Source of the DNA: Patescibacteria group bacterium
GTDB taxonomy: Bacteria; Patescibacteriota; Patescibacteriia; UBA9570
Assembly: GCA_041665365.1 (NCBI GenBank)
Contig: JBAYIY010000007.1
Location: 11,103-75,102, forward strand
Direction: 5' to 3'
Length of the DNA stretch: 64,000 bases
Below the pieces are notes generated by a model. The model made no database searches. It was given only the letters and a program-made list of their open reading frames with translations, and was not told the origin of the DNA. Positions 1-64,000 of the stretch are shown here, in pieces; the stretch's first letter is position 1, and each line of letters starts with the position of its first letter. Made by a program: the position numbers and the translations under genes.

Positions 1-15
1 GGGGTCAGTGTTTGG

Positions 16-1548
16 ATGCTTTATTTCAGAAATCCTGACACCATCACTAATGACAATAATATATTTCAAAGTAATGCTCAAGGTTTACAAGTAACGGCTG
101 AAGTTGATCCCGCTGGAGTTACTCAAGATATTTCTTCAGCCGGAGGCGAAATACAACTAGATTCATCAACTGATGCGGCCGCGACCCTAAACTTACCCGA
201 GCAAGCCTTAGCGGGTACAGAATCAATTAGTCTTAATAACATTAACACCTTAACCAATCTACCGTCCGGTATGGAGTTTGTCTTAGGTGTAGTGGTTGGC
301 CCAGATGGAACATTATTGGATAAACCCGCTACCTTAACATTGCCCGTACCGGCCGAGCAAAGCGCTAAAAATTTAGTCGGTTTTTCTTATTCCGGTGACG
401 GTAAAGATTTTCAGTTGTATCCTATAAGTCAAGACAATAATGTAGCCACACTGCAGTTAACTGGCTTTAGCGGTTATGGTATTTTGGTACTGCCAGATAA
501 CACGACCACACCACCGGCGCCGACCACGATTGAAAGGCAAGCCAAACAATATATTGCCAGCATTGTTTTATCATCCGGAAAAAAGACCGGCGGAGTAGAC
601 AGTGATCATTTGGGCAAAATCAAGAATATTTTAACCGGTTGGTTCAATGCTTCCGTTAAACCAAATTTAACCGCCGCCGTGACGGATGATAGCAAGCTTG
701 ATGCAGCCGTGCATGAATTTATTTCTTGGCAAGCTACGGTGCAGTGGTTTGGTTTAGATAGTTCATTTCAGACCGAAATTGATAAATCCCTCAATGATAT
801 TGCCACCGCTATCAATAACGCCAGTGCTAAAGCATCCAAACAGTGCACCACCGACAAAGATCCCACTCAAGCTGTAAAATTATTGCATTATTCCAAAATG
901 GTGCAGTTGTTGGGCTTGGAGGGGAAAGCCGGGGTGAGTAGTGATAAGATCAATCAAATGATTAAGGATTGTGTGAACTTTGAATTAAAGATCACCAGTC
1001 ATATTTCAATGTCGGCCTACGATACTATTTCTGAAATTGAAGCCTCCGGTACGGGGACAATTTCATATCAAGATAATATGAAGCTAGCCGGTAGTGCCGA
1101 AGTAACTGTCACGCGTAATCAAATCGTTACCATGAAACCATGTACGGCTAATGTACCGGAAACTTGGACACTGACAATTCCGGAATTTTCAATAGTCACG
1201 GCCAACACCGGGTCTAAATTTTCCATGCCTTTAGATTTAAGTTTGCCGGTGGATGGCAGTCTGGTCTGGGAATGTGGTGCCAGTTTACGCGATCTTGTGG
1301 CCGATGCCTCTGTGACCGATCCAAATAATGCCTGGGAGTTTGCTTTATTGCATGATGATGAACGTGTCGGTGCGCTGGGGGATCCGACTAGTTATGTTTT
1401 ACCCGATTGGGAAATGATTGGTAAAGGCGGTGTGTTTGCCAAAAAAGTTTATAACCGCACCGTGAATAATCCATTTGGGATTGGTAATGTGACCTATCAA
1501 GAGCAGACTACTTTCGAACTCATTCCAACTCCCAAGACTAGTAAATAA
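16..1548 (+). CDS. hypothetical protein, possibly 5'-truncated at window edge
   Basis: 510-aa ORF. The frame stays open back to base 1. Contains a Thr/Pro linker (PDNTTTPPAPTT). No family recognised. Confidence 0.5.
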   Translation: MLYFRNPDTITNDNNIFQSNAQGLQVTAEVDPAGVTQDISSAGGEIQLDSSTDAAATLNLPEQALAGTESISLNNINTLTNLPSGMEFVLGVVVGPDGTLLDKPATLTLPVPAEQSAKNLVGFSYSGDGKDFQLYPISQDNNVATLQLTGFSGYGILVLPDNTTTPPAPTTIERQAKQYIASIVLSSGKKTGGVDSDHLGKIKNILTGWFNASVKPNLTAAVTDDSKLDAAVHEFISWQATVQWFGLDSSFQTEIDKSLNDIATAINNASAKASKQCTTDKDPTQAVKLLHYSKMVQLLGLEGKAGVSSDKINQMIKDCVNFELKITSHISMSAYDTISEIEASGTGTISYQDNMKLAGSAEVTVTRNQIVTMKPCTANVPETWTLTIPEFSIVTANTGSKFSMPLDLSLPVDGSLVWECGASLRDLVADASVTDPNNAWEFALLHDDERVGALGDPTSYVLPDWEMIGKGGVFAKKVYNRTVNNPFGIGNVTYQEQTTFELIPTPKTSK

Positions 1549-1564
1549 TTGTTATAATTATTTT

Positions 1565-1888
1565 ATGAAATACACACCAAAAACAGCCACCGGTAAATGG
1601 TCTATTGGCCTAATTATTCTTACGCCAATATTATTTTATATGGGCGGTTTATTATCTTCCACCATGTATAGTGGCGTGGCCGCTGGTAATTCGATTTCAG
1701 AAGATATCGCTAATCGACCGGTATTGGCATATTCAATGATGGCCGGAATGATTGCAGGCATCGCCGCTTGCGCTTTTGGCTTGTATGCCATTGTCAAGCA
1801 AAAAGAAACGGCGACGTTGGTTTATATATCCACTACCGCCGGTGCTCTGCTCATGTTATTTCTCATCGGTGAGCTGATTTTTTCATAG
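1565..1888 (+). CDS. small integral membrane protein (about 3 TM)
   Basis: 107-aa ORF with three hydrophobic spans. Tightly spaced after the previous ORF. Confidence 0.5.
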   Translation: MKYTPKTATGKWSIGLIILTPILFYMGGLLSSTMYSGVAAGNSISEDIANRPVLAYSMMAGMIAGIAACAFGLYAIVKQKETATLVYISTTAGALLMLFLIGELIFS

Positions 1889-1890
1889 AC

Positions 1891-2109
1891 ATGATTATAA
1901 ATGTTCACGTCACACCGCGCGCTAAACGCAATGAGGTGAGCGCAGTTGATGCGACTCACTTTAAAATAAAAGTCACCGTGGTGGCCGAGAAAGGTAAGGC
2001 CAATGCCAAAGTGATTACATTCTTGGCCGAGCATTTAGGTGTGGCGAAAAGTTGTCTAGAGATAATAAAAGGGGAGACGAGCCGAGATAAAGTGGTACGT
2101 GTAATCTAA
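1891..2109 (+). CDS. YggU/DUF167 (UPF0235) family protein
   Basis: 72 aa. Pattern V.V.P.AK.N........ K..V.A....GKAN..V..FLA..LGV.KS...I..GETSR.K matches my recollection of DUF167. Confidence 0.8.
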   Translation: MIINVHVTPRAKRNEVSAVDATHFKIKVTVVAEKGKANAKVITFLAEHLGVAKSCLEIIKGETSRDKVVRVI

Positions 2110-2354
2110 TGTTTGATCAATTTTATTATACCCAATAACACTACTGCACCGAGTAAAGCGACCAGGAAACTGTACCAGTTAAAACCAATGACACTACTTT
2201 TACCCAGCCAACTCATTAGCACTCCGCCAATGATTGCTCCAATAATGCCTACTACGATATTCAGTAGTAAGCCCTGTTGAGCGTTTGTACCCATAATCAT
2301 GGAAGCGATCCAGCCCACTAACCCTCCAAAAACGATCCAAAGCAATATACCCAT
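2106..2354 (-). CDS. GlsB/YeaQ/YmgE family transglycosylase-associated membrane protein
   Basis: 82 aa. Gly-rich TM helices GGLVGWIA...GIIGAIIGG typical of the family. Confidence 0.85.
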   Translation of the reverse strand: MGILLWIVFGGLVGWIASMIMGTNAQQGLLLNIVVGIIGAIIGGVLMSWLGKSSVIGFNWYSFLVALLGAVVLLGIIKLIKH

Positions 2355-2453
2355 AGAATTAAAATAAATAATAAGTAGTTTAAGTCTACTCCAATTGATG
2401 TAATAATGCTAGGTTATTCTTAGCTGTTCTATATGATTATTTAGGGCATTCTG

Positions 2454-2909
2454 TTAGTTATATTGTCGCTGTGCGTTGAAAGAACCGCTCCAAGTACAAC
2501 CATCAGAGCTATGGACGTAAGTTCCTTTTATTCTAGTTTGTTTTATCCGACCTTTAATTAATCCATCCAAATAAGTTCCATCAGTAGGATAGATAAAGCG
2601 TACCCGATATTTGTCGTTTTTCTTAAACACTTTTCCCGACATAGCCATACGAGTTTCATCAAATGTCACAGCATTATTTGTTTTCAAGCCGCCCTTTTTC
2701 TTGAGATTAAGAGCCTGAATAATGATAAAACCAGTGTTACCAATATTTTCCGGTCGGCAAGGATCACTCGTAACTTCCCAGGTTCCGTTATAAGAATTTC
2801 CATTAAATCTTTGGCGTATAGACTTGGCTTTTGCCAGCCCTGGTGTTGTCAAAGAAATCGTTAAAGCACCAACAAAAATTGCCAGTAACACATGAGAAAT
2901 ATTTTTCAT
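2454..2909 (-). CDS. secreted hypothetical protein
   Basis: ORF track gives 2454..2951. The internal Met at 2909 begins a classic signal peptide, MKNISHVLLAIFVGALTISLTTPGLAKA. Confidence 0.55.
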   Translation of the reverse strand: MKNISHVLLAIFVGALTISLTTPGLAKAKSIRQRFNGNSYNGTWEVTSDPCRPENIGNTGFIIIQALNLKKKGGLKTNNAVTFDETRMAMSGKVFKKNDKYRVRFIYPTDGTYLDGLIKGRIKQTRIKGTYVHSSDGCTWSGSFNAQRQYN

Positions 2910-3147
2910 AAGTTTATTATTTAAGTAATTATTACTCATATTATAGCACAAACATATATCCTTCTGTACGTGAAGTTAAATATAACCAGTGGCATATTTT
3001 TTTGTCACTAAGCCCAAGCATTTAATGATAGTATTTGGCAGAATGTTGATTCTTGGGTTTATCAATTGCAGGATGCGGATATCAGTGAATTCAGTGATAC
3101 TGAATGTTGAATATATCAAGGCAGCTAAACTCGCTGCATATCTTAAT

Positions 3148-3266
3148 AAAATCACGCAGCAAGAATTTTCTATAATTCCATATCGAGCCGATCCAAATAG
3201 AGAATTAAATACGCATTAATAACCTAGCTGCGTAAGTAACTACTCGAAATGTACTTTTATGCAGGG
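3148..3266. repeat. copy 1 of a 110-120 bp direct repeat (partner at 4603-4713)
   Basis: aaaatcacgcagcaagaattttct[a/g]taattcc[a/g]tatcgagccgatccaaa[t/c]agagaattaaatacg... is shared with copy 2. Copy 1 has a 9-nt insertion (gcgtaagta). Confidence 0.85.
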
Positions 3267-3443
3267 CAATCTTACATAGTTTTTCATTTCACCATGAGGT
3301 AGTTGCTCAGATAAGGCGTTAAAAAATCACGTTTATTGATTAAAGCTGGGGGTGGTTCAGTTGGATTTCCATTTGAGCTCCCTCTATAACATATAAACTA
3401 AGCTCGCCGAAAAAAAGTTGAGTTTTTTAAATATGATTTGATG

Positions 3444-4517
3444 CTAACCCACCGTGACGGTAGTGACGGCACTGGTAATCGTTTTTCCGTTATGACGGTA
3501 TTTTACTTTATACTTGGCAGTTTTCCTAGCTGTATATGTTTGCGTGTAATATCCTATCTCCGCAGTAGTTAAAGTATCAATTTTTGTATAACTAGTTTTT
3601 CCAGACTTTTTTTGCCAGACCGTAACAGTTTGATTCTGTTTCCCATTTTCAAGCCAACCGTATAAGCGGAATTGTTTACCCTTATTTAGTTCCGTCTTGC
3701 TGGCGGCCAAACTAATGGGCAATTGCTCCTGTACTGTTAACGTTTTGGTCACTGTAGTAGCCTTGGCACTTGGAGCAGTGGTTGCAGATTCAGAAAATAT
3801 CACATTGAGCTCAAACACAGCTCCTCCAGTCACTTCGGTAATATCTAAGGAAGCTTGATTGTCGCCGTCAAATACCGCCATGCCAGCCCAGGCTAGCTCT
3901 TGACCACTATATTCACTCAATAAATCCTTAATTCCATCTGGCATGAAAACGGTCATTGAACCAGTCTTACCTACTGGACCAACCAGTGAATAACCAAACG
4001 CCGGAGTGGCTTGATCTGGTGATGGTGGAATCAAGGCCCAATCTTGAACATTGGTGGATAGCCAAAAACCTTTCATTTCTTCCGGTGGACCATCTTCACC
4101 AGCGGCATTATCTGCTACACCAACTAATGCCACCACCGCGATATTCTCTGGACTGGAACTATCGGTAGGTTGCTTCATACCGGATGGCACAAATTGAACA
4201 GTATAGGTACCGGCATCAGCATTGTACACAGGCGGTGTATCCACGGACATAGTTGTGCCTGGTGCAACCACGCCAGCTGGTTCTTCGTCAACGGTAAACA
4301 CAGCGGTATATTCAACACCGTTAGCAATGTCTGCTTCATCAATCAGCCAGCCAGCCAACACCACCCGTTCCGGTGCGCCACCCATCATATCAGTAATATC
4401 CTGCTGTGGTGCTGGGCTGATGCTTTGTAGGTCGGCTGTAAACGCCCAACCCGACAATGGCAGCAACAAACTAACCCCAAGACCTAGAAAATATTGGAAT
4501 GATTTATTCATAAACAT
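3444..4517 (-). CDS. secreted hypothetical protein with C-terminal beta-sandwich-like module
   Basis: 357 aa. Signal peptide MFMNKSFQYFLGLGVSLLLPLSGWA. No catalytic family recognised. Confidence 0.6.
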   Translation of the reverse strand: MFMNKSFQYFLGLGVSLLLPLSGWAFTADLQSISPAPQQDITDMMGGAPERVVLAGWLIDEADIANGVEYTAVFTVDEEPAGVVAPGTTMSVDTPPVYNADAGTYTVQFVPSGMKQPTDSSSPENIAVVALVGVADNAAGEDGPPEEMKGFWLSTNVQDWALIPPSPDQATPAFGYSLVGPVGKTGSMTVFMPDGIKDLLSEYSGQELAWAGMAVFDGDNQASLDITEVTGGAVFELNVIFSESATTAPSAKATTVTKTLTVQEQLPISLAASKTELNKGKQFRLYGWLENGKQNQTVTVWQKKSGKTSYTKIDTLTTAEIGYYTQTYTARKTAKYKVKYRHNGKTITSAVTTVTVG

Positions 4518-4602
4518 TTTTGTGATTATTTTTTTATTAAGTAATTATATCCACAGTGTACTACATCTTATTATTTCTAACAATTTTTCGCTTTGTACGC
4601 TC

Positions 4603-4713
4603 AAAATCACGCAGCAAGAATTTTCTGTAATTCCGTATCGAGCCGATCCAAACAGAGAATTAAATACGTATTAATTACCTAGCTACTATTCGAGATGTAC
4701 TGCTATGCAGGGG
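4603..4713. repeat. copy 2 of the direct repeat, abutting the 3' end of tRNA-Trp
   Basis: Aligned by eye to 3148-3266. Its last bases (tgcaggg) overlap the tRNA acceptor 3' strand. Confidence 0.85.
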
Positions 4714-4778
4714 GTGCAGGAATCGAACCCGCCCTAATGGTTTTGGAGACCACTGTACTACCGATATACGAACCCCCT
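4708..4778 (-). tRNA. trnW: tRNA-Trp (anticodon CCA)
   Basis: The reverse complement folds as a cloverleaf. Acceptor AGGGGGT/ACCCCCT, anticodon stem GTGGT/ACCAT, loop CTCCAAA, T-arm GCGGG-TTCGATT-CCTGC. CCA is not encoded. Confidence 0.85.
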
Positions 4779-4849
4779 AGGTAAAATAATGAGCTAAAAC
4801 ACTATAACTAAAAAGCCCTAGTCTGTAAATCCCTCATTATTTATTACCG

Positions 4850-7105
4850 TTATTCGACGCGCACGGTTACGACGCGGGATAGACCGGCAGCATATTCTTC
4901 GGCTTTTTGGGCAGATGGTGTCCAGCGTACTTTGAATTTGGTTAAAGCGGTGACTGGTTTGTGCCAGCTAACGCGACCAGTGATGGAGGTTCTGGCAGAA
5001 TCAATTAATTTCCAATGGTTGGATGATAGTTTACGATATAATCTGACGCTTTGATGTTTTAACACGCGCCCTGTGGAAGCATCGGATAGTTTAGTGCGTA
5101 ATGTGACACGACTGTCGGTTGGTACGGTCAGGGTGGGCTTTCTGTGTTGATTAGCGCGTAAGGTCATTGCAGGTTTGGATTGCAACAGATAAATACCGCG
5201 ATCATTACCGGCGGTTAAACCATCGAACAATAAAGAGTAATATTGCTCACCGGTTAAACCGGTATAGTATAAGCCCCAGGTAGCACCGGCATCGGTGGAT
5301 TTATAGATTACAGCTTTACTGTTGGAGTCAGAGCCAGCTAAATATAGAGTAGAAGTATTTTGTAGAGTCAAAGCATAGAAGTTACTCAAGTCGAGTGCAG
5401 CGGTCAGTTCTGTCCAAGTGGTGCCACCGTCAGTGGTTTTATAGGCACCAACACTGCCACCACCTAAGGCATACATGATTTGATCGTTAGTTGGGTCAAG
5501 TAATAATTTGCGTATTTCTTCGCTCGGTGCACCGGATAATTGTGTCCAAGTAGCGGCACTGTATTTATAAATACCAACGCCACCGATGGCCGTACCACCA
5601 CTAGCACCAATTCCGGCAAATAAATCACCACTCTGATTCATTATTAAAGTTTGGACAGACAAATCATCTGGCACAACCAGGTCAGTCCAGGTTTCACCTT
5701 GATCGGTGGATTTTAGAACTAAACCGTGTTTATCTCGGTTCGGATTATTATTGGCGACAGCGGCGTAGAGAATAGTGTTATCATTTGGGTCAGCGATAAT
5801 ATCAGATACTTGCTCATCACAAGACACGGTGCCAAATAAAATGTTATCAGACCAGGTTGTACCACCGTCGGTAGTTTTATAGAGGAAACAAATACCACCA
5901 GCTAACACCGTATTCGGGGTTGCCGGATCCAACCAGACAGAGACACCGGCTTCACCGAGCATGGGGAATTGCCAGGTTGGAGCTGAGTCCGTAAAGTTTT
6001 CAGTTTTAGCATAACCATTATATGAGGCTGTCCAGACAATATCTTTATCCGTCGCTTGGACAATATCTGTCACCATTACACCAGTAATACCTAGATTTTT
6101 TGCTGTCCACGTGACACCACGATCAGTACTCTTTAATATACCAACTTGTCCGTCACCATATAAGACATCAATATCAAAGATATCAATCATTAGGTTGTGT
6201 TCCGGTAAACGGAGATGTTCCGTCGGAAAGGCTGTCCAAGTAACACCGGTATCATCGGAGTAATATGAACCAAGATAAGCTCGACCGGTGGTATCGAAGG
6301 TGGTGTTGATGGCATAAATATCGGCAATTTCAGACCAAGTGGCGCCACCATCAAAACTTTGACGTGCTAAATAATCAAAACCGCCGGCTAAAACTAAATG
6401 TAGTGGATTAGTTGGATTCACAGCTAATTCTTCAGACGATGAGGTGTCGGAAATATCGGCAAAAGTATACAACAAACTCCAGGTTGCACCATTGTCGGTT
6501 GAGCGATAGACGATTGGATTAGTTTCATCTGTGTTATTACCCACCACATAAAGAGCCGCATCGGCTGATGAATAAGCCATGTTCCAAGCGGCGAAGTTAT
6601 CGGCGATGTTTACAACATCAAAACTAACACCATTGTCAGTACTGATATTTAAGGTCGCCCCCTCAGTGATTTCGAACAGGCGGTCGTTGGCATATAACAA
6701 TACTCCGGCTGAAGTGTCGGAAATTTTTTGCAAGGTAACACCTTGATCGATGCTGCGATACAGCGCATTCGCGAAAGCCACAAACACAATACCGGTCGCA
6801 GGATCAACTTCAACACTCAAACTAGTACTATAATCTGATCCGGCCGGTACGCCCACCCAATTATCACCGTCATCAGTCGAATAAAAAAAACCATTTGGGG
6901 TATTATTAGCCACCGCGTAGAGAGTATCCGTAATTGGATCTTGCGCCATGTCCCAAACGCTGCCGCCATATAAACCTAAATTAGTGGCGATACTTTGTTG
7001 CTGTTGATCGTCAACAATTAAATCTTCAGCTTGGGCAGTTTTGAGCATACCACTGCCCAACACTACACTAAGCAAACTTACTAAAAATAATATTCGTCTT
7101 TTCAT
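4850..7105 (-). CDS. secreted BNR/Asp-box repeat beta-propeller protein
   Basis: 751 aa with a signal peptide. About 11 Asp-box motifs S/TxDxGxTW, e.g. STDNGATW, SFDGGATW, STDRGVTW, TTDGGTTW, STDQGETW, STDAGATW. Confidence 0.8.
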   Translation of the reverse strand: MKRRILFLVSLLSVVLGSGMLKTAQAEDLIVDDQQQQSIATNLGLYGGSVWDMAQDPITDTLYAVANNTPNGFFYSTDDGDNWVGVPAGSDYSTSLSVEVDPATGIVFVAFANALYRSIDQGVTLQKISDTSAGVLLYANDRLFEITEGATLNISTDNGVSFDVVNIADNFAAWNMAYSSADAALYVVGNNTDETNPIVYRSTDNGATWSLLYTFADISDTSSSEELAVNPTNPLHLVLAGGFDYLARQSFDGGATWSEIADIYAINTTFDTTGRAYLGSYYSDDTGVTWTAFPTEHLRLPEHNLMIDIFDIDVLYGDGQVGILKSTDRGVTWTAKNLGITGVMVTDIVQATDKDIVWTASYNGYAKTENFTDSAPTWQFPMLGEAGVSVWLDPATPNTVLAGGICFLYKTTDGGTTWSDNILFGTVSCDEQVSDIIADPNDNTILYAAVANNNPNRDKHGLVLKSTDQGETWTDLVVPDDLSVQTLIMNQSGDLFAGIGASGGTAIGGVGIYKYSAATWTQLSGAPSEEIRKLLLDPTNDQIMYALGGGSVGAYKTTDGGTTWTELTAALDLSNFYALTLQNTSTLYLAGSDSNSKAVIYKSTDAGATWGLYYTGLTGEQYYSLLFDGLTAGNDRGIYLLQSKPAMTLRANQHRKPTLTVPTDSRVTLRTKLSDASTGRVLKHQSVRLYRKLSSNHWKLIDSARTSITGRVSWHKPVTALTKFKVRWTPSAQKAEEYAAGLSRVVTVRVE

Positions 7106-7181
7106 AAAAAATGGTTTTAAGGCTTTTTTAATATTATTAATACATAAAGCATAAATCTGTTCATGAGATTAGTCAATTATT

Positions 7182-7210
7182 TTGCGATTAATGTATAACT
7201 AAGGTATAGT
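7182..7210 (+). promoter_or_regulatory. sigma70-like promoter, leaderless layout
   Basis: TTGCGA (7182), 17 nt spacer, TATAGT (7205), then 6 nt to the ATG at 7217. Confidence 0.5.
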
Positions 7211-7216
7211 CTGGTT

Positions 7217-7816
7217 ATGTTAGATGTCATCATTATTTTAGGGAAAGGCTTAACGGCTGATGGCACATTACCAGAGATTGTGCAGCATGAGATTGATTAT
7301 GCTTTAAACCTTGCTAAACCAATTATATTTAGTGGTGATTATTGGGGATTGTGTCCAAATCCAGCTCGTACCACTGAGGCTGAAGCCATGAAAAAGTATG
7401 CTCAAGGCAAAATGCTAACACCAGTACAGTTATATTGTGAAAATAAATCAAAAGACACCATCGGTAATATTATTTTCAGTAAAAAGATTATTGATCAAAA
7501 TAATTTTAAGAATATACTGATATTATCAAGTTTTGATCATATCAAAAGGGTACAATATATTTGTGCACAGGTGTTTAAGAACGATTATGATATTAAATAT
7601 CATGGTCATCAGCACACTTACACCGTTTGGCAATACTTTCATACTAAACGTTACGAACAAATTGCATATTATTATGCTCAGTATTTTTTCTGGAAACTAA
7701 AACGATATCAACCCCAAAATTTGGTGCAGTATGTTTGGCAGCATCATTTTATGTATCGTAATAGCCTTGTGAAAAGGATACTAACTAGTTTAGCGAAACG
7801 ACCGCTACACAGATAA
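7217..7816 (+). CDS. DUF218/YdcF family protein
   Basis: Pattern IIILG.GL..DG......  ....FSG......TEAEAM..Y.......ENKS.DT.GN..FS......ILSSFDH..R matches DUF218. Confidence 0.7.
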   Translation: MLDVIIILGKGLTADGTLPEIVQHEIDYALNLAKPIIFSGDYWGLCPNPARTTEAEAMKKYAQGKMLTPVQLYCENKSKDTIGNIIFSKKIIDQNNFKNILILSSFDHIKRVQYICAQVFKNDYDIKYHGHQHTYTVWQYFHTKRYEQIAYYYAQYFFWKLKRYQPQNLVQYVWQHHFMYRNSLVKRILTSLAKRPLHR

Positions 7817-7817
7817 A

Positions 7818-7951
7818 GAAACACCTCCCCAACCCTCCTATCGTAGGAGGGAGTTAAGAAATTATCTTAATATTTATCCTACCCTTCCTACAATAGGAAG
7901 GGTGCCCGAGTCATCGAGGGCGGGATGGTGTTTTCCTGATTGGAGGTGTTC
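7818..7951. repeat. nested G/C-tract palindromic element (family 1), probable bidirectional terminator
   Basis: Fills the convergent gap 7817-7952. Outer arms gaaacacctcc/ggaggtgttc. Inner hairpins ccctcctatcgtaggaggg and cccttcctacaataggaaggg flank an AT-rich core. Confidence 0.8.
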
Positions 7952-7952
7952 T

Positions 7953-9764
7953 TTACTCAATCCCTAACTCTTTGCGGCGTTGGGCACTTTTATCTAAAGT
8001 CATTTTGCGCATGCGAATATTTTTTGGGGTTACTTCCACCAGTTCATCATCACCAATATATTCGAGTGAAGCATCTAAATCCATGATACGAGGGGCTTTG
8101 AAATGTTCATCAGTCCCATCACCTTTAGACCGCATGTTGGATAGCTGTTTGGCTTTGCAGATATTTACACTTAAATCAGCGGATCGGGCGTGTTGACCAA
8201 CCACTTGGCCTTTATAGACCTCAATGCCGGGACCAATAAACATAACACCACGATCTTGCACATTGCGTAAACCATACAAATTACTCTGGCCGGTTTCGTG
8301 TGCTACCAGTGAACCTTGATCGCGTTCTTTCCAGGCACCCGGGTCAGGCATGTATTTATAAAACATCGTATTCATAATACCCAAACCGCGCGTATCGGTT
8401 AAAAACTCATTGCGGTAGCCGAACAAACCGCGAGTGGGAATAATAAATTCTATGTAAACAATACCGTTATCAGACGTCATGTTTTGCATCTCACCATGGC
8501 GGCTGCCTAATTTTTGAATGACCGCACCCGAGTAGGCTTCAGGCACTTCGATAAAGATTTGATCATACGGCACCATTTTTTTACCGTCTATTTCTTTCAC
8601 AATTACTTGAGGGCGAGACACTTGTAATTCATAACCCTCGCGGCGTAAACGTTCGATCAAGATAGCTAAATGCAATTCACCACGACCACATACAACCCAA
8701 TTACTTTGCGGTCCATCGGTCACACGTAAGGCAGTATCAGTTTCCAATTCTTTAAAAAGCCTTTCCCGAATTTGGCGCGAGGTAGTAAAGTCACCTTCTT
8801 TACCAGCGAAAGGGGAATCATTCACCGAAAAAGTCATCTTCACAGTTGGCTCTTCGATTGTTAAGAGGGGAAGAGCAATCGGATTTTCCGGATCAGCAAT
8901 TGTTTCACCGATATTGGCTTCAGGTACACCGGCCAGAGCTACAATATCACCCGCGGTGGCTGTTTCAACTTCCGTGCGTCCTAAACCGGAGAAGGCCATA
9001 ATAGAAGTGAGCTTCAAAGTTTTTTGCACTCCTTTACGGTCGATATGAACCACATTTTGGCCGGCGGTTAATTTACCATTATAGATGCGACCAGTGGCGA
9101 TTCTACCTTTAAAACTATCGGCGGTTAAGGTAGTGACTAACAATTGTAATGGTTTAGCTGGATCACCAGTTGGTTCAGGAATATATTTTATAATCGCATC
9201 AAATATTGGGGTGATATCGGTCATGTCTTCCAACTTTGGTTCTAAACCCGCTTTGCCCATTTTAGCGGCCGCATACAAAATCGGGAAATCAGCCGTGGCA
9301 TCATCGGCGCCTAATTCTATAAACAAATCAAAGGTGCGGTTGAGTACTTCATTTATACGCGCATCTGGCTTATCAATTTTATTGATCACCACAATCACTT
9401 TTAGCTTCATTTCTAAGGCTTTACGCAACACAAACCGAGTTTGCGGCATGGGGCCTTCTTTAGCATCGATCAACAACAAACAGCCATTGGCCATTTGTAA
9501 GACGCGTTCGACTTCACCACCAAAATCTGAGTGGCCGGGGGTATCAATAATGTTGATTTTAGTATCATTATACTGAACCGAAGCGTTTTTGGAGAAAATC
9601 GTAATACCTCGTTCCTTTTCGAGATCATTACTATCCATGATTAACTCGGCGCCGGTTTGTTCCTTATTTAGGAAAGTTTTAGATTGGCGCAATAAAGCAT
9701 CGACCAAAGTAGTTTTACCATGGTCAACGTGAGCAATAATAGCAACGTTTCGTAGATTTGACAT
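7953..9764 (-). CDS. typA: translational GTPase TypA/BipA
   Basis: 603 aa. AHVDHGKTT, DTPGH, NKID G-motifs, and full-length similarity to BipA by recollection. Confidence 0.95.
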   Translation of the reverse strand: MSNLRNVAIIAHVDHGKTTLVDALLRQSKTFLNKEQTGAELIMDSNDLEKERGITIFSKNASVQYNDTKINIIDTPGHSDFGGEVERVLQMANGCLLLIDAKEGPMPQTRFVLRKALEMKLKVIVVINKIDKPDARINEVLNRTFDLFIELGADDATADFPILYAAAKMGKAGLEPKLEDMTDITPIFDAIIKYIPEPTGDPAKPLQLLVTTLTADSFKGRIATGRIYNGKLTAGQNVVHIDRKGVQKTLKLTSIMAFSGLGRTEVETATAGDIVALAGVPEANIGETIADPENPIALPLLTIEEPTVKMTFSVNDSPFAGKEGDFTTSRQIRERLFKELETDTALRVTDGPQSNWVVCGRGELHLAILIERLRREGYELQVSRPQVIVKEIDGKKMVPYDQIFIEVPEAYSGAVIQKLGSRHGEMQNMTSDNGIVYIEFIIPTRGLFGYRNEFLTDTRGLGIMNTMFYKYMPDPGAWKERDQGSLVAHETGQSNLYGLRNVQDRGVMFIGPGIEVYKGQVVGQHARSADLSVNICKAKQLSNMRSKGDGTDEHFKAPRIMDLDASLEYIGDDELVEVTPKNIRMRKMTLDKSAQRRKELGIE

Positions 9765-9772
9765 AAGGCAAG

Positions 9773-9801
9773 AGTATAATAGGTTACCTTAATGTCGTCA
9801 A
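9773..9801 (-). promoter_or_regulatory. sigma70-like promoter of typA, leaderless layout
   Basis: Minus strand: TTGACG, 17 nt spacer, TATACT, then 8 nt to the ATG at 9764. Confidence 0.55.
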
Positions 9802-9823
9802 GTTTTTGACAGTTTTTGTTCTG

Positions 9824-12800
9824 TTATTGTTGTCCCATCAATGCACCCATATCTACTCCAGAGATTCTGACTAGTAATGGTAGTAGTTTTTGCAACTCAG
9901 GTATGCGATAAATGTCTTCAGGTTTTTCGGTAACTAAGGCCGCCATTACTTGTCTTTGTAAACGTTGTTGTAAGGCTTCAAAATTACCACCACTTGAGGC
10001 TAGGGCTTTGATTAAATAGTGAAAGTTTTTATCTGGTGTGCTATGTGGTACGCGCATAATACTGCCCACGAGATCTTTAAATAAATCAGCCGTCGTGGCA
10101 TTATCTCGTAATGCCTTATCAATTACTTCTTGCCAAGTTGCAATAGAACTTCTTTGGCCGGTATATTCATGTACAATTCTTGCCACAGGTTCAGTTTCAC
10201 TGCGCAGGCCTTGTTTAATTAAAATTAATTGTACTGTGAATTCAAGAAAATCTTGCTTCATTTTAGTTGTTTCGCACCGTCCGACACTGCCAGCGTCAAT
10301 TAAACCATAACGTTCATGACCCGGACGCAGATCAACAATACTATTGCCGGCATGAGGGTCGGCATGAAAAATTCCATCATCAGCCACTTGATACAACCAA
10401 TCAATGGCGGCACCGGCTTGAGCCGCTTCAACATCAAAAGTCATATATGGTTCAAGTTCTTTATCAGTTGTACCGGCTGTTTGCAGGCGAATAATCTCAG
10501 CCATAGATAAACCTTCATAAAATTCCTCAACAATCAACTGAATGCGTTGAGCCTCACCCTCACCGCGTTCACGTAAATACAATACCTGCGGCACGGACAC
10601 TGGTAAAGCTAACTTACCGACCTGAATTGTGGCACCACGTTTACGTATTTGCTGACCCAAATCACGGGCGGCGGATGCTTCTTTACCGAAATCAAGCTCA
10701 TCGGTCACTAGTTGGCGTATTTCCGGTACAAACCAATCTGGAATGTTATAACCTTCATGCTGTAAGGCAATAACAACACCATCCAGTACAGTCATATCTT
10801 CCGTAAAATTGCGCGCTGTGTTTGGTCGTTCCACTTTAAAAGCCACCGGTTCACCTTTAGCTGTGGTAGCCTTATGCACTTGTTTAATTGAAGCACTGCC
10901 TCTGCATTCACCAATTTCAGTTAGTTGCACACCGTCAGGACGCGCTTGAAATAACTGAGCGGTTCGAGCATAAGCAAAGACACCTCTTTTATTAAACGGT
11001 GCGCATTTATCTCGTAAGTTTCCTAAATCGGTGCGGATGGTTTCATCGCTAATCAAATCAGGCCGTTCTGATAACACCTGACCAACTTTTACACCCACCA
11101 CGCCTAAACCCTGCAGCACCATACGCAAAGCTTCACCGGGGCGTAACTTTGTTTCACGAATTTTTACTTCGCGTAATTCTTCCAAAAGGTTAACCAAGAA
11201 TTCTACGCGGCGCGCTGGTGAATAACCGGACATGACTTCCTGAAAAATAATTTTACCAATGGTTTGCAGTGGGGGATTATCGGCTAAAGCTTCCATGAAG
11301 ACTAATTCAAAAGTATCTTGAGAAAATTTTTGTAGAGCTTCTTTATCTGGTGTGTGGTTATGACCAACATAAATTGAAAAGGGAGCCACTTCACAGATGC
11401 CACCTTCACCCAATAACGCTGAATAAAAAATGGTACGGCGTTCTTCGGAACTTAACGCCCAAAAGGCGGTGACTTTATCTTGCTCATTAATGTTAAAAGT
11501 TTTACTGGCTAAATAGCGATCATCTGGTAGATCACCACCTAACAACCATAATAAAACCTCAGCCCGTTTGCTTCGATCACTGAACATGGCTAAATAATGT
11601 TTCATTGTTTCGGTAGCGGCAAAAGTCGGTGGTTCACCCGGTGGAAAATCTCCTGGATGATTAGCTTGATAGCGATAGGTTAAACGTTCTAACTCACTAC
11701 ATTGCACTTCGGTGGTGGCTAAGTCTGTCATGAGCGCAAACAAGATTGAATCACGATGATGAGTAGCCTTAGGGAAGCGTATTAATACGTGATCCAATAC
11801 AGCATGAAAGGCTTTATCATTCGCGGCCGCCACCATGGCAGGTAACGGTTCAGCTACATTGCCAAGTGTGGCGACACTGGCTTGGTGGTAATCAACGCGT
11901 AAATGATCAATTTCTAAATCAACGGCTTGACGTTCATACATTTCGCGCAAACCTCCCGTCAGAGACACCGCTGTATCCGTTAAGAAATCCGCGATGATTT
12001 TTTTTTGCGGCACGGAAATAAGATCACCCAAGCGTACTAAACCACTCACTTGAACGCTGGGGTATTTATCCATGTACGCATCTTCAACTATATTGGCACC
12101 AGCTACAACAAAATGATCACGCAAACTAATTGTGCGAGACGCTAAACGAATATTCGCTTTGGCCAGTTGATCCGGCGAACAAAACTTATTAACCACTTGC
12201 CACAATTCATGTTGGGCCAACACATGTAAAAAATAATCGCGAAACATACTTGGTTCGGGCATTAATTCCAGCACGTGAGCTCGAGCAGCCTTAAGTGTGT
12301 CTGGTGCTGACTCCACTCGTTCTAGTTCTGGCAGTAATACTCGTGCTGCATATTTAGCTTTATACATCGGGTCAAGCATAGTTTCGCCCTTATCAGTGCG
12401 TTCAACCGTATCGGAAAACAACAGTAACTCCGCACTGGTTGGGTAAGCCTCCGCGGCAACTTTTTGTTCTTGTTTAAGTTCCCTATGACGCTGTGTCCAA
12501 ACTTTATCACTTACGCTACGGTATTCATATGGATGAGAAGAAGTGTCCCAAGTATGTTTACGTACATTTTCAGCTTCATCCTCCGTTATTTTACCACGAT
12601 CTAATAACCATTTCAGTTTCCAGGCAATACCCGCTGCTGTACCTTCGAAATAGTTGGTTTTAACATACCCATTCACCACATCAGCTGAGCGGTTTACTTC
12701 GGCACCATCACCCAGCTCGGCTTTCATTAAAGCCATGAGTTGTTCAAGTTCAGCTGGTGTGCTGCCGAGACGATCAGCTCTTAACGCCAAACAAAAGTTA

Positions 12801-14179
12801 CGGTAAAAACCTGGCTTGAGTTGTTGCATTTTTTCTAAAGCATCTGGTTCTTGAACAACGGCTTCTAGAATGTGCTTCAGTCTTAATACACGGTTTTTCC
12901 AAAACCACTCTTTGGCCTGTTCTACGACATGTTCAAATGCGGGAGGCGGTGGAAGGTTATTTGGAATATCTTCAATACCATGTTTGTTGATATGTATGTT
13001 TTTAGCAATGGCGCGAGAAGTGATATATCCTTTTGGTGCATCTCGTATTATATCTACCGGATTATCTGGAATATATGGAAAAGCTTCTTTTACACTGACC
13101 GCTAAATCTGCTACGGCCGCTACATCAAAATCACCGCTGGCAACATAGAGCCTAATTAGCGTATCATCATTTATTCCAGCCTCAGCATATTGGGCTTTTA
13201 ATCGATCAGGCGTGAAACATAGTTTATGTAATAATAAAGGCCAAGATAAACGTTTATCTTGATTTTGAGCATCATCAGTAGTGACTAAACTAGTCGGTAA
13301 CAGGTGCAAAATATCTTCCTGGCAAACTCTAGCGTGTTCACTTAACAATGGATTAGCGATTAACCATTGTAGTTCGGCATAATGTTTTGTAAGAACCCGT
13401 AAGTGTTCTGGTGCTTCGGTTTGCCACCGTTTACCCCGTACACCAATAGCTGCTTCCATTAATGGCATCAGCGCAATTAACTCTTCACGACAAGTGTCAG
13501 GATTTTTTGTGTACTCATTGATCAAACCAAGTACATATGGTAAGGCTCCATCTGCTAACTGTAACGCGGCCGTTTCTTGACGAGTTGGTTTCATAGCAAA
13601 CTCGTTATTACGTTCCATTTGCTGAAAACGTTCAACTATAGTAGTGGTGTGTGGTGAACGTTCTTTTTGCAAGGTGCGGACAGTTTCTTTAATATTATGT
13701 TTAGAGAAATATGCCCTAAATAAGGTAATCGTATAACCAAGCTCGGGCGGTGTAGCGGCAATAAAACGTAACATTGGTAGCTCGGGATGCTCTGTGGCGT
13801 GAGTTTGACACCAGTTCTGTAAATGAAGATAGCCATTACCCATTTCTATAAAATCATTACTTTGTAATTGGGTAGTTAACTTTTGATAATTAGCTGGTGG
13901 CCAAACGTGTATTAAATCACGTATGGCATATTCAACTAAACGTTGCCACTGGGCTAATTCAATATCTCTGTTAGCATATCTTCTAGATTCATAAAAACCG
14001 TTCAGGCGACTATCAAAATTATAATCAGTGTATTCACGTTCATCGCTGGTCGTTAAATAGGCTGTTGTGTTATCTCCATAATAACGAGAAGGTATGGGTA
14101 GATCTTGTCCGAATACAACTCGAGCCGAGTGTAATCTATCATGATCGGTTGTATTAATACTATTACCTAGCTTCGTCAT
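9824..14179 (-). CDS. giant protein with C-terminal ABC1/UbiB-type atypical kinase domain
   Basis: 1451 aa. The last ~450 aa carry VKVGQVLSERPDL, ASIKQVHKA, VAFKVERPN, ELDFGKEA and FHADPHAGN..V.....GLIDAG. The N-terminal ~1000 aa are unrecognised. Confidence 0.8.
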   Translation of the reverse strand: MTKLGNSINTTDHDRLHSARVVFGQDLPIPSRYYGDNTTAYLTTSDEREYTDYNFDSRLNGFYESRRYANRDIELAQWQRLVEYAIRDLIHVWPPANYQKLTTQLQSNDFIEMGNGYLHLQNWCQTHATEHPELPMLRFIAATPPELGYTITLFRAYFSKHNIKETVRTLQKERSPHTTTIVERFQQMERNNEFAMKPTRQETAALQLADGALPYVLGLINEYTKNPDTCREELIALMPLMEAAIGVRGKRWQTEAPEHLRVLTKHYAELQWLIANPLLSEHARVCQEDILHLLPTSLVTTDDAQNQDKRLSWPLLLHKLCFTPDRLKAQYAEAGINDDTLIRLYVASGDFDVAAVADLAVSVKEAFPYIPDNPVDIIRDAPKGYITSRAIAKNIHINKHGIEDIPNNLPPPPAFEHVVEQAKEWFWKNRVLRLKHILEAVVQEPDALEKMQQLKPGFYRNFCLALRADRLGSTPAELEQLMALMKAELGDGAEVNRSADVVNGYVKTNYFEGTAAGIAWKLKWLLDRGKITEDEAENVRKHTWDTSSHPYEYRSVSDKVWTQRHRELKQEQKVAAEAYPTSAELLLFSDTVERTDKGETMLDPMYKAKYAARVLLPELERVESAPDTLKAARAHVLELMPEPSMFRDYFLHVLAQHELWQVVNKFCSPDQLAKANIRLASRTISLRDHFVVAGANIVEDAYMDKYPSVQVSGLVRLGDLISVPQKKIIADFLTDTAVSLTGGLREMYERQAVDLEIDHLRVDYHQASVATLGNVAEPLPAMVAAANDKAFHAVLDHVLIRFPKATHHRDSILFALMTDLATTEVQCSELERLTYRYQANHPGDFPPGEPPTFAATETMKHYLAMFSDRSKRAEVLLWLLGGDLPDDRYLASKTFNINEQDKVTAFWALSSEERRTIFYSALLGEGGICEVAPFSIYVGHNHTPDKEALQKFSQDTFELVFMEALADNPPLQTIGKIIFQEVMSGYSPARRVEFLVNLLEELREVKIRETKLRPGEALRMVLQGLGVVGVKVGQVLSERPDLISDETIRTDLGNLRDKCAPFNKRGVFAYARTAQLFQARPDGVQLTEIGECRGSASIKQVHKATTAKGEPVAFKVERPNTARNFTEDMTVLDGVVIALQHEGYNIPDWFVPEIRQLVTDELDFGKEASAARDLGQQIRKRGATIQVGKLALPVSVPQVLYLRERGEGEAQRIQLIVEEFYEGLSMAEIIRLQTAGTTDKELEPYMTFDVEAAQAGAAIDWLYQVADDGIFHADPHAGNSIVDLRPGHERYGLIDAGSVGRCETTKMKQDFLEFTVQLILIKQGLRSETEPVARIVHEYTGQRSSIATWQEVIDKALRDNATTADLFKDLVGSIMRVPHSTPDKNFHYLIKALASSGGNFEALQQRLQRQVMAALVTEKPEDIYRIPELQKLLPLLVRISGVDMGALMGQQ

Positions 14180-16292
14180 AGAAATTTATTTCGATGGGTC
14201 GACCACTGGCATCAGTAAACAAATCTCTCAATTCAGTTGCATCTTCGGCCACACCGGCGGCATACAATTCAGTCGCCAGACGATTCAATGGTCTTTGTAA
14301 TTCAGTCTCGTCAATGGTTGTTAAGTTTGATGGTTTTTTAAAAAAACGCGACATCAACCCAGCCAACCCGGTTGGCTTGTCCAACTCAACCAGAAAGTAA
14401 TTTTCGGGCAAACCAAGTTGCTCAGCCTTGTCTCTTAAAATGTTTACTATTTCTTGCAACCAGGCCGGCCGATTTGGTTCACTAAGGTTAATGCGTAAAC
14501 CTTCTTCCAACCACCGTTTAAACAAAACCCGTTTGATGTCTTTTTGATGAAAAAACGGTGGTTTATATACTGTTCCGGCCACAGTAGCCATGTGGGTTGA
14601 AGGTTTTTCTGGAATACCCCGAGCTAATTGCTGAATATAGGGGTGGTTCTGTAAAGTTTGTACAGTGCGCATGGCTGCCCCAATTTTACCGTGGTCTTGC
14701 GCGTGAATATTCAAACCTAGCGCACCGGTCATTACTTCAAGTAATGGTTTATGTAAATTATTAAAACGATCTACATAATCAAGGCGATCCCCTCGTGTAA
14801 AAGGTAGGTCACTTTGGGCATGTGTATAATCATACACCGGTAAAGTACGCATGACTGTTGGTACAACTTTCCACTGCTGCAAATCTTTTAAATCATCGAA
14901 TAGAATAACATCATGGGCAAATTTTGGATAAATAGTATCATGGGTGGCGCGGCGAAATAGCTCATCTTTAACGGTTTGTGTAACTGTAGTAACTCGTTCA
15001 CCTGTGACGTGTTCAATATGGTCTGGTGTAATAACCGCATCAAAATGATGTCGTAATAATTTTTGTAAACGTTGGTAAATTTTACCAAATCTGGTTTTGG
15101 ATAATCTTGTACCAGAACCAATCATGGCAGCATGTTGAAAAGGCTGAAAAGTTGATTCAAAAGAACGCGTCGGTGGTAATTGATACCCAGTGTTTATTGT
15201 AGCTGGTAGAGCTACTTGTTTTTCAGAGCGTGATAATCGCGCTTGTACAGTAGTGGCGAGTTCGGCTAACGATGATGGTATAGTTGGTAAGGCACTAGTC
15301 GTGATTGAATCAGTGGAAGTTTTGGGTGGTAACTCCTCGAGTAATTTTAAAGCGGCGTTTTTAAGGTCGATAGATTCTTGTCCGGTAAGTGTGTAGTGAA
15401 ATTCAAAACCGCGTAACCAGCGCTGGGCTAAATTAGCTATAAATGTGTCTTTATGTTGTTTAATCTTCGCTTTTTTATCAAAATGTGATTCTATTTTCCA
15501 GTATTTTAATGCGGCTGGATTAGTGTGATCAAATAGATCTTCCAATTTTGTAAATGGCTCAGTGGGTGGGAGTTCTGGAGGTACTAAAACAGCATGTTGA
15601 CGATGGAATTTAATCGCATCTGTCATTATAGTGCGATTAATACTGTCGGGATCATGCAATGTAGTATCTTCTGAAGTTGGGTTTTGGACTAAATCTTCTA
15701 AAACTTTACCGCGATAATCATTATCTGGTGAACGAGGTTGGGAAAACATTCTTGACTCAATGGCTAGTGGATTAATCAATGAACAATATAGACTTTCGCC
15801 CGATAAGGCTAAATTCGCTTCGTAAAGAATAGCGTTGTGATAACCGAATCGGTCATGTTCTAGTGCATCATACACGGCTGCCAGAGCAGTGCGCATATCA
15901 AGCTGTAATCGAAATACTTCTAAAGCCATTAAACCATCTCGAAAAGTGGCGCGAGGATTATTTTCTATATCATCGAGTATATTATTCCAATCTTCAGCAG
16001 TGCGAGCTACTTGTAATTGTTGTAACAGTTTTTCTCGAGCTAAATCTTTGGCGTCTTCTAGTGCCGCATCACTAAACAGTTGCTGCGGTTGATCGGCATT
16101 ATACACAATGCGTTCTGGGCGATGATACTCTTCTTCCAGTGCGGTTAAACGGTTCTGTGTGATGGGGTGAGTTTTTGTAAAATAATGTTCAATCACTTGT
16201 TTCCAGTTTGGGCGACCAGTGGCTTGCAGTAAGACACGTTGTAACTCAATGGCGGCTTGTGGATTATAGCCGGCTAAATCGGCGCCTTCCAT
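14163..16292 (-). CDS. large uncharacterised protein; N-terminus is the distal half of an M48-like peptidase domain
   Basis: 709-aa ORF. It begins MEGADLAGYNPQAAIELQRVL, which resembles the ExxAD...AGYDP third-ligand region of M48. It lies in frame with 16404..17069 across a single TAA. Confidence 0.6.
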   Translation of the reverse strand: MEGADLAGYNPQAAIELQRVLLQATGRPNWKQVIEHYFTKTHPITQNRLTALEEEYHRPERIVYNADQPQQLFSDAALEDAKDLAREKLLQQLQVARTAEDWNNILDDIENNPRATFRDGLMALEVFRLQLDMRTALAAVYDALEHDRFGYHNAILYEANLALSGESLYCSLINPLAIESRMFSQPRSPDNDYRGKVLEDLVQNPTSEDTTLHDPDSINRTIMTDAIKFHRQHAVLVPPELPPTEPFTKLEDLFDHTNPAALKYWKIESHFDKKAKIKQHKDTFIANLAQRWLRGFEFHYTLTGQESIDLKNAALKLLEELPPKTSTDSITTSALPTIPSSLAELATTVQARLSRSEKQVALPATINTGYQLPPTRSFESTFQPFQHAAMIGSGTRLSKTRFGKIYQRLQKLLRHHFDAVITPDHIEHVTGERVTTVTQTVKDELFRRATHDTIYPKFAHDVILFDDLKDLQQWKVVPTVMRTLPVYDYTHAQSDLPFTRGDRLDYVDRFNNLHKPLLEVMTGALGLNIHAQDHGKIGAAMRTVQTLQNHPYIQQLARGIPEKPSTHMATVAGTVYKPPFFHQKDIKRVLFKRWLEEGLRINLSEPNRPAWLQEIVNILRDKAEQLGLPENYFLVELDKPTGLAGLMSRFFKKPSNLTTIDETELQRPLNRLATELYAAGVAEDATELRDLFTDASGRPIEINFYDEAR

Positions 16293-16403
16293 GCCGGCTA
16301 AATCGGCATCATATTCAAAACGGACACTTTCATCAGTTGGTCTATCTGGTTTATCAGGTTGATATTTTTTTTGTTGGAGATGACGTAACTCATGTCCAAT
16401 AAT

Positions 16404-17069
16404 TTAAGCCAAATGATCTTTGGTAAAGACCTTTTTTTGTTCGACAAACATTTTATGCAACTGTGTAATGAACCCAATATTAACAAACACGTGCACTGGT
16501 TCGGTTGAAGGAACGGTGTAATCTTCATCTAATTTTTCAGTACGTAAAACATAAGCATTCATGTCTGTACTACGCGTTAACTCCAATAAAACTGGGCGCC
16601 GAAAACCCATCGCCTCAGACACATTGGCGACAATCTCACCAACTTCTTGATATATGACAGATTCACGTTGTTCAGCTTCTGTTAAAGTTTCAGTGGTCGT
16701 ACGTTTATATTCAAGTTGTAATCGTGTCCGCAAACGGCGGGTGGCTTCTTGTACAGGACGACGGCGTTCTAAAAACTCCTGGCGTTCCGGAACGGATTCA
16801 TCGCCATAATTAAGACGTTCACGATCAATCTCATAACGTAAGGCTCTAATCCACTCCACTGAGTGCGTGGGGTCTTTAAATTCTATTGTAGTTGAATCAC
16901 TTGTAGATTGTGTAAGTTGTTCCAGTGCGACACCGGCTAATTCACTAGTACGGGTATCAGACATCATCAGTCTGGTTAATATCAACAACGTGCGATCATC
17001 ACGCGAGAGCTCTAAAGTTAGTTCAGTACTCTCGCGTTGCTCGCCTCGTTTAGGTTTTATTTCAGGCAT
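16404..17069 (-). CDS. N-terminal fragment of the interrupted M48-like giant gene
   Basis: 221 aa ending ...TKDHLA-TAA. The next in-frame codons read IIGHELRH (HExxH). Confidence 0.55.
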   Translation of the reverse strand: MPEIKPKRGEQRESTELTLELSRDDRTLLILTRLMMSDTRTSELAGVALEQLTQSTSDSTTIEFKDPTHSVEWIRALRYEIDRERLNYGDESVPERQEFLERRRPVQEATRRLRTRLQLEYKRTTTETLTEAEQRESVIYQEVGEIVANVSEAMGFRRPVLLELTRSTDMNAYVLRTEKLDEDYTVPSTEPVHVFVNIGFITQLHKMFVEQKKVFTKDHLA

Positions 17070-17075
17070 GTGATG

Positions 17076-17609
17076 TTATACCAGATGCAACTTGTGTTCG
17101 ATTACCGTCACACGTTGATTGAGCTCGGTCACCTCAAACCGGTAAGCCACGTTGTCTTGGCGTAATTTAAGTTCATCCTGACCTTGTTCAAGATTAGATA
17201 ATCTATAATCAACTCGATCGAAGCGTTCATCGACCGAATCAAAACCCAGTTTAGTGGCCATGGCTAAATCATCTACCGTAGTAGTTAAATTATCCATTCT
17301 TGTGGATAAGCTATCTACTTTACCATCAACATGATCCACTTTAGTAGATAAACTATCAACCTTTGTATCTAAAATATCTGTTTTCGTCGATAAACCATCA
17401 ACTTTGGTATCTAAACTATCCATCCGTGTGGATAGAGTGTCAACTTTAGTGGTTAATTTATCCGTTCTCGTGGATAAACTATCTACAGTTTTAGTTAATC
17501 CATCCGTTTTTGTGGATGAAATACCAACTATATTAACTAAACTACTGACGATTGCTGTCAAACCGTCCATTTTGTCTGCTAGATTGTCTAGCGTGATTGT
17601 TTTCTTCAT
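17076..17609 (-). CDS. heptad-repeat coiled-coil protein
   Basis: ORF track gives 17076..17651; the Met at 17609 (MKKTITLDNL) is more plausible. At least 11 consecutive heptads of the form [VTM]D.L.TK. Confidence 0.6.
   Translation of the reverse strand: MKKTITLDNLADKMDGLTAIVSSLVNIVGISSTKTDGLTKTVDSLSTRTDKLTTKVDTLSTRMDSLDTKVDGLSTKTDILDTKVDSLSTKVDHVDGKVDSLSTRMDNLTTTVDDLAMATKLGFDSVDERFDRVDYRLSNLEQGQDELKLRQDNVAYRFEVTELNQRVTVIEHKLHLV
17265..17513. repeat. 21-bp (heptad-encoding) tandem periodicity inside the coiled-coil gene
   Basis: Repeating gtggataaactatc/tttagt... units are visible on the + strand. Confidence 0.7.
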
Positions 17610-17655
17610 AAAGTGTTTCCCAATACTTTGGCGGCGCTTTTGTAAACACACTAGC

Positions 17656-18477
17656 CTATTTTTTTGGCTTCGTCAACAGTGCATAACTCATTGGATCAAA
17701 CAATATTTCATCAGGTTTAATGCGTTCCTGCAGTAATAATTGCGCTTCCGGATGTCGCTTCTGAAAATCCAGAATGACACCTTCATTCTCGGCTTCATTC
17801 AAGGCACAAGTGGCATAAACTAATCTACCACCGGGTTTTAAAGCTAGCCACAAACCGTTGATTAGCGCGATTTGTTGTTGCTTTAATCTTTTTATACGCG
17901 ATGGTGTCCAAGCGGCTAAATATTTCTCACTGTGCCAGACATGTTTTTCTGAACTACACGGTGCATCCAATAAAATACCAACAAAAAAATCCGGATATTT
18001 TTTAAATAAAATTTCTGATTTTCCCAACTTTATATGAATATTGTTATAACCTGAATTTTGAAAAGTATCTCGTAAACGGTTTATTCTTTTATTGGAATTA
18101 TCATAACAATATAATTTACCGGTATTATTTAATTGGTGAGCCAGCAACGTGGCTTTACCGCCCGGTGCGGCACAAGCATCTAAAATAATTTCACTTGATT
18201 GAACGTTCAAAGCCAACACTGGTTTGAGTGAAGATGCATTCATGATATAGAACCAATTCAGTTCATAACCTGGTAAGGGTATACCAATATCTATACCATC
18301 CGGCCACAACCAAGCCGATTTATACCAATCTAATGGTTTAATACTCAAACCAGCTTTTTCCCATAAGTTAGTTAATTCTGTCAGGTATTTTGGATGAGGC
18401 AGAATGATCGGTTTTGGAGAAAAATTTAACAACTCAATCTGTTTCCCGTAATATTCAATAAATTGTGCTTTAGACAT
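17656..18477 (-). CDS. NOL1/NOP2/Sun-family RNA m5C methyltransferase (RsmB/RsmF-like)
   Basis: DACAAPGGKAT (SAM site), LLDAPCSSEK and YATCAL catalytic Cys motifs. Start moved to the Met at 18477 (MSKAQF). Confidence 0.8.
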   Translation of the reverse strand: MSKAQFIEYYGKQIELLNFSPKPIILPHPKYLTELTNLWEKAGLSIKPLDWYKSAWLWPDGIDIGIPLPGYELNWFYIMNASSLKPVLALNVQSSEIILDACAAPGGKATLLAHQLNNTGKLYCYDNSNKRINRLRDTFQNSGYNNIHIKLGKSEILFKKYPDFFVGILLDAPCSSEKHVWHSEKYLAAWTPSRIKRLKQQQIALINGLWLALKPGGRLVYATCALNEAENEGVILDFQKRHPEAQLLLQERIKPDEILFDPMSYALLTKPKK

Positions 18478-18501
18478 ATTTAGGTATACTATTACCACGA
18501 T

Positions 18502-18912
18502 ATGAAAAAAATTGCGATTCTCACAACTGAGATTAATCCAGAAACAATCACTGCCATGGTAGAGGCCGCTACCATTGAGGCGACTCGGCACGAGGCCACA
18601 ATTGTGACTATAACCAAAACATTGGGGTGTTTGGATATGCCGGTGATAGCAAAACGCTTATTACAACGCAAAGAGGTTGACGGGGTAGTGATATTAGGAG
18701 CCGTAGCACAAGGTGAAACAAAACACGATGAGTTGGTGGTGAACACGATGACGCAGGCCATTGTGCATTTATCTTTGCAGTATCAAAAACCAGTCGGGTT
18801 TGGCGTGATTGGACCCGGTGCGACACGCGAGCAATTCAACCACCGCGAGAGCGAATATGCGACCCGCGCGGTTCAAGCGGTGATGATAAACATCAAATTG
18901 TTACACGAATAA
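18502..18912 (+). CDS. ribH: 6,7-dimethyl-8-ribityllumazine synthase-like protein
   Basis: 136 aa. DGVVILGAVAQGETKHDELV and KPVGFGVIGPG resemble the DMRL synthase motifs (ALG.VIRG.T.H; PV.FGVLT). Confidence 0.6.
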   Translation: MKKIAILTTEINPETITAMVEAATIEATRHEATIVTITKTLGCLDMPVIAKRLLQRKEVDGVVILGAVAQGETKHDELVVNTMTQAIVHLSLQYQKPVGFGVIGPGATREQFNHRESEYATRAVQAVMINIKLLHE

Positions 18913-18947
18913 TTGAAGTGGACGAATATTATTCGTCCACTTCAATT
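18911..18947. terminator. bidirectional hairpin terminator between ribH-like and rpmB
   Basis: Perfect 37-nt palindrome: aattgaagtggacgaata-t-tattcgtccacttcaatt. Confidence 0.6.
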
Positions 18948-18962
18948 ATTTCACACAGGCGG

Positions 18963-19205
18963 TTACTGTTTTGATTTCGCCAACATTTTGCGCAGATCGT
19001 ATTTACGACCGGCTTTGTCCCACTTGGCCAAGGTGCGTAAACCGGAGGCTGTAATAGTGACAGTGATATGTTTACCTGTCGCCGGATTGAGCAAACGACG
19101 CTTTTGCAAATTGGCATAAACGCGGCGTTTGGTGCGGCGTTTAGAGTGGCTGACATTATAGCCAACCGATGAACTGCGTTTTGTTACTATACATTTCTTT
19201 GACAT
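18963..19205 (-). CDS. rpmB: 50S ribosomal protein L28
   Basis: 80 aa. MSKKCIVTKRSSSVGYNVSHSKRRTKRRVYANLQKRR fits the L28 consensus. Confidence 0.9.
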   Translation of the reverse strand: MSKKCIVTKRSSSVGYNVSHSKRRTKRRVYANLQKRRLLNPATGKHITVTITASGLRTLAKWDKAGRKYDLRKMLAKSKQ

Positions 19206-19213
19206 ACCGGAAA

Positions 19214-19242
19214 ACTATACAGTATTATGTAAAACAAGACAA
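19214..19242 (-). promoter_or_regulatory. sigma70-like promoter of rpmB, leaderless layout
   Basis: Minus strand: TTGTCT, 17 nt spacer, TATAGT, then 8 nt to the ATG at 19205. Confidence 0.5.
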
Positions 19243-19269
19243 GTCTAAATCAAATAACCAAAAAACTCT

Positions 19270-20028
19270 ATGGATTCTGGCCTAAATAATGCATTAATAC
19301 GTTTCACCTATATAACTGCGGCTATTATGTTGTTGGTGGGTGTTTATGTTGGCACCAAAACATATATTGAATTTAATCCACAACCAAAAGACCAGCCAAG
19401 CCTCATGGTTAGTGGCACCGGTAAAGCCGTTGGTATACCCGATATTGCCACGATGAGTTTTTCGGTCGTTGAACAAGGCGATACCGTAGCCGCCGTCACA
19501 GCTGCGACTAATACGAGCATGAACAATATTGTCGCCACCATGAAAGGAGCCGGGATAAAAGATGCTGACATAAAAACTACTTCATATAATTTAAACCCAC
19601 GCTATGATTACACTAGAAAAAGTAGTGGCGAAATTATCGGTTATGAACTCACTCAGGGTGTGACAGTAAAAGTACGCAATTTGGATGGCGTTGGAGAAAT
19701 AGTTGATGCTGCTACTCAAGCTGGTGCGAATAATGTGTCTTCGCCGGTTTTTGCCATTGATGATCCTGAAACAGTCAAAACTGAAGCGCGCGCTGAGGCC
19801 TTCGCTAAAGCCAAAACCCGAGCGGAAGATTTAGCCAAAGCCGCTGGTGTCACTTTGGGTGATATTGTGACTTTTTCTGAAAATGACGGTGAAGTGGCGC
19901 CACAACCTTATTATAATGCATATTTATCAGCCGATAGCATGGCAGAAAAATCAGTCGGTGCCGCCATTGCGCCTGGTAGTCAGGAAGTTAATGTGACGGT
20001 TAATGTTACGTACGCGATTCATAATTAA
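19270..20028 (+). CDS. SIMPL/DUF541 family periplasmic-type protein
   Basis: 252 aa with an N-terminal TM anchor. The pattern GTGKAVGIPDIA..SFSV...G and the overall layout are typical of DUF541. Confidence 0.75.
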   Translation: MDSGLNNALIRFTYITAAIMLLVGVYVGTKTYIEFNPQPKDQPSLMVSGTGKAVGIPDIATMSFSVVEQGDTVAAVTAATNTSMNNIVATMKGAGIKDADIKTTSYNLNPRYDYTRKSSGEIIGYELTQGVTVKVRNLDGVGEIVDAATQAGANNVSSPVFAIDDPETVKTEARAEAFAKAKTRAEDLAKAAGVTLGDIVTFSENDGEVAPQPYYNAYLSADSMAEKSVGAAIAPGSQEVNVTVNVTYAIHN

Positions 20029-20033
20029 TTTTT

Positions 20034-20825
20034 ATGCCTGATTTGATTATACAAAATCTACACGCCAGTGTTGATAATAAACCCGTTTTGCAAGGGGTGA
20101 ATTTGACTGTACGGCAAGGGGAGATTCATGCTTTGATGGGTCCGAATGGGTCAGGCAAAACCACTCTTTCACAAGTGATTATGGGTCATCCAAAATATCA
20201 GGTAACAGCTGGCAGTATTGAGTTTAACGGACAGGATATTTTAAAACTAACTCCGGATAAGCGAGCATTATTGGGAATGTTTTTAGCATTTCAATATCCC
20301 AAAGAAATACCCGGTATAAAATTATTCACATTTTTGCGCACGATTTATAACACTAAAACCAAACAGCGTTTAACGATTAAACAATTCCAACAAGTCTTAG
20401 ATGAAAAATTAAATTTGGTGCGGTTAGAAAAAAGTTTTTTGGAACGTTATCTAAACGCTGGTTTTTCTGGTGGCGAAAAGAAAAAAGTTGAGATGCTGCA
20501 GTTAGCTTTACTGCAACCCGATTTAGCCGTGTTAGATGAAACTGATTCCGGTTTAGATATTGATGCTTTACGGACAGTTTGTTCCAGTTTAAAAACAATC
20601 AAAGCCACCCATAATTTAGGTGTGTTATTAATCACTCATTATAACCGCATCTTAGATTATATTGTACCGGATTATGTGCATGTGATGATCGACGGGAAAA
20701 TTGTTCAATCCGGCGATAAAAATTTTGCCAAAGAAGTTGAGGAAAAAGGTTACGATTGGTTGAGAGACCTCACCCCCAACCCCTCTCCTTCTGAAGGAGA
20801 GGGGAGTAAGGGGAGAGGTCAATAA
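20034..20825 (+). CDS. sufC: Fe-S cluster assembly ATPase SufC, with a repeat-derived C-terminal tail
   Basis: Walker A GPNGSGKTT and signature FSGGEKKK. The canonical end ...GYDWL is followed by 18 aa encoded by palindromic element 20765-20820. Confidence 0.9.
   Translation: MPDLIIQNLHASVDNKPVLQGVNLTVRQGEIHALMGPNGSGKTTLSQVIMGHPKYQVTAGSIEFNGQDILKLTPDKRALLGMFLAFQYPKEIPGIKLFTFLRTIYNTKTKQRLTIKQFQQVLDEKLNLVRLEKSFLERYLNAGFSGGEKKKVEMLQLALLQPDLAVLDETDSGLDIDALRTVCSSLKTIKATHNLGVLLITHYNRILDYIVPDYVHVMIDGKIVQSGDKNFAKEVEEKGYDWLRDLTPNPSPSEGEGSKGRGQ
20765..20820. repeat. family-1 palindromic element (short form) inside the sufC 3' end
   Basis: Arms gacctcaccccc ... ggggagaggtc enclose the hairpin cccctctccttctgaaggagagggg. 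Confidence 0.75.
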
Positions 20826-20827
20826 TT

Positions 20828-22264
20828 ATGTCTACTATTCCTCAAACTACCAGGCAGACAACAGACAAAATATTTGCTGGGCTAAATCGTGATACTTTCG
20901 ATCATAAAAATCAATCAAGTTACACCAAACACGCCAGTCGTGGTGTATCGGAAGAACTTGTGCGAAAGATTTCCACACTTAAACATGAGCCAGCTTGGAT
21001 GTTACAAAAACGGCTGGACGGTTTGAAATTATTTTTTGAGAAACCGTTACCAAAATTTGGTCCAGATTTATCGGCTTTGAATTTTGACGAAATTATTTTT
21101 TATGCTTCACCAGATGAAAAAATACCCAGTAAATCTTGGGAGACAGTTTCACCGGATATAAAGAAAACCTTTGAGCGGTTAGGTATTCCTGAGGCTGAAA
21201 AAAAGCTGCTGGCCGGAGTCGGTGCACAATATGAATCGGCGACAGTGTATCATCGTTTAAAAGAGCGTTGGGAAAAACTAGGTGTGATTTTTGAAGATAT
21301 GGATGTAGCTGTCCAAAAATATCCTGACCTGGTGCAAAAATATTTCATGACACGGTGTGTTCCGATTCAAGATCACAAGTTTTCAGCCCTGCATGCCGCC
21401 GTCTGGAGTGGGGGAACATTTTTGTATGTGCCTAAAGGAGTAAAAGTAGATGCACCAATGCAAGCTTATTTTCGGATGAATGCTCAAAACATGGGTCAGT
21501 TTGAGCATACTTTGATAATTATCGAAGCAGAAGCAGAAGCCCATTATATCGAGGGTTGTTCCGCACCGAAATATAATTCAAATTCTTTACATGTGGGCTG
21601 TGTGGAAATATTTGTTGGCAAAAATGCACATTTTCGTTATTCGAGTGTCGAAAACTGGAGCCGCGATACATATAATTTGAATACGAAACGGGCTTTGGTG
21701 GGCGAAGCGGGGAGAATGGAATGGGTGGGTGGTAACATGGGCAGTTGTGTAACGATGTTGTATCCGTGCAGTATTTTGCAAGGGGAACGGGCGCATGCCG
21801 AACATTTAGGTATCGCGTTTGCTGGAGCCGGTCAGATTCAAGATACCGGGGCTAAAGTGATTCACAGTGCGCCTAATACTACGTCTAGTGTAATTATGAA
21901 AAGTCTGAGTAAGGATGGTGGGAAATCAGTCTATCGAGGTTTGCTCACTATTAGTCCTCGAGCCACCGGGTCTGTCTCAAAAATTAAATGTGATGCTTTG
22001 ATTCTAGATGATCATTCTATCTCAGAAACCATTCCGGATATGAACGTGCATACCAGTGATGCTACCATTGGTCATGAGGCCACCGTTGGGCAAATTGGTG
22101 TCGAAGAAGTGTTTTATTTAATGTCGCGCGGTTTATCTGAACAAGAAGCACATGGTATGGTGGTGAATGGTTTCATTGAACCAATCGTAAAAGCCTTGCC
22201 GTTAGAGTATGCCGTGGAAATGAATCGTTTAATTGAATTAGAAATGGAAGGGTCAGTGGGATAA
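20828..22264 (+). CDS. sufB: Fe-S cluster assembly scaffold SufB
   Basis: 478 aa. Full-length SufB-like sequence by recollection, located between sufC and sufD. Confidence 0.9.
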   Translation: MSTIPQTTRQTTDKIFAGLNRDTFDHKNQSSYTKHASRGVSEELVRKISTLKHEPAWMLQKRLDGLKLFFEKPLPKFGPDLSALNFDEIIFYASPDEKIPSKSWETVSPDIKKTFERLGIPEAEKKLLAGVGAQYESATVYHRLKERWEKLGVIFEDMDVAVQKYPDLVQKYFMTRCVPIQDHKFSALHAAVWSGGTFLYVPKGVKVDAPMQAYFRMNAQNMGQFEHTLIIIEAEAEAHYIEGCSAPKYNSNSLHVGCVEIFVGKNAHFRYSSVENWSRDTYNLNTKRALVGEAGRMEWVGGNMGSCVTMLYPCSILQGERAHAEHLGIAFAGAGQIQDTGAKVIHSAPNTTSSVIMKSLSKDGGKSVYRGLLTISPRATGSVSKIKCDALILDDHSISETIPDMNVHTSDATIGHEATVGQIGVEEVFYLMSRGLSEQEAHGMVVNGFIEPIVKALPLEYAVEMNRLIELEMEGSVG

Positions 22265-22266
22265 TT

Positions 22267-22926
22267 ATGATCATTATCGATGGTTCACAATCTATCAATA
22301 AATTAGCCGTTAAACCAAACGAGCAGTTAGAAGTTTTACTATTATTAAAAAAAGCTTGCGCTATTACTTGTTCAATTATATTAGAAGTTGATAGCTCAGT
22401 AAAATTTTATAGTGCTATTTTAGGTGGTAATGTTCAGTGTGAAGTAAATATTAATCATGTGGGTGCCGGTAGCACCAGTGAGCATACCGGAATATTTTTT
22501 GGCACCAAACATGATCAGTTTAAATTAAATTATTGGAACAATCATACTGCTCAACACACGTCTGGTAAAATAAACATTCATGGTGTGTTGTTTGATAGTG
22601 CCTACTGTGATTTTAAAGGGAATATTAAGATTCAACAAACTGCTTTAGATACCAAAGCGTCACTGGATGAACACACCTTATTGTTAGGTGATAAAGCCAG
22701 AAGTGATGCTGTGCCACAATTGGATATTCACACTAATGCTGTGCAAGCGTCGCATAGTTCCGGTATAACCAAGTTAGATGATGAGATCTTGTATTATTGT
22801 GCTAGTCGTGGTTTAACTCCAGAAACAGCTAAGCAATTAATTGTGCGCGGCTGGTTGGCAGAATGTATTACCTCACCAGAGGTGCAAAATTTAGTTGATA
22901 AACAATTAGGTTATGTTGAAGCATGA
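22267..22926 (+). CDS. sufD: SufD-like Fe-S assembly protein (short form)
   Basis: 219 aa. C-terminal beta-helix region similar to SufB/D (LLLGDKARSD..P.L.I....V.ASHS). Operon position supports the call. Confidence 0.7.
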   Translation: MIIIDGSQSINKLAVKPNEQLEVLLLLKKACAITCSIILEVDSSVKFYSAILGGNVQCEVNINHVGAGSTSEHTGIFFGTKHDQFKLNYWNNHTAQHTSGKINIHGVLFDSAYCDFKGNIKIQQTALDTKASLDEHTLLLGDKARSDAVPQLDIHTNAVQASHSSGITKLDDEILYYCASRGLTPETAKQLIVRGWLAECITSPEVQNLVDKQLGYVEA

Positions 22927-24076
22927 TTTCCCAATTTTAAATAATAAGCTGGTTTATCTGGATAATGCCGCTACCAGTCAAAAGCCGGAAGCTGTATGGC
23001 AGGCCATGGATCAGTTTTATCGTACCACTAATGCCAATGTACATAGAGGTTTATACCGTATTGCCGAGCAAGCTACTACACAATATGAAGCGGTGAGAGA
23101 TACGGTAAAAAATTTTATTGGTGCAAACTCACGTGAAGAAATTATTTTCACCAGTGGCACAACGGCTAGTATCAATTTATTAGCTTATTCATTAAGTAAT
23201 TTATTATTACAACCCGGTGATGTAATATTGTTATCTAAAGTTGAACATCATAGTAATTTAGTGCCATGGCAATTAGCTGCGCAGAGACATCAAGCAAAAC
23301 TGGAATTTTTCGATCCAGCCAATTTACCCAACCAATTACCGGAGCGTACTAAAATTGTCTCTATGGCACATATTGCCAATAGTAGTGGTTTAATTTTACC
23401 AATAGAAAAAATTATAGCCTTAGCTCATGTCAATAATATTCCAGTGATTATTGACGCTGCCCAGAGTGTGCCGCATTTAGCAATTGACGTGCAAAAAATA
23501 AACTGTGATTTTATGGCTTTCTCCGCTCATAAAATGTGTGGGCCTACGGGTATTGGTGTGTTGTATGGTAAAAAAAACTGGCTGGAAAAATTAGAGCCGG
23601 TTAATAGTGGGGGAGACATGATTCGAACTGTATCGCTACAAGAAGCCACTTGGAATGATTTACCCTATAAATTTGAAGCCGGCACACCGAATATTGCCGG
23701 GGTAATCGGTTTGGGTGCAGCCATTAAGTATCTTCAGAATATTGGTCTGGAGAAAATACAACAAACTACTAATGATGTTTATCAATATTTATTAGAACAA
23801 ATCCAGCAATTAGATTTTGTCACTACTTATGGGCTTACTAAACATGCCAGCAGTATAGTGTCATTTAATGTTAAAGGCGTTCATGCCCATGATGTGGCCA
23901 GTATCTTAGATCAATCTAATGTGGCGGTGCGCGCTGGCCATCATTGTGCTCAACCAGTGATGGAACAGTGGGGCGTACCAGCTACCGTTCGCGCCAGTGT
24001 GTATTTTTATAATGATAAAGCAGATATTGATAAATTAATTGTGGGGTTAAAAAAAGTGTATGAGAGATTTAAATAG
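22913..24076 (+). CDS. sufS: cysteine desulfurase SufS (class V aminotransferase)
   Basis: YLDNAATSQKP, the PLP-Lys region SAHKMCGPTG, and RAGHHCAQP containing the active-site Cys. Confidence 0.9.
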   Translation: MLKHDFPILNNKLVYLDNAATSQKPEAVWQAMDQFYRTTNANVHRGLYRIAEQATTQYEAVRDTVKNFIGANSREEIIFTSGTTASINLLAYSLSNLLLQPGDVILLSKVEHHSNLVPWQLAAQRHQAKLEFFDPANLPNQLPERTKIVSMAHIANSSGLILPIEKIIALAHVNNIPVIIDAAQSVPHLAIDVQKINCDFMAFSAHKMCGPTGIGVLYGKKNWLEKLEPVNSGGDMIRTVSLQEATWNDLPYKFEAGTPNIAGVIGLGAAIKYLQNIGLEKIQQTTNDVYQYLLEQIQQLDFVTTYGLTKHASSIVSFNVKGVHAHDVASILDQSNVAVRAGHHCAQPVMEQWGVPATVRASVYFYNDKADIDKLIVGLKKVYERFK

Positions 24077-24081
24077 ATAGT

Positions 24082-24441
24082 ATGGATCCCTATCAACAAC
24101 AAATTCTCGAACACTATAAAAACCCACTCAATTTTGGTTTGTTAACCAACCCTTCATATACACGTGTAGAAAACAATCCCACTTGTGGGGATAGTTTTAC
24201 TGTTAGCATCCATGTGAATGACGTTGGTGTGATTGATGCGGTAGGGTTTGCAGGAGTTGGTTGTGCCATTAGTACTGCGGCGGCTTCGATGTTGACTGAA
24301 ACAATTAAAGGCAAACAATTATCTGAGGTGCTCGCTTTAAAACCCCAATCTGTGCTAGATTTACTTGGTATTGAATTAGGTCCAACCAGATTAAAATGCG
24401 CTTTATTACCACTGCAAGCTATTACCAGACTTACCTTATAG
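24082..24441 (+). CDS. sufU: SufU/IscU-like Fe-S scaffold or sulfur acceptor
   Basis: 119 aa. NP.CGD, GCAIS and C-terminal Cys motifs. Confidence 0.8.
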   Translation: MDPYQQQILEHYKNPLNFGLLTNPSYTRVENNPTCGDSFTVSIHVNDVGVIDAVGFAGVGCAISTAAASMLTETIKGKQLSEVLALKPQSVLDLLGIELGPTRLKCALLPLQAITRLTL

Positions 24442-25934
24442 GTTTGCTGATAAGTTTCATCTTACCCAGTACGGTTTTAGCGTACACCGCAACGGGTGAT
24501 GGTTGCTTTGAGCGCGAGCCAGGTGTTATGCGTTTAACTAAACCCAGTTGTAGTTTTATTGTAACACCCACTCAAACTGATGAGTTTGTACAGTTTAGTT
24601 TGGAAAATGTCGATCCAGATACAGTGATTGTAACGCCGGGCTTAACCGGTATACTAAATGAACCAACTACCTTTACAGTGGAACCTTGGTATCAAGTACA
24701 AGACGATCTGTGGTTTGTAGCGTTATCTGATAATCAAGCGCGTGGCACAATTGAAGCTAATCCGGTGTTTGAAGATATCGTACCGCTAGTTGATGCTATC
24801 AACCCACCATTCATGACTAACTCAGGTGATTTAATACAGGGGAGTACCGACCCTGCCATATTGCCGGATATGTTTCAGTCGGTCTTGGATACACTGACTG
24901 ATACTACTGTGCCGATGTATCCAGTGCCAGGTAATCATGATTATGATGAAAATTTAGTGACCTACTCAAGCTATTTTGGTTCACCGGATTATGGTTTTGA
25001 TATTGGACCGGCACGCTTGGTGGCTTTATCAACCGCTGGCAGCACTAGCCGTGGTAGGGTGACTACTGAACAAATCAATTGGTTAGATAATATGTTGGCT
25101 AGCACGTCACTGCAAACCATCGTCTATTTTCATCATCCAATTATTACTCCAGCGTGGGGCAAAACAGCTTGTTGTTTTGAAAATAATACTGAACGAGATC
25201 ATTTAGCAACGGCGCTTAGTACCTATTCCGCCGATCTGGTAATAAACGGCCATTCACAAGGGTATGACTATCAATTATTATCAGCTGGTTTATATCAAAT
25301 CATTACTGGTGGGGCCGGTGGTCGCATTGCGCAGCCGGATGGTGAACAGCACTTTGTTTTGGTGCATGTCACTCCAACTGAGGTTTCCCATATTATGTTT
25401 CCATTGGCTGATACCGCTCTAGCGTTTGATCAAACCAATAACTCTGGCCAGTACACTCAGGCAAAGATAACTAGTGAATATACCGGGTTAACCGATTTAC
25501 CCTATTTACGTTTGAAATTCAAATTACAATATCAACCCGATGCTACCTATGTGGTTTATGATGATCAGGGCAATATTTTGCCATACCAAAGCCAGGTGTA
25601 TGATGATGAGATTATTTTACTAGCCCAAACGCAACAGATAAAAAACACTACCGTAATTTATACGGCGCAAGCATTATTTCAAGTTACACCAAGTAACCTA
25701 ACAACTCAAATTCATCGGGTTAAACCAGTAACCTCCGGGTATAGTTGGGTCGAACGTCCCTTTGATAAAACTGTTGATACCACTTATCAATTAAATCATT
25801 TATCTGGTAAACAGGAAGTTAAGGTGTATGTGAATGGACACCTGCGCCGAAACATACCGGTAAAACAAGGGCAAGCTACTTTCACATTATTCAGTAACGT
25901 TAGGCGCCGCCATGTGATTGTGATATACTCATAA
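24396..25934 (+). CDS. secreted calcineurin-like metallophosphoesterase
   Basis: N-terminal hydrophobic signal. GDLIQG, GNHDYDEN, FHHP and NGHSQGYD motifs. Confidence 0.7.
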   Translation: MRFITTASYYQTYLIGLLISFILPSTVLAYTATGDGCFEREPGVMRLTKPSCSFIVTPTQTDEFVQFSLENVDPDTVIVTPGLTGILNEPTTFTVEPWYQVQDDLWFVALSDNQARGTIEANPVFEDIVPLVDAINPPFMTNSGDLIQGSTDPAILPDMFQSVLDTLTDTTVPMYPVPGNHDYDENLVTYSSYFGSPDYGFDIGPARLVALSTAGSTSRGRVTTEQINWLDNMLASTSLQTIVYFHHPIITPAWGKTACCFENNTERDHLATALSTYSADLVINGHSQGYDYQLLSAGLYQIITGGAGGRIAQPDGEQHFVLVHVTPTEVSHIMFPLADTALAFDQTNNSGQYTQAKITSEYTGLTDLPYLRLKFKLQYQPDATYVVYDDQGNILPYQSQVYDDEIILLAQTQQIKNTTVIYTAQALFQVTPSNLTTQIHRVKPVTSGYSWVERPFDKTVDTTYQLNHLSGKQEVKVYVNGHLRRNIPVKQGQATFTLFSNVRRRHVIVIYS

Positions 25935-25941
25935 ATATAAT

Positions 25942-26301
25942 ATGCGCAGACATCTAAATACATTTATCTTGACGGCCGTTGGTATATTAATCATCGCGCT
26001 CGGTTTATTAATTTACCCCTATATTGTACCTTTTAAAAAAGCTGTACCCATTAACACTAATACCACCGAGAACATAGTATCAGATCGAAACGAGCTGTTA
26101 GTGTTGCATATTGGGCAACTGGTTACGTCCAGTAAAACCGGTTTAGAATTGACTCTTACTAAACAAAACTCTATTCACACATCAGTTGGTGATATAGAAT
26201 TTACCGTTGCTGGTGAGACAAAAACAGTTGGTCAGTATAATATTCGTCTCGTCAGCTCTACCGCTACGGCGGCGCAAGTGTTAGTTATGGCTGTCGAATA
26301 G
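25942..26301 (+). CDS. membrane-anchored hypothetical protein
   Basis: 119 aa with a single N-terminal TM. Confidence 0.45.
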   Translation: MRRHLNTFILTAVGILIIALGLLIYPYIVPFKKAVPINTNTTENIVSDRNELLVLHIGQLVTSSKTGLELTLTKQNSIHTSVGDIEFTVAGETKTVGQYNIRLVSSTATAAQVLVMAVE

Positions 26302-27541
26302 CCCCGGCACTGTTGACTAACCATTTGTAAGTAGTCAAAGCCACTAAACCCATCGGTCCGCGGGCATGGAGTTTTTGGGTAGAGATACCAATTTCAGCAC
26401 CTAAACCAAACTCAGCCCCATCGGTAAACGCCGTAGATGTATTCACATAGACAGCGGCAGCATCAACTTTTTCCTGAAACTGTTTAGCTTTAATTTTATT
26501 TTGTGTGATAAGCGCTTCTGAGTGGCCGGAAGTGTATTTTTGGATAAAATCAAAGCCAGTCTGAAAAGATGGGACGGTTTTTATAGATAATGTGAGAGCT
26601 AAAAATTCTTTACCGTAATCACTGTTATCTGATAATTCTAATAAATTTTTCGGATAAATCTTTTTTAAGATATTAAAACTAAATTGATCAGCTTTAATAA
26701 GAACCTGATGTTGAATTAATTTAGGTAATAAAACAGCATAGAGTTTTTTAGAGATAACTTGTTCGACTACTAAACAATCTAAAGTATTACACACGCTTGG
26801 TCGTCTGGTTTTTGCATTCACAATCACTCGGCTGGCTATTTTAATATCGGCTGATCGTTCCACAAAAGTATGACACACACCAGCTCCAGTTTCTATCACT
26901 GGTATTGTTGCCGTAGCACGGACATATTGTATTAAGCGATTACTACCGCGTGGTATAATCACATCAACTAAACTATGGGCTTGTAATAGTTGAGTGGTGA
27001 GAGATCGATCTGAAGAATCAAGCATTAGTGCACAACTAGGTGAAATTTTTTCGGATTTTAAAATTTTATGAATTATTCTAATCAGTGTTTGATTGGTATA
27101 AAAAGCATCGTGACCACCTTTGAGAATAACGGCATTGCCAGTTTTGAAACAGAGACTAAATACCTCAATGGTGACGTTCGGTCGTGCTTCATAAATTACC
27201 GCCACGACGCCCAGCGGCACTCGTTGTCGTTTGATATATATTCTCGAGGGCATGGTTCGTGTTTCCAATATTTCACCAATGGGGTCGGGCAATTTAATCA
27301 CATTAATTAAACCATCAGCCATAGACTTAATTCTAGATTCGGTTAATGTCAGCCGATCCAGCATGGTGTAACCCACAGGCAAATTACTAATATCTTTTTT
27401 ATTGGCGCGCAATATTAGGGTGGTATTTTGAACAAGTACTAAACTTAGTTTTTTTAAGACCAGATTTTTTTGTTGCGTTGTTAAACCAGCTATTATCCGG
27501 CTGGCTTGTTTGGTTTTAACTAATTGTTTTGTAAGATTCAT
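26285..27541 (-). CDS. proA: gamma-glutamyl phosphate reductase
   Basis: 418 aa. Aldehyde dehydrogenase-like, with the CNTLDCLVV catalytic Cys region. Operon with proB/proC. Confidence 0.9.
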   Translation of the reverse strand: MNLTKQLVKTKQASRIIAGLTTQQKNLVLKKLSLVLVQNTTLILRANKKDISNLPVGYTMLDRLTLTESRIKSMADGLINVIKLPDPIGEILETRTMPSRIYIKRQRVPLGVVAVIYEARPNVTIEVFSLCFKTGNAVILKGGHDAFYTNQTLIRIIHKILKSEKISPSCALMLDSSDRSLTTQLLQAHSLVDVIIPRGSNRLIQYVRATATIPVIETGAGVCHTFVERSADIKIASRVIVNAKTRRPSVCNTLDCLVVEQVISKKLYAVLLPKLIQHQVLIKADQFSFNILKKIYPKNLLELSDNSDYGKEFLALTLSIKTVPSFQTGFDFIQKYTSGHSEALITQNKIKAKQFQEKVDAAAVYVNTSTAFTDGAEFGLGAEIGISTQKLHARGPMGLVALTTYKWLVNSAGAIRQP

Positions 27542-28269
27542 GAGTGTGATAAATCTTTGGCACGTTGATAAGCCACTTGAATAGCCTCACGCCAAATACC
27601 AGATAAATTGTTTTTTTCAAACACTTTTAAAGCTTCTTCTGTTATACCACCCTTGGTGGCTAATCTATTTTTTAAAGTTTCAATATCTTCTTGATTATTT
27701 TCAATTAATGCTAGTGTACCTTTATAAGTTTGTTCCACTAATAGTTTACTTTGCTCAGGAGTAAAACCTAAGTCTTGTGCAGCAGACATATAAATTTGTA
27801 GAATAGTTAAGAGATAAGCCGGTCCACAACCACTAATAGCGGTACTTTTATCAATCCAATCATCATTTTCTACCTGTAATAATTTAGTTTTTTTTGTTAA
27901 TAACTTTGTGAACCAATTGGTTTGATCTGGTGTCACCTGGTTTGTTTGGCACCACACAGTCATACCAACACCAACTTGAATGGTAGTGTTTGGCATACAT
28001 CTTATAATTTGATTACTGCCAGTGATGGTATTAATCTGACCAGTTGTGATGCTAGCCATCACTGAGATGATTAATTTACTTGCAAACGGCAGGGGAGATA
28101 AAGTTTTAAAATCTTGGGGTTTAATGGCAAACACAATACAGTTATATTGATCCCACAAAGTGGTTAAGAAAGTTTGACGAGTAATGATAATACTATCGGG
28201 TATTAATTCATGAATAATAGAACCCATGTTGCCACCACCAATAATGGCTACCTTAAACACATTAGACAT
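27538..28269 (-). CDS. proC: pyrroline-5-carboxylate reductase
   Basis: VAIIGGGNMG Rossmann motif and C-terminal TKGGITEEAL. Confidence 0.85.
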   Translation of the reverse strand: MSNVFKVAIIGGGNMGSIIHELIPDSIIITRQTFLTTLWDQYNCIVFAIKPQDFKTLSPLPFASKLIISVMASITTGQINTITGSNQIIRCMPNTTIQVGVGMTVWCQTNQVTPDQTNWFTKLLTKKTKLLQVENDDWIDKSTAISGCGPAYLLTILQIYMSAAQDLGFTPEQSKLLVEQTYKGTLALIENNQEDIETLKNRLATKGGITEEALKVFEKNNLSGIWREAIQVAYQRAKDLSHS

Positions 28270-29338
28270 AAAGTAATTTCAATTTATCAGCATGAATTAA
28301 TGGTTTTTCTAAAGGACGTTTTTTCTTAACAGTATCGGCATCGTAAGCCACTAAACCGCAGGCGATAATTTGCCCGGCTTGATTTTCGATCGATATAATA
28401 TCTCCATTTTTAAAATCACCTTTTACCTCGGTAATGCCAACCGCGAGTAAACTCTTGCGTTGTTTAATGGCATCTTCGGCACCGACATCTATCACCACAC
28501 TGCCAAAATTATTCCGGGACGATAAAAACCAGCGAATCTTAGCTTGTTCAGAGCGGCTCGGTACGGCCTGTGGAGTGAAGACAGTGCCGGGTGGGTCATT
28601 ATCGGCCAGTAAAGTGTAGGTAGTAAGATTCATACCATTAGCAATCACAGTTTGAATGCCGGCATACCACGCTAAGCGCGCTGCTTCCACTTTGGCATAC
28701 ATGCCGCCAGTACCAACATCGGAAGTTTCGGTACTCAACATGCGTAAAAGCACATCGGGCTGTTTAACCGAATGAAATTTTTTCGCAGTCTTATCGGCAA
28801 AAGGGTTTTTGTCATATACGCCGTCAGTGTTAGTGAGCAGAACTAACCGATCAGCGTCTAAAGCAATGGCGATAACAGCAGCTAAACCGTCGTTACCACC
28901 GGAGGATAATTCAAGTGTGGTAACTACATCGTTACCATTCACGATTGGTACTATACCTTCTTCTAACATGTGTTTAAAAACAGCTGTGGTGTTGTAATAG
29001 CGATTCAATTCAGAAAAAGTATTACGGGTGAGTAAAGCTTGCGCCACTGTGATATTTACCTGATTAAAGGCTTCAATTAAAGCATGAATCAAATACGGCT
29101 GACCAACAGCAGCGTAAAGTTGGCGTCGTGCCATGGTGGTGTATTTACTCTTTTCTTCTGGGGTTAGTTGGACGTGTTGTTTACCAATACTAGCGGCACC
29201 AGAACACACAATCACTAGTTCATGGCCGGCTTGTTTTAAAGCCGCACACTGCTCGGCCACTTGGTTTAACCAACCTTGATTTAATTGTGGCTCACCATGC
29301 AGTAAGACGTTCGAACCAAGCTTAATAATAAGCCGCAT
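28262..29338 (-). CDS. proB: glutamate 5-kinase with PUA domain
   Basis: Start moved to MRLIIKLGSNVL (29338). Amino-acid kinase fold motifs VCSGA, GNDGLAA and TDGVY. C-terminal PUA-like region. Confidence 0.9.
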   Translation of the reverse strand: MRLIIKLGSNVLLHGEPQLNQGWLNQVAEQCAALKQAGHELVIVCSGAASIGKQHVQLTPEEKSKYTTMARRQLYAAVGQPYLIHALIEAFNQVNITVAQALLTRNTFSELNRYYNTTAVFKHMLEEGIVPIVNGNDVVTTLELSSGGNDGLAAVIAIALDADRLVLLTNTDGVYDKNPFADKTAKKFHSVKQPDVLLRMLSTETSDVGTGGMYAKVEAARLAWYAGIQTVIANGMNLTTYTLLADNDPPGTVFTPQAVPSRSEQAKIRWFLSSRNNFGSVVIDVGAEDAIKQRKSLLAVGITEVKGDFKNGDIISIENQAGQIIACGLVAYDADTVKKKRPLEKPLIHADKLKLLYV

Positions 29339-29747
29339 ATTGAAGCAAAGTAAAAACCACTCCACATAAACTGCCTACGGCAATTTGCCAGGGAGTATGC
29401 CCTAAGCGCGTCACAATCAAATCATGTGGAATACTATGATGATGATCTTTGGCATGTTCAGTTAATAAATCTCCTAACATTTTGCCTTGTTTACCCAGTT
29501 GTTGGCGAATACCAGCCGCGTCACGAATAATCACTAAATAGAAAAAGAAACTGAGCGCAAACAAAAAAGAATCGAACCCTTGGGTGAGACCAGCTAAAGT
29601 GGTTAAGGATGCAAATAAAGCTGAATGGCCAGAGGGCATACCACCATAAGTATTCAAAGAGGTTGGCCGATGATAGTAAAAGGTATCAATAGCCATTTTT
29701 ATCAGCTGTGTTATAATCAGGCTAACAAACGGTATGATTAGCAACAT
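29322..29747 (-). CDS. divergent PAP2 (DUF212/YuiD-like) membrane protein
   Basis: GGMPSGHSALF ... RDAAGIRQQLGKQG ... GHTP.Q...G motifs. Confidence 0.75.
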   Translation of the reverse strand: MLLIIPFVSLIITQLIKMAIDTFYYHRPTSLNTYGGMPSGHSALFASLTTLAGLTQGFDSFLFALSFFFYLVIIRDAAGIRQQLGKQGKMLGDLLTEHAKDHHHSIPHDLIVTRLGHTPWQIAVGSLCGVVFTLLQYAAYY

Positions 29748-30516
29748 AGATTTTTATTATGCAGCCATTCTCGGCTTTATACAAGGGGTAACGGAGTTTT
29801 TACCAATCTCCTCGTCGGGTCATTTATTGTTATTGCATGAGTTATTTAACTTTGAGGCGGGTGACGCCTTAACTTTTGACATCGCTCTGCATGTTGGTAC
29901 TTTACTAACAATTTGTTTATATTTTGGTAAAGATATAATTAATTATGCCAAGACTCAACCAAAATTATTGTACATGGCTGCCATTAGTTCTATCCCAGCC
30001 GGTATTATCGGTGCGTTATTTGGGGATTTAATTGATCAAACGTTTCGATTTGATTGGGTAGTGGTTATTATGTTGGTAGTAGTGGCGATTATATTCTTAT
30101 TAGTTGAAAAATTTTCTAAACAAGCTACTAATTTAGAACAATTAACCTGGAAACAAGCCATGATAATGGGTTGTGTACAAGCTTTAGCCTTAATACCCGG
30201 TACATCGCGCTCTGGTATTACTATGTCTTTTGGTATGTTATTTGGTTTAAAGAGGGTAGCGGCCGCTCGGTTCTCTTTTATTATGGTGATTCCATTATTA
30301 TTGGGTTTAACTGTGAAGAAGGGGTATGATTTAAGCCAAGCATCATTATCTAATCATGATCTTTTAGTGATGTTGTTAGGTGCTAGTGTAGCAGCGGTAG
30401 TTGGTTTATTTTGTATTCGCTTTTTATTAGTGTATTTTCAACGCTACACCTTAAAACCCTTCGCCTATTATCGCATTATTTTGGCGGTGGTTGTCAGCCT
30501 AGTGCTTTTCCTTTAG
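29734..30516 (+). CDS. uppP: undecaprenyl-diphosphate phosphatase
   Basis: GFIQGVTEFLPISSSGHL and PGTSRSG motifs. About 8 TM. Confidence 0.9.
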   Translation: MISNIDFYYAAILGFIQGVTEFLPISSSGHLLLLHELFNFEAGDALTFDIALHVGTLLTICLYFGKDIINYAKTQPKLLYMAAISSIPAGIIGALFGDLIDQTFRFDWVVVIMLVVVAIIFLLVEKFSKQATNLEQLTWKQAMIMGCVQALALIPGTSRSGITMSFGMLFGLKRVAAARFSFIMVIPLLLGLTVKKGYDLSQASLSNHDLLVMLLGASVAAVVGLFCIRFLLVYFQRYTLKPFAYYRIILAVVVSLVLFL

Positions 30517-30526
30517 ACTGGGGTAT

Positions 30527-31573
30527 ATGTATGTAGTCATTAGAGCCGGTGGCGTTGGAACACGATTATGGCCGATTTCGCGTAACCGTAAACCAAAACA
30601 ATTACACGCCCTAACGAGCAGCAAAACCATGTTACAAGAGGCGATTGAACGCGTGTTAGATGTTGTACCTTTGGAGCATATTTATGTGTCGTGCAATTCC
30701 GCCACTGAACCGGTGGTGCGAACGGAGTTGGGTGCTGTCCTTGAGCATAACTTGATTATAGAACCGGCGTTACGCGATACCGCTGCGGCGGTCGGTTTAG
30801 AAACCATCATGATCGCGAAAGATCATCCTGAAGCCATTATTGCCAGTTTGGGCTCTGATCACAGCATAAAAGATAACCTTGAGTTTCAAAGAATTTTGCA
30901 GGTAGCCGAGCAAGCTATTATTGCACATCCGGATCATATTTTGTGTATTGGCATTCCACCCACTCATGCCGACACCGGCTTTGGTTATATTGAATTAGAC
31001 GATCTAATTACACCGGAGGTTTACAATGTAATGTCGTTCAAAGAAAAACCTACTGAAGTCAAAGCTAGAGAGTTTGTGCGCGCTGGAAATTATTTATGGA
31101 ATGCTAATATGTTTGTGTGGCGCGCTGATACCCTTTTAAAATTATATGAGCAGTATTTACCGGATATGTATGAGTTACTTGTTCAGATACAAGAGCACCC
31201 TGATCAGTTAAATACAATATATCCCAAATTAAAGAAGATCGCGATTGATTATGCCATTATTGAGAAAACCAATAAGATATTAGCTGTCCCGGGAAAATTT
31301 GGTTGGAACGATATCGGTGATTGGGCAAGGCTAAAAGATGAATTAGTGCCAACTGAGATTCAAAATTATAGTAAGGGTAATCACACTGATATTGGTAGTC
31401 AAAACACGCTGGTGTTTTCTGAAACTGACCGGTTAATTGCTACTATCGACACCCACGATTTAGTTATTGTTGATACACCAGATGCTTTGCTCGTTTGTAA
31501 TAAATATTCTAGCCAAAAAGTAAAAGATCTAGTTGAACAGCTCAAGACTAATAAACAGGATCACTTATTATGA
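30527..31573 (+). CDS. mannose-1-phosphate guanylyltransferase-like nucleotidyltransferase
   Basis: RAGGVGTRLWP...KPKQ N-terminal motif and GYIE. 348 aa. Confidence 0.8.
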   Translation: MYVVIRAGGVGTRLWPISRNRKPKQLHALTSSKTMLQEAIERVLDVVPLEHIYVSCNSATEPVVRTELGAVLEHNLIIEPALRDTAAAVGLETIMIAKDHPEAIIASLGSDHSIKDNLEFQRILQVAEQAIIAHPDHILCIGIPPTHADTGFGYIELDDLITPEVYNVMSFKEKPTEVKAREFVRAGNYLWNANMFVWRADTLLKLYEQYLPDMYELLVQIQEHPDQLNTIYPKLKKIAIDYAIIEKTNKILAVPGKFGWNDIGDWARLKDELVPTEIQNYSKGNHTDIGSQNTLVFSETDRLIATIDTHDLVIVDTPDALLVCNKYSSQKVKDLVEQLKTNKQDHLL

Positions 31574-32535
31574 AGGCAATAACCAAATGGTTGTTGGCCT
31601 TTACCCTAGCTACTTGTCTCCTAGCTACTATTTTATTCACCTGGTACATCGTGCGTGTTAATCAAGTGATTACCTTAACAGAACCGGTTAATATTGAAAT
31701 TCCAGCTGGTGGCACTGAAGCAACGGCTAGAGCCCTACAAGAAGCTGGTATCATTAACTCACCTTGGGCCTTTATTATTCACGCTACTTTAACCGGACAA
31801 CGGGCTGAATTAAAAGCTGGCACCTATCATATATCTGGCCATGTAAATATCCCGGCTGTGATTAATATTATTTCTCAACAAACTGCTTTGCAAAACGAAG
31901 TAGTAATAACTTTATTAGAAGGCTGGAGTACCGAACAAATGGGTGATGAATTGGCCAAACAGTTACCGTTTACTAGTGCACAATATGTCCAAGCGGCTAA
32001 AGCGAAACAAGCTGAGGGTAGGCTTTTTCCGGATACATATAGATTTTTTATTGATGCCACACCAGAACAAGTTGTAGAAACACAATTAGATAATTTTAAA
32101 ACAAAATATACCGCTGAGATGAAAGCGGCCGCTAAACTCAATGATCGCACGGTTGATCAAATTGTGATATTAGCCAGTATTGTCGAAAAAGAAGCGCGCA
32201 CTTTAACAGATAAAGGTTTGGTAGCGGGGGTTTTTTGGAAAAGAATTGATGCCGGTAAGCGGTTAGAATCTGATGTGACATTAAATTATATTACCGGTAA
32301 AAACTCAACCTTTGTGCCATTATCCGATACAGAAATAGATTCGCCGTATAATACCTATCGTAATGCCGGTTTACCACCTGGGCCAATTAGTAATCCTGGC
32401 TATGATGCGTTATACGCAGCGACCTATCCAACCGAATCTAATTACTGGTATTTCTTAGCCACCCCAGACGGCGAGATGAAATACGCCGAAACCTATGAAC
32501 AACATTTAGTTTATAAAAATCAATACTACCCATGA
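31570..32535 (+). CDS. mltG: endolytic murein transglycosylase MltG (YceG-like)
   Basis: N-terminal TM. LASIVEKEA catalytic region, LPPGPI.NPG, YFLA...G...Y. Confidence 0.85.
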   Translation: MKAITKWLLAFTLATCLLATILFTWYIVRVNQVITLTEPVNIEIPAGGTEATARALQEAGIINSPWAFIIHATLTGQRAELKAGTYHISGHVNIPAVINIISQQTALQNEVVITLLEGWSTEQMGDELAKQLPFTSAQYVQAAKAKQAEGRLFPDTYRFFIDATPEQVVETQLDNFKTKYTAEMKAAAKLNDRTVDQIVILASIVEKEARTLTDKGLVAGVFWKRIDAGKRLESDVTLNYITGKNSTFVPLSDTEIDSPYNTYRNAGLPPGPISNPGYDALYAATYPTESNYWYFLATPDGEMKYAETYEQHLVYKNQYYP

Positions 32536-33197
32536 ACACAATTATTATTTCCCTTGGTGGATCACTTATATTTAATGAAGTCACAAAACAACCGTCGGTT
32601 GAACGAATTAGAATCTACAGTAAATGGTTAAAACGTTTAAGTGCACACCAGCGCGTTATTGTAGTGGTGGGTGGTGGTATTCCGGCGCGACAATATATCA
32701 CAGCCGGTAAGACATTCACAAAAAGTTCAGCTCAACTTGATGAATTAGGTATTGCTGTGTCTCGGATTAATGCACACTTATTACAGTTGGCGTGTGGTCA
32801 GTCGGCGGATAAAAAAATAATTAGTGATCCAAGAGTAATCTTACCAAAGCAAAAAAAGATTTTCATTGGGGCTGGTTGGAAGCCAGGTCGATCGACCGAT
32901 TATGATGCCGTGATGTTAGCGGTGAAAAATAAAGTTGATACAGTATATAATTTATCTAACATCACTTATCTTTACAATAAAGATCCTAAAAAATATAGTG
33001 CTGCCGTAAAAATTACTGATATCACCTGGCCAGATTTACAACTTATCATTGGTAAAACCTGGCAGCCCGGTTTGAATGTACCATTCGATCCAATTGCTGC
33101 GCAGCTGGCCGCCAAACATAAGTTGACCGTTAAAATCATGAATGGCCAAAAGGTGGGGGATTTGAAACACTTTGTTGGGACAGTGATACATTCCTGA
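32532..33197 (+). CDS. pyrH: UMP kinase, archaeal-type amino-acid kinase fold
   Basis: IIISLGGSL, VVVGGGIPAR.YI, GAGWKPGRSTDYDAV.LA. Confidence 0.65.
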   Translation: MNTIIISLGGSLIFNEVTKQPSVERIRIYSKWLKRLSAHQRVIVVVGGGIPARQYITAGKTFTKSSAQLDELGIAVSRINAHLLQLACGQSADKKIISDPRVILPKQKKIFIGAGWKPGRSTDYDAVMLAVKNKVDTVYNLSNITYLYNKDPKKYSAAVKITDITWPDLQLIIGKTWQPGLNVPFDPIAAQLAAKHKLTVKIMNGQKVGDLKHFVGTVIHS

Positions 33198-33208
33198 ATT
33201 TACCCCCA

Positions 33209-33303
33209 CGTATAGACATGCAATCATGTAGAGACGTGCCATCATGTAGAGACGTGCCATCATGTAGAGACGTGCCGGCGGCACGTCTCTACATGATGGC
33301 ACG
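33209..33303. repeat. family-2 palindromic repeat cluster (GTAGAGACGTGCC type)
   Basis: About 3.5 tandem 18-bp units catgtagagacgtgccat run into a 21-bp-arm palindrome, gccatcatgtagagacgtgcc-ggc-ggcacgtctctacatgatggc. Confidence 0.85.
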
Positions 33304-33322
33304 TATTTATCCACAAAGGTAT

Positions 33323-33352
33323 TTGACGGACAACAGCGTAATAGAGTATCAT
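33323..33352 (+). promoter_or_regulatory. candidate promoter of the rplJL operon
   Basis: TTGACG (33323), 18 nt spacer, TATCAT (33347). Confidence 0.4.
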
Positions 33353-33359
33353 CCGGTTG

Positions 33360-33435
33360 TATCCACAGACCATAGGCTCAATCGGTAAGACCTATGTAGG
33401 AAAAATGGTCTGCTGGGTATGTAGACCTTTTTAAT
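33360..33435 (+). promoter_or_regulatory. putative L10 (rplJ) leader with terminator/antiterminator alternatives
   Basis: cagaccat (33366) pairs with atggtctg (33405). Alternatively, ggtct pairs with agacc (33423), followed by TTTTT. Confidence 0.4.
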
Positions 33436-33450
33436 TTATAAAGAACGCCT

Positions 33451-33966
33451 ATGCCAAAAAATCGAGCGCAAAAAGCGCAATTGCTTGAGGCAATAACGGG
33501 CGCACTCAATCATAAAGGGGTCGTGTTTTTTTCCCATACTGGGTTAAAAGTCACAGATCTAGAAGCTTTGCGCAAAGACATGCGCAAAGAAAACAGTACT
33601 GTGATGGTGGCTAAACGCAACTTATTATTACTCGCTTTAAAACAGCAAGGCATAGCAGTTGACGCAGCACAGTTGGATGGAGCCGTCGCCGTCGCCGTGG
33701 GTGATGACGAAATCACTCCAGCCAAAGTGGTAGCCACATTCAAGAAGAAACACGAAGCAGTAGCTTTCTTCGGAGGGTTAATGGAACATCGTTTCATGAC
33801 CGCCGCTGAAGTGCAACAGCTTTCCACCTTACCAGGTAAGCAAGAGTTATTAGCCAAATTAGTTGGTTCACTCCAGTCGCCCATGACTGGTATGGTCAAC
33901 GTCTTGGTCGGTAATGTCCGCGGCCTGGTTACAGCATTGGATGCGATTCGTGCCCAAAAAGTGTAG
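33451..33966 (+). CDS. rplJ: 50S ribosomal protein L10
   Basis: 171 aa. L10-like sequence immediately upstream of L7/L12. Confidence 0.9.
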   Translation: MPKNRAQKAQLLEAITGALNHKGVVFFSHTGLKVTDLEALRKDMRKENSTVMVAKRNLLLLALKQQGIAVDAAQLDGAVAVAVGDDEITPAKVVATFKKKHEAVAFFGGLMEHRFMTAAEVQQLSTLPGKQELLAKLVGSLQSPMTGMVNVLVGNVRGLVTALDAIRAQKV

Positions 33967-34016
33967 AGACATGCCATGGCATGACTCAACAAATTATTAA
34001 ATAATCATATATCTTT

Positions 34017-34430
34017 ATGTCAGACGAAGTAAAAAAGGATGAAGTAGTAGAAGTGCCGGCCAAATTTAAAGACTTGGTCGAACAAATTGAAAAAATGTCC
34101 GTGTTGGATTTGGCTGACTTAGTCAAAATTCTAGAGAAAAAATTTGGTGTCTCAGCCGCTGCGCCTATGGCTATGATGGCTATGCCCGGAGCTGGTGCCG
34201 CTGCTCCCGTGGAAGAGAAAGATTCTTTCAATGTTGAATTAACTGAAGTTGGTGCCAATAAAATCGCCGTGATTAAAGTCGTGCGTGAGGTGACAGCGTT
34301 AGGGTTAAAAGAAGCTAAAGACCTAGTCGACGGTGCTCCAAAAGTCGTTAAAGAAGACGTCAAGAAAGAGGAGGCCGAAGCCATGAAAAAGAAAATCGAA
34401 GAATCCGGTGCCAAGGTAACGTTGAAATAG
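34017..34430 (+). CDS. rplL: 50S ribosomal protein L7/L12
   Basis: Ala-rich hinge [19 protein letters not shown]-terminal [28 protein letters not shown]. Confidence 0.95.
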
Positions 34431-34450
34431 ACAACAAAGCCTGTCATAAA

Positions 34451-34485
34451 AAATACCCGGTTGATTATATCGGGTATTTTTTTTA
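34451..34485 (+). terminator. rho-independent terminator after rplL
   Basis: aaatacccgg-ttgattatat-cgggtattt followed by a T-run. Confidence 0.7.
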
Positions 34486-34501
34486 CCACTAAATTGTTGT
34501 C

Positions 34502-34591
34502 TTTACCCCCAACCCCCTTGCAGGGGGCTAAGAAAAGATTTTTCTAAATTTTCTTTCTTATCCCCCTGCAAGGGGGACAGAGGGGGTAAAA
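34502..34591. repeat. family-1 nested palindromic element (canonical copy)
   Basis: tttaccccc-aa-cccccttgcaggggg-ctaagaaaag...ctttcttat-ccccctgcaaggggg-acaga-gggggtaaa. Confidence 0.85.
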
Positions 34592-34603
34592 TCCGAGATG
34601 TTC

Positions 34604-36784
34604 TTACAACCCCACCGAATACACCTTATTGTCTGACACTACGTAAATGATTTTATTAGCCGCATCGTAGGCCACATCTTTGGCATTACTAAAGGCCGGT
34701 GATTTATATTGCGCTTGTAATTTGCCATCAGCTGATAATACCACAACCCGCTGAGTGCTTGGATTCAGAATAATAAACGGATCATCAGCATTATTTTTCA
34801 CCAGTTTTACACTGCCAGCTAAACTGGGGCTAAACTCTGGCAGTTTGAAATTACTAGACGTGCCACCATCATATTGTTTAACATTACCATCACTAAACAA
34901 TATATAGATGGACGAATCAATATCAAAGGAGATGGCATCTTGCAAACTTTCTGAATCACTCAACCAATTAGTTGGTGTGGCATAACTATTACCGCTTTTC
35001 GTTAATTTCACAATTCTATTCTGATCAGCTGCCATAACGTATAAACGATCAGCAAAAATATCAATATCAGTAATAGCAACTTGATCGTCTTTTAAGCCCA
35101 CCGTGACAGCACTGGTTTTTTCTAACACTGGGTTAAACTGAACAAAGTCTTTATCATTTACTACCGCTAGGGTAGTAGCCGCGGTATCATTTTCGACGGA
35201 TTTGAAACCAGTGGTATCTGTGCCTGATTCAATCACACTGGTCACTTCTTGTTTATCAATGTTGACACGCCACACTCCAGTTGAGCTGCCGGAAAACACA
35301 AAGACATTTTTTCCAATTAAACTGAGTTTTAAATTTTGCGCGTCACCCACTTTATCCGATAAATCACCCACTAAGGTTGGGGAGTCTAGAACAGTGACTT
35401 TGTTTAAGGCCGTATCAAGATTATTTATTTTTGTGCTGCGGTCACCCAGTTTATCAGCCGAAACTGTGCTGATTAATGCTTCCGCCTGCGCTAAGGCTGC
35501 TCTGGCTCCAACTTCATCTTTAACTAGTTGTTTTGATTCCGCTTCACTGATAAACTGATCAATCTCCTGCAAAGAAGCAGCCTGGGTATCAGTCTGCTGT
35601 GAATTATTGTTCGAGCGGCTCTTGATAAACAAACTTATTAAAATTACCAACAGAGTTAAAACCAGCAAACCGGCAAAGATTTTTTGGGGTAAACTGATAT
35701 TCCAGCGGGATCGTCCGACCGAGCGCGACATTGAATTACTGCGTTTAAACAACATTTGCCCGAGCTGTACGCTGATTTTAAATAACCACACCAAGCCGAG
35801 CATGATTTGATGGGCTACATTGACAATGAATTGCCAAATAATCAACAGCACATTCACAAATGCATTTTGCGATTTGGCATAATTATCTTCAACCGCGCGG
35901 CGCTGTTCGGTTTTTCCAGCCGATTGATTACCCACGTACTGTAGCCGTTTCTTAATGGTTGGCCAAATCGACGGTGTTAAAAGATCACCGGTGGTGCGTT
36001 CTTGATCGATCAACTTTGACATGGAATCATTCGTTTCTTTGTCCCGGTCAGCCTCAGTAGTTGTAATATCTATTTTAGTCAGTGATTCAATTGTTTCATC
36101 AGATATATCATTTTGGACATCTTCAAATTTGATAAGCAAAGCCGCAATATTAGTGAGCGTATCTTGATCCGATAGCACTGTATTTAAATACTCCACGCCA
36201 TCAGCTGAAGTATGATCAAGGACGGTGCGGCGTAATTTCTCTAACGATAAATAATTTAGTAAGTTATTAGTACAAAATAACAAACCACCGCGTTCAGGGC
36301 ATTTACCAGATACTAATGTATTAAATAACTTGAGCGGCTGAATTGTATTGGTCGGGGAATACTGCACTATATCAATGATCTCATCACCCTGAATTAAGTA
36401 GCCATCAATTTTACCGACCGTACTAAAATAGGCAGTGGTGCCGTGTAAGACACCGACTATGCCATGACAATGATATGTCCAACCCTCACCATGTTGGTTG
36501 ATTTGATCTTGAATGGCCGTATTGACCTTTTGCAAAGCCCGTTCAAAAGCCGCTTCAATTTCAAAATCACTGGCTCGATAATAGGCAGAAGTGAACATTT
36601 CGTCGATGGCTTGGACAATCGTTTCAGTATATGTTTCGACACTATCAAATTCTAACAATACAAAAATACGCCCCAGGTTTTTATCCTCCAGTGGCGATGG
36701 TTGAGAGACATAGAGATGAATGGCATTCCTCCCCTCGGCTCGATCTAAGAACAACTCACCGAACACAGGCTTATTCATAGGCAT
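34604..36784 (-). CDS. large membrane-spanning hypothetical protein
   Basis: 726 aa. Cytoplasmic N-domain, TM segments near residues 300-390, and a C-terminal repeat/propeller-like extracytoplasmic region. No family recognised. Confidence 0.55.
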   Translation of the reverse strand: MPMNKPVFGELFLDRAEGRNAIHLYVSQPSPLEDKNLGRIFVLLEFDSVETYTETIVQAIDEMFTSAYYRASDFEIEAAFERALQKVNTAIQDQINQHGEGWTYHCHGIVGVLHGTTAYFSTVGKIDGYLIQGDEIIDIVQYSPTNTIQPLKLFNTLVSGKCPERGGLLFCTNNLLNYLSLEKLRRTVLDHTSADGVEYLNTVLSDQDTLTNIAALLIKFEDVQNDISDETIESLTKIDITTTEADRDKETNDSMSKLIDQERTTGDLLTPSIWPTIKKRLQYVGNQSAGKTEQRRAVEDNYAKSQNAFVNVLLIIWQFIVNVAHQIMLGLVWLFKISVQLGQMLFKRSNSMSRSVGRSRWNISLPQKIFAGLLVLTLLVILISLFIKSRSNNNSQQTDTQAASLQEIDQFISEAESKQLVKDEVGARAALAQAEALISTVSADKLGDRSTKINNLDTALNKVTVLDSPTLVGDLSDKVGDAQNLKLSLIGKNVFVFSGSSTGVWRVNIDKQEVTSVIESGTDTTGFKSVENDTAATTLAVVNDKDFVQFNPVLEKTSAVTVGLKDDQVAITDIDIFADRLYVMAADQNRIVKLTKSGNSYATPTNWLSDSESLQDAISFDIDSSIYILFSDGNVKQYDGGTSSNFKLPEFSPSLAGSVKLVKNNADDPFIILNPSTQRVVVLSADGKLQAQYKSPAFSNAKDVAYDAANKIIYVVSDNKVYSVGL

Positions 36785-36814
36785 AGTATACGAAATTGTG
36801 TTATACTTGTCTAT

Positions 36815-37375
36815 ATGTTGGAATCATTATTCGGCTCCCGGACTCGGGTAAAGTTATTACGTCTATTTTTAAGCCACTCTGAGCAACGCTGGTTTGTCCG
36901 TGAATTAACGCGCGTGGTGCAAGAACAAATCAACTCGGTTAGGCGGGAGCTGGGTCATTTAGAGCAGTTAGGTTTAATTACCTCAGCTCAAGAACAACGT
37001 AAAAAATATTATCGCGTGAACACGAATTTTACACTCTATCCGGAATTAAAAGCCTTATTCATTAAAGCGCGCGTCACTTTAGAAAAAGATGTGATTGAGA
37101 AATTATGTCGCGCGGCCAAAGTACGCTATGTCAGTTTACACGGTTATTTTGTGGATGACACTGATAGTGTGGTTGATTTGTTCGTCATTGGTGATATGAC
37201 CGAACGTCAGTTGCAACAACTGTTGGATGATTTCAAACAACAGTTTGGCCGTGAGTTACGCTATACACACATGACCCTGGCCGAATACAAATATCGGCAT
37301 GATGTGACTGACAAGTTTTTGTTTAACATCCTACATAGTAAGCACATTGTCTTGTTTGACCAACTAACAAAGTAA
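36815..37375 (+). CDS. winged-helix (ArsR/MarR-like) DNA-binding protein with C-terminal nucleotidyltransferase-like region
   Basis: N-terminal FGSRTRVKLLRLFL....... FVRELTR......NSVRRELGHLEQLGLI. TGtTATACT extended -10 lies 7 nt before the ATG. Confidence 0.5.
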   Translation: MLESLFGSRTRVKLLRLFLSHSEQRWFVRELTRVVQEQINSVRRELGHLEQLGLITSAQEQRKKYYRVNTNFTLYPELKALFIKARVTLEKDVIEKLCRAAKVRYVSLHGYFVDDTDSVVDLFVIGDMTERQLQQLLDDFKQQFGRELRYTHMTLAEYKYRHDVTDKFLFNILHSKHIVLFDQLTK

Positions 37376-37392
37376 GGGATATACTTTTTCCT

Positions 37393-37482
37393 ATGATTAA
37401 GTTAATCGCAAAAATCAATAATGTGTTAGCGGTGTTTGTGTTATTGCTGGCCGCTACCATAATTTATCTTTATTTTAGATAA
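37393..37482 (+). CDS. 29-aa single-TM small protein (not in ORF track)
   Basis: MIKLIAKINNVLAVFVLLLAATIIYLYFR. Preceded by TTGACC, 18 nt, TATACT, 7 nt, ATG. Its TAA abuts the ATG at 37483. Confidence 0.45.
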   Translation: MIKLIAKINNVLAVFVLLLAATIIYLYFR

Positions 37483-38250
37483 ATGTTAATCTTCCAACGT
37501 TTTACTCCATATTGGACCACCGGTGTGGTAATGCTATGTCTGGCTCTCTTAGTAAAATACCCACAAGGGTGGTTAGCTTACTTGGTGATAGTGATATTAG
37601 TACCGATTAGTGCGATCATGATCATGCGCCAACCGCGTTGGCGGTTTGAGTATATTGGTTTATCAGTTCCGATGATATTGCTGGTAGTTGGTGGGTATAC
37701 CTTTTTACTAATTCAATCGACCCTGTGGTTACAAGTGGCGGCGGTGTTGTGTACCGGTATCTTTTTTTTCCTATTTGAGAAAAACCTCGCGGTCTGGTTA
37801 TTTCAACCGAACAAATATATTCCATTTTCCATGGAGCATATTAGTATTTATTGCAACGTTGTAGCATCATTTTATACTTATGTCAGTCTGTTCATGTTTT
37901 CAATTTTACGCTTAACTCAGCTGCGCTATATTTTTATTGCCACTTTATTAGTAACAACGGCGCTGGTGGGGCAAACATTTTGGATTCAGAAGATACCCTG
38001 GGTGAAAGCCAAGTGGTTTGTGTTAGTGATAACTGTTGTTATGACGCAATTAGTAGTAGTGCTCTATTATTGGCCAGTGAGTTTTTTTGTGACCGGTATT
38101 ATTATGACATTACTACTCTATGTCTTATTGCACTTAAGCCGGCATCATCTGACAGAAACCTTAACTAAACAATTGGTCTGGCGGTATTTATTGACCTGTG
38201 GTTTAGGATTAATTTTATTATTAGCCACAGCGCAGTGGTTATATGTATGA
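37483..38250 (+). CDS. polytopic membrane protein (about 7-8 TM), unknown function
   Basis: 255 aa, highly hydrophobic. Confidence 0.55.
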   Translation: MLIFQRFTPYWTTGVVMLCLALLVKYPQGWLAYLVIVILVPISAIMIMRQPRWRFEYIGLSVPMILLVVGGYTFLLIQSTLWLQVAAVLCTGIFFFLFEKNLAVWLFQPNKYIPFSMEHISIYCNVVASFYTYVSLFMFSILRLTQLRYIFIATLLVTTALVGQTFWIQKIPWVKAKWFVLVITVVMTQLVVVLYYWPVSFFVTGIIMTLLLYVLLHLSRHHLTETLTKQLVWRYLLTCGLGLILLLATAQWLYV

Positions 38251-38957
38251 AGAGACTACCGGTACCGACAGCGCCAAGTGAAAGAGCTAAATGGCAAACG
38301 GCTGAACCCGGTCGGTCGGCTTGGTTAATTTTAACACTGCTGTTAAGTTTGATAGCGGGTTTTACCGGTAGTTTAATGGCTGATGTTTATGAATTGGATT
38401 TAACACCAACCGCCCCGAATGTGATTGTAGTGCCGGATAATACTTCGTCGGCGTCGGCTAGTTTAGTAGCCGCTCTACAAAATGATCAGGCCGATGCCTT
38501 AGTGCTGATTCGTGATGAAAATACCATTTTAGGTAATGGGATAGTACAGAGTGGTGATGGTTGGATCGTGGCTGTGTCCGAAATATTTACCGATCAAACA
38601 ACCGTGACCATAGAAACTAATGCCGGTAAAAAATATACCAGTGATCAAATGCGCCTTGATGCAACGACCGGTTTAGCCTACATCCATGTAAATACGACCG
38701 GTTTAAGAATTGCCCAGTTTAGAGATAAGCCAGTTGAGTTAGGGGAAAGCTTAATTGTATATGGCCGTAATCCTGTCACCACGGTGGCATATGCATCAGT
38801 GTCTGGTCTTAATGATAAAGATATTATATTAGATCGCACGGTAGAAAAAAGTTTAGTAGGCGCACCGATTTATGATTTGACCAATGCCATGGTTGGTTTT
38901 GCTACGAATTCAACCAAGATAATCCCGATTGAGTTGGTGGCAGAGCCAGGGTTATAA
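38235..38957 (+). CDS. membrane-anchored trypsin-fold-like protein, probably catalytically degenerate
   Basis: N-terminal TM. Layout resembles S1C/HtrA protease cores, but SLVGAP replaces the GNSGGP serine motif. Confidence 0.4.
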   Translation: MVICMKRLPVPTAPSERAKWQTAEPGRSAWLILTLLLSLIAGFTGSLMADVYELDLTPTAPNVIVVPDNTSSASASLVAALQNDQADALVLIRDENTILGNGIVQSGDGWIVAVSEIFTDQTTVTIETNAGKKYTSDQMRLDATTGLAYIHVNTTGLRIAQFRDKPVELGESLIVYGRNPVTTVAYASVSGLNDKDIILDRTVEKSLVGAPIYDLTNAMVGFATNSTKIIPIELVAEPGL

Positions 38958-38960
38958 AAC

Positions 38961-39035
38961 TTTACCCCCAACCCCCTTGCAGGGGGCTAAGAAAAAATGT
39001 TTTTAAAAAACTTCTTTGGGGGACTAAGGGGGTAC
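38961..39035. repeat. family-1 palindromic element (degenerate right half)
   Basis: tttaccccc-aa-cccccttgcaggggg-ctaagaaaaa...cttctt-tgggggactaa-gggggtac. Confidence 0.8.
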
Positions 39036-39050
39036 ATTCCAGTAAGCCTT

Positions 39051-39079
39051 TTGCGAGTTTTATTTTTTTCTGTTATAAT
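39051..39079 (+). promoter_or_regulatory. sigma70-like promoter of the Wzz-like gene, leaderless layout
   Basis: TTGCGA, 17 nt spacer, TATAAT, then 8 nt to the ATG at 39088. Confidence 0.55.
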
Positions 39080-39087
39080 TTTAACCA

Positions 39088-39951
39088 ATGAATTATCTTC
39101 GCATTGTCTTTGCCCATTGGATTGCCATATTGTTCATCACCACTGCGGCCGCGGCGCTTACGGTCGGGTTATCTTTTATTCCTACCCAGATGTATTCATC
39201 GGAGGTGTCTTTATTGATTGTGCAGAAACAAGCGCAGTATGTTGACCCTTACACATCACAGAAAGCTGCCGAAAAGTTGGGGCAAAATTTAGTGAATGTG
39301 ATCGACTCATTTGATTTTTTAAACCGCGTTTTGGCCACCGGCACAGTCTCACCCGATTTATTTAGTGCTTCCACTGATGCCCGTAAAAAACAATGGGAAG
39401 CCATGACTGATGCGGAAATGTTTAGTAACACTGGTGTGTTGCATATCACCGCTTATGCCCCCACCGCCGGTGCCGCTGAAGATGTGGTGATGGCCATGAG
39501 TACAGTGCTCACTACTAATTCATCAGATTATCATGGTGGGGGAGATACCGTTGAGATTAAGCTCATCGATGGGCCGGTCACATCGGATAGTCCGGTAAAA
39601 CCAAACATTCCATTAAATGGTGCGATTGCGGCTGTGTTAGGCCTAATCGCCTCGGCGGCTGTATTTATTGTTTATGAAGAAACCAAACGGTTACAAGATG
39701 AACAAGCCAAGGTGAGGTATGTGCAAACCGTCACGCCTGGTAGAGACGTGCCGCCGGCACGTCTCTACGATGATCGGATTGAAAAATCTGATCAAATCAT
39801 AGAGCCCCAATATAAGGTATTAGATGAATACCCCAAACAGCCATATGTGTATGGTGCGGAATTGAAGGATGAAGAACCTCGCCAAGGGGCGGGTGAACCT
39901 CGCCAAGGGGCGGGTGAACCGGTGTCGATGCAGGATCATTTGAAAAAATAG
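39088..39951 (+). CDS. Wzz-like polysaccharide chain-length determinant with repeat-derived C-terminal tail
   Basis: TM1 at the N-terminus followed by Y.SEV.LLI, and TM2 (GAIAAVLGLIASAAVFIV) near residue 190. The tail contains a family-2 palindrome and a 21-bp tandem. Confidence 0.55.
   Translation: MNYLRIVFAHWIAILFITTAAAALTVGLSFIPTQMYSSEVSLLIVQKQAQYVDPYTSQKAAEKLGQNLVNVIDSFDFLNRVLATGTVSPDLFSASTDARKKQWEAMTDAEMFSNTGVLHITAYAPTAGAAEDVVMAMSTVLTTNSSDYHGGGDTVEIKLIDGPVTSDSPVKPNIPLNGAIAAVLGLIASAAVFIVYEETKRLQDEQAKVRYVQTVTPGRDVPPARLYDDRIEKSDQIIEPQYKVLDEYPKQPYVYGAELKDEEPRQGAGEPRQGAGEPVSMQDHLKK
39740..39768. repeat. family-2 palindrome inside the coding sequence
   Basis: gtagagacgtgcc-gcc-ggcacgtctctac, translated as GRDVPPARLY. 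Confidence 0.85.
39874..39920. repeat. 21-bp tandem repeat (2.2 copies)
   Basis: gaacctcgccaaggggcgggt x2 plus gaacc, translated as EPRQGAG EPRQGAG EP. Confidence 0.9.
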
Positions 39952-39978
39952 GGGTTTTCCCCAGTAATTTAGGTAAAA

Positions 39979-40008
39979 AAACGAGTTCAAATAAATGGAC
40001 TCGTTTTA
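39979..40008 (+). terminator. hairpin terminator after the Wzz-like gene
   Basis: Stem acgagt/actcgt with a 12-nt loop, followed by TTTTAGTATT. Confidence 0.45.
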
Positions 40009-40011
40009 GTA

Positions 40012-40040
40012 TTGACAAAAAGTAGAAATAATGCTAAATT
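40012..40040 (+). promoter_or_regulatory. sigma70-like promoter opening the high-GC cassette array
   Basis: TTGACA (40012), 17 nt spacer, TAAATT (40035). Confidence 0.5.
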
Positions 40041-40064
40041 GTTCAGTTATTTTTGGGGACATAT

Positions 40065-40213
40065 GTACCCCCTAGCCCCCTTGCAGGGGGTAAAAGATAA
40101 CAATAAACTTATGCACCTTTTCACTATGAACAGTTAGTACGAACGGGGATACCATGAGTGTACCCCCAACCCTCATCTCTTATCCCCTTGAAAGGGGGAC
40201 AGAGGGGGTAAAT
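40065..40213. repeat. family-1 palindromic element, split/expanded copy
   Basis: gtaccccc-tag-cccccttgcaggggg ... about 70 nt insert ... gtaccccc-aac...ccccttgaaaggggg-acaga-gggggtaaa. Confidence 0.75.
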
Positions 40214-40760
40214 TCCGGAGTGGGTAAACACCAGTTAGTCTCACACGAATCAGATGAGAACACCATCAAAGTGAAGGTGTTGCCATGTGGTTCGTCTGTA
40301 TAGCCGGTGATCAGCAATGATCGCTGGCTGTCATGAATCACTCAACCCGAAAGGGTTAAGCACATTTACAATCTACTTTCCTACTTCGACTCGTTTCACT
40401 CGCTCAGTATAAATTTATTGAGCATGTAAGCTTGTCGAATGATCATCGGTAGCGATATACAGACCTCATCAATATACATACTTCTTTGAGTACACCACCC
40501 TAGCCCTCCTATTCTAGGAGGGAATAAGAATAAATTTTCTTACTCCCTTCCTACAATAGGAAGGGCCGGGGATGGTGTATTCCGGAGAGGGATACGTATC
40601 CGGAGAGGTCTCCATATCGCTACCGATGAAACCAACAATATCGGAGCTCGGTTCCCCAACGGGGAGACATTCGTCGCGGCAATTTCGCCGTGATGTATGT
40701 CCACCCGGACGTGAACCGGGACCGATCGACTTCACTCGACTACATGGAGCTACGAAAACA
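40204..40760 (+). promoter_or_regulatory. conserved structured 5' leader, copy A
   Basis: A 91-nt block (40204-40294) is identical to 42545-42635. Block 40443-40625 is near-identical to 42712-42917. Long-range stem cggtagcgatatacagacctc / gaggtctccatatcgctaccg. Confidence 0.6.
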
Positions 40761-42236
40761 ATGACGTTCAAGAACATCCTCGCGATCTTCACGTTCATCT
40801 TCGCCATTCTCGCCCCGGCGACCGTCGCCCAGGCCCAGGAGAAGTGGGAGGATCCAAAAGTGGGTCCGTTCACTCTCGGGTACTGGTCGAAGCTCGATGC
40901 CGGCGCGACCAGTGTCGACGCCGCGGCGGCCGGGATCATGAAGAACTTCAAGGAGTGTGAGAGCAAGTACGGCCAGGGTGGGTGCTACATCCAGTTCGAA
41001 TCATCTACTGACATCAACCGCTGGGACAACACCAAGAATGGCAAGGACGACGCATTGCACGGTGGGCTCGGAGAGGGACGCACCGCGGTCCTCAAGGACG
41101 CGGTGTTTTCTCGATCCGCAAGGATCAAGGAATACTCGGTCACCGACTACCCCCACCACGGTGCGAAAGATGGATGGCGGTACTCCTGGGCGACGATCAT
41201 GCCCAAGGAAGGTGCCTCCGCGATGCCGAAGGTGTCGGCCGACCCCAACAAGAGGTGGAGCTTCCTCACGGAAGTGCTCCTCCGCCAGACCGATAACCTC
41301 TGTCCCACGATGGTGCGGGCGGACGCGGTCACGCGAACCTACACCCTGCAGGGTCAAACCTGCGGGTGCAGCACGTTCGATGCAGTGCCCAGCACCCGCC
41401 AGTTGGAGGTCAGGAACGACCTCACCTGGTTGGGAAAGGTCGTCGCGGACCGCTCGAAGTGGTCCGACGCGAAGACTTTGACCTGGACGGAAGTCCGGGC
41501 CGCTCTCGAGGAGGGCACCGAGTCCCGCGTCATCGAAGTCGACGCGCTCGGCGATCCGTCCTCCACGCCCGACGGTCTGTCCGTTGAGTTCGTGGAGTCG
41601 GAGACCCTGCTCCGGGTGCAGTTCCCGGACAGGTGCTCGCCGATCCTCGACGCCGCGAAGGCAGAGGCCGACGCCAAGGCGCAAGCCAAGGCTCAGGCCG
41701 ACGCCGACGCCCGCGAGTCCGCAAGGCTCGCGGCGTACAACACCGACTTCATGGTCGGTGGGTCGGTCGCGGGTACGGGGACGTTCATCCCCAAGTACAG
41801 CCCCTTCAACCCGGGCAGGGGTTTCGACCTCGCCGGGCACGTCGAGGGCGGTGCGGTGATCGGCGGCGGGTACGGCGCGTGGGCTTTCGGGCTCGGCGTC
41901 GGCCCGTCGTGGGACCCGAACTGCCTGACCCCCGGCCAGGTTGACCTCGAGGCCTTCACCGGCCCGTGGCTCAACAGGCAGGGGAAGGTCGGGTTCTCCG
42001 CCTTCCTGAACGGATCTGCGGGCTTCACCATGTACAACGGTGAAGTCCTCACCCCGCGGTACCGCCTGGGTCTCAACCTGGGCGTGCCCGTGCAGGTGGA
42101 GCGTGAGCTCTACCTGGTTCCCCAGATCGGCCCCGTGGTCGACTGGGTGAGCGGGCAGGTGCAGGCGACCGGCGGCTTCGCGATCACCGAGCGAGTCGGG
42201 ATCGCGGGTGGTCTGCGGATCATCAAGACGTTCTGA
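40761..42236 (+). CDS. high-GC exported protein with C-terminal beta-barrel-like domain (foreign-type)
   Basis: ORF track gives 40572..42236. The true start is likely the ATG at 40761, after GGAG, because it begins the signal peptide MTFKNILAIFTFIFAILAPATVAQA. Strong GC3 bias. Gly/aromatic-rich last ~170 aa, ending in Phe. Confidence 0.7.
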   Translation: MTFKNILAIFTFIFAILAPATVAQAQEKWEDPKVGPFTLGYWSKLDAGATSVDAAAAGIMKNFKECESKYGQGGCYIQFESSTDINRWDNTKNGKDDALHGGLGEGRTAVLKDAVFSRSARIKEYSVTDYPHHGAKDGWRYSWATIMPKEGASAMPKVSADPNKRWSFLTEVLLRQTDNLCPTMVRADAVTRTYTLQGQTCGCSTFDAVPSTRQLEVRNDLTWLGKVVADRSKWSDAKTLTWTEVRAALEEGTESRVIEVDALGDPSSTPDGLSVEFVESETLLRVQFPDRCSPILDAAKAEADAKAQAKAQADADARESARLAAYNTDFMVGGSVAGTGTFIPKYSPFNPGRGFDLAGHVEGGAVIGGGYGAWAFGLGVGPSWDPNCLTPGQVDLEAFTGPWLNRQGKVGFSAFLNGSAGFTMYNGEVLTPRYRLGLNLGVPVQVERELYLVPQIGPVVDWVSGQVQATGGFAITERVGIAGGLRIIKTF

Positions 42237-42429
42237 TCTGAGTAGGAAAGTAGGTTAGGGTGAGGGGGTATAGGTTGTGTCGCAAGTCTGCGAACAATCT
42301 GTACCTCCTCCCCACCTACACAAATATGAATAAGGGATAATGTCTCTCGAGGTAGTGACCTCGGTAAACATGGTTCCTGATTCAACTGAATAAGGAATCG
42401 GTCTTTAAAAATAATCTATGGTTAAAACC

Positions 42430-42553
42430 TTTACCCCCTCTGTCCCCCTCTCGCCTCTGCGAAGCCGCTACGGCGGAGCACGGTGCAGGGGGATAAGAAA
42501 AGAAGTTTTAAAAATATCTTCTCATAGCCCCCTGCAAGGGGGTTGGGGGTAAA
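42430..42553. repeat. family-1 palindromic element (inverted orientation) with a GC-rich insert in one hairpin loop
   Basis: tttaccccc-tctgt-ccccct[38-nt insert]caggggg-ataagaaaag...-ccccctgcaaggggg-tt-gggggtaaa. Confidence 0.8.
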
Positions 42554-43053
42554 TTCCGGAGTGGGTAAACACCAGTTAGTCTCACACGAATCAGATGAGA
42601 ACACCATCAAAGTGAAGGTGTTGCCATGTGGTTCGAAGAGTCATAGTCGATCAGCAATGATCGCTTGTGACCACGAAACACAATTTGTTCTTTAAAATCT
42701 TCTGCTAAGAATCATCGGTAGCGATATACAGACCTCATCAAGCATACACACTTCTTTGAGTACACCACCCTAGCCCCCCGCCTTGCCGGCGTGGCAGGTC
42801 CTATTCTAGGAGGGAATAAGAATAAATTTTCTTACTCCCTTCCTACAATAGGAAGGGCCGGGGATGGTGTATTCCGGAGAGGGATACGTATCCGGAGAGG
42901 TCTCCATATCGCTACCGGTGAAAACAATACCGGCGTGCTCGGTTCCCAGAATGGGAAAGATGCGGTTGTGGGAATGTTCCCATGACATGTGTTCTACCCT
43001 GTTCAAAAGAACCGGGACCGATCGACTACACAATTTCGACTGGAGCTACGACA
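42545..43053 (+). promoter_or_regulatory. conserved structured 5' leader, copy B
   Basis: See copy A. Same block order, with the middle segment shortened and a 22-nt GC-rich insert at about 42786. Confidence 0.6.
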
Positions 43054-43839
43054 ATGACGCTCAAAAACATCGTGATCTCGCTCGCGCTCGTCGTCGGTTG
43101 CAAGATGGGCCCGGTGCAGGAATGTGACTCGGACTCGGACTGCTTCGAAACCAACACCAACTCCGATACCGACACCGACGCGGACACGGACACGGACGCC
43201 GACGCTGATACGGACACGGACTCCGACACCGATACCACCGAAACCGACGTGGACAACGACGGCGACGGGTACACCGTGGACGGCGGGGACTGCAACGACG
43301 CCAACGCCAGCGTCCACCCGGGCGCGACCGAGTACTGCAACGGCGTCGACGACGACTGCAACGGGTCGATCGACGACAATGACACCGACGGGGACGGGTA
43401 CGTCTCCGACGACTGCACGTCATATGACGGAGTCGCCGGCCTCCCCGGTGGTGATTGCGCGGATTCGATCGGGACGACGGCGTCCTGGTCGAACAGCGAT
43501 ATCCACCCGGGGCAGTTGGAAATGTACGACTGGATCGACACTAACTGCGACGGCACCGCCGACGATGGATGTAGTATGTTGTGCGACACCGACGGCGACG
43601 GATACGAGAATTTCGAACAGGGCAGCGGGCCCGAGTTCGAGTGCGTGGACGCGTCGTTCGTGGCGGATCAGTCCGCCTCGAGCAGCCCGTTCGATACGAC
43701 GATCTCGTGGACGTATGCCTCCAGCGGAGTGGTTTACTCCGGTGTGAACGCAACGTGCGAAATGACGGCGGCCCAGCAGGTCGATCCGTCAACCTGGAGG
43801 ACGATCACGTCCATCCAGGCCGAGATGGCCACCCGCTAA
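43054..43839 (+). CDS. high-GC lipoprotein with (D-T)n tract and MopE-type Cys-rich motifs (foreign-type)
   Basis: Start at the ATG at 43054 after GGAG. Lipobox LALVVGC. DTDTDADTDTDADADTDTDSDTDT tract. DGDGYTVDGGDCNDANASVHPGATEYCNGVDDDCNGSIDD. Confidence 0.7.
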   Translation: MTLKNIVISLALVVGCKMGPVQECDSDSDCFETNTNSDTDTDADTDTDADADTDTDSDTDTTETDVDNDGDGYTVDGGDCNDANASVHPGATEYCNGVDDDCNGSIDDNDTDGDGYVSDDCTSYDGVAGLPGGDCADSIGTTASWSNSDIHPGQLEMYDWIDTNCDGTADDGCSMLCDTDGDGYENFEQGSGPEFECVDASFVADQSASSSPFDTTISWTYASSGVVYSGVNATCEMTAAQQVDPSTWRTITSIQAEMATR

Positions 43840-44107
43840 AGGTGGTTATCTCAACCGGAGATTGGTAGTTCTCCGGGCACAGACATAAGTGCAAACAAAA
43901 AACCAAAATCTTCTAGCAGAAGATAGATCAGCTCGGGAGGTGGCATGAGTAGAGCACACAAACGCTCCTCGCCACCTCCCACCTTCGCTCTAAGAAGAGC
44001 TTCGGCGGGCAAGCCCACCTAATAATGTATCCAGAATCAAATAGTATTATGGATAGATTAATGGGAAATAGTAATTAACAAATAGGAGTTAGGAAATAAA
44101 TAGGGGG

Positions 44108-44134
44108 TTGACGTGACCTTTTTTTTGATATAAT
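44108..44134 (+). promoter_or_regulatory. promoter with extended -10, leaderless layout
   Basis: TTGACG, 15 nt spacer containing TGa, TATAAT (44129), then 8 nt to the ATG at 44143. Confidence 0.45.
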
Positions 44135-44142
44135 ATCGATTT

Positions 44143-44391
44143 ATGACTACGGCTAAATTAGTAAAAACAGTAAATTCATGTCCAAAGACAAGTTTGAATG
44201 ACAAACCGGTTGTTATGATACCCATGGAACTATGGGAAACGCTTCAGGTACAATTACTAACAAGACCAGTCCCGACTTATTATTTGCAAGGAAAAGAGGC
44301 AAAACAATTAGATCATCTTGTTCAACAAGGTATAAACGCAGCTCGATCGAGAAAAACTAGAGTAATAACTTCACTTGCAGAGTTAGATTAG
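44143..44391 (+). CDS. putative type II antitoxin (Phd/YefM- or RelB-like)
   Basis: 82 aa. KPVVMIPMELWETLQ resembles the antitoxin N-domain. A toxin-like remnant follows 4 nt downstream. Confidence 0.4.
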   Translation: MTTAKLVKTVNSCPKTSLNDKPVVMIPMELWETLQVQLLTRPVPTYYLQGKEAKQLDHLVQQGINAARSRKTRVITSLAELD

Positions 44392-44394
44392 CCC

Positions 44395-44460
44395 ATGAAC
44401 ATACAGGTCACAGATCGTTTCGTTAAGCAATATAAAAAATTTATCGATGAGGTTAGATGA
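44395..44460 (+). pseudogene. truncated RelE/ParE-like toxin remnant (21 codons)
   Basis: MNIQVTDRFVKQYKKFIDEVR-stop resembles the N-terminus of RelE/ParE toxins (..I.ft.rF.K.lKKl). Confidence 0.35.
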
Positions 44461-44506
44461 TGATTATGGAAAAATAAAAATACGAAGTCACACTGAAAAA
44501 GATATT

Positions 44507-44532
44507 AAAATGTGCTACCAGCACATTTTTTT
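44507..44532. terminator. hairpin terminator, possibly bidirectional
   Basis: aaaatgtgc-tacca-gcacatttt followed by a T-run. Lies between the TA remnant and the 3' end of the ligase gene. Confidence 0.6.
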
Positions 44533-44562
44533 GTATTCAGCGTTATCAGTTCTTTCAGCGCC

Positions 44563-45966
44563 TCAGCGATCCATTTGGCCGTGTGGCCTTGTCTCCACAA
44601 CAATCATGGCTAGCACTGTCATATATGTCCACATCACGGCGGTACCTTGGAGTAGATTATCACTGACACTAATTGTTAGCGCGGCAATAATTAAGGCCAT
44701 ACCAAACAGAGCATAGTGTTTTTGCCAGCTGTCTTCATGGTGGCTAACATAATTCCAGAATAGTGTTACTAACAAACCTAGCCAGAAACCAAGATACAGA
44801 GCCAAACCAACGAAGCCGGTTTCAATGGCTAAACGGAGATAATCATTATGGGCTTCAGGGTCATCAAACAAACCGATATCGCCCTGTTGTCTTAAAGTCA
44901 CAAAGTTGCCTAAACCGTAACCGAGAAGGGGAGAATTGAGGGTTTGCGGTGCCATAGTTTGAAACACCTGTAAGCGCCAATCAATCGAATCGGCTTCCTC
45001 ATCACGACTGGTTAGGCGATGTAAGAGGTTTATTTTATTTAGATCATAATTAAAAGTATTGATGGTAACAGTGTTGATTACTTGCCACAACAAAAATGCA
45101 CCGACTAAGACAGTAGCAATAGTGAGTAATTGTTTACGATAATATTTTAGGCCAATTAATATTTGAATGACGACAAAACCAATCCAGGCACCTCGAGTAT
45201 AGGTGAATAATAACATCACCAACCCCAAGCCGATTAGCCATGGATATATTAAAGACCGTTGTTCAGGTTTTTTAGTCAGTTGGGTGATTAATAATAAATT
45301 TATGATACATACCAAATAAAACCCAAACACATTCGGGTGACCAAAGGTGCCATAGACGCGGTTATCTAAACCACCAAATGATAGCCCGGTGGCGGTAATA
45401 AGCTGCACCAAGCCAGCGGCTAATGGTATCACCAGAGCCACGGCTAGTACCGGTGTTAGCCGCGTGATACTGTGTGGTTGTGTGGTAGCCACGTGGTAGG
45501 CAATTATAAAAATAATCACAATCGAACTGAGGCGGAGCCATTCACTCAATGAGATAAATGTATCCAAGCTGACACCCAAGGTGGCGGCTCCCCAGATTAA
45601 AACTCCAATCAGCCAGCCCAATTGGGTAGTGGCACTAAGTTCAACCCGTTCTCTAAGTAGAATTACTAAGAACCACACAATCACCAATATTGCCACCATG
45701 GAAGTTAAATTTATAGTGACTGATCGAATGGTTAAAAGGCCATAGCCAGAAAATATATCAATGATCGGGCGAAAGATGAGTAGGGCATATAAACCATACT
45801 CGGTTTTTAATAAAAAAATTGGGGCGATAATTACAATGGCCGCTAAGCCAATGGCGGATGTAGCAGAAATATCTCCAAATACTATCCAGCCTAATACACT
45901 TAACACTGTTAGGCTGTATATAATTAAAAGTATGGTGTTGAATTTTGAAAGTGGGGAGAAAGACAT
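44563..45966 (-). CDS. O-antigen ligase-like (Wzy_C/RfaL family) membrane protein
   Basis: 467 aa, about 11 TM. YTRGAWIGF and EAHNDYLRLAIETGFVG motifs. Confidence 0.75.
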   Translation of the reverse strand: MSFSPLSKFNTILLIIYSLTVLSVLGWIVFGDISATSAIGLAAIVIIAPIFLLKTEYGLYALLIFRPIIDIFSGYGLLTIRSVTINLTSMVAILVIVWFLVILLRERVELSATTQLGWLIGVLIWGAATLGVSLDTFISLSEWLRLSSIVIIFIIAYHVATTQPHSITRLTPVLAVALVIPLAAGLVQLITATGLSFGGLDNRVYGTFGHPNVFGFYLVCIINLLLITQLTKKPEQRSLIYPWLIGLGLVMLLFTYTRGAWIGFVVIQILIGLKYYRKQLLTIATVLVGAFLLWQVINTVTINTFNYDLNKINLLHRLTSRDEEADSIDWRLQVFQTMAPQTLNSPLLGYGLGNFVTLRQQGDIGLFDDPEAHNDYLRLAIETGFVGLALYLGFWLGLLVTLFWNYVSHHEDSWQKHYALFGMALIIAALTISVSDNLLQGTAVMWTYMTVLAMIVVETRPHGQMDR

Positions 45967-45987
45967 TGAGATTATTATAACACATCA

Positions 45988-46025
45988 ATCCAGTAGAGAC
46001 ATGCCATGGCATGTCTCTACTGGAT
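45988..46025. repeat. perfect 38-bp palindrome (family 2 variant)
   Basis: atccagtagagacatgcca|tggcatgtctctactggat. Confidence 0.9.
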
Positions 46026-46029
46026 TGAT

Positions 46030-46092
46030 AAAAAAAAGAGGCCCCGGGAGATTGTCATGTACATGCGTAGTACAGACAACCTCAACCGGGGC
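46030..46092 (-). terminator. long-hairpin rho-independent terminator of the third high-GC gene
   Basis: Minus strand: gccccgg...gttgtc-tgtac...gtaca-tgacaat...ccggggc followed by T8. Confidence 0.6.
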
Positions 46093-46103
46093 GTCCAAAT
46101 TCT

Positions 46104-47159
46104 TTACTTGACGGCGACCGTAGGGTTCGCCACCACGAGGATACTCCCCATGATGGTCTCCACGTCGCCGGCGTAATTCCCGCCGGCATTGTGGAGGTCG
46201 ATCCCCTCGGCCTTCACCACCTCTTCCCGGACGCCGTCAGCGACCGGGAAAGCCACCTCGCCCTCGCCGTACGAATCGTCGACGACGAAGAAGAAATGAT
46301 CCCGGGCGACTTCACAAAGTCGTTTGCCCGGGAGAGTGGTCAGACTCGAACACTTGAACCCCTCCGGCAGCACGAGGATGCTGCCCATCGTGAGTTCCGG
46401 AATCGTTCCGGTGTACTCACTCAGGGCGTAGCTATCCCCGGAGCCGGCGAGGGGCCCGGTGAAGCAATCGTAGCCCGACGAGGCGCCATCGCCGCAAGAG
46501 AGGTGGGTATGATCCACCTCAATGGGCAACGGCCGCCCGATCGGGCCAGTCTGAGTCAATTCTCCCACACGCACCGCCTGGGTCGCGGTCGTGTGGGAGC
46601 CACCGTGAGCCCCAACCCAGCGGGTGGAGTCATATCCCTTCTCACACGCGCTGAACGGCGCGGAGTCGGGGAGGACCCACCCGGACGAGCCGTCGAAGTA
46701 GCTGATTTCAACAACGGTACCGTCAGGCTGCAGGGCCGTGACGATCCCATTGTTGTACAGATCATCCGACGTGTCCCTCATGGCGAAGGAATCGGGGAGG
46801 TAAACCTCCCTCGTTCTCCTGCCATCGGGGGCTGTCACGGTCACCGGTGACGAGTCTTTCGACCCGTCGAGGACAAAAACCGGGTCGATGTCGACCCAGT
46901 CAAGTCCTCCGTCCCAGTCCGTCTCGACCGTCCGGGCGATCTTGCGATCAACCTGGAGGTCACGGATCTGGAACGGCACCGAGGCCCAGCACTCGGCCGG
47001 GGTCTCGGTGTCGGTGTCCGCGTCAGTGTCAGAGTCGGTGTCCGTCTCCGCTTCGGGGCAGGTCGCCCCGGGCAGAGACGGATCACAATTGAGCTCTCCA
47101 CACCCCGCCACCAAAATGGTGACCAGGACGAGGAGCAGCTCGATGATGTAGCGCAACAT
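46104..47159 (-). CDS. high-GC lipoprotein with (D-T/S)n tract (foreign-type)
   Basis: 351 aa. Lipobox LVAGC. ETDTDSDTDADTDTE tract. Strong GC3 bias. AAGGAG lies 6 nt before the ATG. Confidence 0.7.
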   Translation of the reverse strand: MLRYIIELLLVLVTILVAGCGELNCDPSLPGATCPEAETDTDSDTDADTDTETPAECWASVPFQIRDLQVDRKIARTVETDWDGGLDWVDIDPVFVLDGSKDSSPVTVTAPDGRRTREVYLPDSFAMRDTSDDLYNNGIVTALQPDGTVVEISYFDGSSGWVLPDSAPFSACEKGYDSTRWVGAHGGSHTTATQAVRVGELTQTGPIGRPLPIEVDHTHLSCGDGASSGYDCFTGPLAGSGDSYALSEYTGTIPELTMGSILVLPEGFKCSSLTTLPGKRLCEVARDHFFFVVDDSYGEGEVAFPVADGVREEVVKAEGIDLHNAGGNYAGDVETIMGSILVVANPTVAVK

Positions 47160-47272
47160 GACTGCTCCTTACCCCTGGTCGGGGTGGGGGGACTGTTTGT
47201 TCGTCAAGTAATATGAATTTGGAAAGAACTAGTGTCGCTTACAGACAAAATTTGCCCATAAACGAACCGCAC

Positions 47273-47301
47273 AATATACCCTATTTTTGACGTTTTGTCA
47301 A
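47273..47301 (-). promoter_or_regulatory. near-consensus sigma70 promoter driving the third high-GC gene
   Basis: Minus strand: TTGACA, 17 nt spacer, TATATT, then a leader of about 110 nt. Confidence 0.55.
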
Positions 47302-47322
47302 GGGTTCTGCTACAATAAGCCC

Positions 47323-48543
47323 GTGAATATTCTGCAAATCAATAAATTCTTCTATCGGCGGCGGGGGGCAGAAACATACTTATTTGATCTCTCTGAATTA
47401 TTAAGAAGTAAAGGTCATAATGTCGCCGAGTTTGCTATGGTTCATCCAGACAACGAACCATCACCGTGGAGTGAGTATTTTGTGTCCGAAGTTGATTATA
47501 GCCAAAAAACTTTAGCGGGAAATATTAAAGCGGCAGCGAGAATGTTTTGGAGTACAGAAGCGCAAAGAAAACTGGATGCGTTGTTGGATGTGTTTAAACC
47601 AGATGTGGCACACATTCATAATATCTATCATCAAATTAGTCCATCTATTTTAGTCACCTTAAAGAAACGGGGGATACCGATAGTATTAACCCTGCATGAT
47701 TACAAATTAATTTGTCCGAATTACGAAATGTTTACGGGCAACCAAGTGTGCATGCGCTGTAAAGGGCGTAAATATTATAATGCGGTGTTGCATAAATGTA
47801 TTAAAGGTTCCGTGGGTATGAGTGCACTGGTTATGTTTGAAATGTATCTGCATAAAATGATGCAAGTGTATGAACATGAGGTTGATTGTTTTATATCACC
47901 ATCACAGTTTTTAAAAAAACAAATGTTGGATTGGGGTGAGCAAGTGAAGCGCATCGAGGTTATACCAAATTTTGTGCGTGCACCCATCACGGACGGTGTG
48001 ATGGACGGGTCGGATGCATCCCGTGTAAACGATGTCTTATACGCAGGTGCTCTTTCCCGCATCAAAGGGGTCGATTTAATCCTTGACAATTTCCGGAAAA
48101 ATCGGTACTCTGGCCGGTTACTATTAGCTGGGTCTGGGCCAATGGAGGCCGAAATAAAAGCTGAGAGTAACGAAAATATTGTGTATTTAGGACAGCTTAG
48201 TAAACAGGAATTAGCCAATCGGGTTAAAGAATGCCGGGCGGTGATTGTGCCATCGCGGTATCATGACAACTTTCCCTATGCAGTGCTTGAAGCTTTTGCA
48301 GCCGGGAAACCGGTGATTGCCAGTCACCGGGGTGGTATGCCAGAATTGGTGCAGCCGCGTCACACTGGCTGGTTATTTGAACCAACTAAACCAGACAGTT
48401 TAACAGCGGCTTTAACCGAAATGTTTAAACGAGACGATTTAGTAAAACAGTTTGGTGAGGCGGCCTGTCAAGTAGCCAAAACACACAACCCAGAAAAACA
48501 CTATGAAACGATTATTTCTCTTTATCAGTCTCTGCTTAGCTAG
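47323..48543 (+). CDS. GT4-family glycosyltransferase
   Basis: ORF track starts at the TTG at 47287. The GTG at 47323 gives the typical N-terminus (V)NILQINKFFY..GGAE. C-terminal EAFAAGKPVIAS..GG.PELV. Confidence 0.8.
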   Translation: MNILQINKFFYRRRGAETYLFDLSELLRSKGHNVAEFAMVHPDNEPSPWSEYFVSEVDYSQKTLAGNIKAAARMFWSTEAQRKLDALLDVFKPDVAHIHNIYHQISPSILVTLKKRGIPIVLTLHDYKLICPNYEMFTGNQVCMRCKGRKYYNAVLHKCIKGSVGMSALVMFEMYLHKMMQVYEHEVDCFISPSQFLKKQMLDWGEQVKRIEVIPNFVRAPITDGVMDGSDASRVNDVLYAGALSRIKGVDLILDNFRKNRYSGRLLLAGSGPMEAEIKAESNENIVYLGQLSKQELANRVKECRAVIVPSRYHDNFPYAVLEAFAAGKPVIASHRGGMPELVQPRHTGWLFEPTKPDSLTAALTEMFKRDDLVKQFGEAACQVAKTHNPEKHYETIISLYQSLLS

Positions 48544-50479
48544 CTTATTGCCGCTAGCTACTAAAGCAGTCACATTACCAGACGAATTTCCTCGCATCGG
48601 TAATTATTTTTTGGATCCAAATATTTCTGATAGTGAAGCCACTCAATTAGCGCAGTGGGATATTGTCATTGTTGGTTTTGAAACCCATTACACCAGCCCG
48701 AATGCGTTCACTATCATGAAAAACCTGAACCCGGATATTATTATTTTGGCTTATGTCACCAGTGAAGAAGTACCGGAAAAACATCTATTAGAAACCGATG
48801 TCAATAGCCCAATCTACCAACTGTATCATCAACTAAACGAGCATGATGATTGGTATTTAAAAAATTCCAGTGGGGCGTATGTAAATTTTTGGCCGGACAC
48901 AAGAATGCTAGATGTTACTGGTCAATGGAGCACTGTTTTGCCCAACTATATGGCAACTAATATAGTGAATACAAATCAAAATCACTGGGATGGAATTTTT
49001 TATGATAATTGTTTTAATGATGTGTCTTGGGTGGATAGTACAATTACCGTCAGTGACAGTCAGTGGAAAGACCGCATGACAACCATCATGCAAAATACGC
49101 GAGAGCAGTTACCTAAGAAAATTATTTTGTGTAATAGTAATGGTAAATTTTATTCATATATCAACGGCCGGTTAATTGAGGCGTTTCCATCAGATAATGA
49201 TGGTGGCTGGGCTGGCGCTATGAGTAAGTATTTCAGTGTTCTAGCCGAGGGGAAACCACCTAGCATCGTAATTGTGAACTCAGTGCAAGATGCTAACGAT
49301 AATAATATTTATCAGCAAATGCGCTATAACCTCACGTCTACATTATTAGGCGATGGTTTTGCTAGTTTTGATCAATCAGTTAGCCAGCATAGTTCTCTAT
49401 CTTGGTATGATGAATACAGCGTGGCTTTAGGTAAACCGTTAGGTGACCCGTATAATGTGGCTACCAACCAAGGGCCTAATCCGGCGCAATGGTCCAAGGG
49501 AGTGTGGCGGCGTAACTTTGAACGGGGGATTGTGTTAATAAATTCGGCCGACACCGAACAGCGGGTTGTTTTGGAAAATGGTTTCGAAAAGATCTTGGGT
49601 AAACAAGATCCAATTGTGAACGACGGTAGTGTCGTGGGGAGTGTTAAAATACCGGCGCATGATGGCATTATATTACAAGGCCGCATTGCGCAAGTAGTGG
49701 ATGATCCGTATGTGAATGGTACTTTTGCAAAAGTGTTTTCAGCGCGGGGCAAGAAAAAACGGAATAGTTTTTTTACTTACAATTCGGCTTATGCCGGCAG
49801 TGATGTTGTGGTTAGTGTGTCAGATATAAATACCGTGTTTGTCGCCGGACAGACTAATGTAACTGTTTATAAGAATGATGTTCAAGTAGCCCAGTTTGCA
49901 CCGTATGGCACAAATTTTCACGGTGGTGTTAACATAACTGTAGAACGGTTAGATGGGCCAAAAAAACCTTATCGGATTATTACCGGTACACAATCTGGTG
50001 GCGCCCAAGTGCGCATATTTTCAACACGCGGTAAATTAATTAACCCGGGTTGTTTTCCGTATGGGACAGGGTTTCATGGTGGCATCAACGTTGCCGTGGC
50101 CAATGTTTTACCAAAATCAGCCAAAAAAGAAATTGTCGTCGGAGCCGGCCAGGGCGGTGGGCCCCAAGTAATTGTGCTAAATAATCGTTGCCAAACAACT
50201 GGACGAAGTTGGTTTGCCTATGAGCAAAGTAGTCGAAGTGGAGTATGGGTCGCAGCCGGTGATGTGAACAATGATGGTAAAGATGATATAGTAACCATAC
50301 CAGGCCAGGGTGCCGCACCACTAATAAAAACCTTTACCGGTCGAGGTAAAAAACTAGCTAAAAGTTTTTATGCTTTTACGCAAACTAATCATAGCGGCGC
50401 TCAGGTAGCCATTAGCGATATTGATGGAGATAGTCTAAATGAATTAATTGCCATGTCTTTTTCCATCTTCAACCAATGA
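48503..50479 (+). CDS. secreted protein: N-terminal glycoside-hydrolase-like region (tentative) plus C-terminal FG-GAP/VCBS-like repeats
   Basis: Signal peptide MKRLFLFISLCLASLLPLATKA. GDVNNDGKDDIVT and SDIDGDSLNELIA repeats. Confidence 0.5.
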   Translation: MKRLFLFISLCLASLLPLATKAVTLPDEFPRIGNYFLDPNISDSEATQLAQWDIVIVGFETHYTSPNAFTIMKNLNPDIIILAYVTSEEVPEKHLLETDVNSPIYQLYHQLNEHDDWYLKNSSGAYVNFWPDTRMLDVTGQWSTVLPNYMATNIVNTNQNHWDGIFYDNCFNDVSWVDSTITVSDSQWKDRMTTIMQNTREQLPKKIILCNSNGKFYSYINGRLIEAFPSDNDGGWAGAMSKYFSVLAEGKPPSIVIVNSVQDANDNNIYQQMRYNLTSTLLGDGFASFDQSVSQHSSLSWYDEYSVALGKPLGDPYNVATNQGPNPAQWSKGVWRRNFERGIVLINSADTEQRVVLENGFEKILGKQDPIVNDGSVVGSVKIPAHDGIILQGRIAQVVDDPYVNGTFAKVFSARGKKKRNSFFTYNSAYAGSDVVVSVSDINTVFVAGQTNVTVYKNDVQVAQFAPYGTNFHGGVNITVERLDGPKKPYRIITGTQSGGAQVRIFSTRGKLINPGCFPYGTGFHGGINVAVANVLPKSAKKEIVVGAGQGGGPQVIVLNNRCQTTGRSWFAYEQSSRSGVWVAAGDVNNDGKDDIVTIPGQGAAPLIKTFTGRGKKLAKSFYAFTQTNHSGAQVAISDIDGDSLNELIAMSFSIFNQ

Positions 50480-50492
50480 GTATGACTTTATT

Positions 50493-52097
50493 ATGAACCC
50501 GCTAAAACTTTTTTTTCCATATCTCTGGCACTACTTCACGGATGATTATAAAGATCGCTTGCATCATTTAGTAGTTGATACGATATTATCGTTCCTGATG
50601 TTGCTGTTAATGGGCGGAAATATTTTACTAGCCGGCTGGTTGTATTTATATTCCATTACACCAGCTGTAACAACCAGTGTCACTGCATCAGACATGGTGA
50701 TTAGCGGCGAAACCATGACCTTTAATGGTTCATTAGTGCCCACCAACAAAACCATCAATAAGGTTGATCTAAAATTTGTTTTACCTACTTCATTTACGAC
50801 GAATGATCCGCTCTCATATCACTATGATCTGTTAAAAAAAGGTGATGAAAAAAAGTTAGCTGTGTCTGGCAGATTTGTTGGTGCAGTCAAAAAAACTTAT
50901 CGCGGTATTTTGTTATATTCTTATCAATATTATGGTCAAACTTACTCCGGTAACACTACAACCGATTTTAAAGTAGATACGACTAGTTTGGAAATTACTA
51001 CAGACATGCCTGATCATATCTTAAACGACGAAACCTTTACTTGGAAAATTGATTATCATAATAGTTCTCAAGTTGAACGCCAGGATACTTGTATCAGGCT
51101 GGATATTCCGGAGTCATTTAAAGTTGAAAGCACCAGTCAACCCATGACCGATAATAAAATCATGTTTACATCAATACCAGCGCAAAGTGGGGGATCAGTT
51201 GATGTGATTGGTTCATTTAGTAATGCTCAAGGTGAAGGAAGCCATGTCCTGGGTATCTTAGGAATGGATGATTGTGCCACTGGTGGTTTTGAACAAGTGG
51301 CTCTACAGCAACCAGTTGATGTTATCGCACCACGGTTAACACTTACTACTTATGGTTCGGCCATGGCTAATATTGGTGACACTGTCACATATTATGTGGT
51401 GTATCATAATGTCGGTGATACGGCTTTAGAAAATATTGTGACAACAGTTGATCTGTCCAATGGCACAACCAAACAATGGACAGATGGTAGTCTAGCCGCA
51501 GGAGATACACGCACGAAAGCTTTTACCATGTCTGTTTCATCTGGCACCAGAACAAAAAATCTTACTCAGAGTTACAGTGTGTCAGCGACCGGCACGATAG
51601 CTGGGGTAAATATACCAATTTATACAAAATCACTTAGTTATCAAACTAAATATAATTCGACTCTGAATTTTAGCCAGGTAGCTCGTTACGATTTAGGTTA
51701 TGGCCCACATCCGATGAGAGCATGGGACGTGTCGGCAGTACGAGTTTTTTGGCAAGTGGAAGATTTTACCAATGATTTGTCTAACGTGACAATTCAAACA
51801 ACCTTACCCACCCAAGTGGAGTGGACTGGATTGTCTGCTGTAACCGAAGGTGGTGCCATGGCCTATAATCCGGCGACCAGAGTAGTCACTTGGCATACCA
51901 GTAGTATCCCCAGTTTTGCCCATGCCCAGGGTTGTAGTTTTGAAGTGAGAGTAATTCCAAACAGCGCTCAGGTTGGTAAAAATATTAATATCACCAATGA
52001 AGTTAAATTCACCGCCCGAGATGGGTTTACAGATGCAGTCTTAACGCGAGTGTTAGGTGCCTTGCGTACCGATCAGCCTATTCAAGCCGCCCGATGA
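50493..52097 (+). CDS. membrane-anchored DUF11-like repeat protein
   Basis: Start moved to MNPLKLFF. N-terminal TM. GDTVTYYVVYHNVGDTALENIVTTVDL resembles the DUF11 conserved repeat. Confidence 0.5.
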   Translation: MNPLKLFFPYLWHYFTDDYKDRLHHLVVDTILSFLMLLLMGGNILLAGWLYLYSITPAVTTSVTASDMVISGETMTFNGSLVPTNKTINKVDLKFVLPTSFTTNDPLSYHYDLLKKGDEKKLAVSGRFVGAVKKTYRGILLYSYQYYGQTYSGNTTTDFKVDTTSLEITTDMPDHILNDETFTWKIDYHNSSQVERQDTCIRLDIPESFKVESTSQPMTDNKIMFTSIPAQSGGSVDVIGSFSNAQGEGSHVLGILGMDDCATGGFEQVALQQPVDVIAPRLTLTTYGSAMANIGDTVTYYVVYHNVGDTALENIVTTVDLSNGTTKQWTDGSLAAGDTRTKAFTMSVSSGTRTKNLTQSYSVSATGTIAGVNIPIYTKSLSYQTKYNSTLNFSQVARYDLGYGPHPMRAWDVSAVRVFWQVEDFTNDLSNVTIQTTLPTQVEWTGLSAVTEGGAMAYNPATRVVTWHTSSIPSFAHAQGCSFEVRVIPNSAQVGKNINITNEVKFTARDGFTDAVLTRVLGALRTDQPIQAAR

Positions 52098-52990
52098 AAC
52101 TAGTTTGTGTCATCGTTACCAAGGATCGTCCGGAAGATTTACGCCGGTGTTTAGCTAGTATTGTTTCAGCTGATCAAATTATTATTGTTGATGGGAGTAT
52201 TACAGCCAAAACAGTGGCTAAAGAATTTCAGTGTGCTTATTATCAATCTAAACCTGGTATTACCAGACAACGTAATCTGGCTAGACAACATATACCTTCA
52301 GACACCGACATTGTGGTGTATTGTGATGATGATACTGAATTATCACCCAACACTTTAATTAAAGTTAGAGAAATTTTTGCAGCTCAACCTGAAGTAGTTG
52401 GCCTAACTGGTAATTTAGATCAAACAGTTAAACACAATTTTTTCAAGAGACTGTTTGGGCGGTTAAGTCTAACATACACAAAACAACCCTACGGTTTTAC
52501 GACGGGTATATTTAATATCATAAATTCAGTAACTCAACCTACTAAAGTTGATTGGCTACCCGGTGCGTTTATGTGTTATCGCTGGTCAGTTGTGCAGGAT
52601 ATAATATTTGATGAATGGTTTACAGAGTACGGTTTAGGAGAAGACTTTGATTTCAGTTATCGCGTGGGTACATTAGGAATTTTGCTCGCTGACCCAAGTA
52701 TTGTTGTAGCCCATCATCATTCTCAAGTGAATCGAAATTGGAAGAAATTTGGCTATATGCGCCTGGTTAATCGCAACTATCTAAGAGTGAAATTATGGCC
52801 AAAACAAGGCCTTTATTGGCTTGGAATGTGGTGGTCTAATATGTGGTTATTGGCCATGCCGTATCGACCGGAGTGGATAGGGGAAATGCAGGGGCTCTTG
52901 ACAATTCTGTTAAAACGCGCTATATTTCCACGTTATGAAAATAACCTTTATAGGACAAAAGGGTATCCCAGCACTGGCCGGCGGCGTTGA
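52094..52990 (+). CDS. GT2-family glycosyltransferase
   Basis: MKLVCVIVTKDRPEDL and DDD motif (YCDDDTE). Confidence 0.7.
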   Translation: MKLVCVIVTKDRPEDLRRCLASIVSADQIIIVDGSITAKTVAKEFQCAYYQSKPGITRQRNLARQHIPSDTDIVVYCDDDTELSPNTLIKVREIFAAQPEVVGLTGNLDQTVKHNFFKRLFGRLSLTYTKQPYGFTTGIFNIINSVTQPTKVDWLPGAFMCYRWSVVQDIIFDEWFTEYGLGEDFDFSYRVGTLGILLADPSIVVAHHHSQVNRNWKKFGYMRLVNRNYLRVKLWPKQGLYWLGMWWSNMWLLAMPYRPEWIGEMQGLLTILLKRAIFPRYENNLYRTKGYPSTGRRR

Positions 52991-54077
52991 ACGGCACGTT
53001 GAGGAATTGGCTGTGCGGCTGGCTAAAATACCCAATACTGAGGTGGTGGCCTACACCCGTCCGTGGTATTCAGCTAAGGCTGTAACGAGCTACGATGGTG
53101 TTAGATTGGTTAGTTTGCCCTCAGTTCATACCAAAAACTTTGATGCCATTACGCATACTTTTTTAGCTATCATTCATGCTGCTCTTATCGAGCGGGCTGA
53201 TATTATTCATATTCAAGCCGTGGGGCCAGCCATTTTAGCGCCTTTGGCCAGATTATTACGCCCTAAAGCTAAAGTGATTGTTACGTTTCATTGTATTGAT
53301 CGCCAACACCAAAAATGGGGTCGATTTGCCAAACTTATGCTGTGGTTAGGTGAGTTTATGACCATGAAATTTGCTCATGAGGTTATTGCCGTGTCTCGTA
53401 CCATTCAGCACTATTCTTATGAATCATATGGTCGCATGGTGAAATATATTCCCAATGGTGCCACGCTTCATGCCATTGTGCCGGCCGATAAAATTACTGA
53501 GCAGTTTGGTTTAAAAAGTAAAGACTATGTTTTGACAGTGGCTCGATTAGTACAACATAAGGGTATTCATTATTTAATTAAGGCTTTCAAAAAACTCGAG
53601 ACAGATAAGAAACTAGTGATTGTTGGCGCCTCAACATTTACCGATGATTATGTACAGGAAATAATCACCTTAGCGGCTGATGATGCACGTATAATTTTCA
53701 CAGGTTTGCAAACTGGTCCGGTTTTACAGGAATTATATTCTAATGCTTATTGTTTTGCCTTACCGTCAGAATCTGAAGGGTTATCGATTGCATTATTAGA
53801 AGCCGGTAGTTATGGATTACCGATAGTGGCCAGCGATATTCCAGCTAACCGAGAAGTGTTAGATGGTAACGGTTTGATTGTTCCGGTCGGTAATATAGAA
53901 GCTTTACGGGCTGCGCTTGCACAATTATTATCTGACAAAAAATTAGCCGAAGGTTTTGGCGAACAAGCCAACCGCATGGTATTAGAGCACTATCAATGGG
54001 ATAGTATTGTAGCCGAAACGTTCGAATGCTACACTACTGGAAGTGCGCTTACCTATCAACCTGCACCAATTCATTAA
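52935..54077 (+). CDS. GT4-family glycosyltransferase
   Basis: MKITFIGQKGIPALAGGVERHVEEL and PSESEGLSIALLEAGSYGLPIVASDI. Confidence 0.8.
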   Translation: MKITFIGQKGIPALAGGVERHVEELAVRLAKIPNTEVVAYTRPWYSAKAVTSYDGVRLVSLPSVHTKNFDAITHTFLAIIHAALIERADIIHIQAVGPAILAPLARLLRPKAKVIVTFHCIDRQHQKWGRFAKLMLWLGEFMTMKFAHEVIAVSRTIQHYSYESYGRMVKYIPNGATLHAIVPADKITEQFGLKSKDYVLTVARLVQHKGIHYLIKAFKKLETDKKLVIVGASTFTDDYVQEIITLAADDARIIFTGLQTGPVLQELYSNAYCFALPSESEGLSIALLEAGSYGLPIVASDIPANREVLDGNGLIVPVGNIEALRAALAQLLSDKKLAEGFGEQANRMVLEHYQWDSIVAETFECYTTGSALTYQPAPIH

Positions 54078-54441
54078 ATTCTGTGTTGTCAGTGGTTTTA
54101 ACACGGTTGTTGACTTGGGTTCGTATTGGATTTTAACGAGATATTTTTCGTGGTGGGCACATCATCTAGTATTGGCTCATATTGTGTCTTTGATTATCAC
54201 CATGGTACATAGTTATGCGTGGAATTCTCTATGGGTTTTTGCCAAAGAGCATACCAACGATATCGTGTCCTTTATCAAGTTTGTGATTGTATCGATGTCT
54301 GGTTTGGTAATGAGTAGTGTTTTGTTTTGGGTAATGCTAGAAATTCACATTAATGATTGGGTTGTAAAGTTAAGTATGATGTTCTTTTTATTTGTGTGGA
54401 ATTTTGCCGGAGATAAGTGGTGGGTGTATACTAAAAAATAA
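54043..54441 (+). CDS. GtrA-like membrane protein
   Basis: 132 aa, 4 TM. FIKFCVVSGFNTVVDLG N-terminal motif. Confidence 0.7.
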   Translation: MRLPINLHQFIKFCVVSGFNTVVDLGSYWILTRYFSWWAHHLVLAHIVSLIITMVHSYAWNSLWVFAKEHTNDIVSFIKFVIVSMSGLVMSSVLFWVMLEIHINDWVVKLSMMFFLFVWNFAGDKWWVYTKK

Positions 54442-54442
54442 T

Positions 54443-55471
54443 ATGGTTAAACACGCAATTTTCGATAAAAAAAATATCTTAGTAGTCGGTGGGGCTGGGT
54501 TTATTGGTTCACATCTGTGTGACGAGTTGGTGAAACAAAATAAAGTCATCTGTGTGGATAATTTCGTCACTGGCCACGTGGAAAACATTGAGCATTTATT
54601 AGGTAATGCCAACTTTATTTTTATTAAGCATGATATTAATGAACCGTTAGATTTAACCAAGTTTCCTGAATTAGAAAAATTTCAAGTACAATTTCAAGGT
54701 GTTCAGGAAATATTTAATTTAGCCGTACCGACTAATAAACATACTTTTGAAGAGAATATTTTTAATACTTTATTGGCTAATTCTTATGCCGTCAGAAATA
54801 CTTTGGAAATAGCGAAACAGTTTCAGGCCAAATATTTATTCGCGTCATCGTCGTCAGTGTACGGTGATCCAATTGATGGACAAGATCTGTTTTCCGAGGA
54901 CTATTGGGGGTTTGTTGATCCAACTGGTCCACGCAGTTGTTATAATGAAGGCAAACGGTTTGGCGAGAGTTTTGTGACTAGTTTTGGTAAGCAATTTGGG
55001 ATTGATGTGAAAATCGGTCGCATCTTTAATACCTATGGTCCACGCATGGCGCTTAATTCTGGTCGCATGATACCTGATTTTGTGACTGAAGCGGCGGCGG
55101 GACACGATGTCTTAATTTATGGCCACGGAGCCGAAACTGATACCTATTGTTTCGTGAATGATATTATTGATGGCTTGTTAAAATTAATGAGCTACAAAGT
55201 AGCCGGACCAATCAATTTAGGTAGCCCAGAACGTTATACGATGTTGGATATTGCCAAAAAGATTATTACGTTTACAGAGTCAAAAGCGCAGATTAAATTT
55301 ACTGATGCGCTACCATTTTTAACAACACCTGGCGTGGCTGATATTAGTAAAGCCAAACAACAGTTGGGTTGGTTTCCGGTAGTGGCTTTAGATGAAGGTT
55401 TACGTCAAACTGTAGCGGATATGTTAGGTAGTCGAGTTTTAACTTATGCTCGAGTCGGTGGATTGACATAG
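54443..55471 (+). CDS. UDP-glucuronate decarboxylase / NAD-dependent sugar epimerase-dehydratase
   Basis: Start moved to MVKHAIF. VVGGAGFIGSHL, SSSSVYG and YNEGKRFGE (YxxxK). Confidence 0.8.
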   Translation: MVKHAIFDKKNILVVGGAGFIGSHLCDELVKQNKVICVDNFVTGHVENIEHLLGNANFIFIKHDINEPLDLTKFPELEKFQVQFQGVQEIFNLAVPTNKHTFEENIFNTLLANSYAVRNTLEIAKQFQAKYLFASSSSVYGDPIDGQDLFSEDYWGFVDPTGPRSCYNEGKRFGESFVTSFGKQFGIDVKIGRIFNTYGPRMALNSGRMIPDFVTEAAAGHDVLIYGHGAETDTYCFVNDIIDGLLKLMSYKVAGPINLGSPERYTMLDIAKKIITFTESKAQIKFTDALPFLTTPGVADISKAKQQLGWFPVVALDEGLRQTVADMLGSRVLTYARVGGLT

Positions 55472-55498
55472 ACGAGATTATTTTGTATAGTTTGCCCC

Positions 55499-56785
55499 AT
55501 GAATATTAGTGTTATCGGTACCGGTTATGTTGGTTTGGTCACAGGAGCCTGTTTAGCTGAGGCTGGCCATCAAGTAACTTGTCTGGATATAAATCAGGAA
55601 AAAATCAGTGGTTTACAACGTGGTATTATTCCTATTTTTGAACCTGGTCTTGAAGCAGTTGTACAAAGCAATGTGCAATTAGAACGCTTAAAATTTACGA
55701 CTGATTTAGCTGACGCCATACCGCAAAGTGAAGTTGTCATCATTGCCGTTGGTACGCCATCTGCCCCTGACGGTACAGCTGATTTGCAGTATGTATTTGC
55801 GGCGGCTGAGGGCATTGCCAAGAAAATGCAACGTTACACAGTGATAGTCACAAAATCAACTGTGCCAGTTGGAACGGGCAAAAAAGTTGAAGCGATAATA
55901 AAACAACATTATACCGGAGATTTTGCCTATGCCTCTTGTCCGGAATTTTTGCGCGAAGGCTGCGCCGTGGATGATTTTTTCTCTCCGGATCGAGTAGTAA
56001 TTGGAGTACGTAATGATCAGGCCAGTGCTGTCATGCTCGATATGTTTAAGCCAATTCGCGGGCAGAAAGTTGTTACCACGGTGGAGTCGGCCGAATTGAT
56101 TAAATATGCTTCAAATGCTTTTTTAGCCACGAAGATTTCTTTTATCAACGAAATTGCTCAGGTGTGTGAGCGCATGGGAGCAGACATTGAGGAGGTGGCT
56201 TATGGGGTTGGGTTAGATCACCGGATTGGTCCTAAATTCTTAAAAGCCGGTATTGGTTGGGGTGGGTCATGTTTTCCAAAGGATGTGTCGGCGCTCGGAC
56301 AAATGGCTGGTGCCTCAGGCTATGATTTTAGGTTATTGCAATCGGTTATTGAAGTGAATCATAATCAACGCAAGCATTTTATTGCTCGGGTGCGTGAACA
56401 TATTGGCGAAATAGATCATAAAAAAATTGGTGTATTGGGGTTGGCTTTTAAAGACAATACCGATGATATTCGAGAGTCAGCCGCGATCGATGTGATTCAA
56501 CAGTTAGTAGCCGCCGGTGTTACCGTAACCGCCTTTGATTATCAAGCCACCGAAGCCGCCCGGCGTGTTTTACCTGATACGGTCAAGTTTGCGAGTGACC
56601 CATATGAGGTGGCTGCTCAAGCCGATGCGGTTTTGGTATTAACAGAATGGAAAGAGTTCAAAGAGCTTGATTGGGTAAAGATAAAAGATAGTATGATTCA
56701 ACCGGTGGTGTTTGATGGCCGAAATTTACTCAAACCGAAAACGATGATTGAATTGGGTTTCCATTATTATTCCATTGGTCGATGA
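55499..56785 (+). CDS. ugd: UDP-glucose 6-dehydrogenase
   Basis: VIGTGYVGLV, GGSCFPKD catalytic Cys, GLAFK.NTDD.RES. Confidence 0.9.
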   Translation: MNISVIGTGYVGLVTGACLAEAGHQVTCLDINQEKISGLQRGIIPIFEPGLEAVVQSNVQLERLKFTTDLADAIPQSEVVIIAVGTPSAPDGTADLQYVFAAAEGIAKKMQRYTVIVTKSTVPVGTGKKVEAIIKQHYTGDFAYASCPEFLREGCAVDDFFSPDRVVIGVRNDQASAVMLDMFKPIRGQKVVTTVESAELIKYASNAFLATKISFINEIAQVCERMGADIEEVAYGVGLDHRIGPKFLKAGIGWGGSCFPKDVSALGQMAGASGYDFRLLQSVIEVNHNQRKHFIARVREHIGEIDHKKIGVLGLAFKDNTDDIRESAAIDVIQQLVAAGVTVTAFDYQATEAARRVLPDTVKFASDPYEVAAQADAVLVLTEWKEFKELDWVKIKDSMIQPVVFDGRNLLKPKTMIELGFHYYSIGR

Positions 56786-57723
56786 AACTCATTGTTACGA
56801 TTCCATGTTATAACGAAGCCGAAAATATTGCGGCTGTTATTCGTGAAATCCCACACTCTATAACTGGTATCGATCAAGTTAATGTTCTTGTGATTGACGA
56901 CGGTTCGAGTGACGGAACGGCCGGAATTGCACGAGCGGCGGGAGCTGAAGTAATTGTAAATACTAAGAATTTGGGTTTAGCGAGAAGTTTTCAGCGGGCG
57001 TTATGGGAAGCAGTTAAAAGAGAGGCGGATATTGTTGTGAATACAGACGGCGATAATCATTATGATCAGTCTAAAATTGGCGATTTAATAGCACCCATTA
57101 TAGCCGGTCAAGCTGATATCGTGATTGGTTCACGCAAATTACTACAAACTAAAAATAAGTTCTTAAACAAAGTGGGCAGTTTGGTTATGACAAAATGGGC
57201 CGGTTTACCAAAATACGATGTATCGACCGGTTTTCGCGCTTATAGTAAAGATGCGGCTCTACGGTTAGGCGTTTATTCCACTCACACTTATGTTCATACT
57301 ACTTTACTCTCTGCCCAAGATCAGGGCTTAACCATGTTAGAGATACCAATTGCCGATCGCATAGTAAAACGTCCGTCACGCTTAATAAAAAGTGTCCCCC
57401 GTCATATTTGGATGGCCGGTTGGAATATAGTACGCAACATTGTCATTTTTAGACCCCTCAGATTTTTTGGCTTAATTGGACTGATTTTGACTATCATTGG
57501 CGCCGTGCCATTGCTGCGCTTTTTTTATCTATATTTAATAAATAAGGGAGATGGGCATTTACAATCAGTGGTGATTGGTACCATGTTTATTTTATTGGGC
57601 TACATTAATGTGGTGTTAGGCTTATTAGGATCATCAATTGGCTGGCATCGAAAAATCACCGAAGAAGTGTTGTACCGTTTGAAAAAAATCGAACTGGATG
57701 ACCATACTCTTCATCACTCGTAA
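56782..57723 (+). CDS. GT2 glycosyltransferase, polyprenol-phosphate sugar synthase-like with C-terminal TM segments
   Basis: VTIPCYNEAENI, DDGSSDGT, DGDNHYD. Two C-terminal TM helices. Confidence 0.75.
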   Translation: MKLIVTIPCYNEAENIAAVIREIPHSITGIDQVNVLVIDDGSSDGTAGIARAAGAEVIVNTKNLGLARSFQRALWEAVKREADIVVNTDGDNHYDQSKIGDLIAPIIAGQADIVIGSRKLLQTKNKFLNKVGSLVMTKWAGLPKYDVSTGFRAYSKDAALRLGVYSTHTYVHTTLLSAQDQGLTMLEIPIADRIVKRPSRLIKSVPRHIWMAGWNIVRNIVIFRPLRFFGLIGLILTIIGAVPLLRFFYLYLINKGDGHLQSVVIGTMFILLGYINVVLGLLGSSIGWHRKITEEVLYRLKKIELDDHTLHHS

Positions 57724-58651
57724 ATATCCACCGTCGATCGGAGGCATGCAGACTTTTAGTGCCGGTTTTGTAGCGGCTTTTAAAACTGACTGTACTTTGG
57801 TTTATAAAAAATTCTGGCGCTCCTTTTGGTTATATAAAAATCATGATGTTATTCATTTAGGTGATGGCGTGTTAGCGGGTTTGGGAGTTATCTTAAAATG
57901 GTATACAAAAAAACCTGTCACGATTACGGTGCATGGTCTAGATGTGACTTATCGCAAGTGGTTTTATCAAGCATATATTAAATACTGTCTACCAAAATTA
58001 GATGGCATTATGGCTGTTAGTCCGGCCACGAAACAAGCGGTTCAAACTATTTTTCCCAAATGTCAGGTAACAGTGATACCGAACGGTTTAAATATGGCAG
58101 ACTGGCCAAGGGGTGATGCACCAAGAAATAATCATTTATTATTTGTGGGCAGATTAGTGCCTCGAAAAGGCTGTGCCTGGTTTGTACAAAATGTGTTCCC
58201 GAAATTACCGGATAATATTATTTTAGATGTAATCGGGGACGGAGAAGAATATGAAAAATTGGTAAACATTGATCGTGTAAAATTACACGGACAGGTAAAT
58301 GATGAAACTTTAAAAAAGTTTTATAGAGAATCGGCCATGTTGCTAATGCCTAATTTGGTGGTACCGGGAAACATGGAGGGTTTTGGGATAGTGGCCATTG
58401 AAGCCGGAGTTTGTGGATTACCTGTGCTGGCTGCCAAACTGGAAGGAATGGAGTCAATTATTATTGACGGAACCACTGGTTTTTTGGTAGACTCGGGTGA
58501 CGTGGCAGCGTGGCTAGAAAAAATAAAGGCTTTACAACAAAAGCCTTTAACTAGTGTGGTGATTCAAAATGAAATAGTAAAAAGATATAATTGGGATAAT
58601 GTTAAGCAACAATATTTAAAGATATTTTATGGCCTCAATACAAATAAATGA
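57698..58651 (+). CDS. GT4-family glycosyltransferase
   Basis: MTILFITRKYPPSIGGMQTF and MEGFGIVAIEAGVCGLPVLA. Confidence 0.75.
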   Translation: MTILFITRKYPPSIGGMQTFSAGFVAAFKTDCTLVYKKFWRSFWLYKNHDVIHLGDGVLAGLGVILKWYTKKPVTITVHGLDVTYRKWFYQAYIKYCLPKLDGIMAVSPATKQAVQTIFPKCQVTVIPNGLNMADWPRGDAPRNNHLLFVGRLVPRKGCAWFVQNVFPKLPDNIILDVIGDGEEYEKLVNIDRVKLHGQVNDETLKKFYRESAMLLMPNLVVPGNMEGFGIVAIEAGVCGLPVLAAKLEGMESIIIDGTTGFLVDSGDVAAWLEKIKALQQKPLTSVVIQNEIVKRYNWDNVKQQYLKIFYGLNTNK

Positions 58652-58853
58652 TCAGTTACTGGCTGACTTACAAAAGATTGTGTCCGCTAGCCAAGAATTC
58701 AAAAGTGTTGATGAATATGTTGGTTATATTTTAGGGCAAGTAGTTGAGAAAAAATCCCGTCAAGCCAGTAGTACAGCTCCTGTGACACAATATTCAAAAG
58801 CCGATGAGGATAAAATTAGAGAGCGCTTAAAGAATTTGGGTTACCTCGACTAG
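58629..58853 (+). CDS. small hypothetical protein
   Basis: 74-aa ORF overlapping the previous stop. No family recognised. Confidence 0.35.
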   Translation: MASIQINDQLLADLQKIVSASQEFKSVDEYVGYILGQVVEKKSRQASSTAPVTQYSKADEDKIRERLKNLGYLD

Positions 58854-58867
58854 CTCGGTATAAATAT

Positions 58868-59878
58868 ATGGATATTTTTGGGGATATTGGTGGACGCACA
58901 AACGGGGTGGTGATCCATCATTGGGATACTGATGGTTTAGTATCGGCCGCTCTATTGCGCAATTACTTTCAACAACACTATCCAGAAAAAAAACTGGCTT
59001 TGTTCACGCCGATTATCACAAACTATTATTTAACGAGCGATCAATACGATTATTTGCAACAACAGGGCTATGAATTTATTATCACCTGTGATTTGAATTT
59101 CCCCAGTACGACAGTGCAAAATTTAGCGCAGCGTTGGCCGGGGCAAGTGTATTTTTTTGATCATCATCACCATCCGGCACCACATGATAATGTACATTAT
59201 TATAACGCCGAACATCCGGCGTGTGCATCGCATATCGCCGAGCGTTTACACTTACCGTACGATATTTTGCCGGTTATTGCCATGGTGGGTGATCGGGAAG
59301 ATGGCATTCAGCAAGATAAGTTATATTACCCTTATGTGCAGGCGGTGCTGGGCGAATATAATTTAACGTTTGGTCAATTACTGGAGGCCAGACGATTAAT
59401 TGATTCTAATTACATCGCCGATGATTATACGGGTATTACTGAGACGGTTCAATTATTGCAAGATGATCCGATGTCGATTTTTAGCGATCTTAGATTAAAG
59501 GATAATTTAACCAAAATTGATGAAGAGATGACTCGCCTTATAGTATTATCCGGGCAAGAATTATCTGCCGGTGTTATGTATTGGGAAATTAATACGCATT
59601 TTAATTTGTTGTCACATATTACTCGGGCTTTATCCCGCCAGTACCCTGATAAAATTATTGTCACTAGACAACTAAAAAATAATCAGCATAATTGTTATGT
59701 GCGGAGTCGCTTAAATAACTTTGACGCTCGTCCATTAATTGCTTTAGCTCATGAATTGGGCTTAAATAGCGGCGGTAAACCGGAAGTAGCTGGGATTATT
59801 ATACCACCAGAGCAATTAGATACTGTCTTTCCAAAAATACAAAGCTACCTGGTCTCAACTTATGGCCAGCCACATTAA
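58868..59878 (+). CDS. DHH-family phosphoesterase (NrnA-like)
   Basis: [12 protein letters not shown] (DxD) and FFDHHHH (DHH) motifs. Overlaps cysC by 17 nt. Confidence 0.55.
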
Positions 59879-60419
59879 ATGGCACGGCGGTACAGTGCAG
59901 CGTTCACATGGCCGTATTATTTGGTTAACCGGATTATCTGGCTCAGGGAAATCCACATTGGCGGTTGCTCTGGAACAACATTTATTTGATCAGGGCAAAC
60001 TAGTTTATCGTTTAGACGGTGATAATATCAGACACGGTTTAAATAAAGATTTGGGTTTTAGTGCAGCTGACCGTGTAGAAAATATTCGGAGAATAGGTGA
60101 AGTGAGTAAATTATTTGTCGCTGCCGGAGTAACAGTTATTACAGCCTTTATTTCACCCTATCAGGCTGACCGTGACTTAGTAAGGCAACTAGTAAAGCCT
60201 GGAGAGTTTATTGAAGTATTTGTGAATTGCCCATTAGAAATTTGTGAACAACGTGATGTGAAGGGTTTATATGCCCAAGCCAGGGCCGGTGAAATTAAAG
60301 ATTTTACCGGTGTGAATGCACCTTATGAGGTGCCAACTCACCCTGAAGTAGTTATCAATACTGAAAAACAATCCATCGATCAAGCTCTCCAGCAACTCGT
60401 GCTATGTTTAAATATATAG
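59862..60419 (+). CDS. cysC: adenylyl-sulfate (APS) kinase
   Basis: [37 protein letters not shown] and FISPY. Confidence 0.9.
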
Positions 60420-62053
60420 ACGCTATTATTATTTTAGGGTTGTTAGTTATAAGTGGTCTTTGGTTTGGCTGGCATCATGCTTATGGAGCCTATGGTGATG
60501 ACGCACCGGGTTATATATATTTAGCTCATGACATGCTCACTGGTGGAGATTTAGTTAAACAGGATCCGCTAGTTAAACAAGCCTTAGATTGGTTCGGTGC
60601 TGAACCATTGGCTCGGTTTGTGGCGCCAGCTCATTATGAAATAATTTCACCAATTGGCTGGACTGCATCTCGTTATCCGATTGGATTGAGTTTGTTGATG
60701 GCGGGAGCGGCACTAATAACAGGAAATGTTTTGGCGATGTATTGGGTAGTACCGCTTTCGGCCATGAGTGTAGTAATACTAACTTACTTAATCAGTTTGA
60801 AACTGTTCAACTTATCTGAGCCATGGAAAAGATTAGTTGGTTTAGGTAGTGCCGTAGTTGTTTTGGGTTGCGGCCTATTTGCCCAATATGCGGCGGCGCA
60901 ACCCATGCGTGAGATACCCTCGATGGTCTTTTTTATGTTAGCCTTTTACTTAATATTATTATCAAAAAAATGGTACGTTGTTTTGTTGGCCGGTCTGAGT
61001 ATGGCTCTAAGTTTAGGGATTAGGGAGACAAGTATTATATTGTTAATCCCTCTGGTTCTAACAGTATTTATGTTTAATAAAAAGAACTGGAAAGTAGTAG
61101 GAGTTTGTTTAATGGGAATAATATTAGGGTATAGTATTTTTTTAGTGCAAGCGGTTGATATTACACTGCATAAAGAAAAATTTCGTGATAAAGATGTTAC
61201 CCGAATTGCCATCACTTCAAATATTGATCATATTCAATCATTGGCTATTCATAATTTATGGAACAATCAGGGTAAATTTAAACCGGGGGTAGGTGGCCTA
61301 AAACAATATTGGGAAGTAACGCAACAGTTTAGCGCTTGGCCATTATTTATAATCTTTATTATCGTTGGGGCGGTTTATCTATGGAAGAAACAGCGGGCAG
61401 AATTTTGGGTGCTGCTTAGTTGGGTGAGTGGGATAATATTATTATTCGGCATGTGGATAAACCCATATCCGAGATATATCCTGCCGATTCTGCCGGTGTT
61501 GGGTTGGCTTAGTCTAGTTGGATTATTTTACAGTCATGAATTATTTGTTAAACTATTAAAAATACAGAAGACTATTAGTGTTTTTATTCTGGTTTTATTG
61601 GGATTATCTTTTGTTTTATCATATCAACCGATCTATGCTGCTCAACAAACACGCCTACAAACCGGTGCGCCGCTTGACCGCGAGTTAACCTATGATGATT
61701 TGATAAATATTCAAACGGCTATAACAACAGTGCAGACTGATGCTGGCACAACTGGTAAGACACCATTATTATTAATGTTGGGTGCAACCAAAGGCGGTCT
61801 ATCCGAAACGATTATGAGCCATACCACCATTAAGGTGATTCGTTTTCCGAGTAAAGATAAAGAGCAACCCCCATTAGAGCAACTCACATCCTTTATTAGT
61901 CAGTTACAAGAGACATATACGATCTATTTATGGTATGATGCCAGTGTTAGTGCACAGGAACAAAGGTTTTATAATCAATATGTGGTGCGTCCTGTAACAA
62001 CCACTACTACTTCATTTCAACCAAATATTAGTATCTATGCCATTACCGAATAA
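60404..62053 (+). CDS. polytopic GT-C-like membrane glycosyltransferase (ArnT/PMT-like, tentative)
   Basis: 549 aa. About 11 TM followed by a soluble C-terminal domain. Early acidic motif YGDDAPGY. Confidence 0.45.
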
Positions 62054-62714
62054 AATTAGTGATATTAATGCTTATCAACAACCACATGATAGTATTTTTA
62101 GTCGTTTAATCTATCGCAAGATTTCAAAGGTTTTAACCTTTTACATGGTGCGTTATATTCCTGGTATTGCGGCACCGGATGTGACGATCATTTCATTTAT
62201 CTTCGGTTTGATTGGAGCCGTTGGCTTAATGTATCCTGCGTGGTGGGCGCGTATTTTAGCTTTTATCTGTATACAATTATCATTTTCTTTTGATTGTTCA
62301 GATGGGGAAGTGGCGCGTATGTTGGGACGGGGCAGTAAGTTCGGCATTTGGTTTGATAGTATATCTGACCGCACTAAAGAAATTTTATGGTTTTTTGCTA
62401 TCGCGTGGCAATACCAACATGCTTACCCCCAGGTGTGGTACTTAGCCGGTGGTGCGGCGATTGGTAATTTACTAGTGGGGTATTTACGGGAAGCCAAAAA
62501 GAGTATTTTCTTGGAACAACGCAAACCAGAAATAATATTAAAATCCGGTCTGCATATTGGTACGGTTGATGTTATCACTGTATTGCTCTCCTGGGGCGCA
62601 ATTTTTGGTCTGAGTTATTATGTATTATGGATTGTATTATTACCTACGCCCTTATTGTTGCTTAAGCAAATAGTGAGCACCTATCGGCAATCGCCGAAGC
62701 CAAACCGTCAATAA
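62037..62714 (+). CDS. CDP-alcohol phosphatidyltransferase family protein
   Basis: DCSDGEVARMLGRGSKFGIWFDSISDR matches D(x)2DG(x)2AR...G(x)3D(x)3D. Confidence 0.8.
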   Translation: MPLPNKISDINAYQQPHDSIFSRLIYRKISKVLTFYMVRYIPGIAAPDVTIISFIFGLIGAVGLMYPAWWARILAFICIQLSFSFDCSDGEVARMLGRGSKFGIWFDSISDRTKEILWFFAIAWQYQHAYPQVWYLAGGAAIGNLLVGYLREAKKSIFLEQRKPEIILKSGLHIGTVDVITVLLSWGAIFGLSYYVLWIVLLPTPLLLLKQIVSTYRQSPKPNRQ

Positions 62715-63986
62715 CGCGCCATAACACAGGAGCCCCAGGCTTGATACTGCCACACAAGTGATCAGAGTCATTGGTTTGGTGGTGGAAAAACCAATCCACC
62801 AGGGTTTACTGAACCATAAAGTTAAACCAACTAAACCACCACTGATGATAGATGGTACGACAGGTTTAAAACTCGCCCAGAGTGGTGCTTGAATGATGCG
62901 ACGGGAAATAACAAAAAATATACCCTGGGAAAATAATTCAATGATAAAACTCGCGATCGCTCCACCCAGAAAACTAAACCACGGCATCAAAATTAAATCC
63001 AAAACAACATTACCAACTACGGCTACACCTTCTTGTTTAGTTCTGAGTGGCTGATTTTCAGTCGTTGCAAAAATTTGGCTGGATGTTATGCCGATAAACC
63101 GGACAATAAAAAAAGCCCCAAATAACATCAAAGCTGGAATGGCATTCCAGAAGGCCGGTTTGTACAAAATGTGCATGATCAAATCAGCTTGAGTAATTAT
63201 TAACACACCGATAATAATACCAGCTGAACTCATATATTCAGTGGAGCGGCTAACAATTTTACGGTATTTGTCTAATTGATCAGGGTAGGCCGCGTATAAA
63301 TAAGGTGTGATCACTTGCAAGCCAATGCGATGAAACACAAGAAAAAAAACGACGATGCGCGATGAGGCACCGTAGCGGGCAATGTCACCATCGGCGATAT
63401 TGGCCCAGCCGGTAATTTGGAAAACCCGCAGCACCCATTTATCAACCTCAAAATATACTGTCATTATTAAAGCCTGCATGGCAAACCACACGCCCTCTCG
63501 AATCATGGGTTTAGCCAGAGCCCAATCTAGGGTTGGGCGTACTAAATGGAATGAGTTGAGTAAATAAATCACCATGAAAAATATGGTGGTGAGGGTATAC
63601 CAGCCGGCTATAATGTATGCGCCCAAGGTAATGTCAGTAATCAGGTATGTAATTAATACAATCCCCAAAAGTTTACTTAAACCATCGAGCACTTCAAGGT
63701 AGGTAATTTTTTCGTGGCTATGTTTACTGCGAAAAATTGACCGAATCGGCACACGATATTGAATGGCGGCTTGGTTAAGACCCAGTATCGCCATTAGCCA
63801 AAACAACACGGTTAAACCATTAAACAAAGCATATCCACCCAATATCACCACAAAGATTAACATCCAAGCTATAGTTTCTATAGTGAGGGCAGTACCATAG
63901 TGGCGTTCACTGGTGTGTTTCATTAGCACCATGCTCATACCTACCTCACTGGCGATCATCACGATACTAACAATGGAGCTGGCCAA
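62652..63986 (-). CDS. polysaccharide flippase-like (MOP/Wzx) membrane protein, possibly extending past the window
   Basis: 444 aa, 12 or more TM. Located in the glycan locus. The N-terminus lies within 14 nt of the window end. Confidence 0.5.
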   Translation of the reverse strand: MASSIVSIVMIASEVGMSMVLMKHTSERHYGTALTIETIAWMLIFVVILGGYALFNGLTVLFWLMAILGLNQAAIQYRVPIRSIFRSKHSHEKITYLEVLDGLSKLLGIVLITYLITDITLGAYIIAGWYTLTTIFFMVIYLLNSFHLVRPTLDWALAKPMIREGVWFAMQALIMTVYFEVDKWVLRVFQITGWANIADGDIARYGASSRIVVFFLVFHRIGLQVITPYLYAAYPDQLDKYRKIVSRSTEYMSSAGIIIGVLIITQADLIMHILYKPAFWNAIPALMLFGAFFIVRFIGITSSQIFATTENQPLRTKQEGVAVVGNVVLDLILMPWFSFLGGAIASFIIELFSQGIFFVISRRIIQAPLWASFKPVVPSIISGGLVGLTLWFSKPWWIGFSTTKPMTLITCVAVSSLGLLCYGALLTVWLRRLPIGAHYLLKQQ

Positions 63987-64000
63987 ATCAAACGAATCGG

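Follow-up and report, generated by a model that had tools for sequence, protein, structure and literature searches.

Atypical GC content and codon usage are standard evidence for recent horizontal transfer, and according to amelioration theory such signals of atypical composition fade. The gene analysed here lies on the minus strand of a 64-kb stretch of Patescibacteria DNA (the window, taken at its full length of 64,000 nucleotides) and resembles the genes treated in the amelioration model of Lawrence & Ochman (1997) in its atypical codon usage and GC relative to the resident genome. It differs from them in being found in all relatives at one slot, with native signals and no mobility genes, and it has not been ameliorated despite synonymous saturation, which is the opposite of the prediction.

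Consecutive stem-loops through a coding sequence are a feature of GORS viruses, and neither there nor here are the pairings well conserved in position among relatives. By a GORS-like measure, the gene folds far more stably over its coding sequence (CDS) than shuffles that preserve composition. The excess reaches 30–45% here and +5 to +21% for the orthologues, as against 7–9% in HCV, 15% in SARS-CoV-2 and a recorded maximum of ∼23–24% (PMC7642675), values whose direct comparison with ours is limited by differences in windows and shuffling scheme. The GORS cases are viral genomes, not a bacterial chromosomal gene with its mRNA as here, and their proposed benefit, shielding from innate sensing, cannot be carried over directly. 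Stem-loops at the 5′ terminus stabilize mRNAs in the Escherichia coli ompA leader and in Bacillus subtilis leaders of the aprE/ermC type. Here too, a stable hairpin is located a few nucleotides from the predicted transcript start, in 8/8 orthologues, and precedes the gene for an abundant-type envelope protein.

The protein shares with Lgt/LspA lipoproteins bearing low-complexity tethers a short charged n-region, a hydrophobic h-region, the V-A-G-C motif and a disordered acidic tether leading to a globular domain. This layout is found in 13/13 full-length members of a family that, by comparison, is without a Pfam or NCBIfam model. The predicted fold bears a weak likeness to MltA-type lytic transglycosylases and further glycan-active proteins with a double-psi beta-barrel (DPBB), namely the 3D domain, expansins and GH45. 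A literature search for Patescibacteria genes that are GC-rich or deviate in composition gave no relevant result.

A GC-rich gene with inverted codon usage

The GC content of the lipoprotein gene is 0.60–0.63, compared with ∼0.41 for the window. Its GC3 of 0.79 contrasts with 0.26–0.47 in all 47 other ORFs of the window, a comparison that leaves out two other GC-rich islands (GC3 0.81–0.82). The three GC-rich genes lie within 7 kb, and a Cys-rich exported protein is encoded by each of them, all three products being alike in the style of their N-termini. The GC-rich zone coincides with the transcript body, that is, the proximal leader, the CDS and the 3′ untranslated region (UTR); its boundaries are sharp and the adjoining genes are AT-rich. 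The first and second codon positions are GC-enriched as well, and the UTRs moderately so, with the maximal excess in the CDS. The features of the locus are collected in Table 1.

Table 1. Features of the lipoprotein gene and its immediate surroundings (positions in the window).
Feature	Position	Strand	Basis or remark
Sigma-70-type promoter	47273..47301	−	Best match in 9-kb scan, 11/12 positions
−35 box TTGACA; 17-nt spacer; −10 box TATATT	47301-47296 (−35); 47278-47273 (−10)	−	
Stem-loop, 14 bp, at predicted mRNA 5′ end	47235..47265	−	∼8 nt past −10 box
Rest of leader	47160..47234	−	Small C4/G4 hairpin (∼47171-47185) abuts SD
SD AAGGAG	47165-47170	−	5 nt before ATG
Whole CDS, 351 codons + stop	46104..47159	−	GC3 0.79, A3 0.05, hairpin-dense
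Signal peptide + lipobox V17-A18-G19-C20	47100..47159	−	Translation; lipobox codons 47100-47111
Acidic low-complexity tether EAETDTDSDTDADTDTE, aa 36-52	47004..47054	−	Sequence
Conserved ∼295-aa extracytoplasmic domain, aa 56-351	46107..46994	−	Sequence
Short 3′ UTR + intrinsic terminator	46030..46103	−	Long GCCCCGG...CCGGGGC hairpin + U8 (46030-46037)
Perfect 46-nt palindrome	45984..46029		Inverted repeat; copy of genome-native REP-like repeat, core GTAGAGACRTGCC

The codon usage of the CDS is the inverse of that of the resident genome, and its GC-ending codons, rare in the genome, differ from the preference of ribosomal-protein genes. Translational optimisation for high expression was rejected, since rplJ and rplL favour AAA, GAA and TTA. 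Codon usage pooled over the orthologues and set against 100 native high-GC ORFs was indistinguishable from generic high-GC usage, and is uninformative on a donor; an argument against a GC-rich donor that had seemed sound for the three window genes vanished with this pooling.

An earlier, sequence-only reading of this DNA had described a GC-rich minus-strand ORF in AT-rich flanks, one of three genes of like composition, and the coordinates and composition reported here bear this out. Its lipobox LVAGC reappears in our translation as V-A-G-C with Cys20, and the post-lipobox style that it likened to that of the gene at 43054 was likewise recovered, as a Cys-rich segment followed by the tether. 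The same reading took the gene to be wired to local expression signals. The promoter (TTGACA-17-TATATT), the SD and the terminator are all found where it had placed them; the leader, put at about 110 nt, measures ∼106 nt; and the promoter does overlap a palindrome, TTGACGTTTTGTCAA (47287-47301), common to the divergent GT4 gene.

A predicted tethered lipoprotein of a widespread extracytoplasmic family

As judged from its sequence, the product is a lipoprotein with a predicted lipidation site at Cys20; a flexible acidic tether leads to a globular domain of ∼295 aa. The N-terminus, MLRYIIELLLVLVTILVAGC, runs into a lipobox that fits the [LVI][ASTVI][GAS]C pattern, and a Cys closes the hydrophobic N-terminus in all 13 full-length family members. 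Two further cysteines (Cys25 and Cys34) precede the tether and another (Cys57) follows it. In the homologues the tethers vary in length and are D/T/S-, D- or P/T-rich, and the residues invariant in the domain include H185, G186-G187-S188-H189, E214, D294 and D295. No Lgt or LspA was detected among the scanned ORFs of the window; at locus L004, Lgt (PF01790) is encoded ∼6 kb downstream of the lipoprotein gene.

The domain represents a widespread uncharacterised extracytoplasmic family, with more than 900 cluster representatives, linked to surface-polysaccharide clusters. The lipoprotein matched no Pfam family at E ≤ 0.01 and no NCBIfam family, the family profile matched no PDB sequence, a Foldseek search of the PDB was negative, and none of the Pfam, NCBIfam and PDB sequence searches connected it with MltA or 3D-domain models. 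The weak resemblance of the predicted fold to MltA/DPBB glycan-cleaving enzymes, together with the carbohydrate-binding or glycan-active partner domains of distant homologues, suggests that the protein could be a glycan-processing enzyme, a proposal to which we give clearly less than an even chance. The substrate of such a membrane-tethered enzyme would be the cell wall or the polymer made by the cluster itself. P0161, a homologue on a native GC-rich contig, adjoins a homologous GT4 gene.

The sister GC-rich genes of the window contain a MopE-type motif (PF11617), and one of their products has an OMP-like C-terminus. GC-rich diderms, among them Myxococcota, often have MopE-type motifs and D/T-rich tethers. 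The idea that the transcript or gene is built to work in a GC-rich diderm host fits the lipobox and the OMP-like C-terminus of the sister gene product; we regard it as very improbable.

A conserved gene at a conserved slot

The gene belongs to a Wzy-dependent surface-polysaccharide cluster conserved in a clade of Patescibacteria. The arrangement in which GT4 diverges from the lipoprotein gene, itself followed by Wzy, recurs in at least nine other independently assembled genomes, the loci being derived from different samples and assemblers. A homologue occupies the equivalent slot at L003, L004, L005/6, L007, L008, L091 and L092, and at L093 it stands beside Wzy. These loci also have homologous promoters, leader starts and terminators. 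NCBI names a Patescibacteria metagenome-assembled genome as the source of the identical protein. An exhaustive profile search yielded only 17 matches below 1e-30, and each of the ten homologues with readable context sits in the Patescibacteria slot behind the same promoter. The nearest relative in a GC-rich genome, P0161, is 29% identical and is not a lipoprotein.

The sequence-only reading had viewed the gene as a discrete one-gene island, of the same donor type as the two other GC-rich genes and difficult to account for by a single chimeric join. The last of these claims stands. A Logan assembly of SRR6484324, made independently, matches 11,160 nt with 100% identity and spans both compositional junctions, its contig stopping inside the perfect 46-nt palindrome. 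Chimerism or contamination was thus rejected, with independent assemblies identical and synteny kept across species. The island itself did not survive: every related locus recovered has a homologue in the equivalent slot, and the proposed comparison with empty sites found none among nine related loci, all of which carry the gene. A search of genome contigs for an empty site returned the L003 contig alone, again, and a metagenome scan with the GT4 alignment retrieved distant loci only (35–42% identity), all without the lipoprotein gene and not alignable as empty sites. Several of these distant loci bear other GC-rich Cys-rich genes beside the cluster. The common donor type also fell away, as no donor was found for the lipoprotein gene and pooled codon usage does not inform on one. 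What held was the expectation that no low-GC orthologue would occupy this position, the orthologues being GC-rich too; the island reading fails all the same.

Signatures of mobility were searched for in the gene tables within ±10 kb, with no integrase or transposase and no flanking direct repeats detected, and no target duplication was seen at the lipoprotein gene. The sole tRNA gene of the window is at 4707-4778. An Rfam search of 39500-48000 produced no credible family, the best matches being miRNA or CRISPR-DR noise (E ≥ 0.02). An integron-like cassette was discarded, since the locus gene tables hold no integrase and the 3′ palindrome is a dispersed REP-like repeat, whose core has 12 matches in the window versus 1.4 expected. 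A phage origin was rejected as well, no relative having been found in IMG/VR. Taken together, these results indicate that the gene is almost certainly native and conserved, neither an insert nor a chimera.

The trees of GT4, GHL15 and the lipoprotein share their deep topology, with L092 and L091 as outgroups (100% support). Within the inner clade they disagree. GHL15 groups (L003,L005) at 100%, and the lipoprotein tree has (L003,L004) at 70% and ((L003,L004),window) at 88%; L005 is displaced there to a long branch. A derived A-type motif (C..SGFDC) is scattered over the flank tree, and L003 and L005 have near-identical terminators and similar 3′ UTRs, yet their proteins are ∼44% identical. The disagreement between the trees shows recombination at work on the lipoprotein gene.

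GC-richness outlasts synonymous divergence

The orthologues have GC3 values of 0.55–0.91, versus 0.21–0.51 in flanking genes (difference +0.17 to +0.56), and some of the carrier genomes are as AT-rich as GC3 0.24. The lowest of the orthologue values is that of L004 (0.55). At four-fold sites, third-base identity between orthologues is close to the expectation from composition only, meaning that these sites are randomised, and GC4 stays at 0.7–0.88 in most pairs. Synonymous sites are therefore saturated yet GC-rich, and the composition has been maintained rather than inherited from a recent donor. A gene-specific force very probably maintains GC. The gene may still have an ancient foreign origin.

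A conserved promoter and terminal hairpins

TTGACA-N17-(TG)TATATT is kept upstream of the orthologue in 8/8 loci. The stem-loop at the predicted 5′ end has a folding energy of −14.6 kcal/mol (z −5.3), and a stem-loop is present at the equivalent leader position in 8/8 orthologues (−6.8 to −17.8 kcal/mol), six of the eight being more stable than all 200 shuffles. The stem sequences differ, and RNAalifold returned no consensus on the alignment because the stems are unequal in length. With pairs not conserved in position and no RNAalifold consensus, formal covariation support is therefore lacking, and the conservation that we claim for the 5′ stem-loop is one of position alone. GC climbs to ∼0.52 in the final 60 nt of the leader; orthologous leaders are variable past the first ∼90 nt, with total lengths of 106–340 nt or more.

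At the other end, the terminator hairpin with its U8 (46092-46030), the long hairpin plus T8 of the sequence-only reading, has a folding energy of −37.5 kcal/mol (z −6.6). Terminators with its CCCCGG/CCGGGG stem are also found in L003, L005 and L008, and L007 has a CCCCGC/GCGGGG variant. Next comes the 46-nt palindrome, 18 nt ahead of the start codon of Wzy, at which the usual AT-rich host DNA sets in. The palindrome at the promoter supplies the divergent GT4 gene with a TTGACG-18-TACAAT promoter and is not conserved in the orthologous loci.

The coding sequence is packed with hairpins

The minimum free energy of the CDS is 30–45% below that of dinucleotide shuffles (z −17.7 to −19 for the whole CDS; −8.3 and −9.9 for two 301-nt pieces), and all 13 CDS windows are negative (z −1.95 to −5.7). 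Relative to synonymous-codon permutations the z-scores are −11 to −13, or −7.4 block-wise; as the permutations fold worse than the native sequence, codon choice per se does not explain the structure. The neighbouring GT4 gene has a folding z of +1.3. Excess folding as a generic trait of GC-rich coding sequences was rejected, as ten native high-GC genes and the homologue P0161 have folding ratios of 0.98–1.06. The median ratio of the orthologues is 1.165, compared with 1.02 in controls (Mann–Whitney p = 2e-5).

The excess is uneven among orthologues. Two of them, L005 (+5%) and L010 (+8%), do not exceed the control range despite GC3 of 0.79–0.86, and the two other GC-rich genes of L005 (GC3 0.93) reach just +7%. 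Structure can therefore be the sole driver only if what counts is absolute, and not relative, stability. In 6/6 genes tested, folding is better for the sense strand than for the antisense strand; the bulk of the excess is strand-symmetric, so that it may have a DNA-level cause. A conserved RNA fold within the CDS was rejected, with only 0–5% of predicted pairs common to orthologues save for the close pair L004/L010.

Selection on the transcript and its rivals

The overall reading that we favour, with confidence just short of even, is that of a native gene whose GC-richness is kept by selection on transcript stability or structure; that this selection is the GC-maintaining force is itself a slightly more tentative proposal. 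Transcription would initiate at the conserved consensus promoter, and the predicted mRNA would consist of the 5′ stem-loop, a chain of GC-rich hairpins through the CDS and the strong terminator. Stem-loop, structured body and 3′ hairpin would yield a long-lived, nuclease-resistant mRNA, longevity probably being the benefit. Selection would act on the transcript for thermodynamic stability, with GC-richness as the means. It is rather unlikely that RNA-level selection keeps two or three mRNAs for exported envelope proteins of the clade at GC3 0.7–0.9 across deep divergence, with most copies of the lipoprotein gene packed with hairpins and the rest of the genome at GC3 0.2–0.45.

The main rival, which we consider unlikely, is an ancient acquisition kept GC-rich by GC-biased gene conversion (gBGC). 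The locus would be a recombination hot spot in which surface-protein alleles are swapped between strains or species, anchored in the leader and in the terminator and Wzy, with heteroduplex repair biased to G and C. The conflict between lipoprotein and flanking trees, the scattered A-type motif and the near-identical L003/L005 terminators on divergent proteins all favour it, as does the rise of GC at codon positions 1 and 2 and in the UTRs. It does not predict the excess of hairpins or the sense-strand bias, nor does it explain AT-rich neighbours with sharp boundaries; flank protein identities of 45–78% make homologous recombination between species unlikely today, and the gBGC effects described for bacteria seem smaller than a GC3 excess of +0.3 to +0.56. 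Less likely again is codon-level selection for non-optimal GC-ending codons, with RNA structure as a by-product. Such codons would slow or gate the synthesis of a Cys-rich protein that is Sec-exported and lipidated, or make its production depend on particular tRNAs. The rarity of these codons in the genome, the Cys-rich exported products of all three GC-rich genes and the peak of GC excess in the CDS agree with this view, but permutations that keep both codon usage and protein fold far worse (z −7 to −13), and GHL15, another exported protein of the cluster, has ordinary GC3.

Repeated xenologue replacement from GC-rich bacteria, for instance the hosts of presumed epibionts, would make each copy young. 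Composition and pooled codon usage like those of native high-GC genomes are what it expects, the MopE-type motif of the sister genes recalls GC-rich diderms, and L004 could be an older, partly ameliorated copy. It is nevertheless improbable: all ten readable loci are the Patescibacteria slot with the same promoter, the exhaustive search gave few close matches, P0161 as the first relative found in a GC-rich genome is distant and lacks the lipoprotein character, the deep branches are congruent with flanking genes, and a foreign donor would have no plausible recombination substrate for an exact swap between AT-rich leader and terminator. To a recent one-gene horizontal-transfer island, or an assembly chimera, we give almost no credence. 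The sharp compositional jump and the presence of three such genes within 7 kb would suit it; nine other independently assembled loci with orthologues behind matching promoters and before matching terminators, the failure to find an empty site, synonymous saturation, junctions reproduced exactly by a second assembler and flanks free of integrase, transposase, tRNA and direct repeats do not.

Significance

The compositional signature conventionally attributed to recent transfer persists here in orthologues with randomised synonymous sites. If selection on the transcript, or an unusually strong local bias of gene conversion, holds GC in this way, compositional detectors of horizontal transfer will misclassify such genes systematically, and bacteria can maintain a gene-specific composition, so far discussed mainly for eukaryotic isochores and structural RNAs. 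Under RNA-level selection, such genes would parallel GORS in a bacterial, protein-coding setting, or the GC-rich rRNA of AT-rich thermophiles. If either force holds GC, ‘hard-wired’ mRNAs with long lives may serve the ultra-small, ribosome-poor cells of the CPR in making key envelope proteins.

A native lipoprotein gene in a conserved slot

ORF 46104..47159 on the minus strand encodes a 351-aa product whose N-terminus, MLRYIIELLLVLVTILVAGC, carries a V-A-G-C lipobox with Cys20, followed by two further cysteines, the tether EAETDTDSDTDADTDTE and then Cys57-Trp58. The gene starting at 43054 has the same N-terminal layout. GC content is 0.60-0.63, against 0.42 for the window. At third positions GC (GC3) reaches 0.79; 47 other window ORFs lie at 0.26-0.47 and the two neighbouring GC-rich islands at 0.81-0.82. 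The observation made in the sequence-only reading, a GC-rich lipoprotein gene in the Cys-rich, tethered style of the 43054 gene amid low-GC DNA, is therefore confirmed.

The exact protein is recorded in an 85.6-kb ENA contig and, independently, in the Logan assembly of SRR6484324; NCBI assigns it to a Patescibacteria MAG. Over 11,160 nt the Logan contig matches at 100% identity, both compositional junctions included, so the gene is not a chimeric join, an explanation that reading had also found hard to sustain. The contig stops at window position 46000, within a perfect palindrome, the kind of site at which k-mer assembly would be expected to end.

Among 5.8 billion proteins searched, only 13 other homologues were recovered (43-60% identity). 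Each full-length one is a lipoprotein combining a low-complexity tether with the shared domain of ~290 aa, and every homologue on a readable contig occupies the same slot, divergent from the glycosyltransferase gene GT4 and upstream of a Wzy-type polymerase gene; behind GT4 lie GHL15 (an exported protein of the same polysaccharide cluster), a CLIPPER-like protein and GT2. In neighbour-joining trees, for GT4 and GHL15 as for the lipoprotein, L092 and then L091 fall outside all others with 100% support. Since these deep branches agree, the gene has been inherited together with its neighbours, across divergences down to 48% GT4 identity. Neither an empty site, integrase, tRNA or target duplication nor a phage copy was found for it. 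The proposed one-gene island was thus not borne out: the related loci recovered showed no empty site, homologues on readable contigs all sitting in this slot. The lipoprotein gene is a clade-conserved native gene, neither artefact nor insert.

Two further observations concern these loci. The 158-kb L003/L009 contig CAYLOJ010000001.1 is labelled 'uncultured Gammaproteobacteria bacterium', yet is similar to and syntenic with Patescibacteria loci; its label or its binning is probably wrong. There, a stretch of N within the D/T-repeat tether truncates the annotated protein P0003. Inserted toxin-antitoxin modules separate the lipoprotein and Wzy genes, or adjoin them, in some relatives (L007 11369-12727, L091 9397-9932); they are of HicAB, CopG-like, DUF433/DUF5615 and YafQ/ParE-like types, all of ordinary low GC3.

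Searches of Pfam, NCBIfam and PDB sequences gave nothing that matched the lipoprotein. A family profile found 922 cluster representatives, 17 of them below 1e-30, and the C-terminal ~240 residues are also present in secreted proteins of several domains, alongside F5/8-type-C, PA14, beta-helix, CAP and DUF4832/4874 domains. P0161, a TM-anchored distant homologue (29% identity; L094 1797-4176), is encoded on a contig that is GC-rich by nature (GC 0.65), where a gene homologous to the window's GT4 follows ~650 nt downstream; the link between lipoprotein and GT4 is therefore older than the clade. From weak fold similarity and gene context we infer that the protein may be a membrane-tethered glycan-processing enzyme, acting either on the wall or in concert with the Wzy-dependent polysaccharide cluster.

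Expression signals and flanking repeats

The signals proposed for the gene (promoter, AAGGAG, hairpin with T run, and a palindrome common with the divergent GT4) were all found as described.

Features of the lipoprotein locus, repeats in the window and GC-rich segments at distant loci
Feature	Position	Strand	Remarks
Promoter TTGACA-17-TATATT	47301-47273	-	best sigma-70-like site in 9 kb scanned
AAGGAG	5 nt ahead of lipoprotein ATG	-	
Stem-loop at start of predicted transcript	47265-47235	-	-14.6 kcal/mol, z -5.3
Terminator hairpin + U8	46092-46030	-	-37.5 kcal/mol, z -6.6
Small palindrome TTGACGTTTTGTCAA	47287-47301		also -35 box of divergent TTGACG-18-TACAAT promoter
Perfect 46-nt palindrome	45984-46029		just past lipoprotein terminator; copy of REP-like repeat
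Dispersed REP-like palindromic repeat	33210-33292 (tandem run, 4-5 copies), 33963-33990, 39740-39768, 45984-46029		
GC 0.6+ segments	L014 7000-8618; L018 12000-13662; L032 11506-13788; L044 1-500; L058 1-900		

Between loci, the promoter TTGACA-N17-(TG)TATATT can be aligned, as can the initial ~90 nt of the leader; the small palindrome is not conserved at related loci. A stem-loop equivalent to that at the transcript start occupies the same place, with other sequence, in all eight orthologous leaders examined, and RNAalifold could not align the eight. The distantly related L004 (9878-9965) and L005 (9876-9926) leaders have an identical 11-bp stem, GTAGTCGGTTG / CAACCGACTAC, with differing loops; it follows the conserved leader start, ahead of the GC-rich part, and is missing from the leader in the window. 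At the other end, a CCCCGG/CCGGGG terminator stem is common to the window, L003, L005 and L008, with a CCCCGC/GCGGGG variant in L007, and a 3'-UTR element is common to L003, L005 and L010. On the divergent side, the GT4 mRNA would appear to be leaderless or nearly so, because its GTG start (47323) lies only 6 nt past the TACAAT -10 box (47311-47316).

The core of the REP-like repeat, GTAGAGACRTGCC, has 12 matches in the window against 1.4 expected by chance, and the repeat is native to this genome. As the palindrome past the terminator is a copy of it, the DNA adjoining the terminator on that side is ordinary host DNA.

GC is retained while synonymous sites turn over

A low-GC orthologue at this position in related genomes would have counted against the sequence-only reading; all orthologues proved GC-rich at third positions. 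Single flanking genes range from 0.21 to 0.51.

Sources of related loci with the lipoprotein gene in the slot (all but L010), and GC3 of lipoprotein and flanking genes
Locus	Source	Lipoprotein GC3	Flanking-gene mean GC3
Window		0.79	0.38
L003	GCA_964385285.1	0.78	0.45
L004	JGI 3300013121	0.55	0.38
L005 (with L006)	JGI 3300045379 and 3300045396	0.86	0.44
L007	SRR22388273	0.71	0.42
L008	GCA_054403235.1	0.83	0.41
L010 (1.5-kb contig, flanking genes not available)		0.79	
L091	SRR22387796	0.83	0.42
L092	GCA_030698395.1	0.82	0.26
L093	ERZ23496930	0.91	0.48

Third-base identity between orthologue pairs was measured at four-fold-degenerate codons of identical aligned residues. The same base was found in 0.24-0.42 of these codons, in most pairs within 0.08 of the composition-only expectation; L004-L010 (0.39 versus 0.25) and L004-L007 (0.37 versus 0.27) lie above it. 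GC at these positions nevertheless stays at 0.7-0.88 in most lineages. Synonymous sites have fully turned over between orthologues, yet remained G or C, so that inherited donor composition cannot be the explanation, and a gene-specific force must be acting on GC in each lineage.

The coding sequence is dense in predicted hairpins

The lipoprotein CDS is predicted to fold into a chain of local stem-loops. Its nt 1-301 reach -168.1 kcal/mol, where dinucleotide shuffles give -123.3 ± 5.4 (z -8.3), and 46300-46600 reaches -176.4 against -121.8 ± 5.5 (z -9.9), compared with z +1.3 for a 301-nt control piece of the adjoining GT4 gene. Across the whole CDS, 150-nt windows fold 30-34% more stably than their dinucleotide-shuffled versions (z -17.7 to -19), with negative z in 13 of 13. 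The excess persists against synonymous-codon permutations keeping protein and codon usage (z -11 to -13), also within 25-codon blocks (z -7.4).

The ratio of native to shuffled folding energy is 1.05-1.32 in ten lipoprotein orthologues (median 1.165 versus 1.02 in controls; Mann-Whitney p = 2e-5), 0.97-1.08 in AT-rich native neighbours and 0.98-1.06 in ten native high-GC genes from GC-rich genomes plus P0161; L005 (1.05) and L010 (1.08) fall inside the control range. The sense strand folds beyond the antisense in six of six genes tested, the bulk of the excess being strand-symmetric, and 0-5% of predicted pairs are common to orthologues. Like the genome-scale ordered RNA structure of RNA viruses, this structure is pervasive and energetically strong without positional conservation; folding-energy differences there are 7-9% in HCV, 15% in SARS-CoV-2 and ~23-24% at most (PMC7642675), values based on other windows and another shuffling scheme than ours.

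Other GC-rich genes

A ~570-nt upstream leader is duplicated before both other GC-rich genes of the window (40204-40780 and 42545-43071; gene starts 40761 and 43054), with 94-100% identity in the main conserved blocks and 79% in one; the coding sequences are unrelated. The promoter and leader start of the first (40012-40058) are similar to the lipoprotein gene's (70% across 47 nt). This first gene (40761-42236) encodes a cleavable-type signal peptide and a Gly-rich C-terminal region ending ...GLRIIKTF, which looks like an outer-membrane beta-barrel signature, odd in a lineage generally regarded as monoderm. Together with a MopE motif in the second gene, this OMP-like C-terminal Phe makes an ancient foreign origin of the GC-rich trio plausible.

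Upstream, an exact 21-nt tandem duplication (GAACCTCGCCAAGGGGCGGGT x2, 39874-39915) at the 3' end of a Wzz-like ORF yields the repeated peptide EPRQGAG. The true 3' end of this ORF is doubtful because a REP-like palindrome (39740-39768) lies within it as annotated.

More distant Patescibacteria loci, found with the GT4 alignment (35-42% identity), are without this lipoprotein. In several of them (L014, L018, L032, L044, L058), the same GT4-GHL15 cluster adjoins other GC 0.6+ segments, against a genomic background of GC 0.30-0.42; the phenomenon may therefore be wider than the lipoprotein's clade. In the two readable ones, L018 and L032, the segments, of GC3 up to 0.80, code for MopE-like proteins rich in Cys.

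Forces that could maintain the composition

The lipoprotein's codons include TTC at 91%, ATC at 80%, AAG at 71%, CTC plus CTG at 79%, and no TTA. Translational selection for preferred codons is ruled out by rplJ and rplL of the window, which use AAA, GAA and TTA; the converse, selection for rare codons, is unlikely. An apparent excess of AGG, TTG and GGG vanished after pooling orthologues against 100 native high-GC ORFs, so codon usage speaks neither for nor against a GC-rich donor. Repeated xenologous replacement of the gene is quite improbable, and a recent island or chimera, with both junctions crossed by a second assembly and the slot filled in relatives, barely conceivable. GC-biased gene conversion at a recombination hot spot, somewhat unlikely overall, fits the incongruence within the inner clade: flanking genes pair L003 with L005 at 100%, whereas the lipoprotein tree joins L003 and L004 with the window's copy and leaves L005 on a long branch, and a derived A-type motif is scattered across the flank tree. 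It does not, however, predict the hairpins, and to our knowledge the GC excess here seems larger than gene-conversion effects reported for bacteria.

We tentatively favour selection for a stable, structured transcript, GC-richness being the means to that end. Stem-loops at the 5' terminus, as in the ompA, aprE and ermC leaders, shield bacterial mRNAs from 5'-end-dependent decay. The lipoprotein gene's combination of a stem-loop at the transcript start, numerous hairpins along the GC-rich body and a strong terminator is suggestive of an mRNA adapted to persist. Such selection would account for the coincidence of the GC-rich zone with the transcript body, the persistence of GC despite synonymous turnover, the excess folding with its sense-strand bias, and the conserved 5' stem-loop. 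L005 and L010 weaken the case, as do the 43054 gene and L005's other GC-rich genes, all of which combine high GC3 with only marginal folding excess.

Whatever the force, the GC-rich, hairpin-dense CDS of the lipoprotein is actively maintained. Our literature searches found no description of this phenomenon, and a native coding sequence maintained in this state is unusual and open to experimental test.

Follow-up and report, generated by a model that had tools for sequence, protein, structure and literature searches.

An APS kinase gene (cysC) and the DHH phosphoesterase gene that overlaps it probably form a module that supplies PAPS and removes PAP within a surface-glycan operon of a Patescibacteria group bacterium, where it would serve glycan sulfation. 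We hold the full mechanism with reasonable rather than high confidence. The PAPS/PAP reading of the pair is well supported, and from the operon context we infer that the glycan is the sulfate acceptor. The genes concerned are listed below. Coordinates refer to the window, that is, the whole stretch of 64,000 nucleotides that was analysed.

54202..54441, plus strand: GtrA-like small membrane protein (PF04138 GtrA_DPMS_TM)
54443..55471, plus strand: NAD-dependent sugar-nucleotide epimerase/dehydratase, UXS/ArnA-like (PF01370, PF16363; syntenic)
55499..56785, plus strand: UDP-glucose/GDP-mannose 6-dehydrogenase family protein (PF03721, PF00984, PF03720; syntenic)
56782..57723, plus strand: GT2 glycosyltransferase, polyprenyl-phosphate sugar synthase-like, with a membrane segment at the C-terminus (PF00535, 70 bits)
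57698..58651, plus strand: GT4 glycosyltransferase (PF13692, PF00534; syntenic; overlaps orf74 by 23 nt)
58629..58853, plus strand: orf74, small RHH-like protein (74 aa; first gene of the sulfate-activation cassette)
58868..59878, plus strand: DHH/DHHA1 phosphoesterase of the MtPAPP family, predicted 3'-phosphoadenosine 5'-phosphate (PAP) phosphatase (336 aa; Pfam DHH and DHHA1)
59862..60419, plus strand: cysC, predicted adenylyl-sulfate (APS) kinase (185 aa; PF01583, NF003013, TIGR00455)
60404..62053, plus strand: predicted GT-C fold membrane glycosyltransferase, ArnT/STT3-like (AF2 model and Foldseek)
62037..62714, plus strand: CDP-alcohol phosphatidyltransferase family protein (PF01066, 44 bits; syntenic in Patescibacteria loci)
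62652..64000, minus strand: 3' part of a polytopic membrane protein, 491 aa in full (start at about 64127, past the window end; gene calls on the contig)
about 64138-68860 (window coordinates, past the window end), minus strand: three NPP-like alkaline-phosphatase-family paralogs (PF01663, 105-123 bits, cutoff 23)

The pair had first been described in a sequence-only reading, and both open reading frames and their overlap were recovered in the sequence at the same coordinates. The ATG of cysC at 59862 lies ahead of the DHH stop codon TAA (59876-59878), which gives an overlap of 17 nt. The ATG of the next gene (60404, GT-C) lies inside cysC with an overlap of 16 nt, and the GT-C and CDP-alcohol phosphatidyltransferase genes overlap by 17 nt. 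The GT2, GT4 and CDP-alcohol phosphatidyltransferase neighbours were also confirmed with Pfam. Note that one overlap alone carries little weight in a compact genome; the adjacency of the DHH gene and cysC is far beyond chance. The conservation of the pair in relatives that the reading had looked to was found: cysC is directly downstream on the same strand in 47 of the 80 species-level genomes encoding a DHH relative, and it is downstream of the DHH gene in all Patescibacteria loci whose contig reaches far enough. Where no gene intervenes, the two overlap by 4-23 nt in 12 of 13 loci. In 29 archaeal genomes the DHH gene is found without cysC.

The product of cysC is predicted to be a genuine APS kinase. 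It scores 234 bits with PF01583 (APS_kinase, cutoff 21.1), 272.1 bits with NF003013 (cutoff 163) and 260 bits with TIGR00455 (cutoff 138.7), and 207 bits against APK1 of Arabidopsis thaliana (3uie). The Walker A P-loop and the DGDN(I/V)R, FISP and KGLY substrate/Mg motifs are intact and align with those of solved APS kinases and of the orthologs. Compared with the orthologs, the protein is trimmed at both ends: 8 aa are missing ahead of the P-loop, and so is the 'GYL' tail at the C-terminus.

Which kind of DHH enzyme is its partner? The protein passes the Pfam thresholds for both domains (DHH 35.9 vs 28.1 bits, DHHA1 30.0 vs 25.9 bits), and its only sequence match in the PDB is MtPAPP (8a8k; phmmer E 1e-17, residues 12-330 vs 20-334). 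When the family profile was compared with the PDB, MtPAPP matched over its full length (positions 11-328, E 1.1e-72, 248 bits), while the second-best match reached E 2.6e-8 in the N-domain only. Among 38 DHH homologs, H18, D20, D22, D75, D98-H99-H100, D142 and G302-G303-K304 are invariant. The Mn ligands of MtPAPP, His6, Asp8, Asp10, Asp57, His76, His77 and Asp127 (numbering as in PMC10322725), correspond to H18, D20, D22, D75, H99, H100 and D142 here, and in the DHHA1 domain S249, Y277, R279, G302-G303-K304, V307 and G309, candidates for a nucleotide-binding surface, are invariant in the homologs and identical in the aligned MtPAPP. On the full-length match and the Mn ligands we place the protein in the MtPAPP family. 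MtPAPP of Methanothermococcus thermolithotrophicus is a fast (about 50 umol/min/mg), Mn-stimulated and PAP-specific phosphatase encoded beside ATPS and APSK (PMC10322725); the window ortholog is about 26-30% identical to it, and from this relationship we infer specificity for PAP. Thus the core of the sequence-only reading, an APS kinase and a pAp-hydrolysing DHH enzyme forming a PAPS/pAp cycle, is strongly supported. The analogy it drew with NrnA-type enzymes had to be given up for the DHH protein: with the family profile, the NrnA-like chains 3dev, 5o1u/TM1595 and 7d62 appear only at E 0.007-0.2 and over partial stretches, no NrnA model in NCBIfam was matched, and the protein is a full-length homolog of MtPAPP.

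The working of the module might be as follows. CysC would phosphorylate APS to PAPS. In the cytoplasm, a putative sulfotransferase would then draw on PAPS; its substrate would most likely be a sugar or glycan intermediate carried on polyprenyl phosphate, a product of the UDP-sugar enzymes and the GT2 and GT4 glycosyltransferases encoded nearby. The DHH protein, as an Mn-dependent phosphatase of the MtPAPP type, would convert the inhibitory PAP to AMP and phosphate. The GT-C enzyme would hand the lipid-linked sugar to an acceptor outside the membrane. The stop/start overlaps (17, 16 and 17 nt) would let the DHH, cysC, GT-C and CDP-alcohol phosphatidyltransferase genes be made together.

The pair is part of a larger cassette that is common to Patescibacteria and archaea, with the order orf74-sat-DHH-(NPP-like AP)-cysC. 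This order was found in 16 Patescibacteria lineages and in Asgard, Thermoplasmatota and Methanobacteriota, and its presence in both domains suggests that the cassette has moved as a unit. In 21 archaeal loci a PF00685-type sulfotransferase is located directly after or before cysC; in the Thermoplasmatota cassette, for example, a canonical sulfotransferase follows. Because of this adjacency, the cassette in these archaeal loci is taken to feed sulfotransfer and not reduction. Sulfate-activation genes in CPR genomes have been noted before, without the glycan-operon context (PMC7906910, PMC12114108).

Is the acceptor indeed a glycan? The PAPS/PAP module could work as proposed while its acceptor is a small molecule, a lipid or a protein, the glycan locus being a mere landing site of a horizontally acquired cassette. 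We consider this unlikely. It would agree with the apparent mobility of the whole cassette between the two domains, and with the fact that outside Patescibacteria the cassette often has no glycosyltransferases and leads into a gene for a TauE/SafE transporter, a HAD hydrolase or an epimerase. In Patescibacteria, however, it is without exception this glycan operon that houses the cassette. In nearly every locus with a contig long enough (the exception is L012), cysC is followed by the GT-C gene, usually overlapping, and by the CDP-alcohol transferase gene, in an operon with GT2, GT4 and UDP-sugar genes, and this order is kept even between lineages whose DHH proteins are only about 35% identical. 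The GT2 orthologs are 63-80% identical and keep the same position in relatives. NPP-like homologs of Brocadiaceae and Acidobacteria, which are also found with GT4 and GT2 genes, argue in the same direction. Sulfation of the glycan is still preferred as the role of the module.

The sequence-only reading had proposed that one of two unassigned genes, 58629..58853 or 60404..62053, might supply a missing activity, and neither gene turned out to fit that role. The latter is predicted to encode a GT-C fold glycosyltransferase. Its AF2 model (pLDDT 94.9, pTM 0.94) has STT3, AglB, PglB and ArnT as top PDB matches in Foldseek (E 4e-8 to 1e-4; TM 0.59/0.61 with 5ezm), D32 and D33, which follow TM1 in the first external loop, are (nearly) invariant, and some homologs show weak matches to PF13231 PMT_2. 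With this fold, a novel sulfotransferase or a transporter was rejected for the gene. As for 58629..58853, the N-terminus of the orf74 product is RHH-like and its C-terminus carries an invariant motif, SK.DE.KI.ERL..LGYLD, whose LGYL part also occurs at the C-termini of Sat and CysC; the product gave no significant Pfam or PDB match, and weak RHH matches were seen in single members only. Given its length of 74 aa and its RHH-like pattern, it is unlikely to be an enzyme. In loci of Patescibacteria, Asgard, Thermoplasmatota and Methanobacteriota its homologs precede sat or cysDN, and a small RHH-like protein heading the cassette in bacteria and archaea alike might be a regulator or an accessory subunit.

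For the CDP-alcohol phosphatidyltransferase family protein, the best NCBIfam models are IPCT/DIPPS and archaetidylinositol-phosphate synthase, both below their cutoffs. The gene of the 491-aa membrane protein closes a unit on the minus strand that opens with the three NPP-like paralogs, and the loci L005, L007, L008, L083, L085 and L087 are arranged in the same way. This protein has no Pfam or NCBIfam match; a Wzx-type flippase was considered for it and rejected, as there is no Pfam match and no similarity to the Polysacc_synt protein of a related locus.

There is a further question of concern: where does APS come from? The absence of a sulfurylase and a sulfotransferase from the window, remarked on at the outset, was borne out by Pfam among about 50 window ORFs and by tblastn and HMM searches. 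No ATP sulfurylase or CysDN was found by tblastn/HMM in contig positions 11103-83816 of 85638 (72.7 kb, covered by the window and its extensions L001 and L088), and no PF01747 or PF01507 match among the window ORFs. In most relatives sat is located exactly between orf74 and the DHH gene, most archaeal loci also have it directly upstream of the DHH gene, and it is gone from this place in four lineages, namely the window, L005, L083/84 and L085/86. The missing sulfurylase is a lineage-specific absence. The loss of sat may have happened once or several times: a sister relationship of the window and L005 is not recovered consistently by the trees of DHH, CysC and GT-C, and no alignment could be made of the four junction sequences. 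When metagenomes were scanned with the closest Sat, the nearest match had 64% identity.

This absence brings up the explanation that the pair is a decaying remnant: with the loss of sat, CysC would be left without a substrate and the pair would have dropped out of sulfation, the DHH enzyme perhaps being retained as a PAP phosphatase of general use. Phosphopantetheinyl transfer is another source of PAP, and the 29 archaeal genomes with the DHH gene and no cysC indicate that the enzyme can work alone. The trimmed ends of the window CysC, too, would fit with decay. We nevertheless judge this explanation improbable. The four sat-less lineages have diverged by 25-35% at the protein level and yet keep intact overlapping ORFs and all catalytic motifs of CysC and the DHH protein, which would be unexpected without selection; CPR genomes, moreover, quickly shed unused genes. 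What is more, the inspected part of the genome amounts to about 73 kb, and sat may lie elsewhere. With four lineages that keep kinase and phosphatase but no sulfurylase, one may ask from what source a minimal symbiont would obtain its APS.

Might PAPS be reduced through sulfite to sulfide instead, as in assimilatory sulfate reduction? He et al. 2021 place sat, cysC and cysN of CPR and DPANN under sulfate reduction, and MtPAPP works with a PAPS reductase in M. thermolithotrophicus (PMC10322725). But the window, the 72.7 kb of contig and all the Patescibacteria loci were searched without a hit for PAPS, APS or sulfite reductase, none of the Patescibacteria loci has a CysD-like gene, and the cassette sits in a glycan operon. 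The window also encodes SufS, SufBCD and NifU, which draw their sulfur from cysteine. An assimilatory role is very improbable on these grounds.

It is hardly credible, finally, that the DHH protein is a RecJ-like nuclease, a nanoRNase or a cyclic-dinucleotide phosphodiesterase with cysC nearby by coincidence: names in databases, such as 'single-stranded DNA-specific DHH superfamily exonuclease' or 'phosphoesterase RecJ protein', and a weak TIGR00644 match of the N-domain would fit, but that match (38.5 bits vs cutoff 396.9; archaeal RecJ 19.6 vs 360) spans only about 100 N-terminal residues of a 336-aa protein without an extra OB/C-terminal domain, RecJ-like, NrnA-like and GdpP-like chains reach E 1e-8 to 0.2 in the DHH domain only, against about 1e-72 over the full length for MtPAPP, and the adjacency to cysC is kept across two domains of life. 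GdpP was likewise rejected by the NCBIfam cut-offs and the PDB profile ranking. The protein hence stands apart from RecJ and c-di-AMP phosphodiesterases, clustering with which had been named beforehand as evidence against the PAPS/pAp cycle.

If PAPS is made for sulfotransfer, which enzyme consumes it? No canonical sulfotransferase was found among the window ORFs (Pfam) or in the 72.7 kb of contig, and an HMM of the archaeal 194-aa sulfotransferase had no match in any Patescibacteria locus. From gene context, the three NPP-like paralogs are the best candidates for a PAPS-using sulfotransferase; what is established of them is their fold family. They are cytoplasmic and are encoded 1.4-6 kb downstream on the same contig. 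They are full-length homologs of the in-operon family (hhalign E 2.5e-74), with which they share the D, T/S, D-H, D-H and H positions of the bimetal ligands and the Thr/Ser nucleophile. Of 80 sat-centred metagenome loci, 50 have an NPP-like gene between sat/DHH and cysC, and it is placed likewise in Asgard and other Patescibacteria loci. The gene of this in-operon family, 'AP461', is found at this position in hundreds of archaeal and bacterial contigs. In the loci examined the in-operon AP and a canonical sulfotransferase never co-occur. The case for the NPP-like proteins as sulfotransferases is one of gene context, and it is confounded by phylogeny (a few clades). One AP::CysC fusion protein was found; it was down-weighted as Rosetta-stone evidence, because it comes from a single contig with a 55-aa linker, the genes are normally adjacent in that order and a read-through artefact is possible. 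The model of an in-operon member matches ENPP1/3/5/6 and Xac NPP, so the closest folds are those of nucleotide pyrophosphatases/phosphodiesterases, i.e. hydrolases. A role as substitute ATP sulfurylase was set aside, since the paralogs are also found in relatives with sat and the in-operon member stands beside sat itself. We tentatively suggest that AP461 and the three paralogs might be non-canonical PAPS-consuming sulfotransferases for polyprenyl-phosphate-linked sugars, a possibility on which we would not yet rely.

Jespersen et al. postulated a 'non-canonical sulfo-transferase' for archaea that have ATPS, APSK and PAPP and no known PAPS consumer (PMC10322725). If the suggestion is true, the AP461 family supplies it, and Kerfeldbacteria-like CPR bacteria show sulfated surface glycans built by a cassette exchanged with archaea. 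In a cassette that produces PAPS and breaks down PAP, the NPP-like family is the one enzyme still without characterisation, and the RHH-like orf74 is a second conserved unknown. No report of a sulfated glycan from CPR bacteria was found in the searched literature. With the present results, sat and cysC in CPR genomes would be read as a PAPS donor system tied to surface-glycan synthesis and not as "sulfate reduction". Surface charge or sulfation could matter for host attachment by episymbionts. Furthermore, the MtPAPP-type PAP phosphatase is no longer archaea-only; it travels with APS kinase in a cassette between archaea and CPR bacteria.

Among the closest known systems is that of MtPAPP, MtAPSK and MtATPS (PDB 8a8k, 8a8h; Jespersen et al. 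2023, PMC10322725), in which the same PAP-phosphatase family stands beside an APS kinase. In relatives of the window, as in M. thermolithotrophicus, the DHH gene is also beside ATP sulfurylase. The host here is a member of Patescibacteria, while the MtPAPP family was reported from 168 archaea (PMC10322725); and unlike that of M. thermolithotrophicus, the window cassette has neither PAPS reductase nor sulfurylase, lies in a glycan operon and is read through into the GT-C gene. The Thermoplasmatota and Methanobacteriota cassettes found in this study, orf74-(sat or cysDN)-DHH-cysC-sulfotransferase, have orthologous orf74, DHH and cysC in the same order. They differ in that they end in a 194-aa PF00685/PF13469-type sulfotransferase, which is absent from all Patescibacteria loci, and have no GT-C and CDP-alcohol transferase genes. 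NrnA/YtqI, the bifunctional nanoRNase and pAp phosphatase of Bacillus subtilis, shares the two-domain DHH/DHHA1 fold and hydrolyses pAp; beyond the DHH motifs it has no significant sequence relation to the window protein (PDB chains E >= 0.007, partial), and the DHHA1 motif is GGGH in NrnA and GGK here. CysQ and other PAP phosphatases of the FIG superfamily carry out the reaction predicted here, PAP to AMP and Pi, and likewise relieve sulfotransferases of inhibition by PAP, but by an unrelated fold and a three-Mg2+ metal chemistry (PMC10322725); the window has no CysQ-like gene. The Gtr/Arn-type three-component glycan modification systems consist of GtrA, a GT2 polyprenyl-phosphate sugar synthase and a GT-C enzyme, and all three types are present in the window, whose UDP-sugar dehydrogenase and epimerase genes and ArnT-like GT-C add to the likeness. 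APS kinase, PAP phosphatase and NPP-like enzymes are not part of the known Gtr/Arn systems. Haloferax volcanii offers a further comparison in Agl7 (HVO_2046), which might be AP/sulfatase-like. In the low-salt N-glycan pathway of this archaeon (Agl5-Agl15; PMC3892788), Agl7 is needed for sulfation of dolichol-phosphate-hexose. As a mechanistic parallel, this pathway shows a sugar on a lipid phosphate being sulfated in the cytoplasm ahead of flipping and transfer, as is proposed for the window.

The window is part of an 85.6-kb contig of a Patescibacteria MAG, and an independent assembly in a JGI sample shows an identical gene arrangement. The two genes of interest were found as the sequence-only reading had placed them, overlapping amid glycan genes:

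58868..59878, plus strand, DHH gene, 336 aa, over the Pfam thresholds for DHH and DHHA1
59862..60419, plus strand, cysC, 185 aa, APS kinase by PF01583 and NF003013

The DHH stop codon lies 17 nt past the cysC ATG. The gene of a 549-aa membrane protein overlaps cysC by 16 nt and the following CDP-alcohol transferase gene by 17 nt, and around the pair stand genes for GT2, GT4, a GtrA-like protein, a sugar-nucleotide epimerase/dehydratase and a UDP-sugar dehydrogenase. From 52094 to 62714 the plus-strand genes form a near-unbroken chain with mostly overlapping stop and start codons (for example GT2/GT4 by 56 nt, GT2/GT4 by 26 nt, and GT4 with orf74, a small RHH-like gene, by 23 nt), a pattern that fits one long operon.

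Elsewhere in the window, two islands (40000-44000 and 46000-47200) have a GC content of 0.53-0.58 against about 0.40 for the window. Their genes specify proteins that look secreted or like lipoproteins and carry long acidic (Asp-Thr/Ser)n runs and a MopE-like metal-binding motif; the islands may represent foreign DNA, or surface proteins of unusual composition. The gene of the 1451-aa protein is followed by that of a 709-aa protein without family match.

40572..42236, 42982..43839, 46104..47159 (minus), acidic-run protein ORFs in the GC-rich islands
39088..39951, Wzz gene, interleaved with the island genes
44563..45966, Wzy_C gene, interleaved with the island genes
9824-14179, minus strand, 1451-aa protein, sole recognisable domain C-terminal ABC1 atypical kinase-like (91 bits)

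What is the DHH protein? Its sole PDB sequence match is 8a8k, the PAP phosphatase of Methanothermococcus thermolithotrophicus (MtPAPP), with E 1e-17 over residues 12 to 330. A profile from 38 homologs matches MtPAPP at full length with E 1.1e-72, while the runner-up archaeal RecJ-like chains (E 2.6e-8 or weaker) and the NrnA-like and TM1595-type chains (E 0.007-0.2) match in the N-terminal DHH domain only. MtPAPP is a fast, Mn-stimulated, PAP-specific phosphatase whose gene adjoins ATP sulfurylase and APS kinase genes, and its metal ligands are His6, Asp8, Asp10, Asp57, His76, His77 and Asp127 (Jespersen et al., PMC10322725). Their counterparts here are H18, D20, D22, D75, H99, H100 and D142; all seven positions and the DHHA1 GGK motif are invariant across the family alignment. 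A RecJ or c-di-AMP phosphodiesterase is excluded by the profile ranking and by the NCBIfam RecJ models, which reach about one tenth of their cut-offs. The earlier guess of a pAp hydrolase was thus right in function, by family membership and conserved ligands, and wrong in type, the protein belonging to the MtPAPP family and not to NrnA; PAP specificity is predicted for the window's ortholog. CysC scores 234 bits with PF01583, 272 bits with NF003013 (cutoff 163) and 207 bits with Arabidopsis APK1, and its P-loop, DGDNIR, FISPY and KGLY motifs are all intact. That the pair is biochemically an APS kinase and a PAP phosphatase is in our view highly probable.

Is the pairing conserved? Relatives of the DHH protein were scanned with one genome per species, and the best 80 of 308 were analysed: 16 Patescibacteria/Kerfeldbacteria loci and mostly archaea (Asgard, Bathyarchaeia, Thermoplasmatota, Methanobacteriota). 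The pair does recur in related genomes, with cysC immediately 3' of the DHH gene in 47 of these best 80. The recurrent gene order is orf74, ATP sulfurylase (PF01747 and PUA_2), DHH, cysC; some archaeal cassettes have CysD/CysN in the sulfurylase slot, and more divergent Patescibacteria and Asgard archaea have a 460-aa PF01663 gene between DHH and cysC. In Patescibacteria the cassette invariably lies within one and the same glycan operon, cysC being followed, in nearly every locus whose contig reaches that far, by the genes of the 549-aa membrane protein (usually overlapping) and the CDP-alcohol transferase, and no PAPS reductase or CysD-like gene was found in any Patescibacteria locus examined. 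A 194-aa protein that matches the sulfotransferase families PF00685/PF13469 adjoins cysC in 21 Thermoplasmatota/Methanobacteriota loci, so the cassette there evidently feeds sulfotransfer.

These minimal sulfotransferase-like proteins (194-198 aa; L049:11590-12174 and 20 other archaeal loci) match PF00685/PF13469 weakly and no NCBIfam model, have an N-terminal 'GLERSGTS' loop and lie mostly directly 3' of cysC. Several metagenome cassettes have a TauE/SafE-family transporter (142-155 bits) in that place (L135:8063-8842, L154:8022-8792, L097:7171-7962), which may move sulfate or sulfo-anions for the module; the window has no such gene. Third-party MAGs labelled 'uncultured Gammaproteobacteria bacterium' (L003, L005, L006, L010, L013, L016) show full synteny with the Patescibacteria-specific locus at 35-77% identity, and these labels are probably wrong.

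Two neighbours of the pair had been left unassigned, and either was considered a possible supplier of a novel activity. The 549-aa protein (60404..62053) has no Pfam match of its own, and some homologs match PMT_2 weakly. Its high-confidence AlphaFold model (pLDDT 94.9) matches STT3, AglB, PglB and ArnT, by which fold it is assigned as a GT-C glycosyltransferase and not a sulfotransferase. Orf74 (58629..58853) heads the cassette in bacteria and archaea alike. Its N-terminus has an RHH-like pattern and its C-terminus an invariant acidic motif that ends in LGYLD; searches of families and structures gave no significant match, and its role might be regulatory or accessory. Members of this family (window 58629-58853, L004:2272-2496, L019:8543-8767, L049:8583-8825 and about 35 further loci) are 73-84 aa as aligned, share the C-terminal 'SK.DE.KI.ERL..LGYLD', and lie 5' of sat (the ATP sulfurylase gene) or cysDN in Patescibacteria, Asgard, Thermoplasmatota and Methanobacteriota. 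Since CysC of the same cassettes ends in a similar 'LGYL' tail, lost in the window CysC, these ends suggest a shared interaction motif.

Then where does APS come from? In most relatives a 383-aa sat gene lies between orf74 and the DHH gene; in the window their spacing is just 14 nt. Sat and CysD homologs were not detected in the window and its contig extensions (contig positions 11103-83816 of 85638), and no Pfam sulfotransferase is present among about 50 window ORFs scanned, in agreement with the sequence-only reading, which saw neither activity in the window. Three other lineages (L005, L083/84, L085/86) share the layout without sat; equally close relatives (L003, L004, L010, L087) keep the gene. 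The four sat-less lineages differ by 25-35% in protein sequence and all keep DHH and cysC intact and overlapping with every catalytic motif, which argues for continued selection on both genes. In the window CysC alone, 8 aa are missing ahead of the P-loop, as is the C-terminal 'GYL' tail of its orthologs. APS could be taken up from a host, or be supplied through a gene in another part of the genome.

Since the cassette makes PAPS and destroys PAP, some enzyme must turn the one into the other. The only conserved uncharacterised enzyme available for this step is an NPP-like family of the alkaline phosphatase superfamily (PF01663). Just beyond the window end, on the opposite strand, three tandem genes of 520-527 aa are followed by the gene of a 491-aa membrane protein, a block also present in close relatives:

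L001:15271-19993 (an extension of the window's own contig; window coordinates ~64138-68860, outside the window), minus strand, three PF01663 paralogs, NPP-like

These paralogs have no signal peptides. By hhalign they match the in-operon 460-aa family over full length (E 2.5e-74), and the metal ligands and Thr/Ser nucleophile of that family are conserved in them. Of 80 metagenome loci sampled independently around sat, 50 have the family between sat (or DHH) and cysC, orf74-sat-AP-cysC being the commonest layout. It never co-occurs with a canonical sulfotransferase inside the operon; four loci have both, with the AP gene outside the operon. Such gene context, confounded by shared ancestry, makes a sulfotransferase role possible, if rather doubtful. 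A clear rival reading makes the family a nucleotide pyrophosphatase or an alternative PAP phosphatase. The model of an in-operon member (pLDDT 93.6) is closest to the nucleotide pyrophosphatases/phosphodiesterases ENPP1/3/5/6 and Xanthomonas NPP. Loci that bear a sulfotransferase always have DHH too.

Many contigs of archaea and bacteria have the NPP-like family between sat/DHH and cysC (for example L015:10993-12378, L019:10996-12372), and it is triplicated next to the window; its more than 7200 database matches are all named just 'alkaline phosphatase family protein'. Its partners in Brocadiaceae and Acidobacteria are another PF01663 gene and GT4/GT2 genes. One 686-aa ORF (L089:8001-10061) joins an NPP-like domain (1-~460), a 55-aa linker and an APS kinase domain (519-666), beside an orf74 homolog, a second PF01663 paralog, GT4s and a Polysacc_synt flippase. 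Since the fusion occurs on a single contig, it may be a read-through.

Upon the observed enzyme families, catalytic residues, folds and synteny, the following scheme may be proposed. The UDP-sugar enzymes with GT2 and GT4 would build a polyprenyl-phosphate-linked sugar or oligosaccharide, CysC would supply PAPS, and a cytoplasmic enzyme would sulfate the lipid-linked intermediate; we infer both this acceptor and the identity of the sulfotransferase. The DHH phosphatase would clear PAP, which inhibits sulfotransferases (PMC10322725), and transfer of the product outside the membrane would fall to the GT-C enzyme. At 20034-24441 lies a complete SUF-type Fe-S assembly cluster (SufC, SufB, SufD, SufS, NifU-like), by which the organism draws its sulfur from cysteine; this fits with PAPS genes that do not serve assimilation. 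From the PAPS/pAp cycle first proposed for glycan sulfation, the APS kinase and the MtPAPP-type PAP phosphatase stand, and glycan sulfation is its conjectural part; we lean slightly towards the pair serving sulfation in this glycan pathway.

Surveys have recorded sat/cysC or 'PAPS synthase' genes in MAGs of CPR bacteria, classing them under sulfate reduction or commenting generically (PMC7906910, PMC12114108), and we found no publication that connects such genes with glycan loci or with a phosphatase of the MtPAPP type. A known family accounts for the pair itself; concrete leads open to testing are the cassette shared between domains, the lineages without sat, and the conserved uncharacterised proteins, NPP-like and RHH-like. 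For the order of sulfation before flipping, Agl7 of Haloferax volcanii, where a lipid-phosphate-linked hexose is sulfated before flipping (PMC3892788), is a precedent in mechanism, no sequence link to it having been found. The pair is a variant of the ATPS-APSK-PAPP arrangement of M. thermolithotrophicus, from which it differs in that the sulfurylase is missing in the window's lineage, and in being bacterial, without a reductase and inside a glycan operon.
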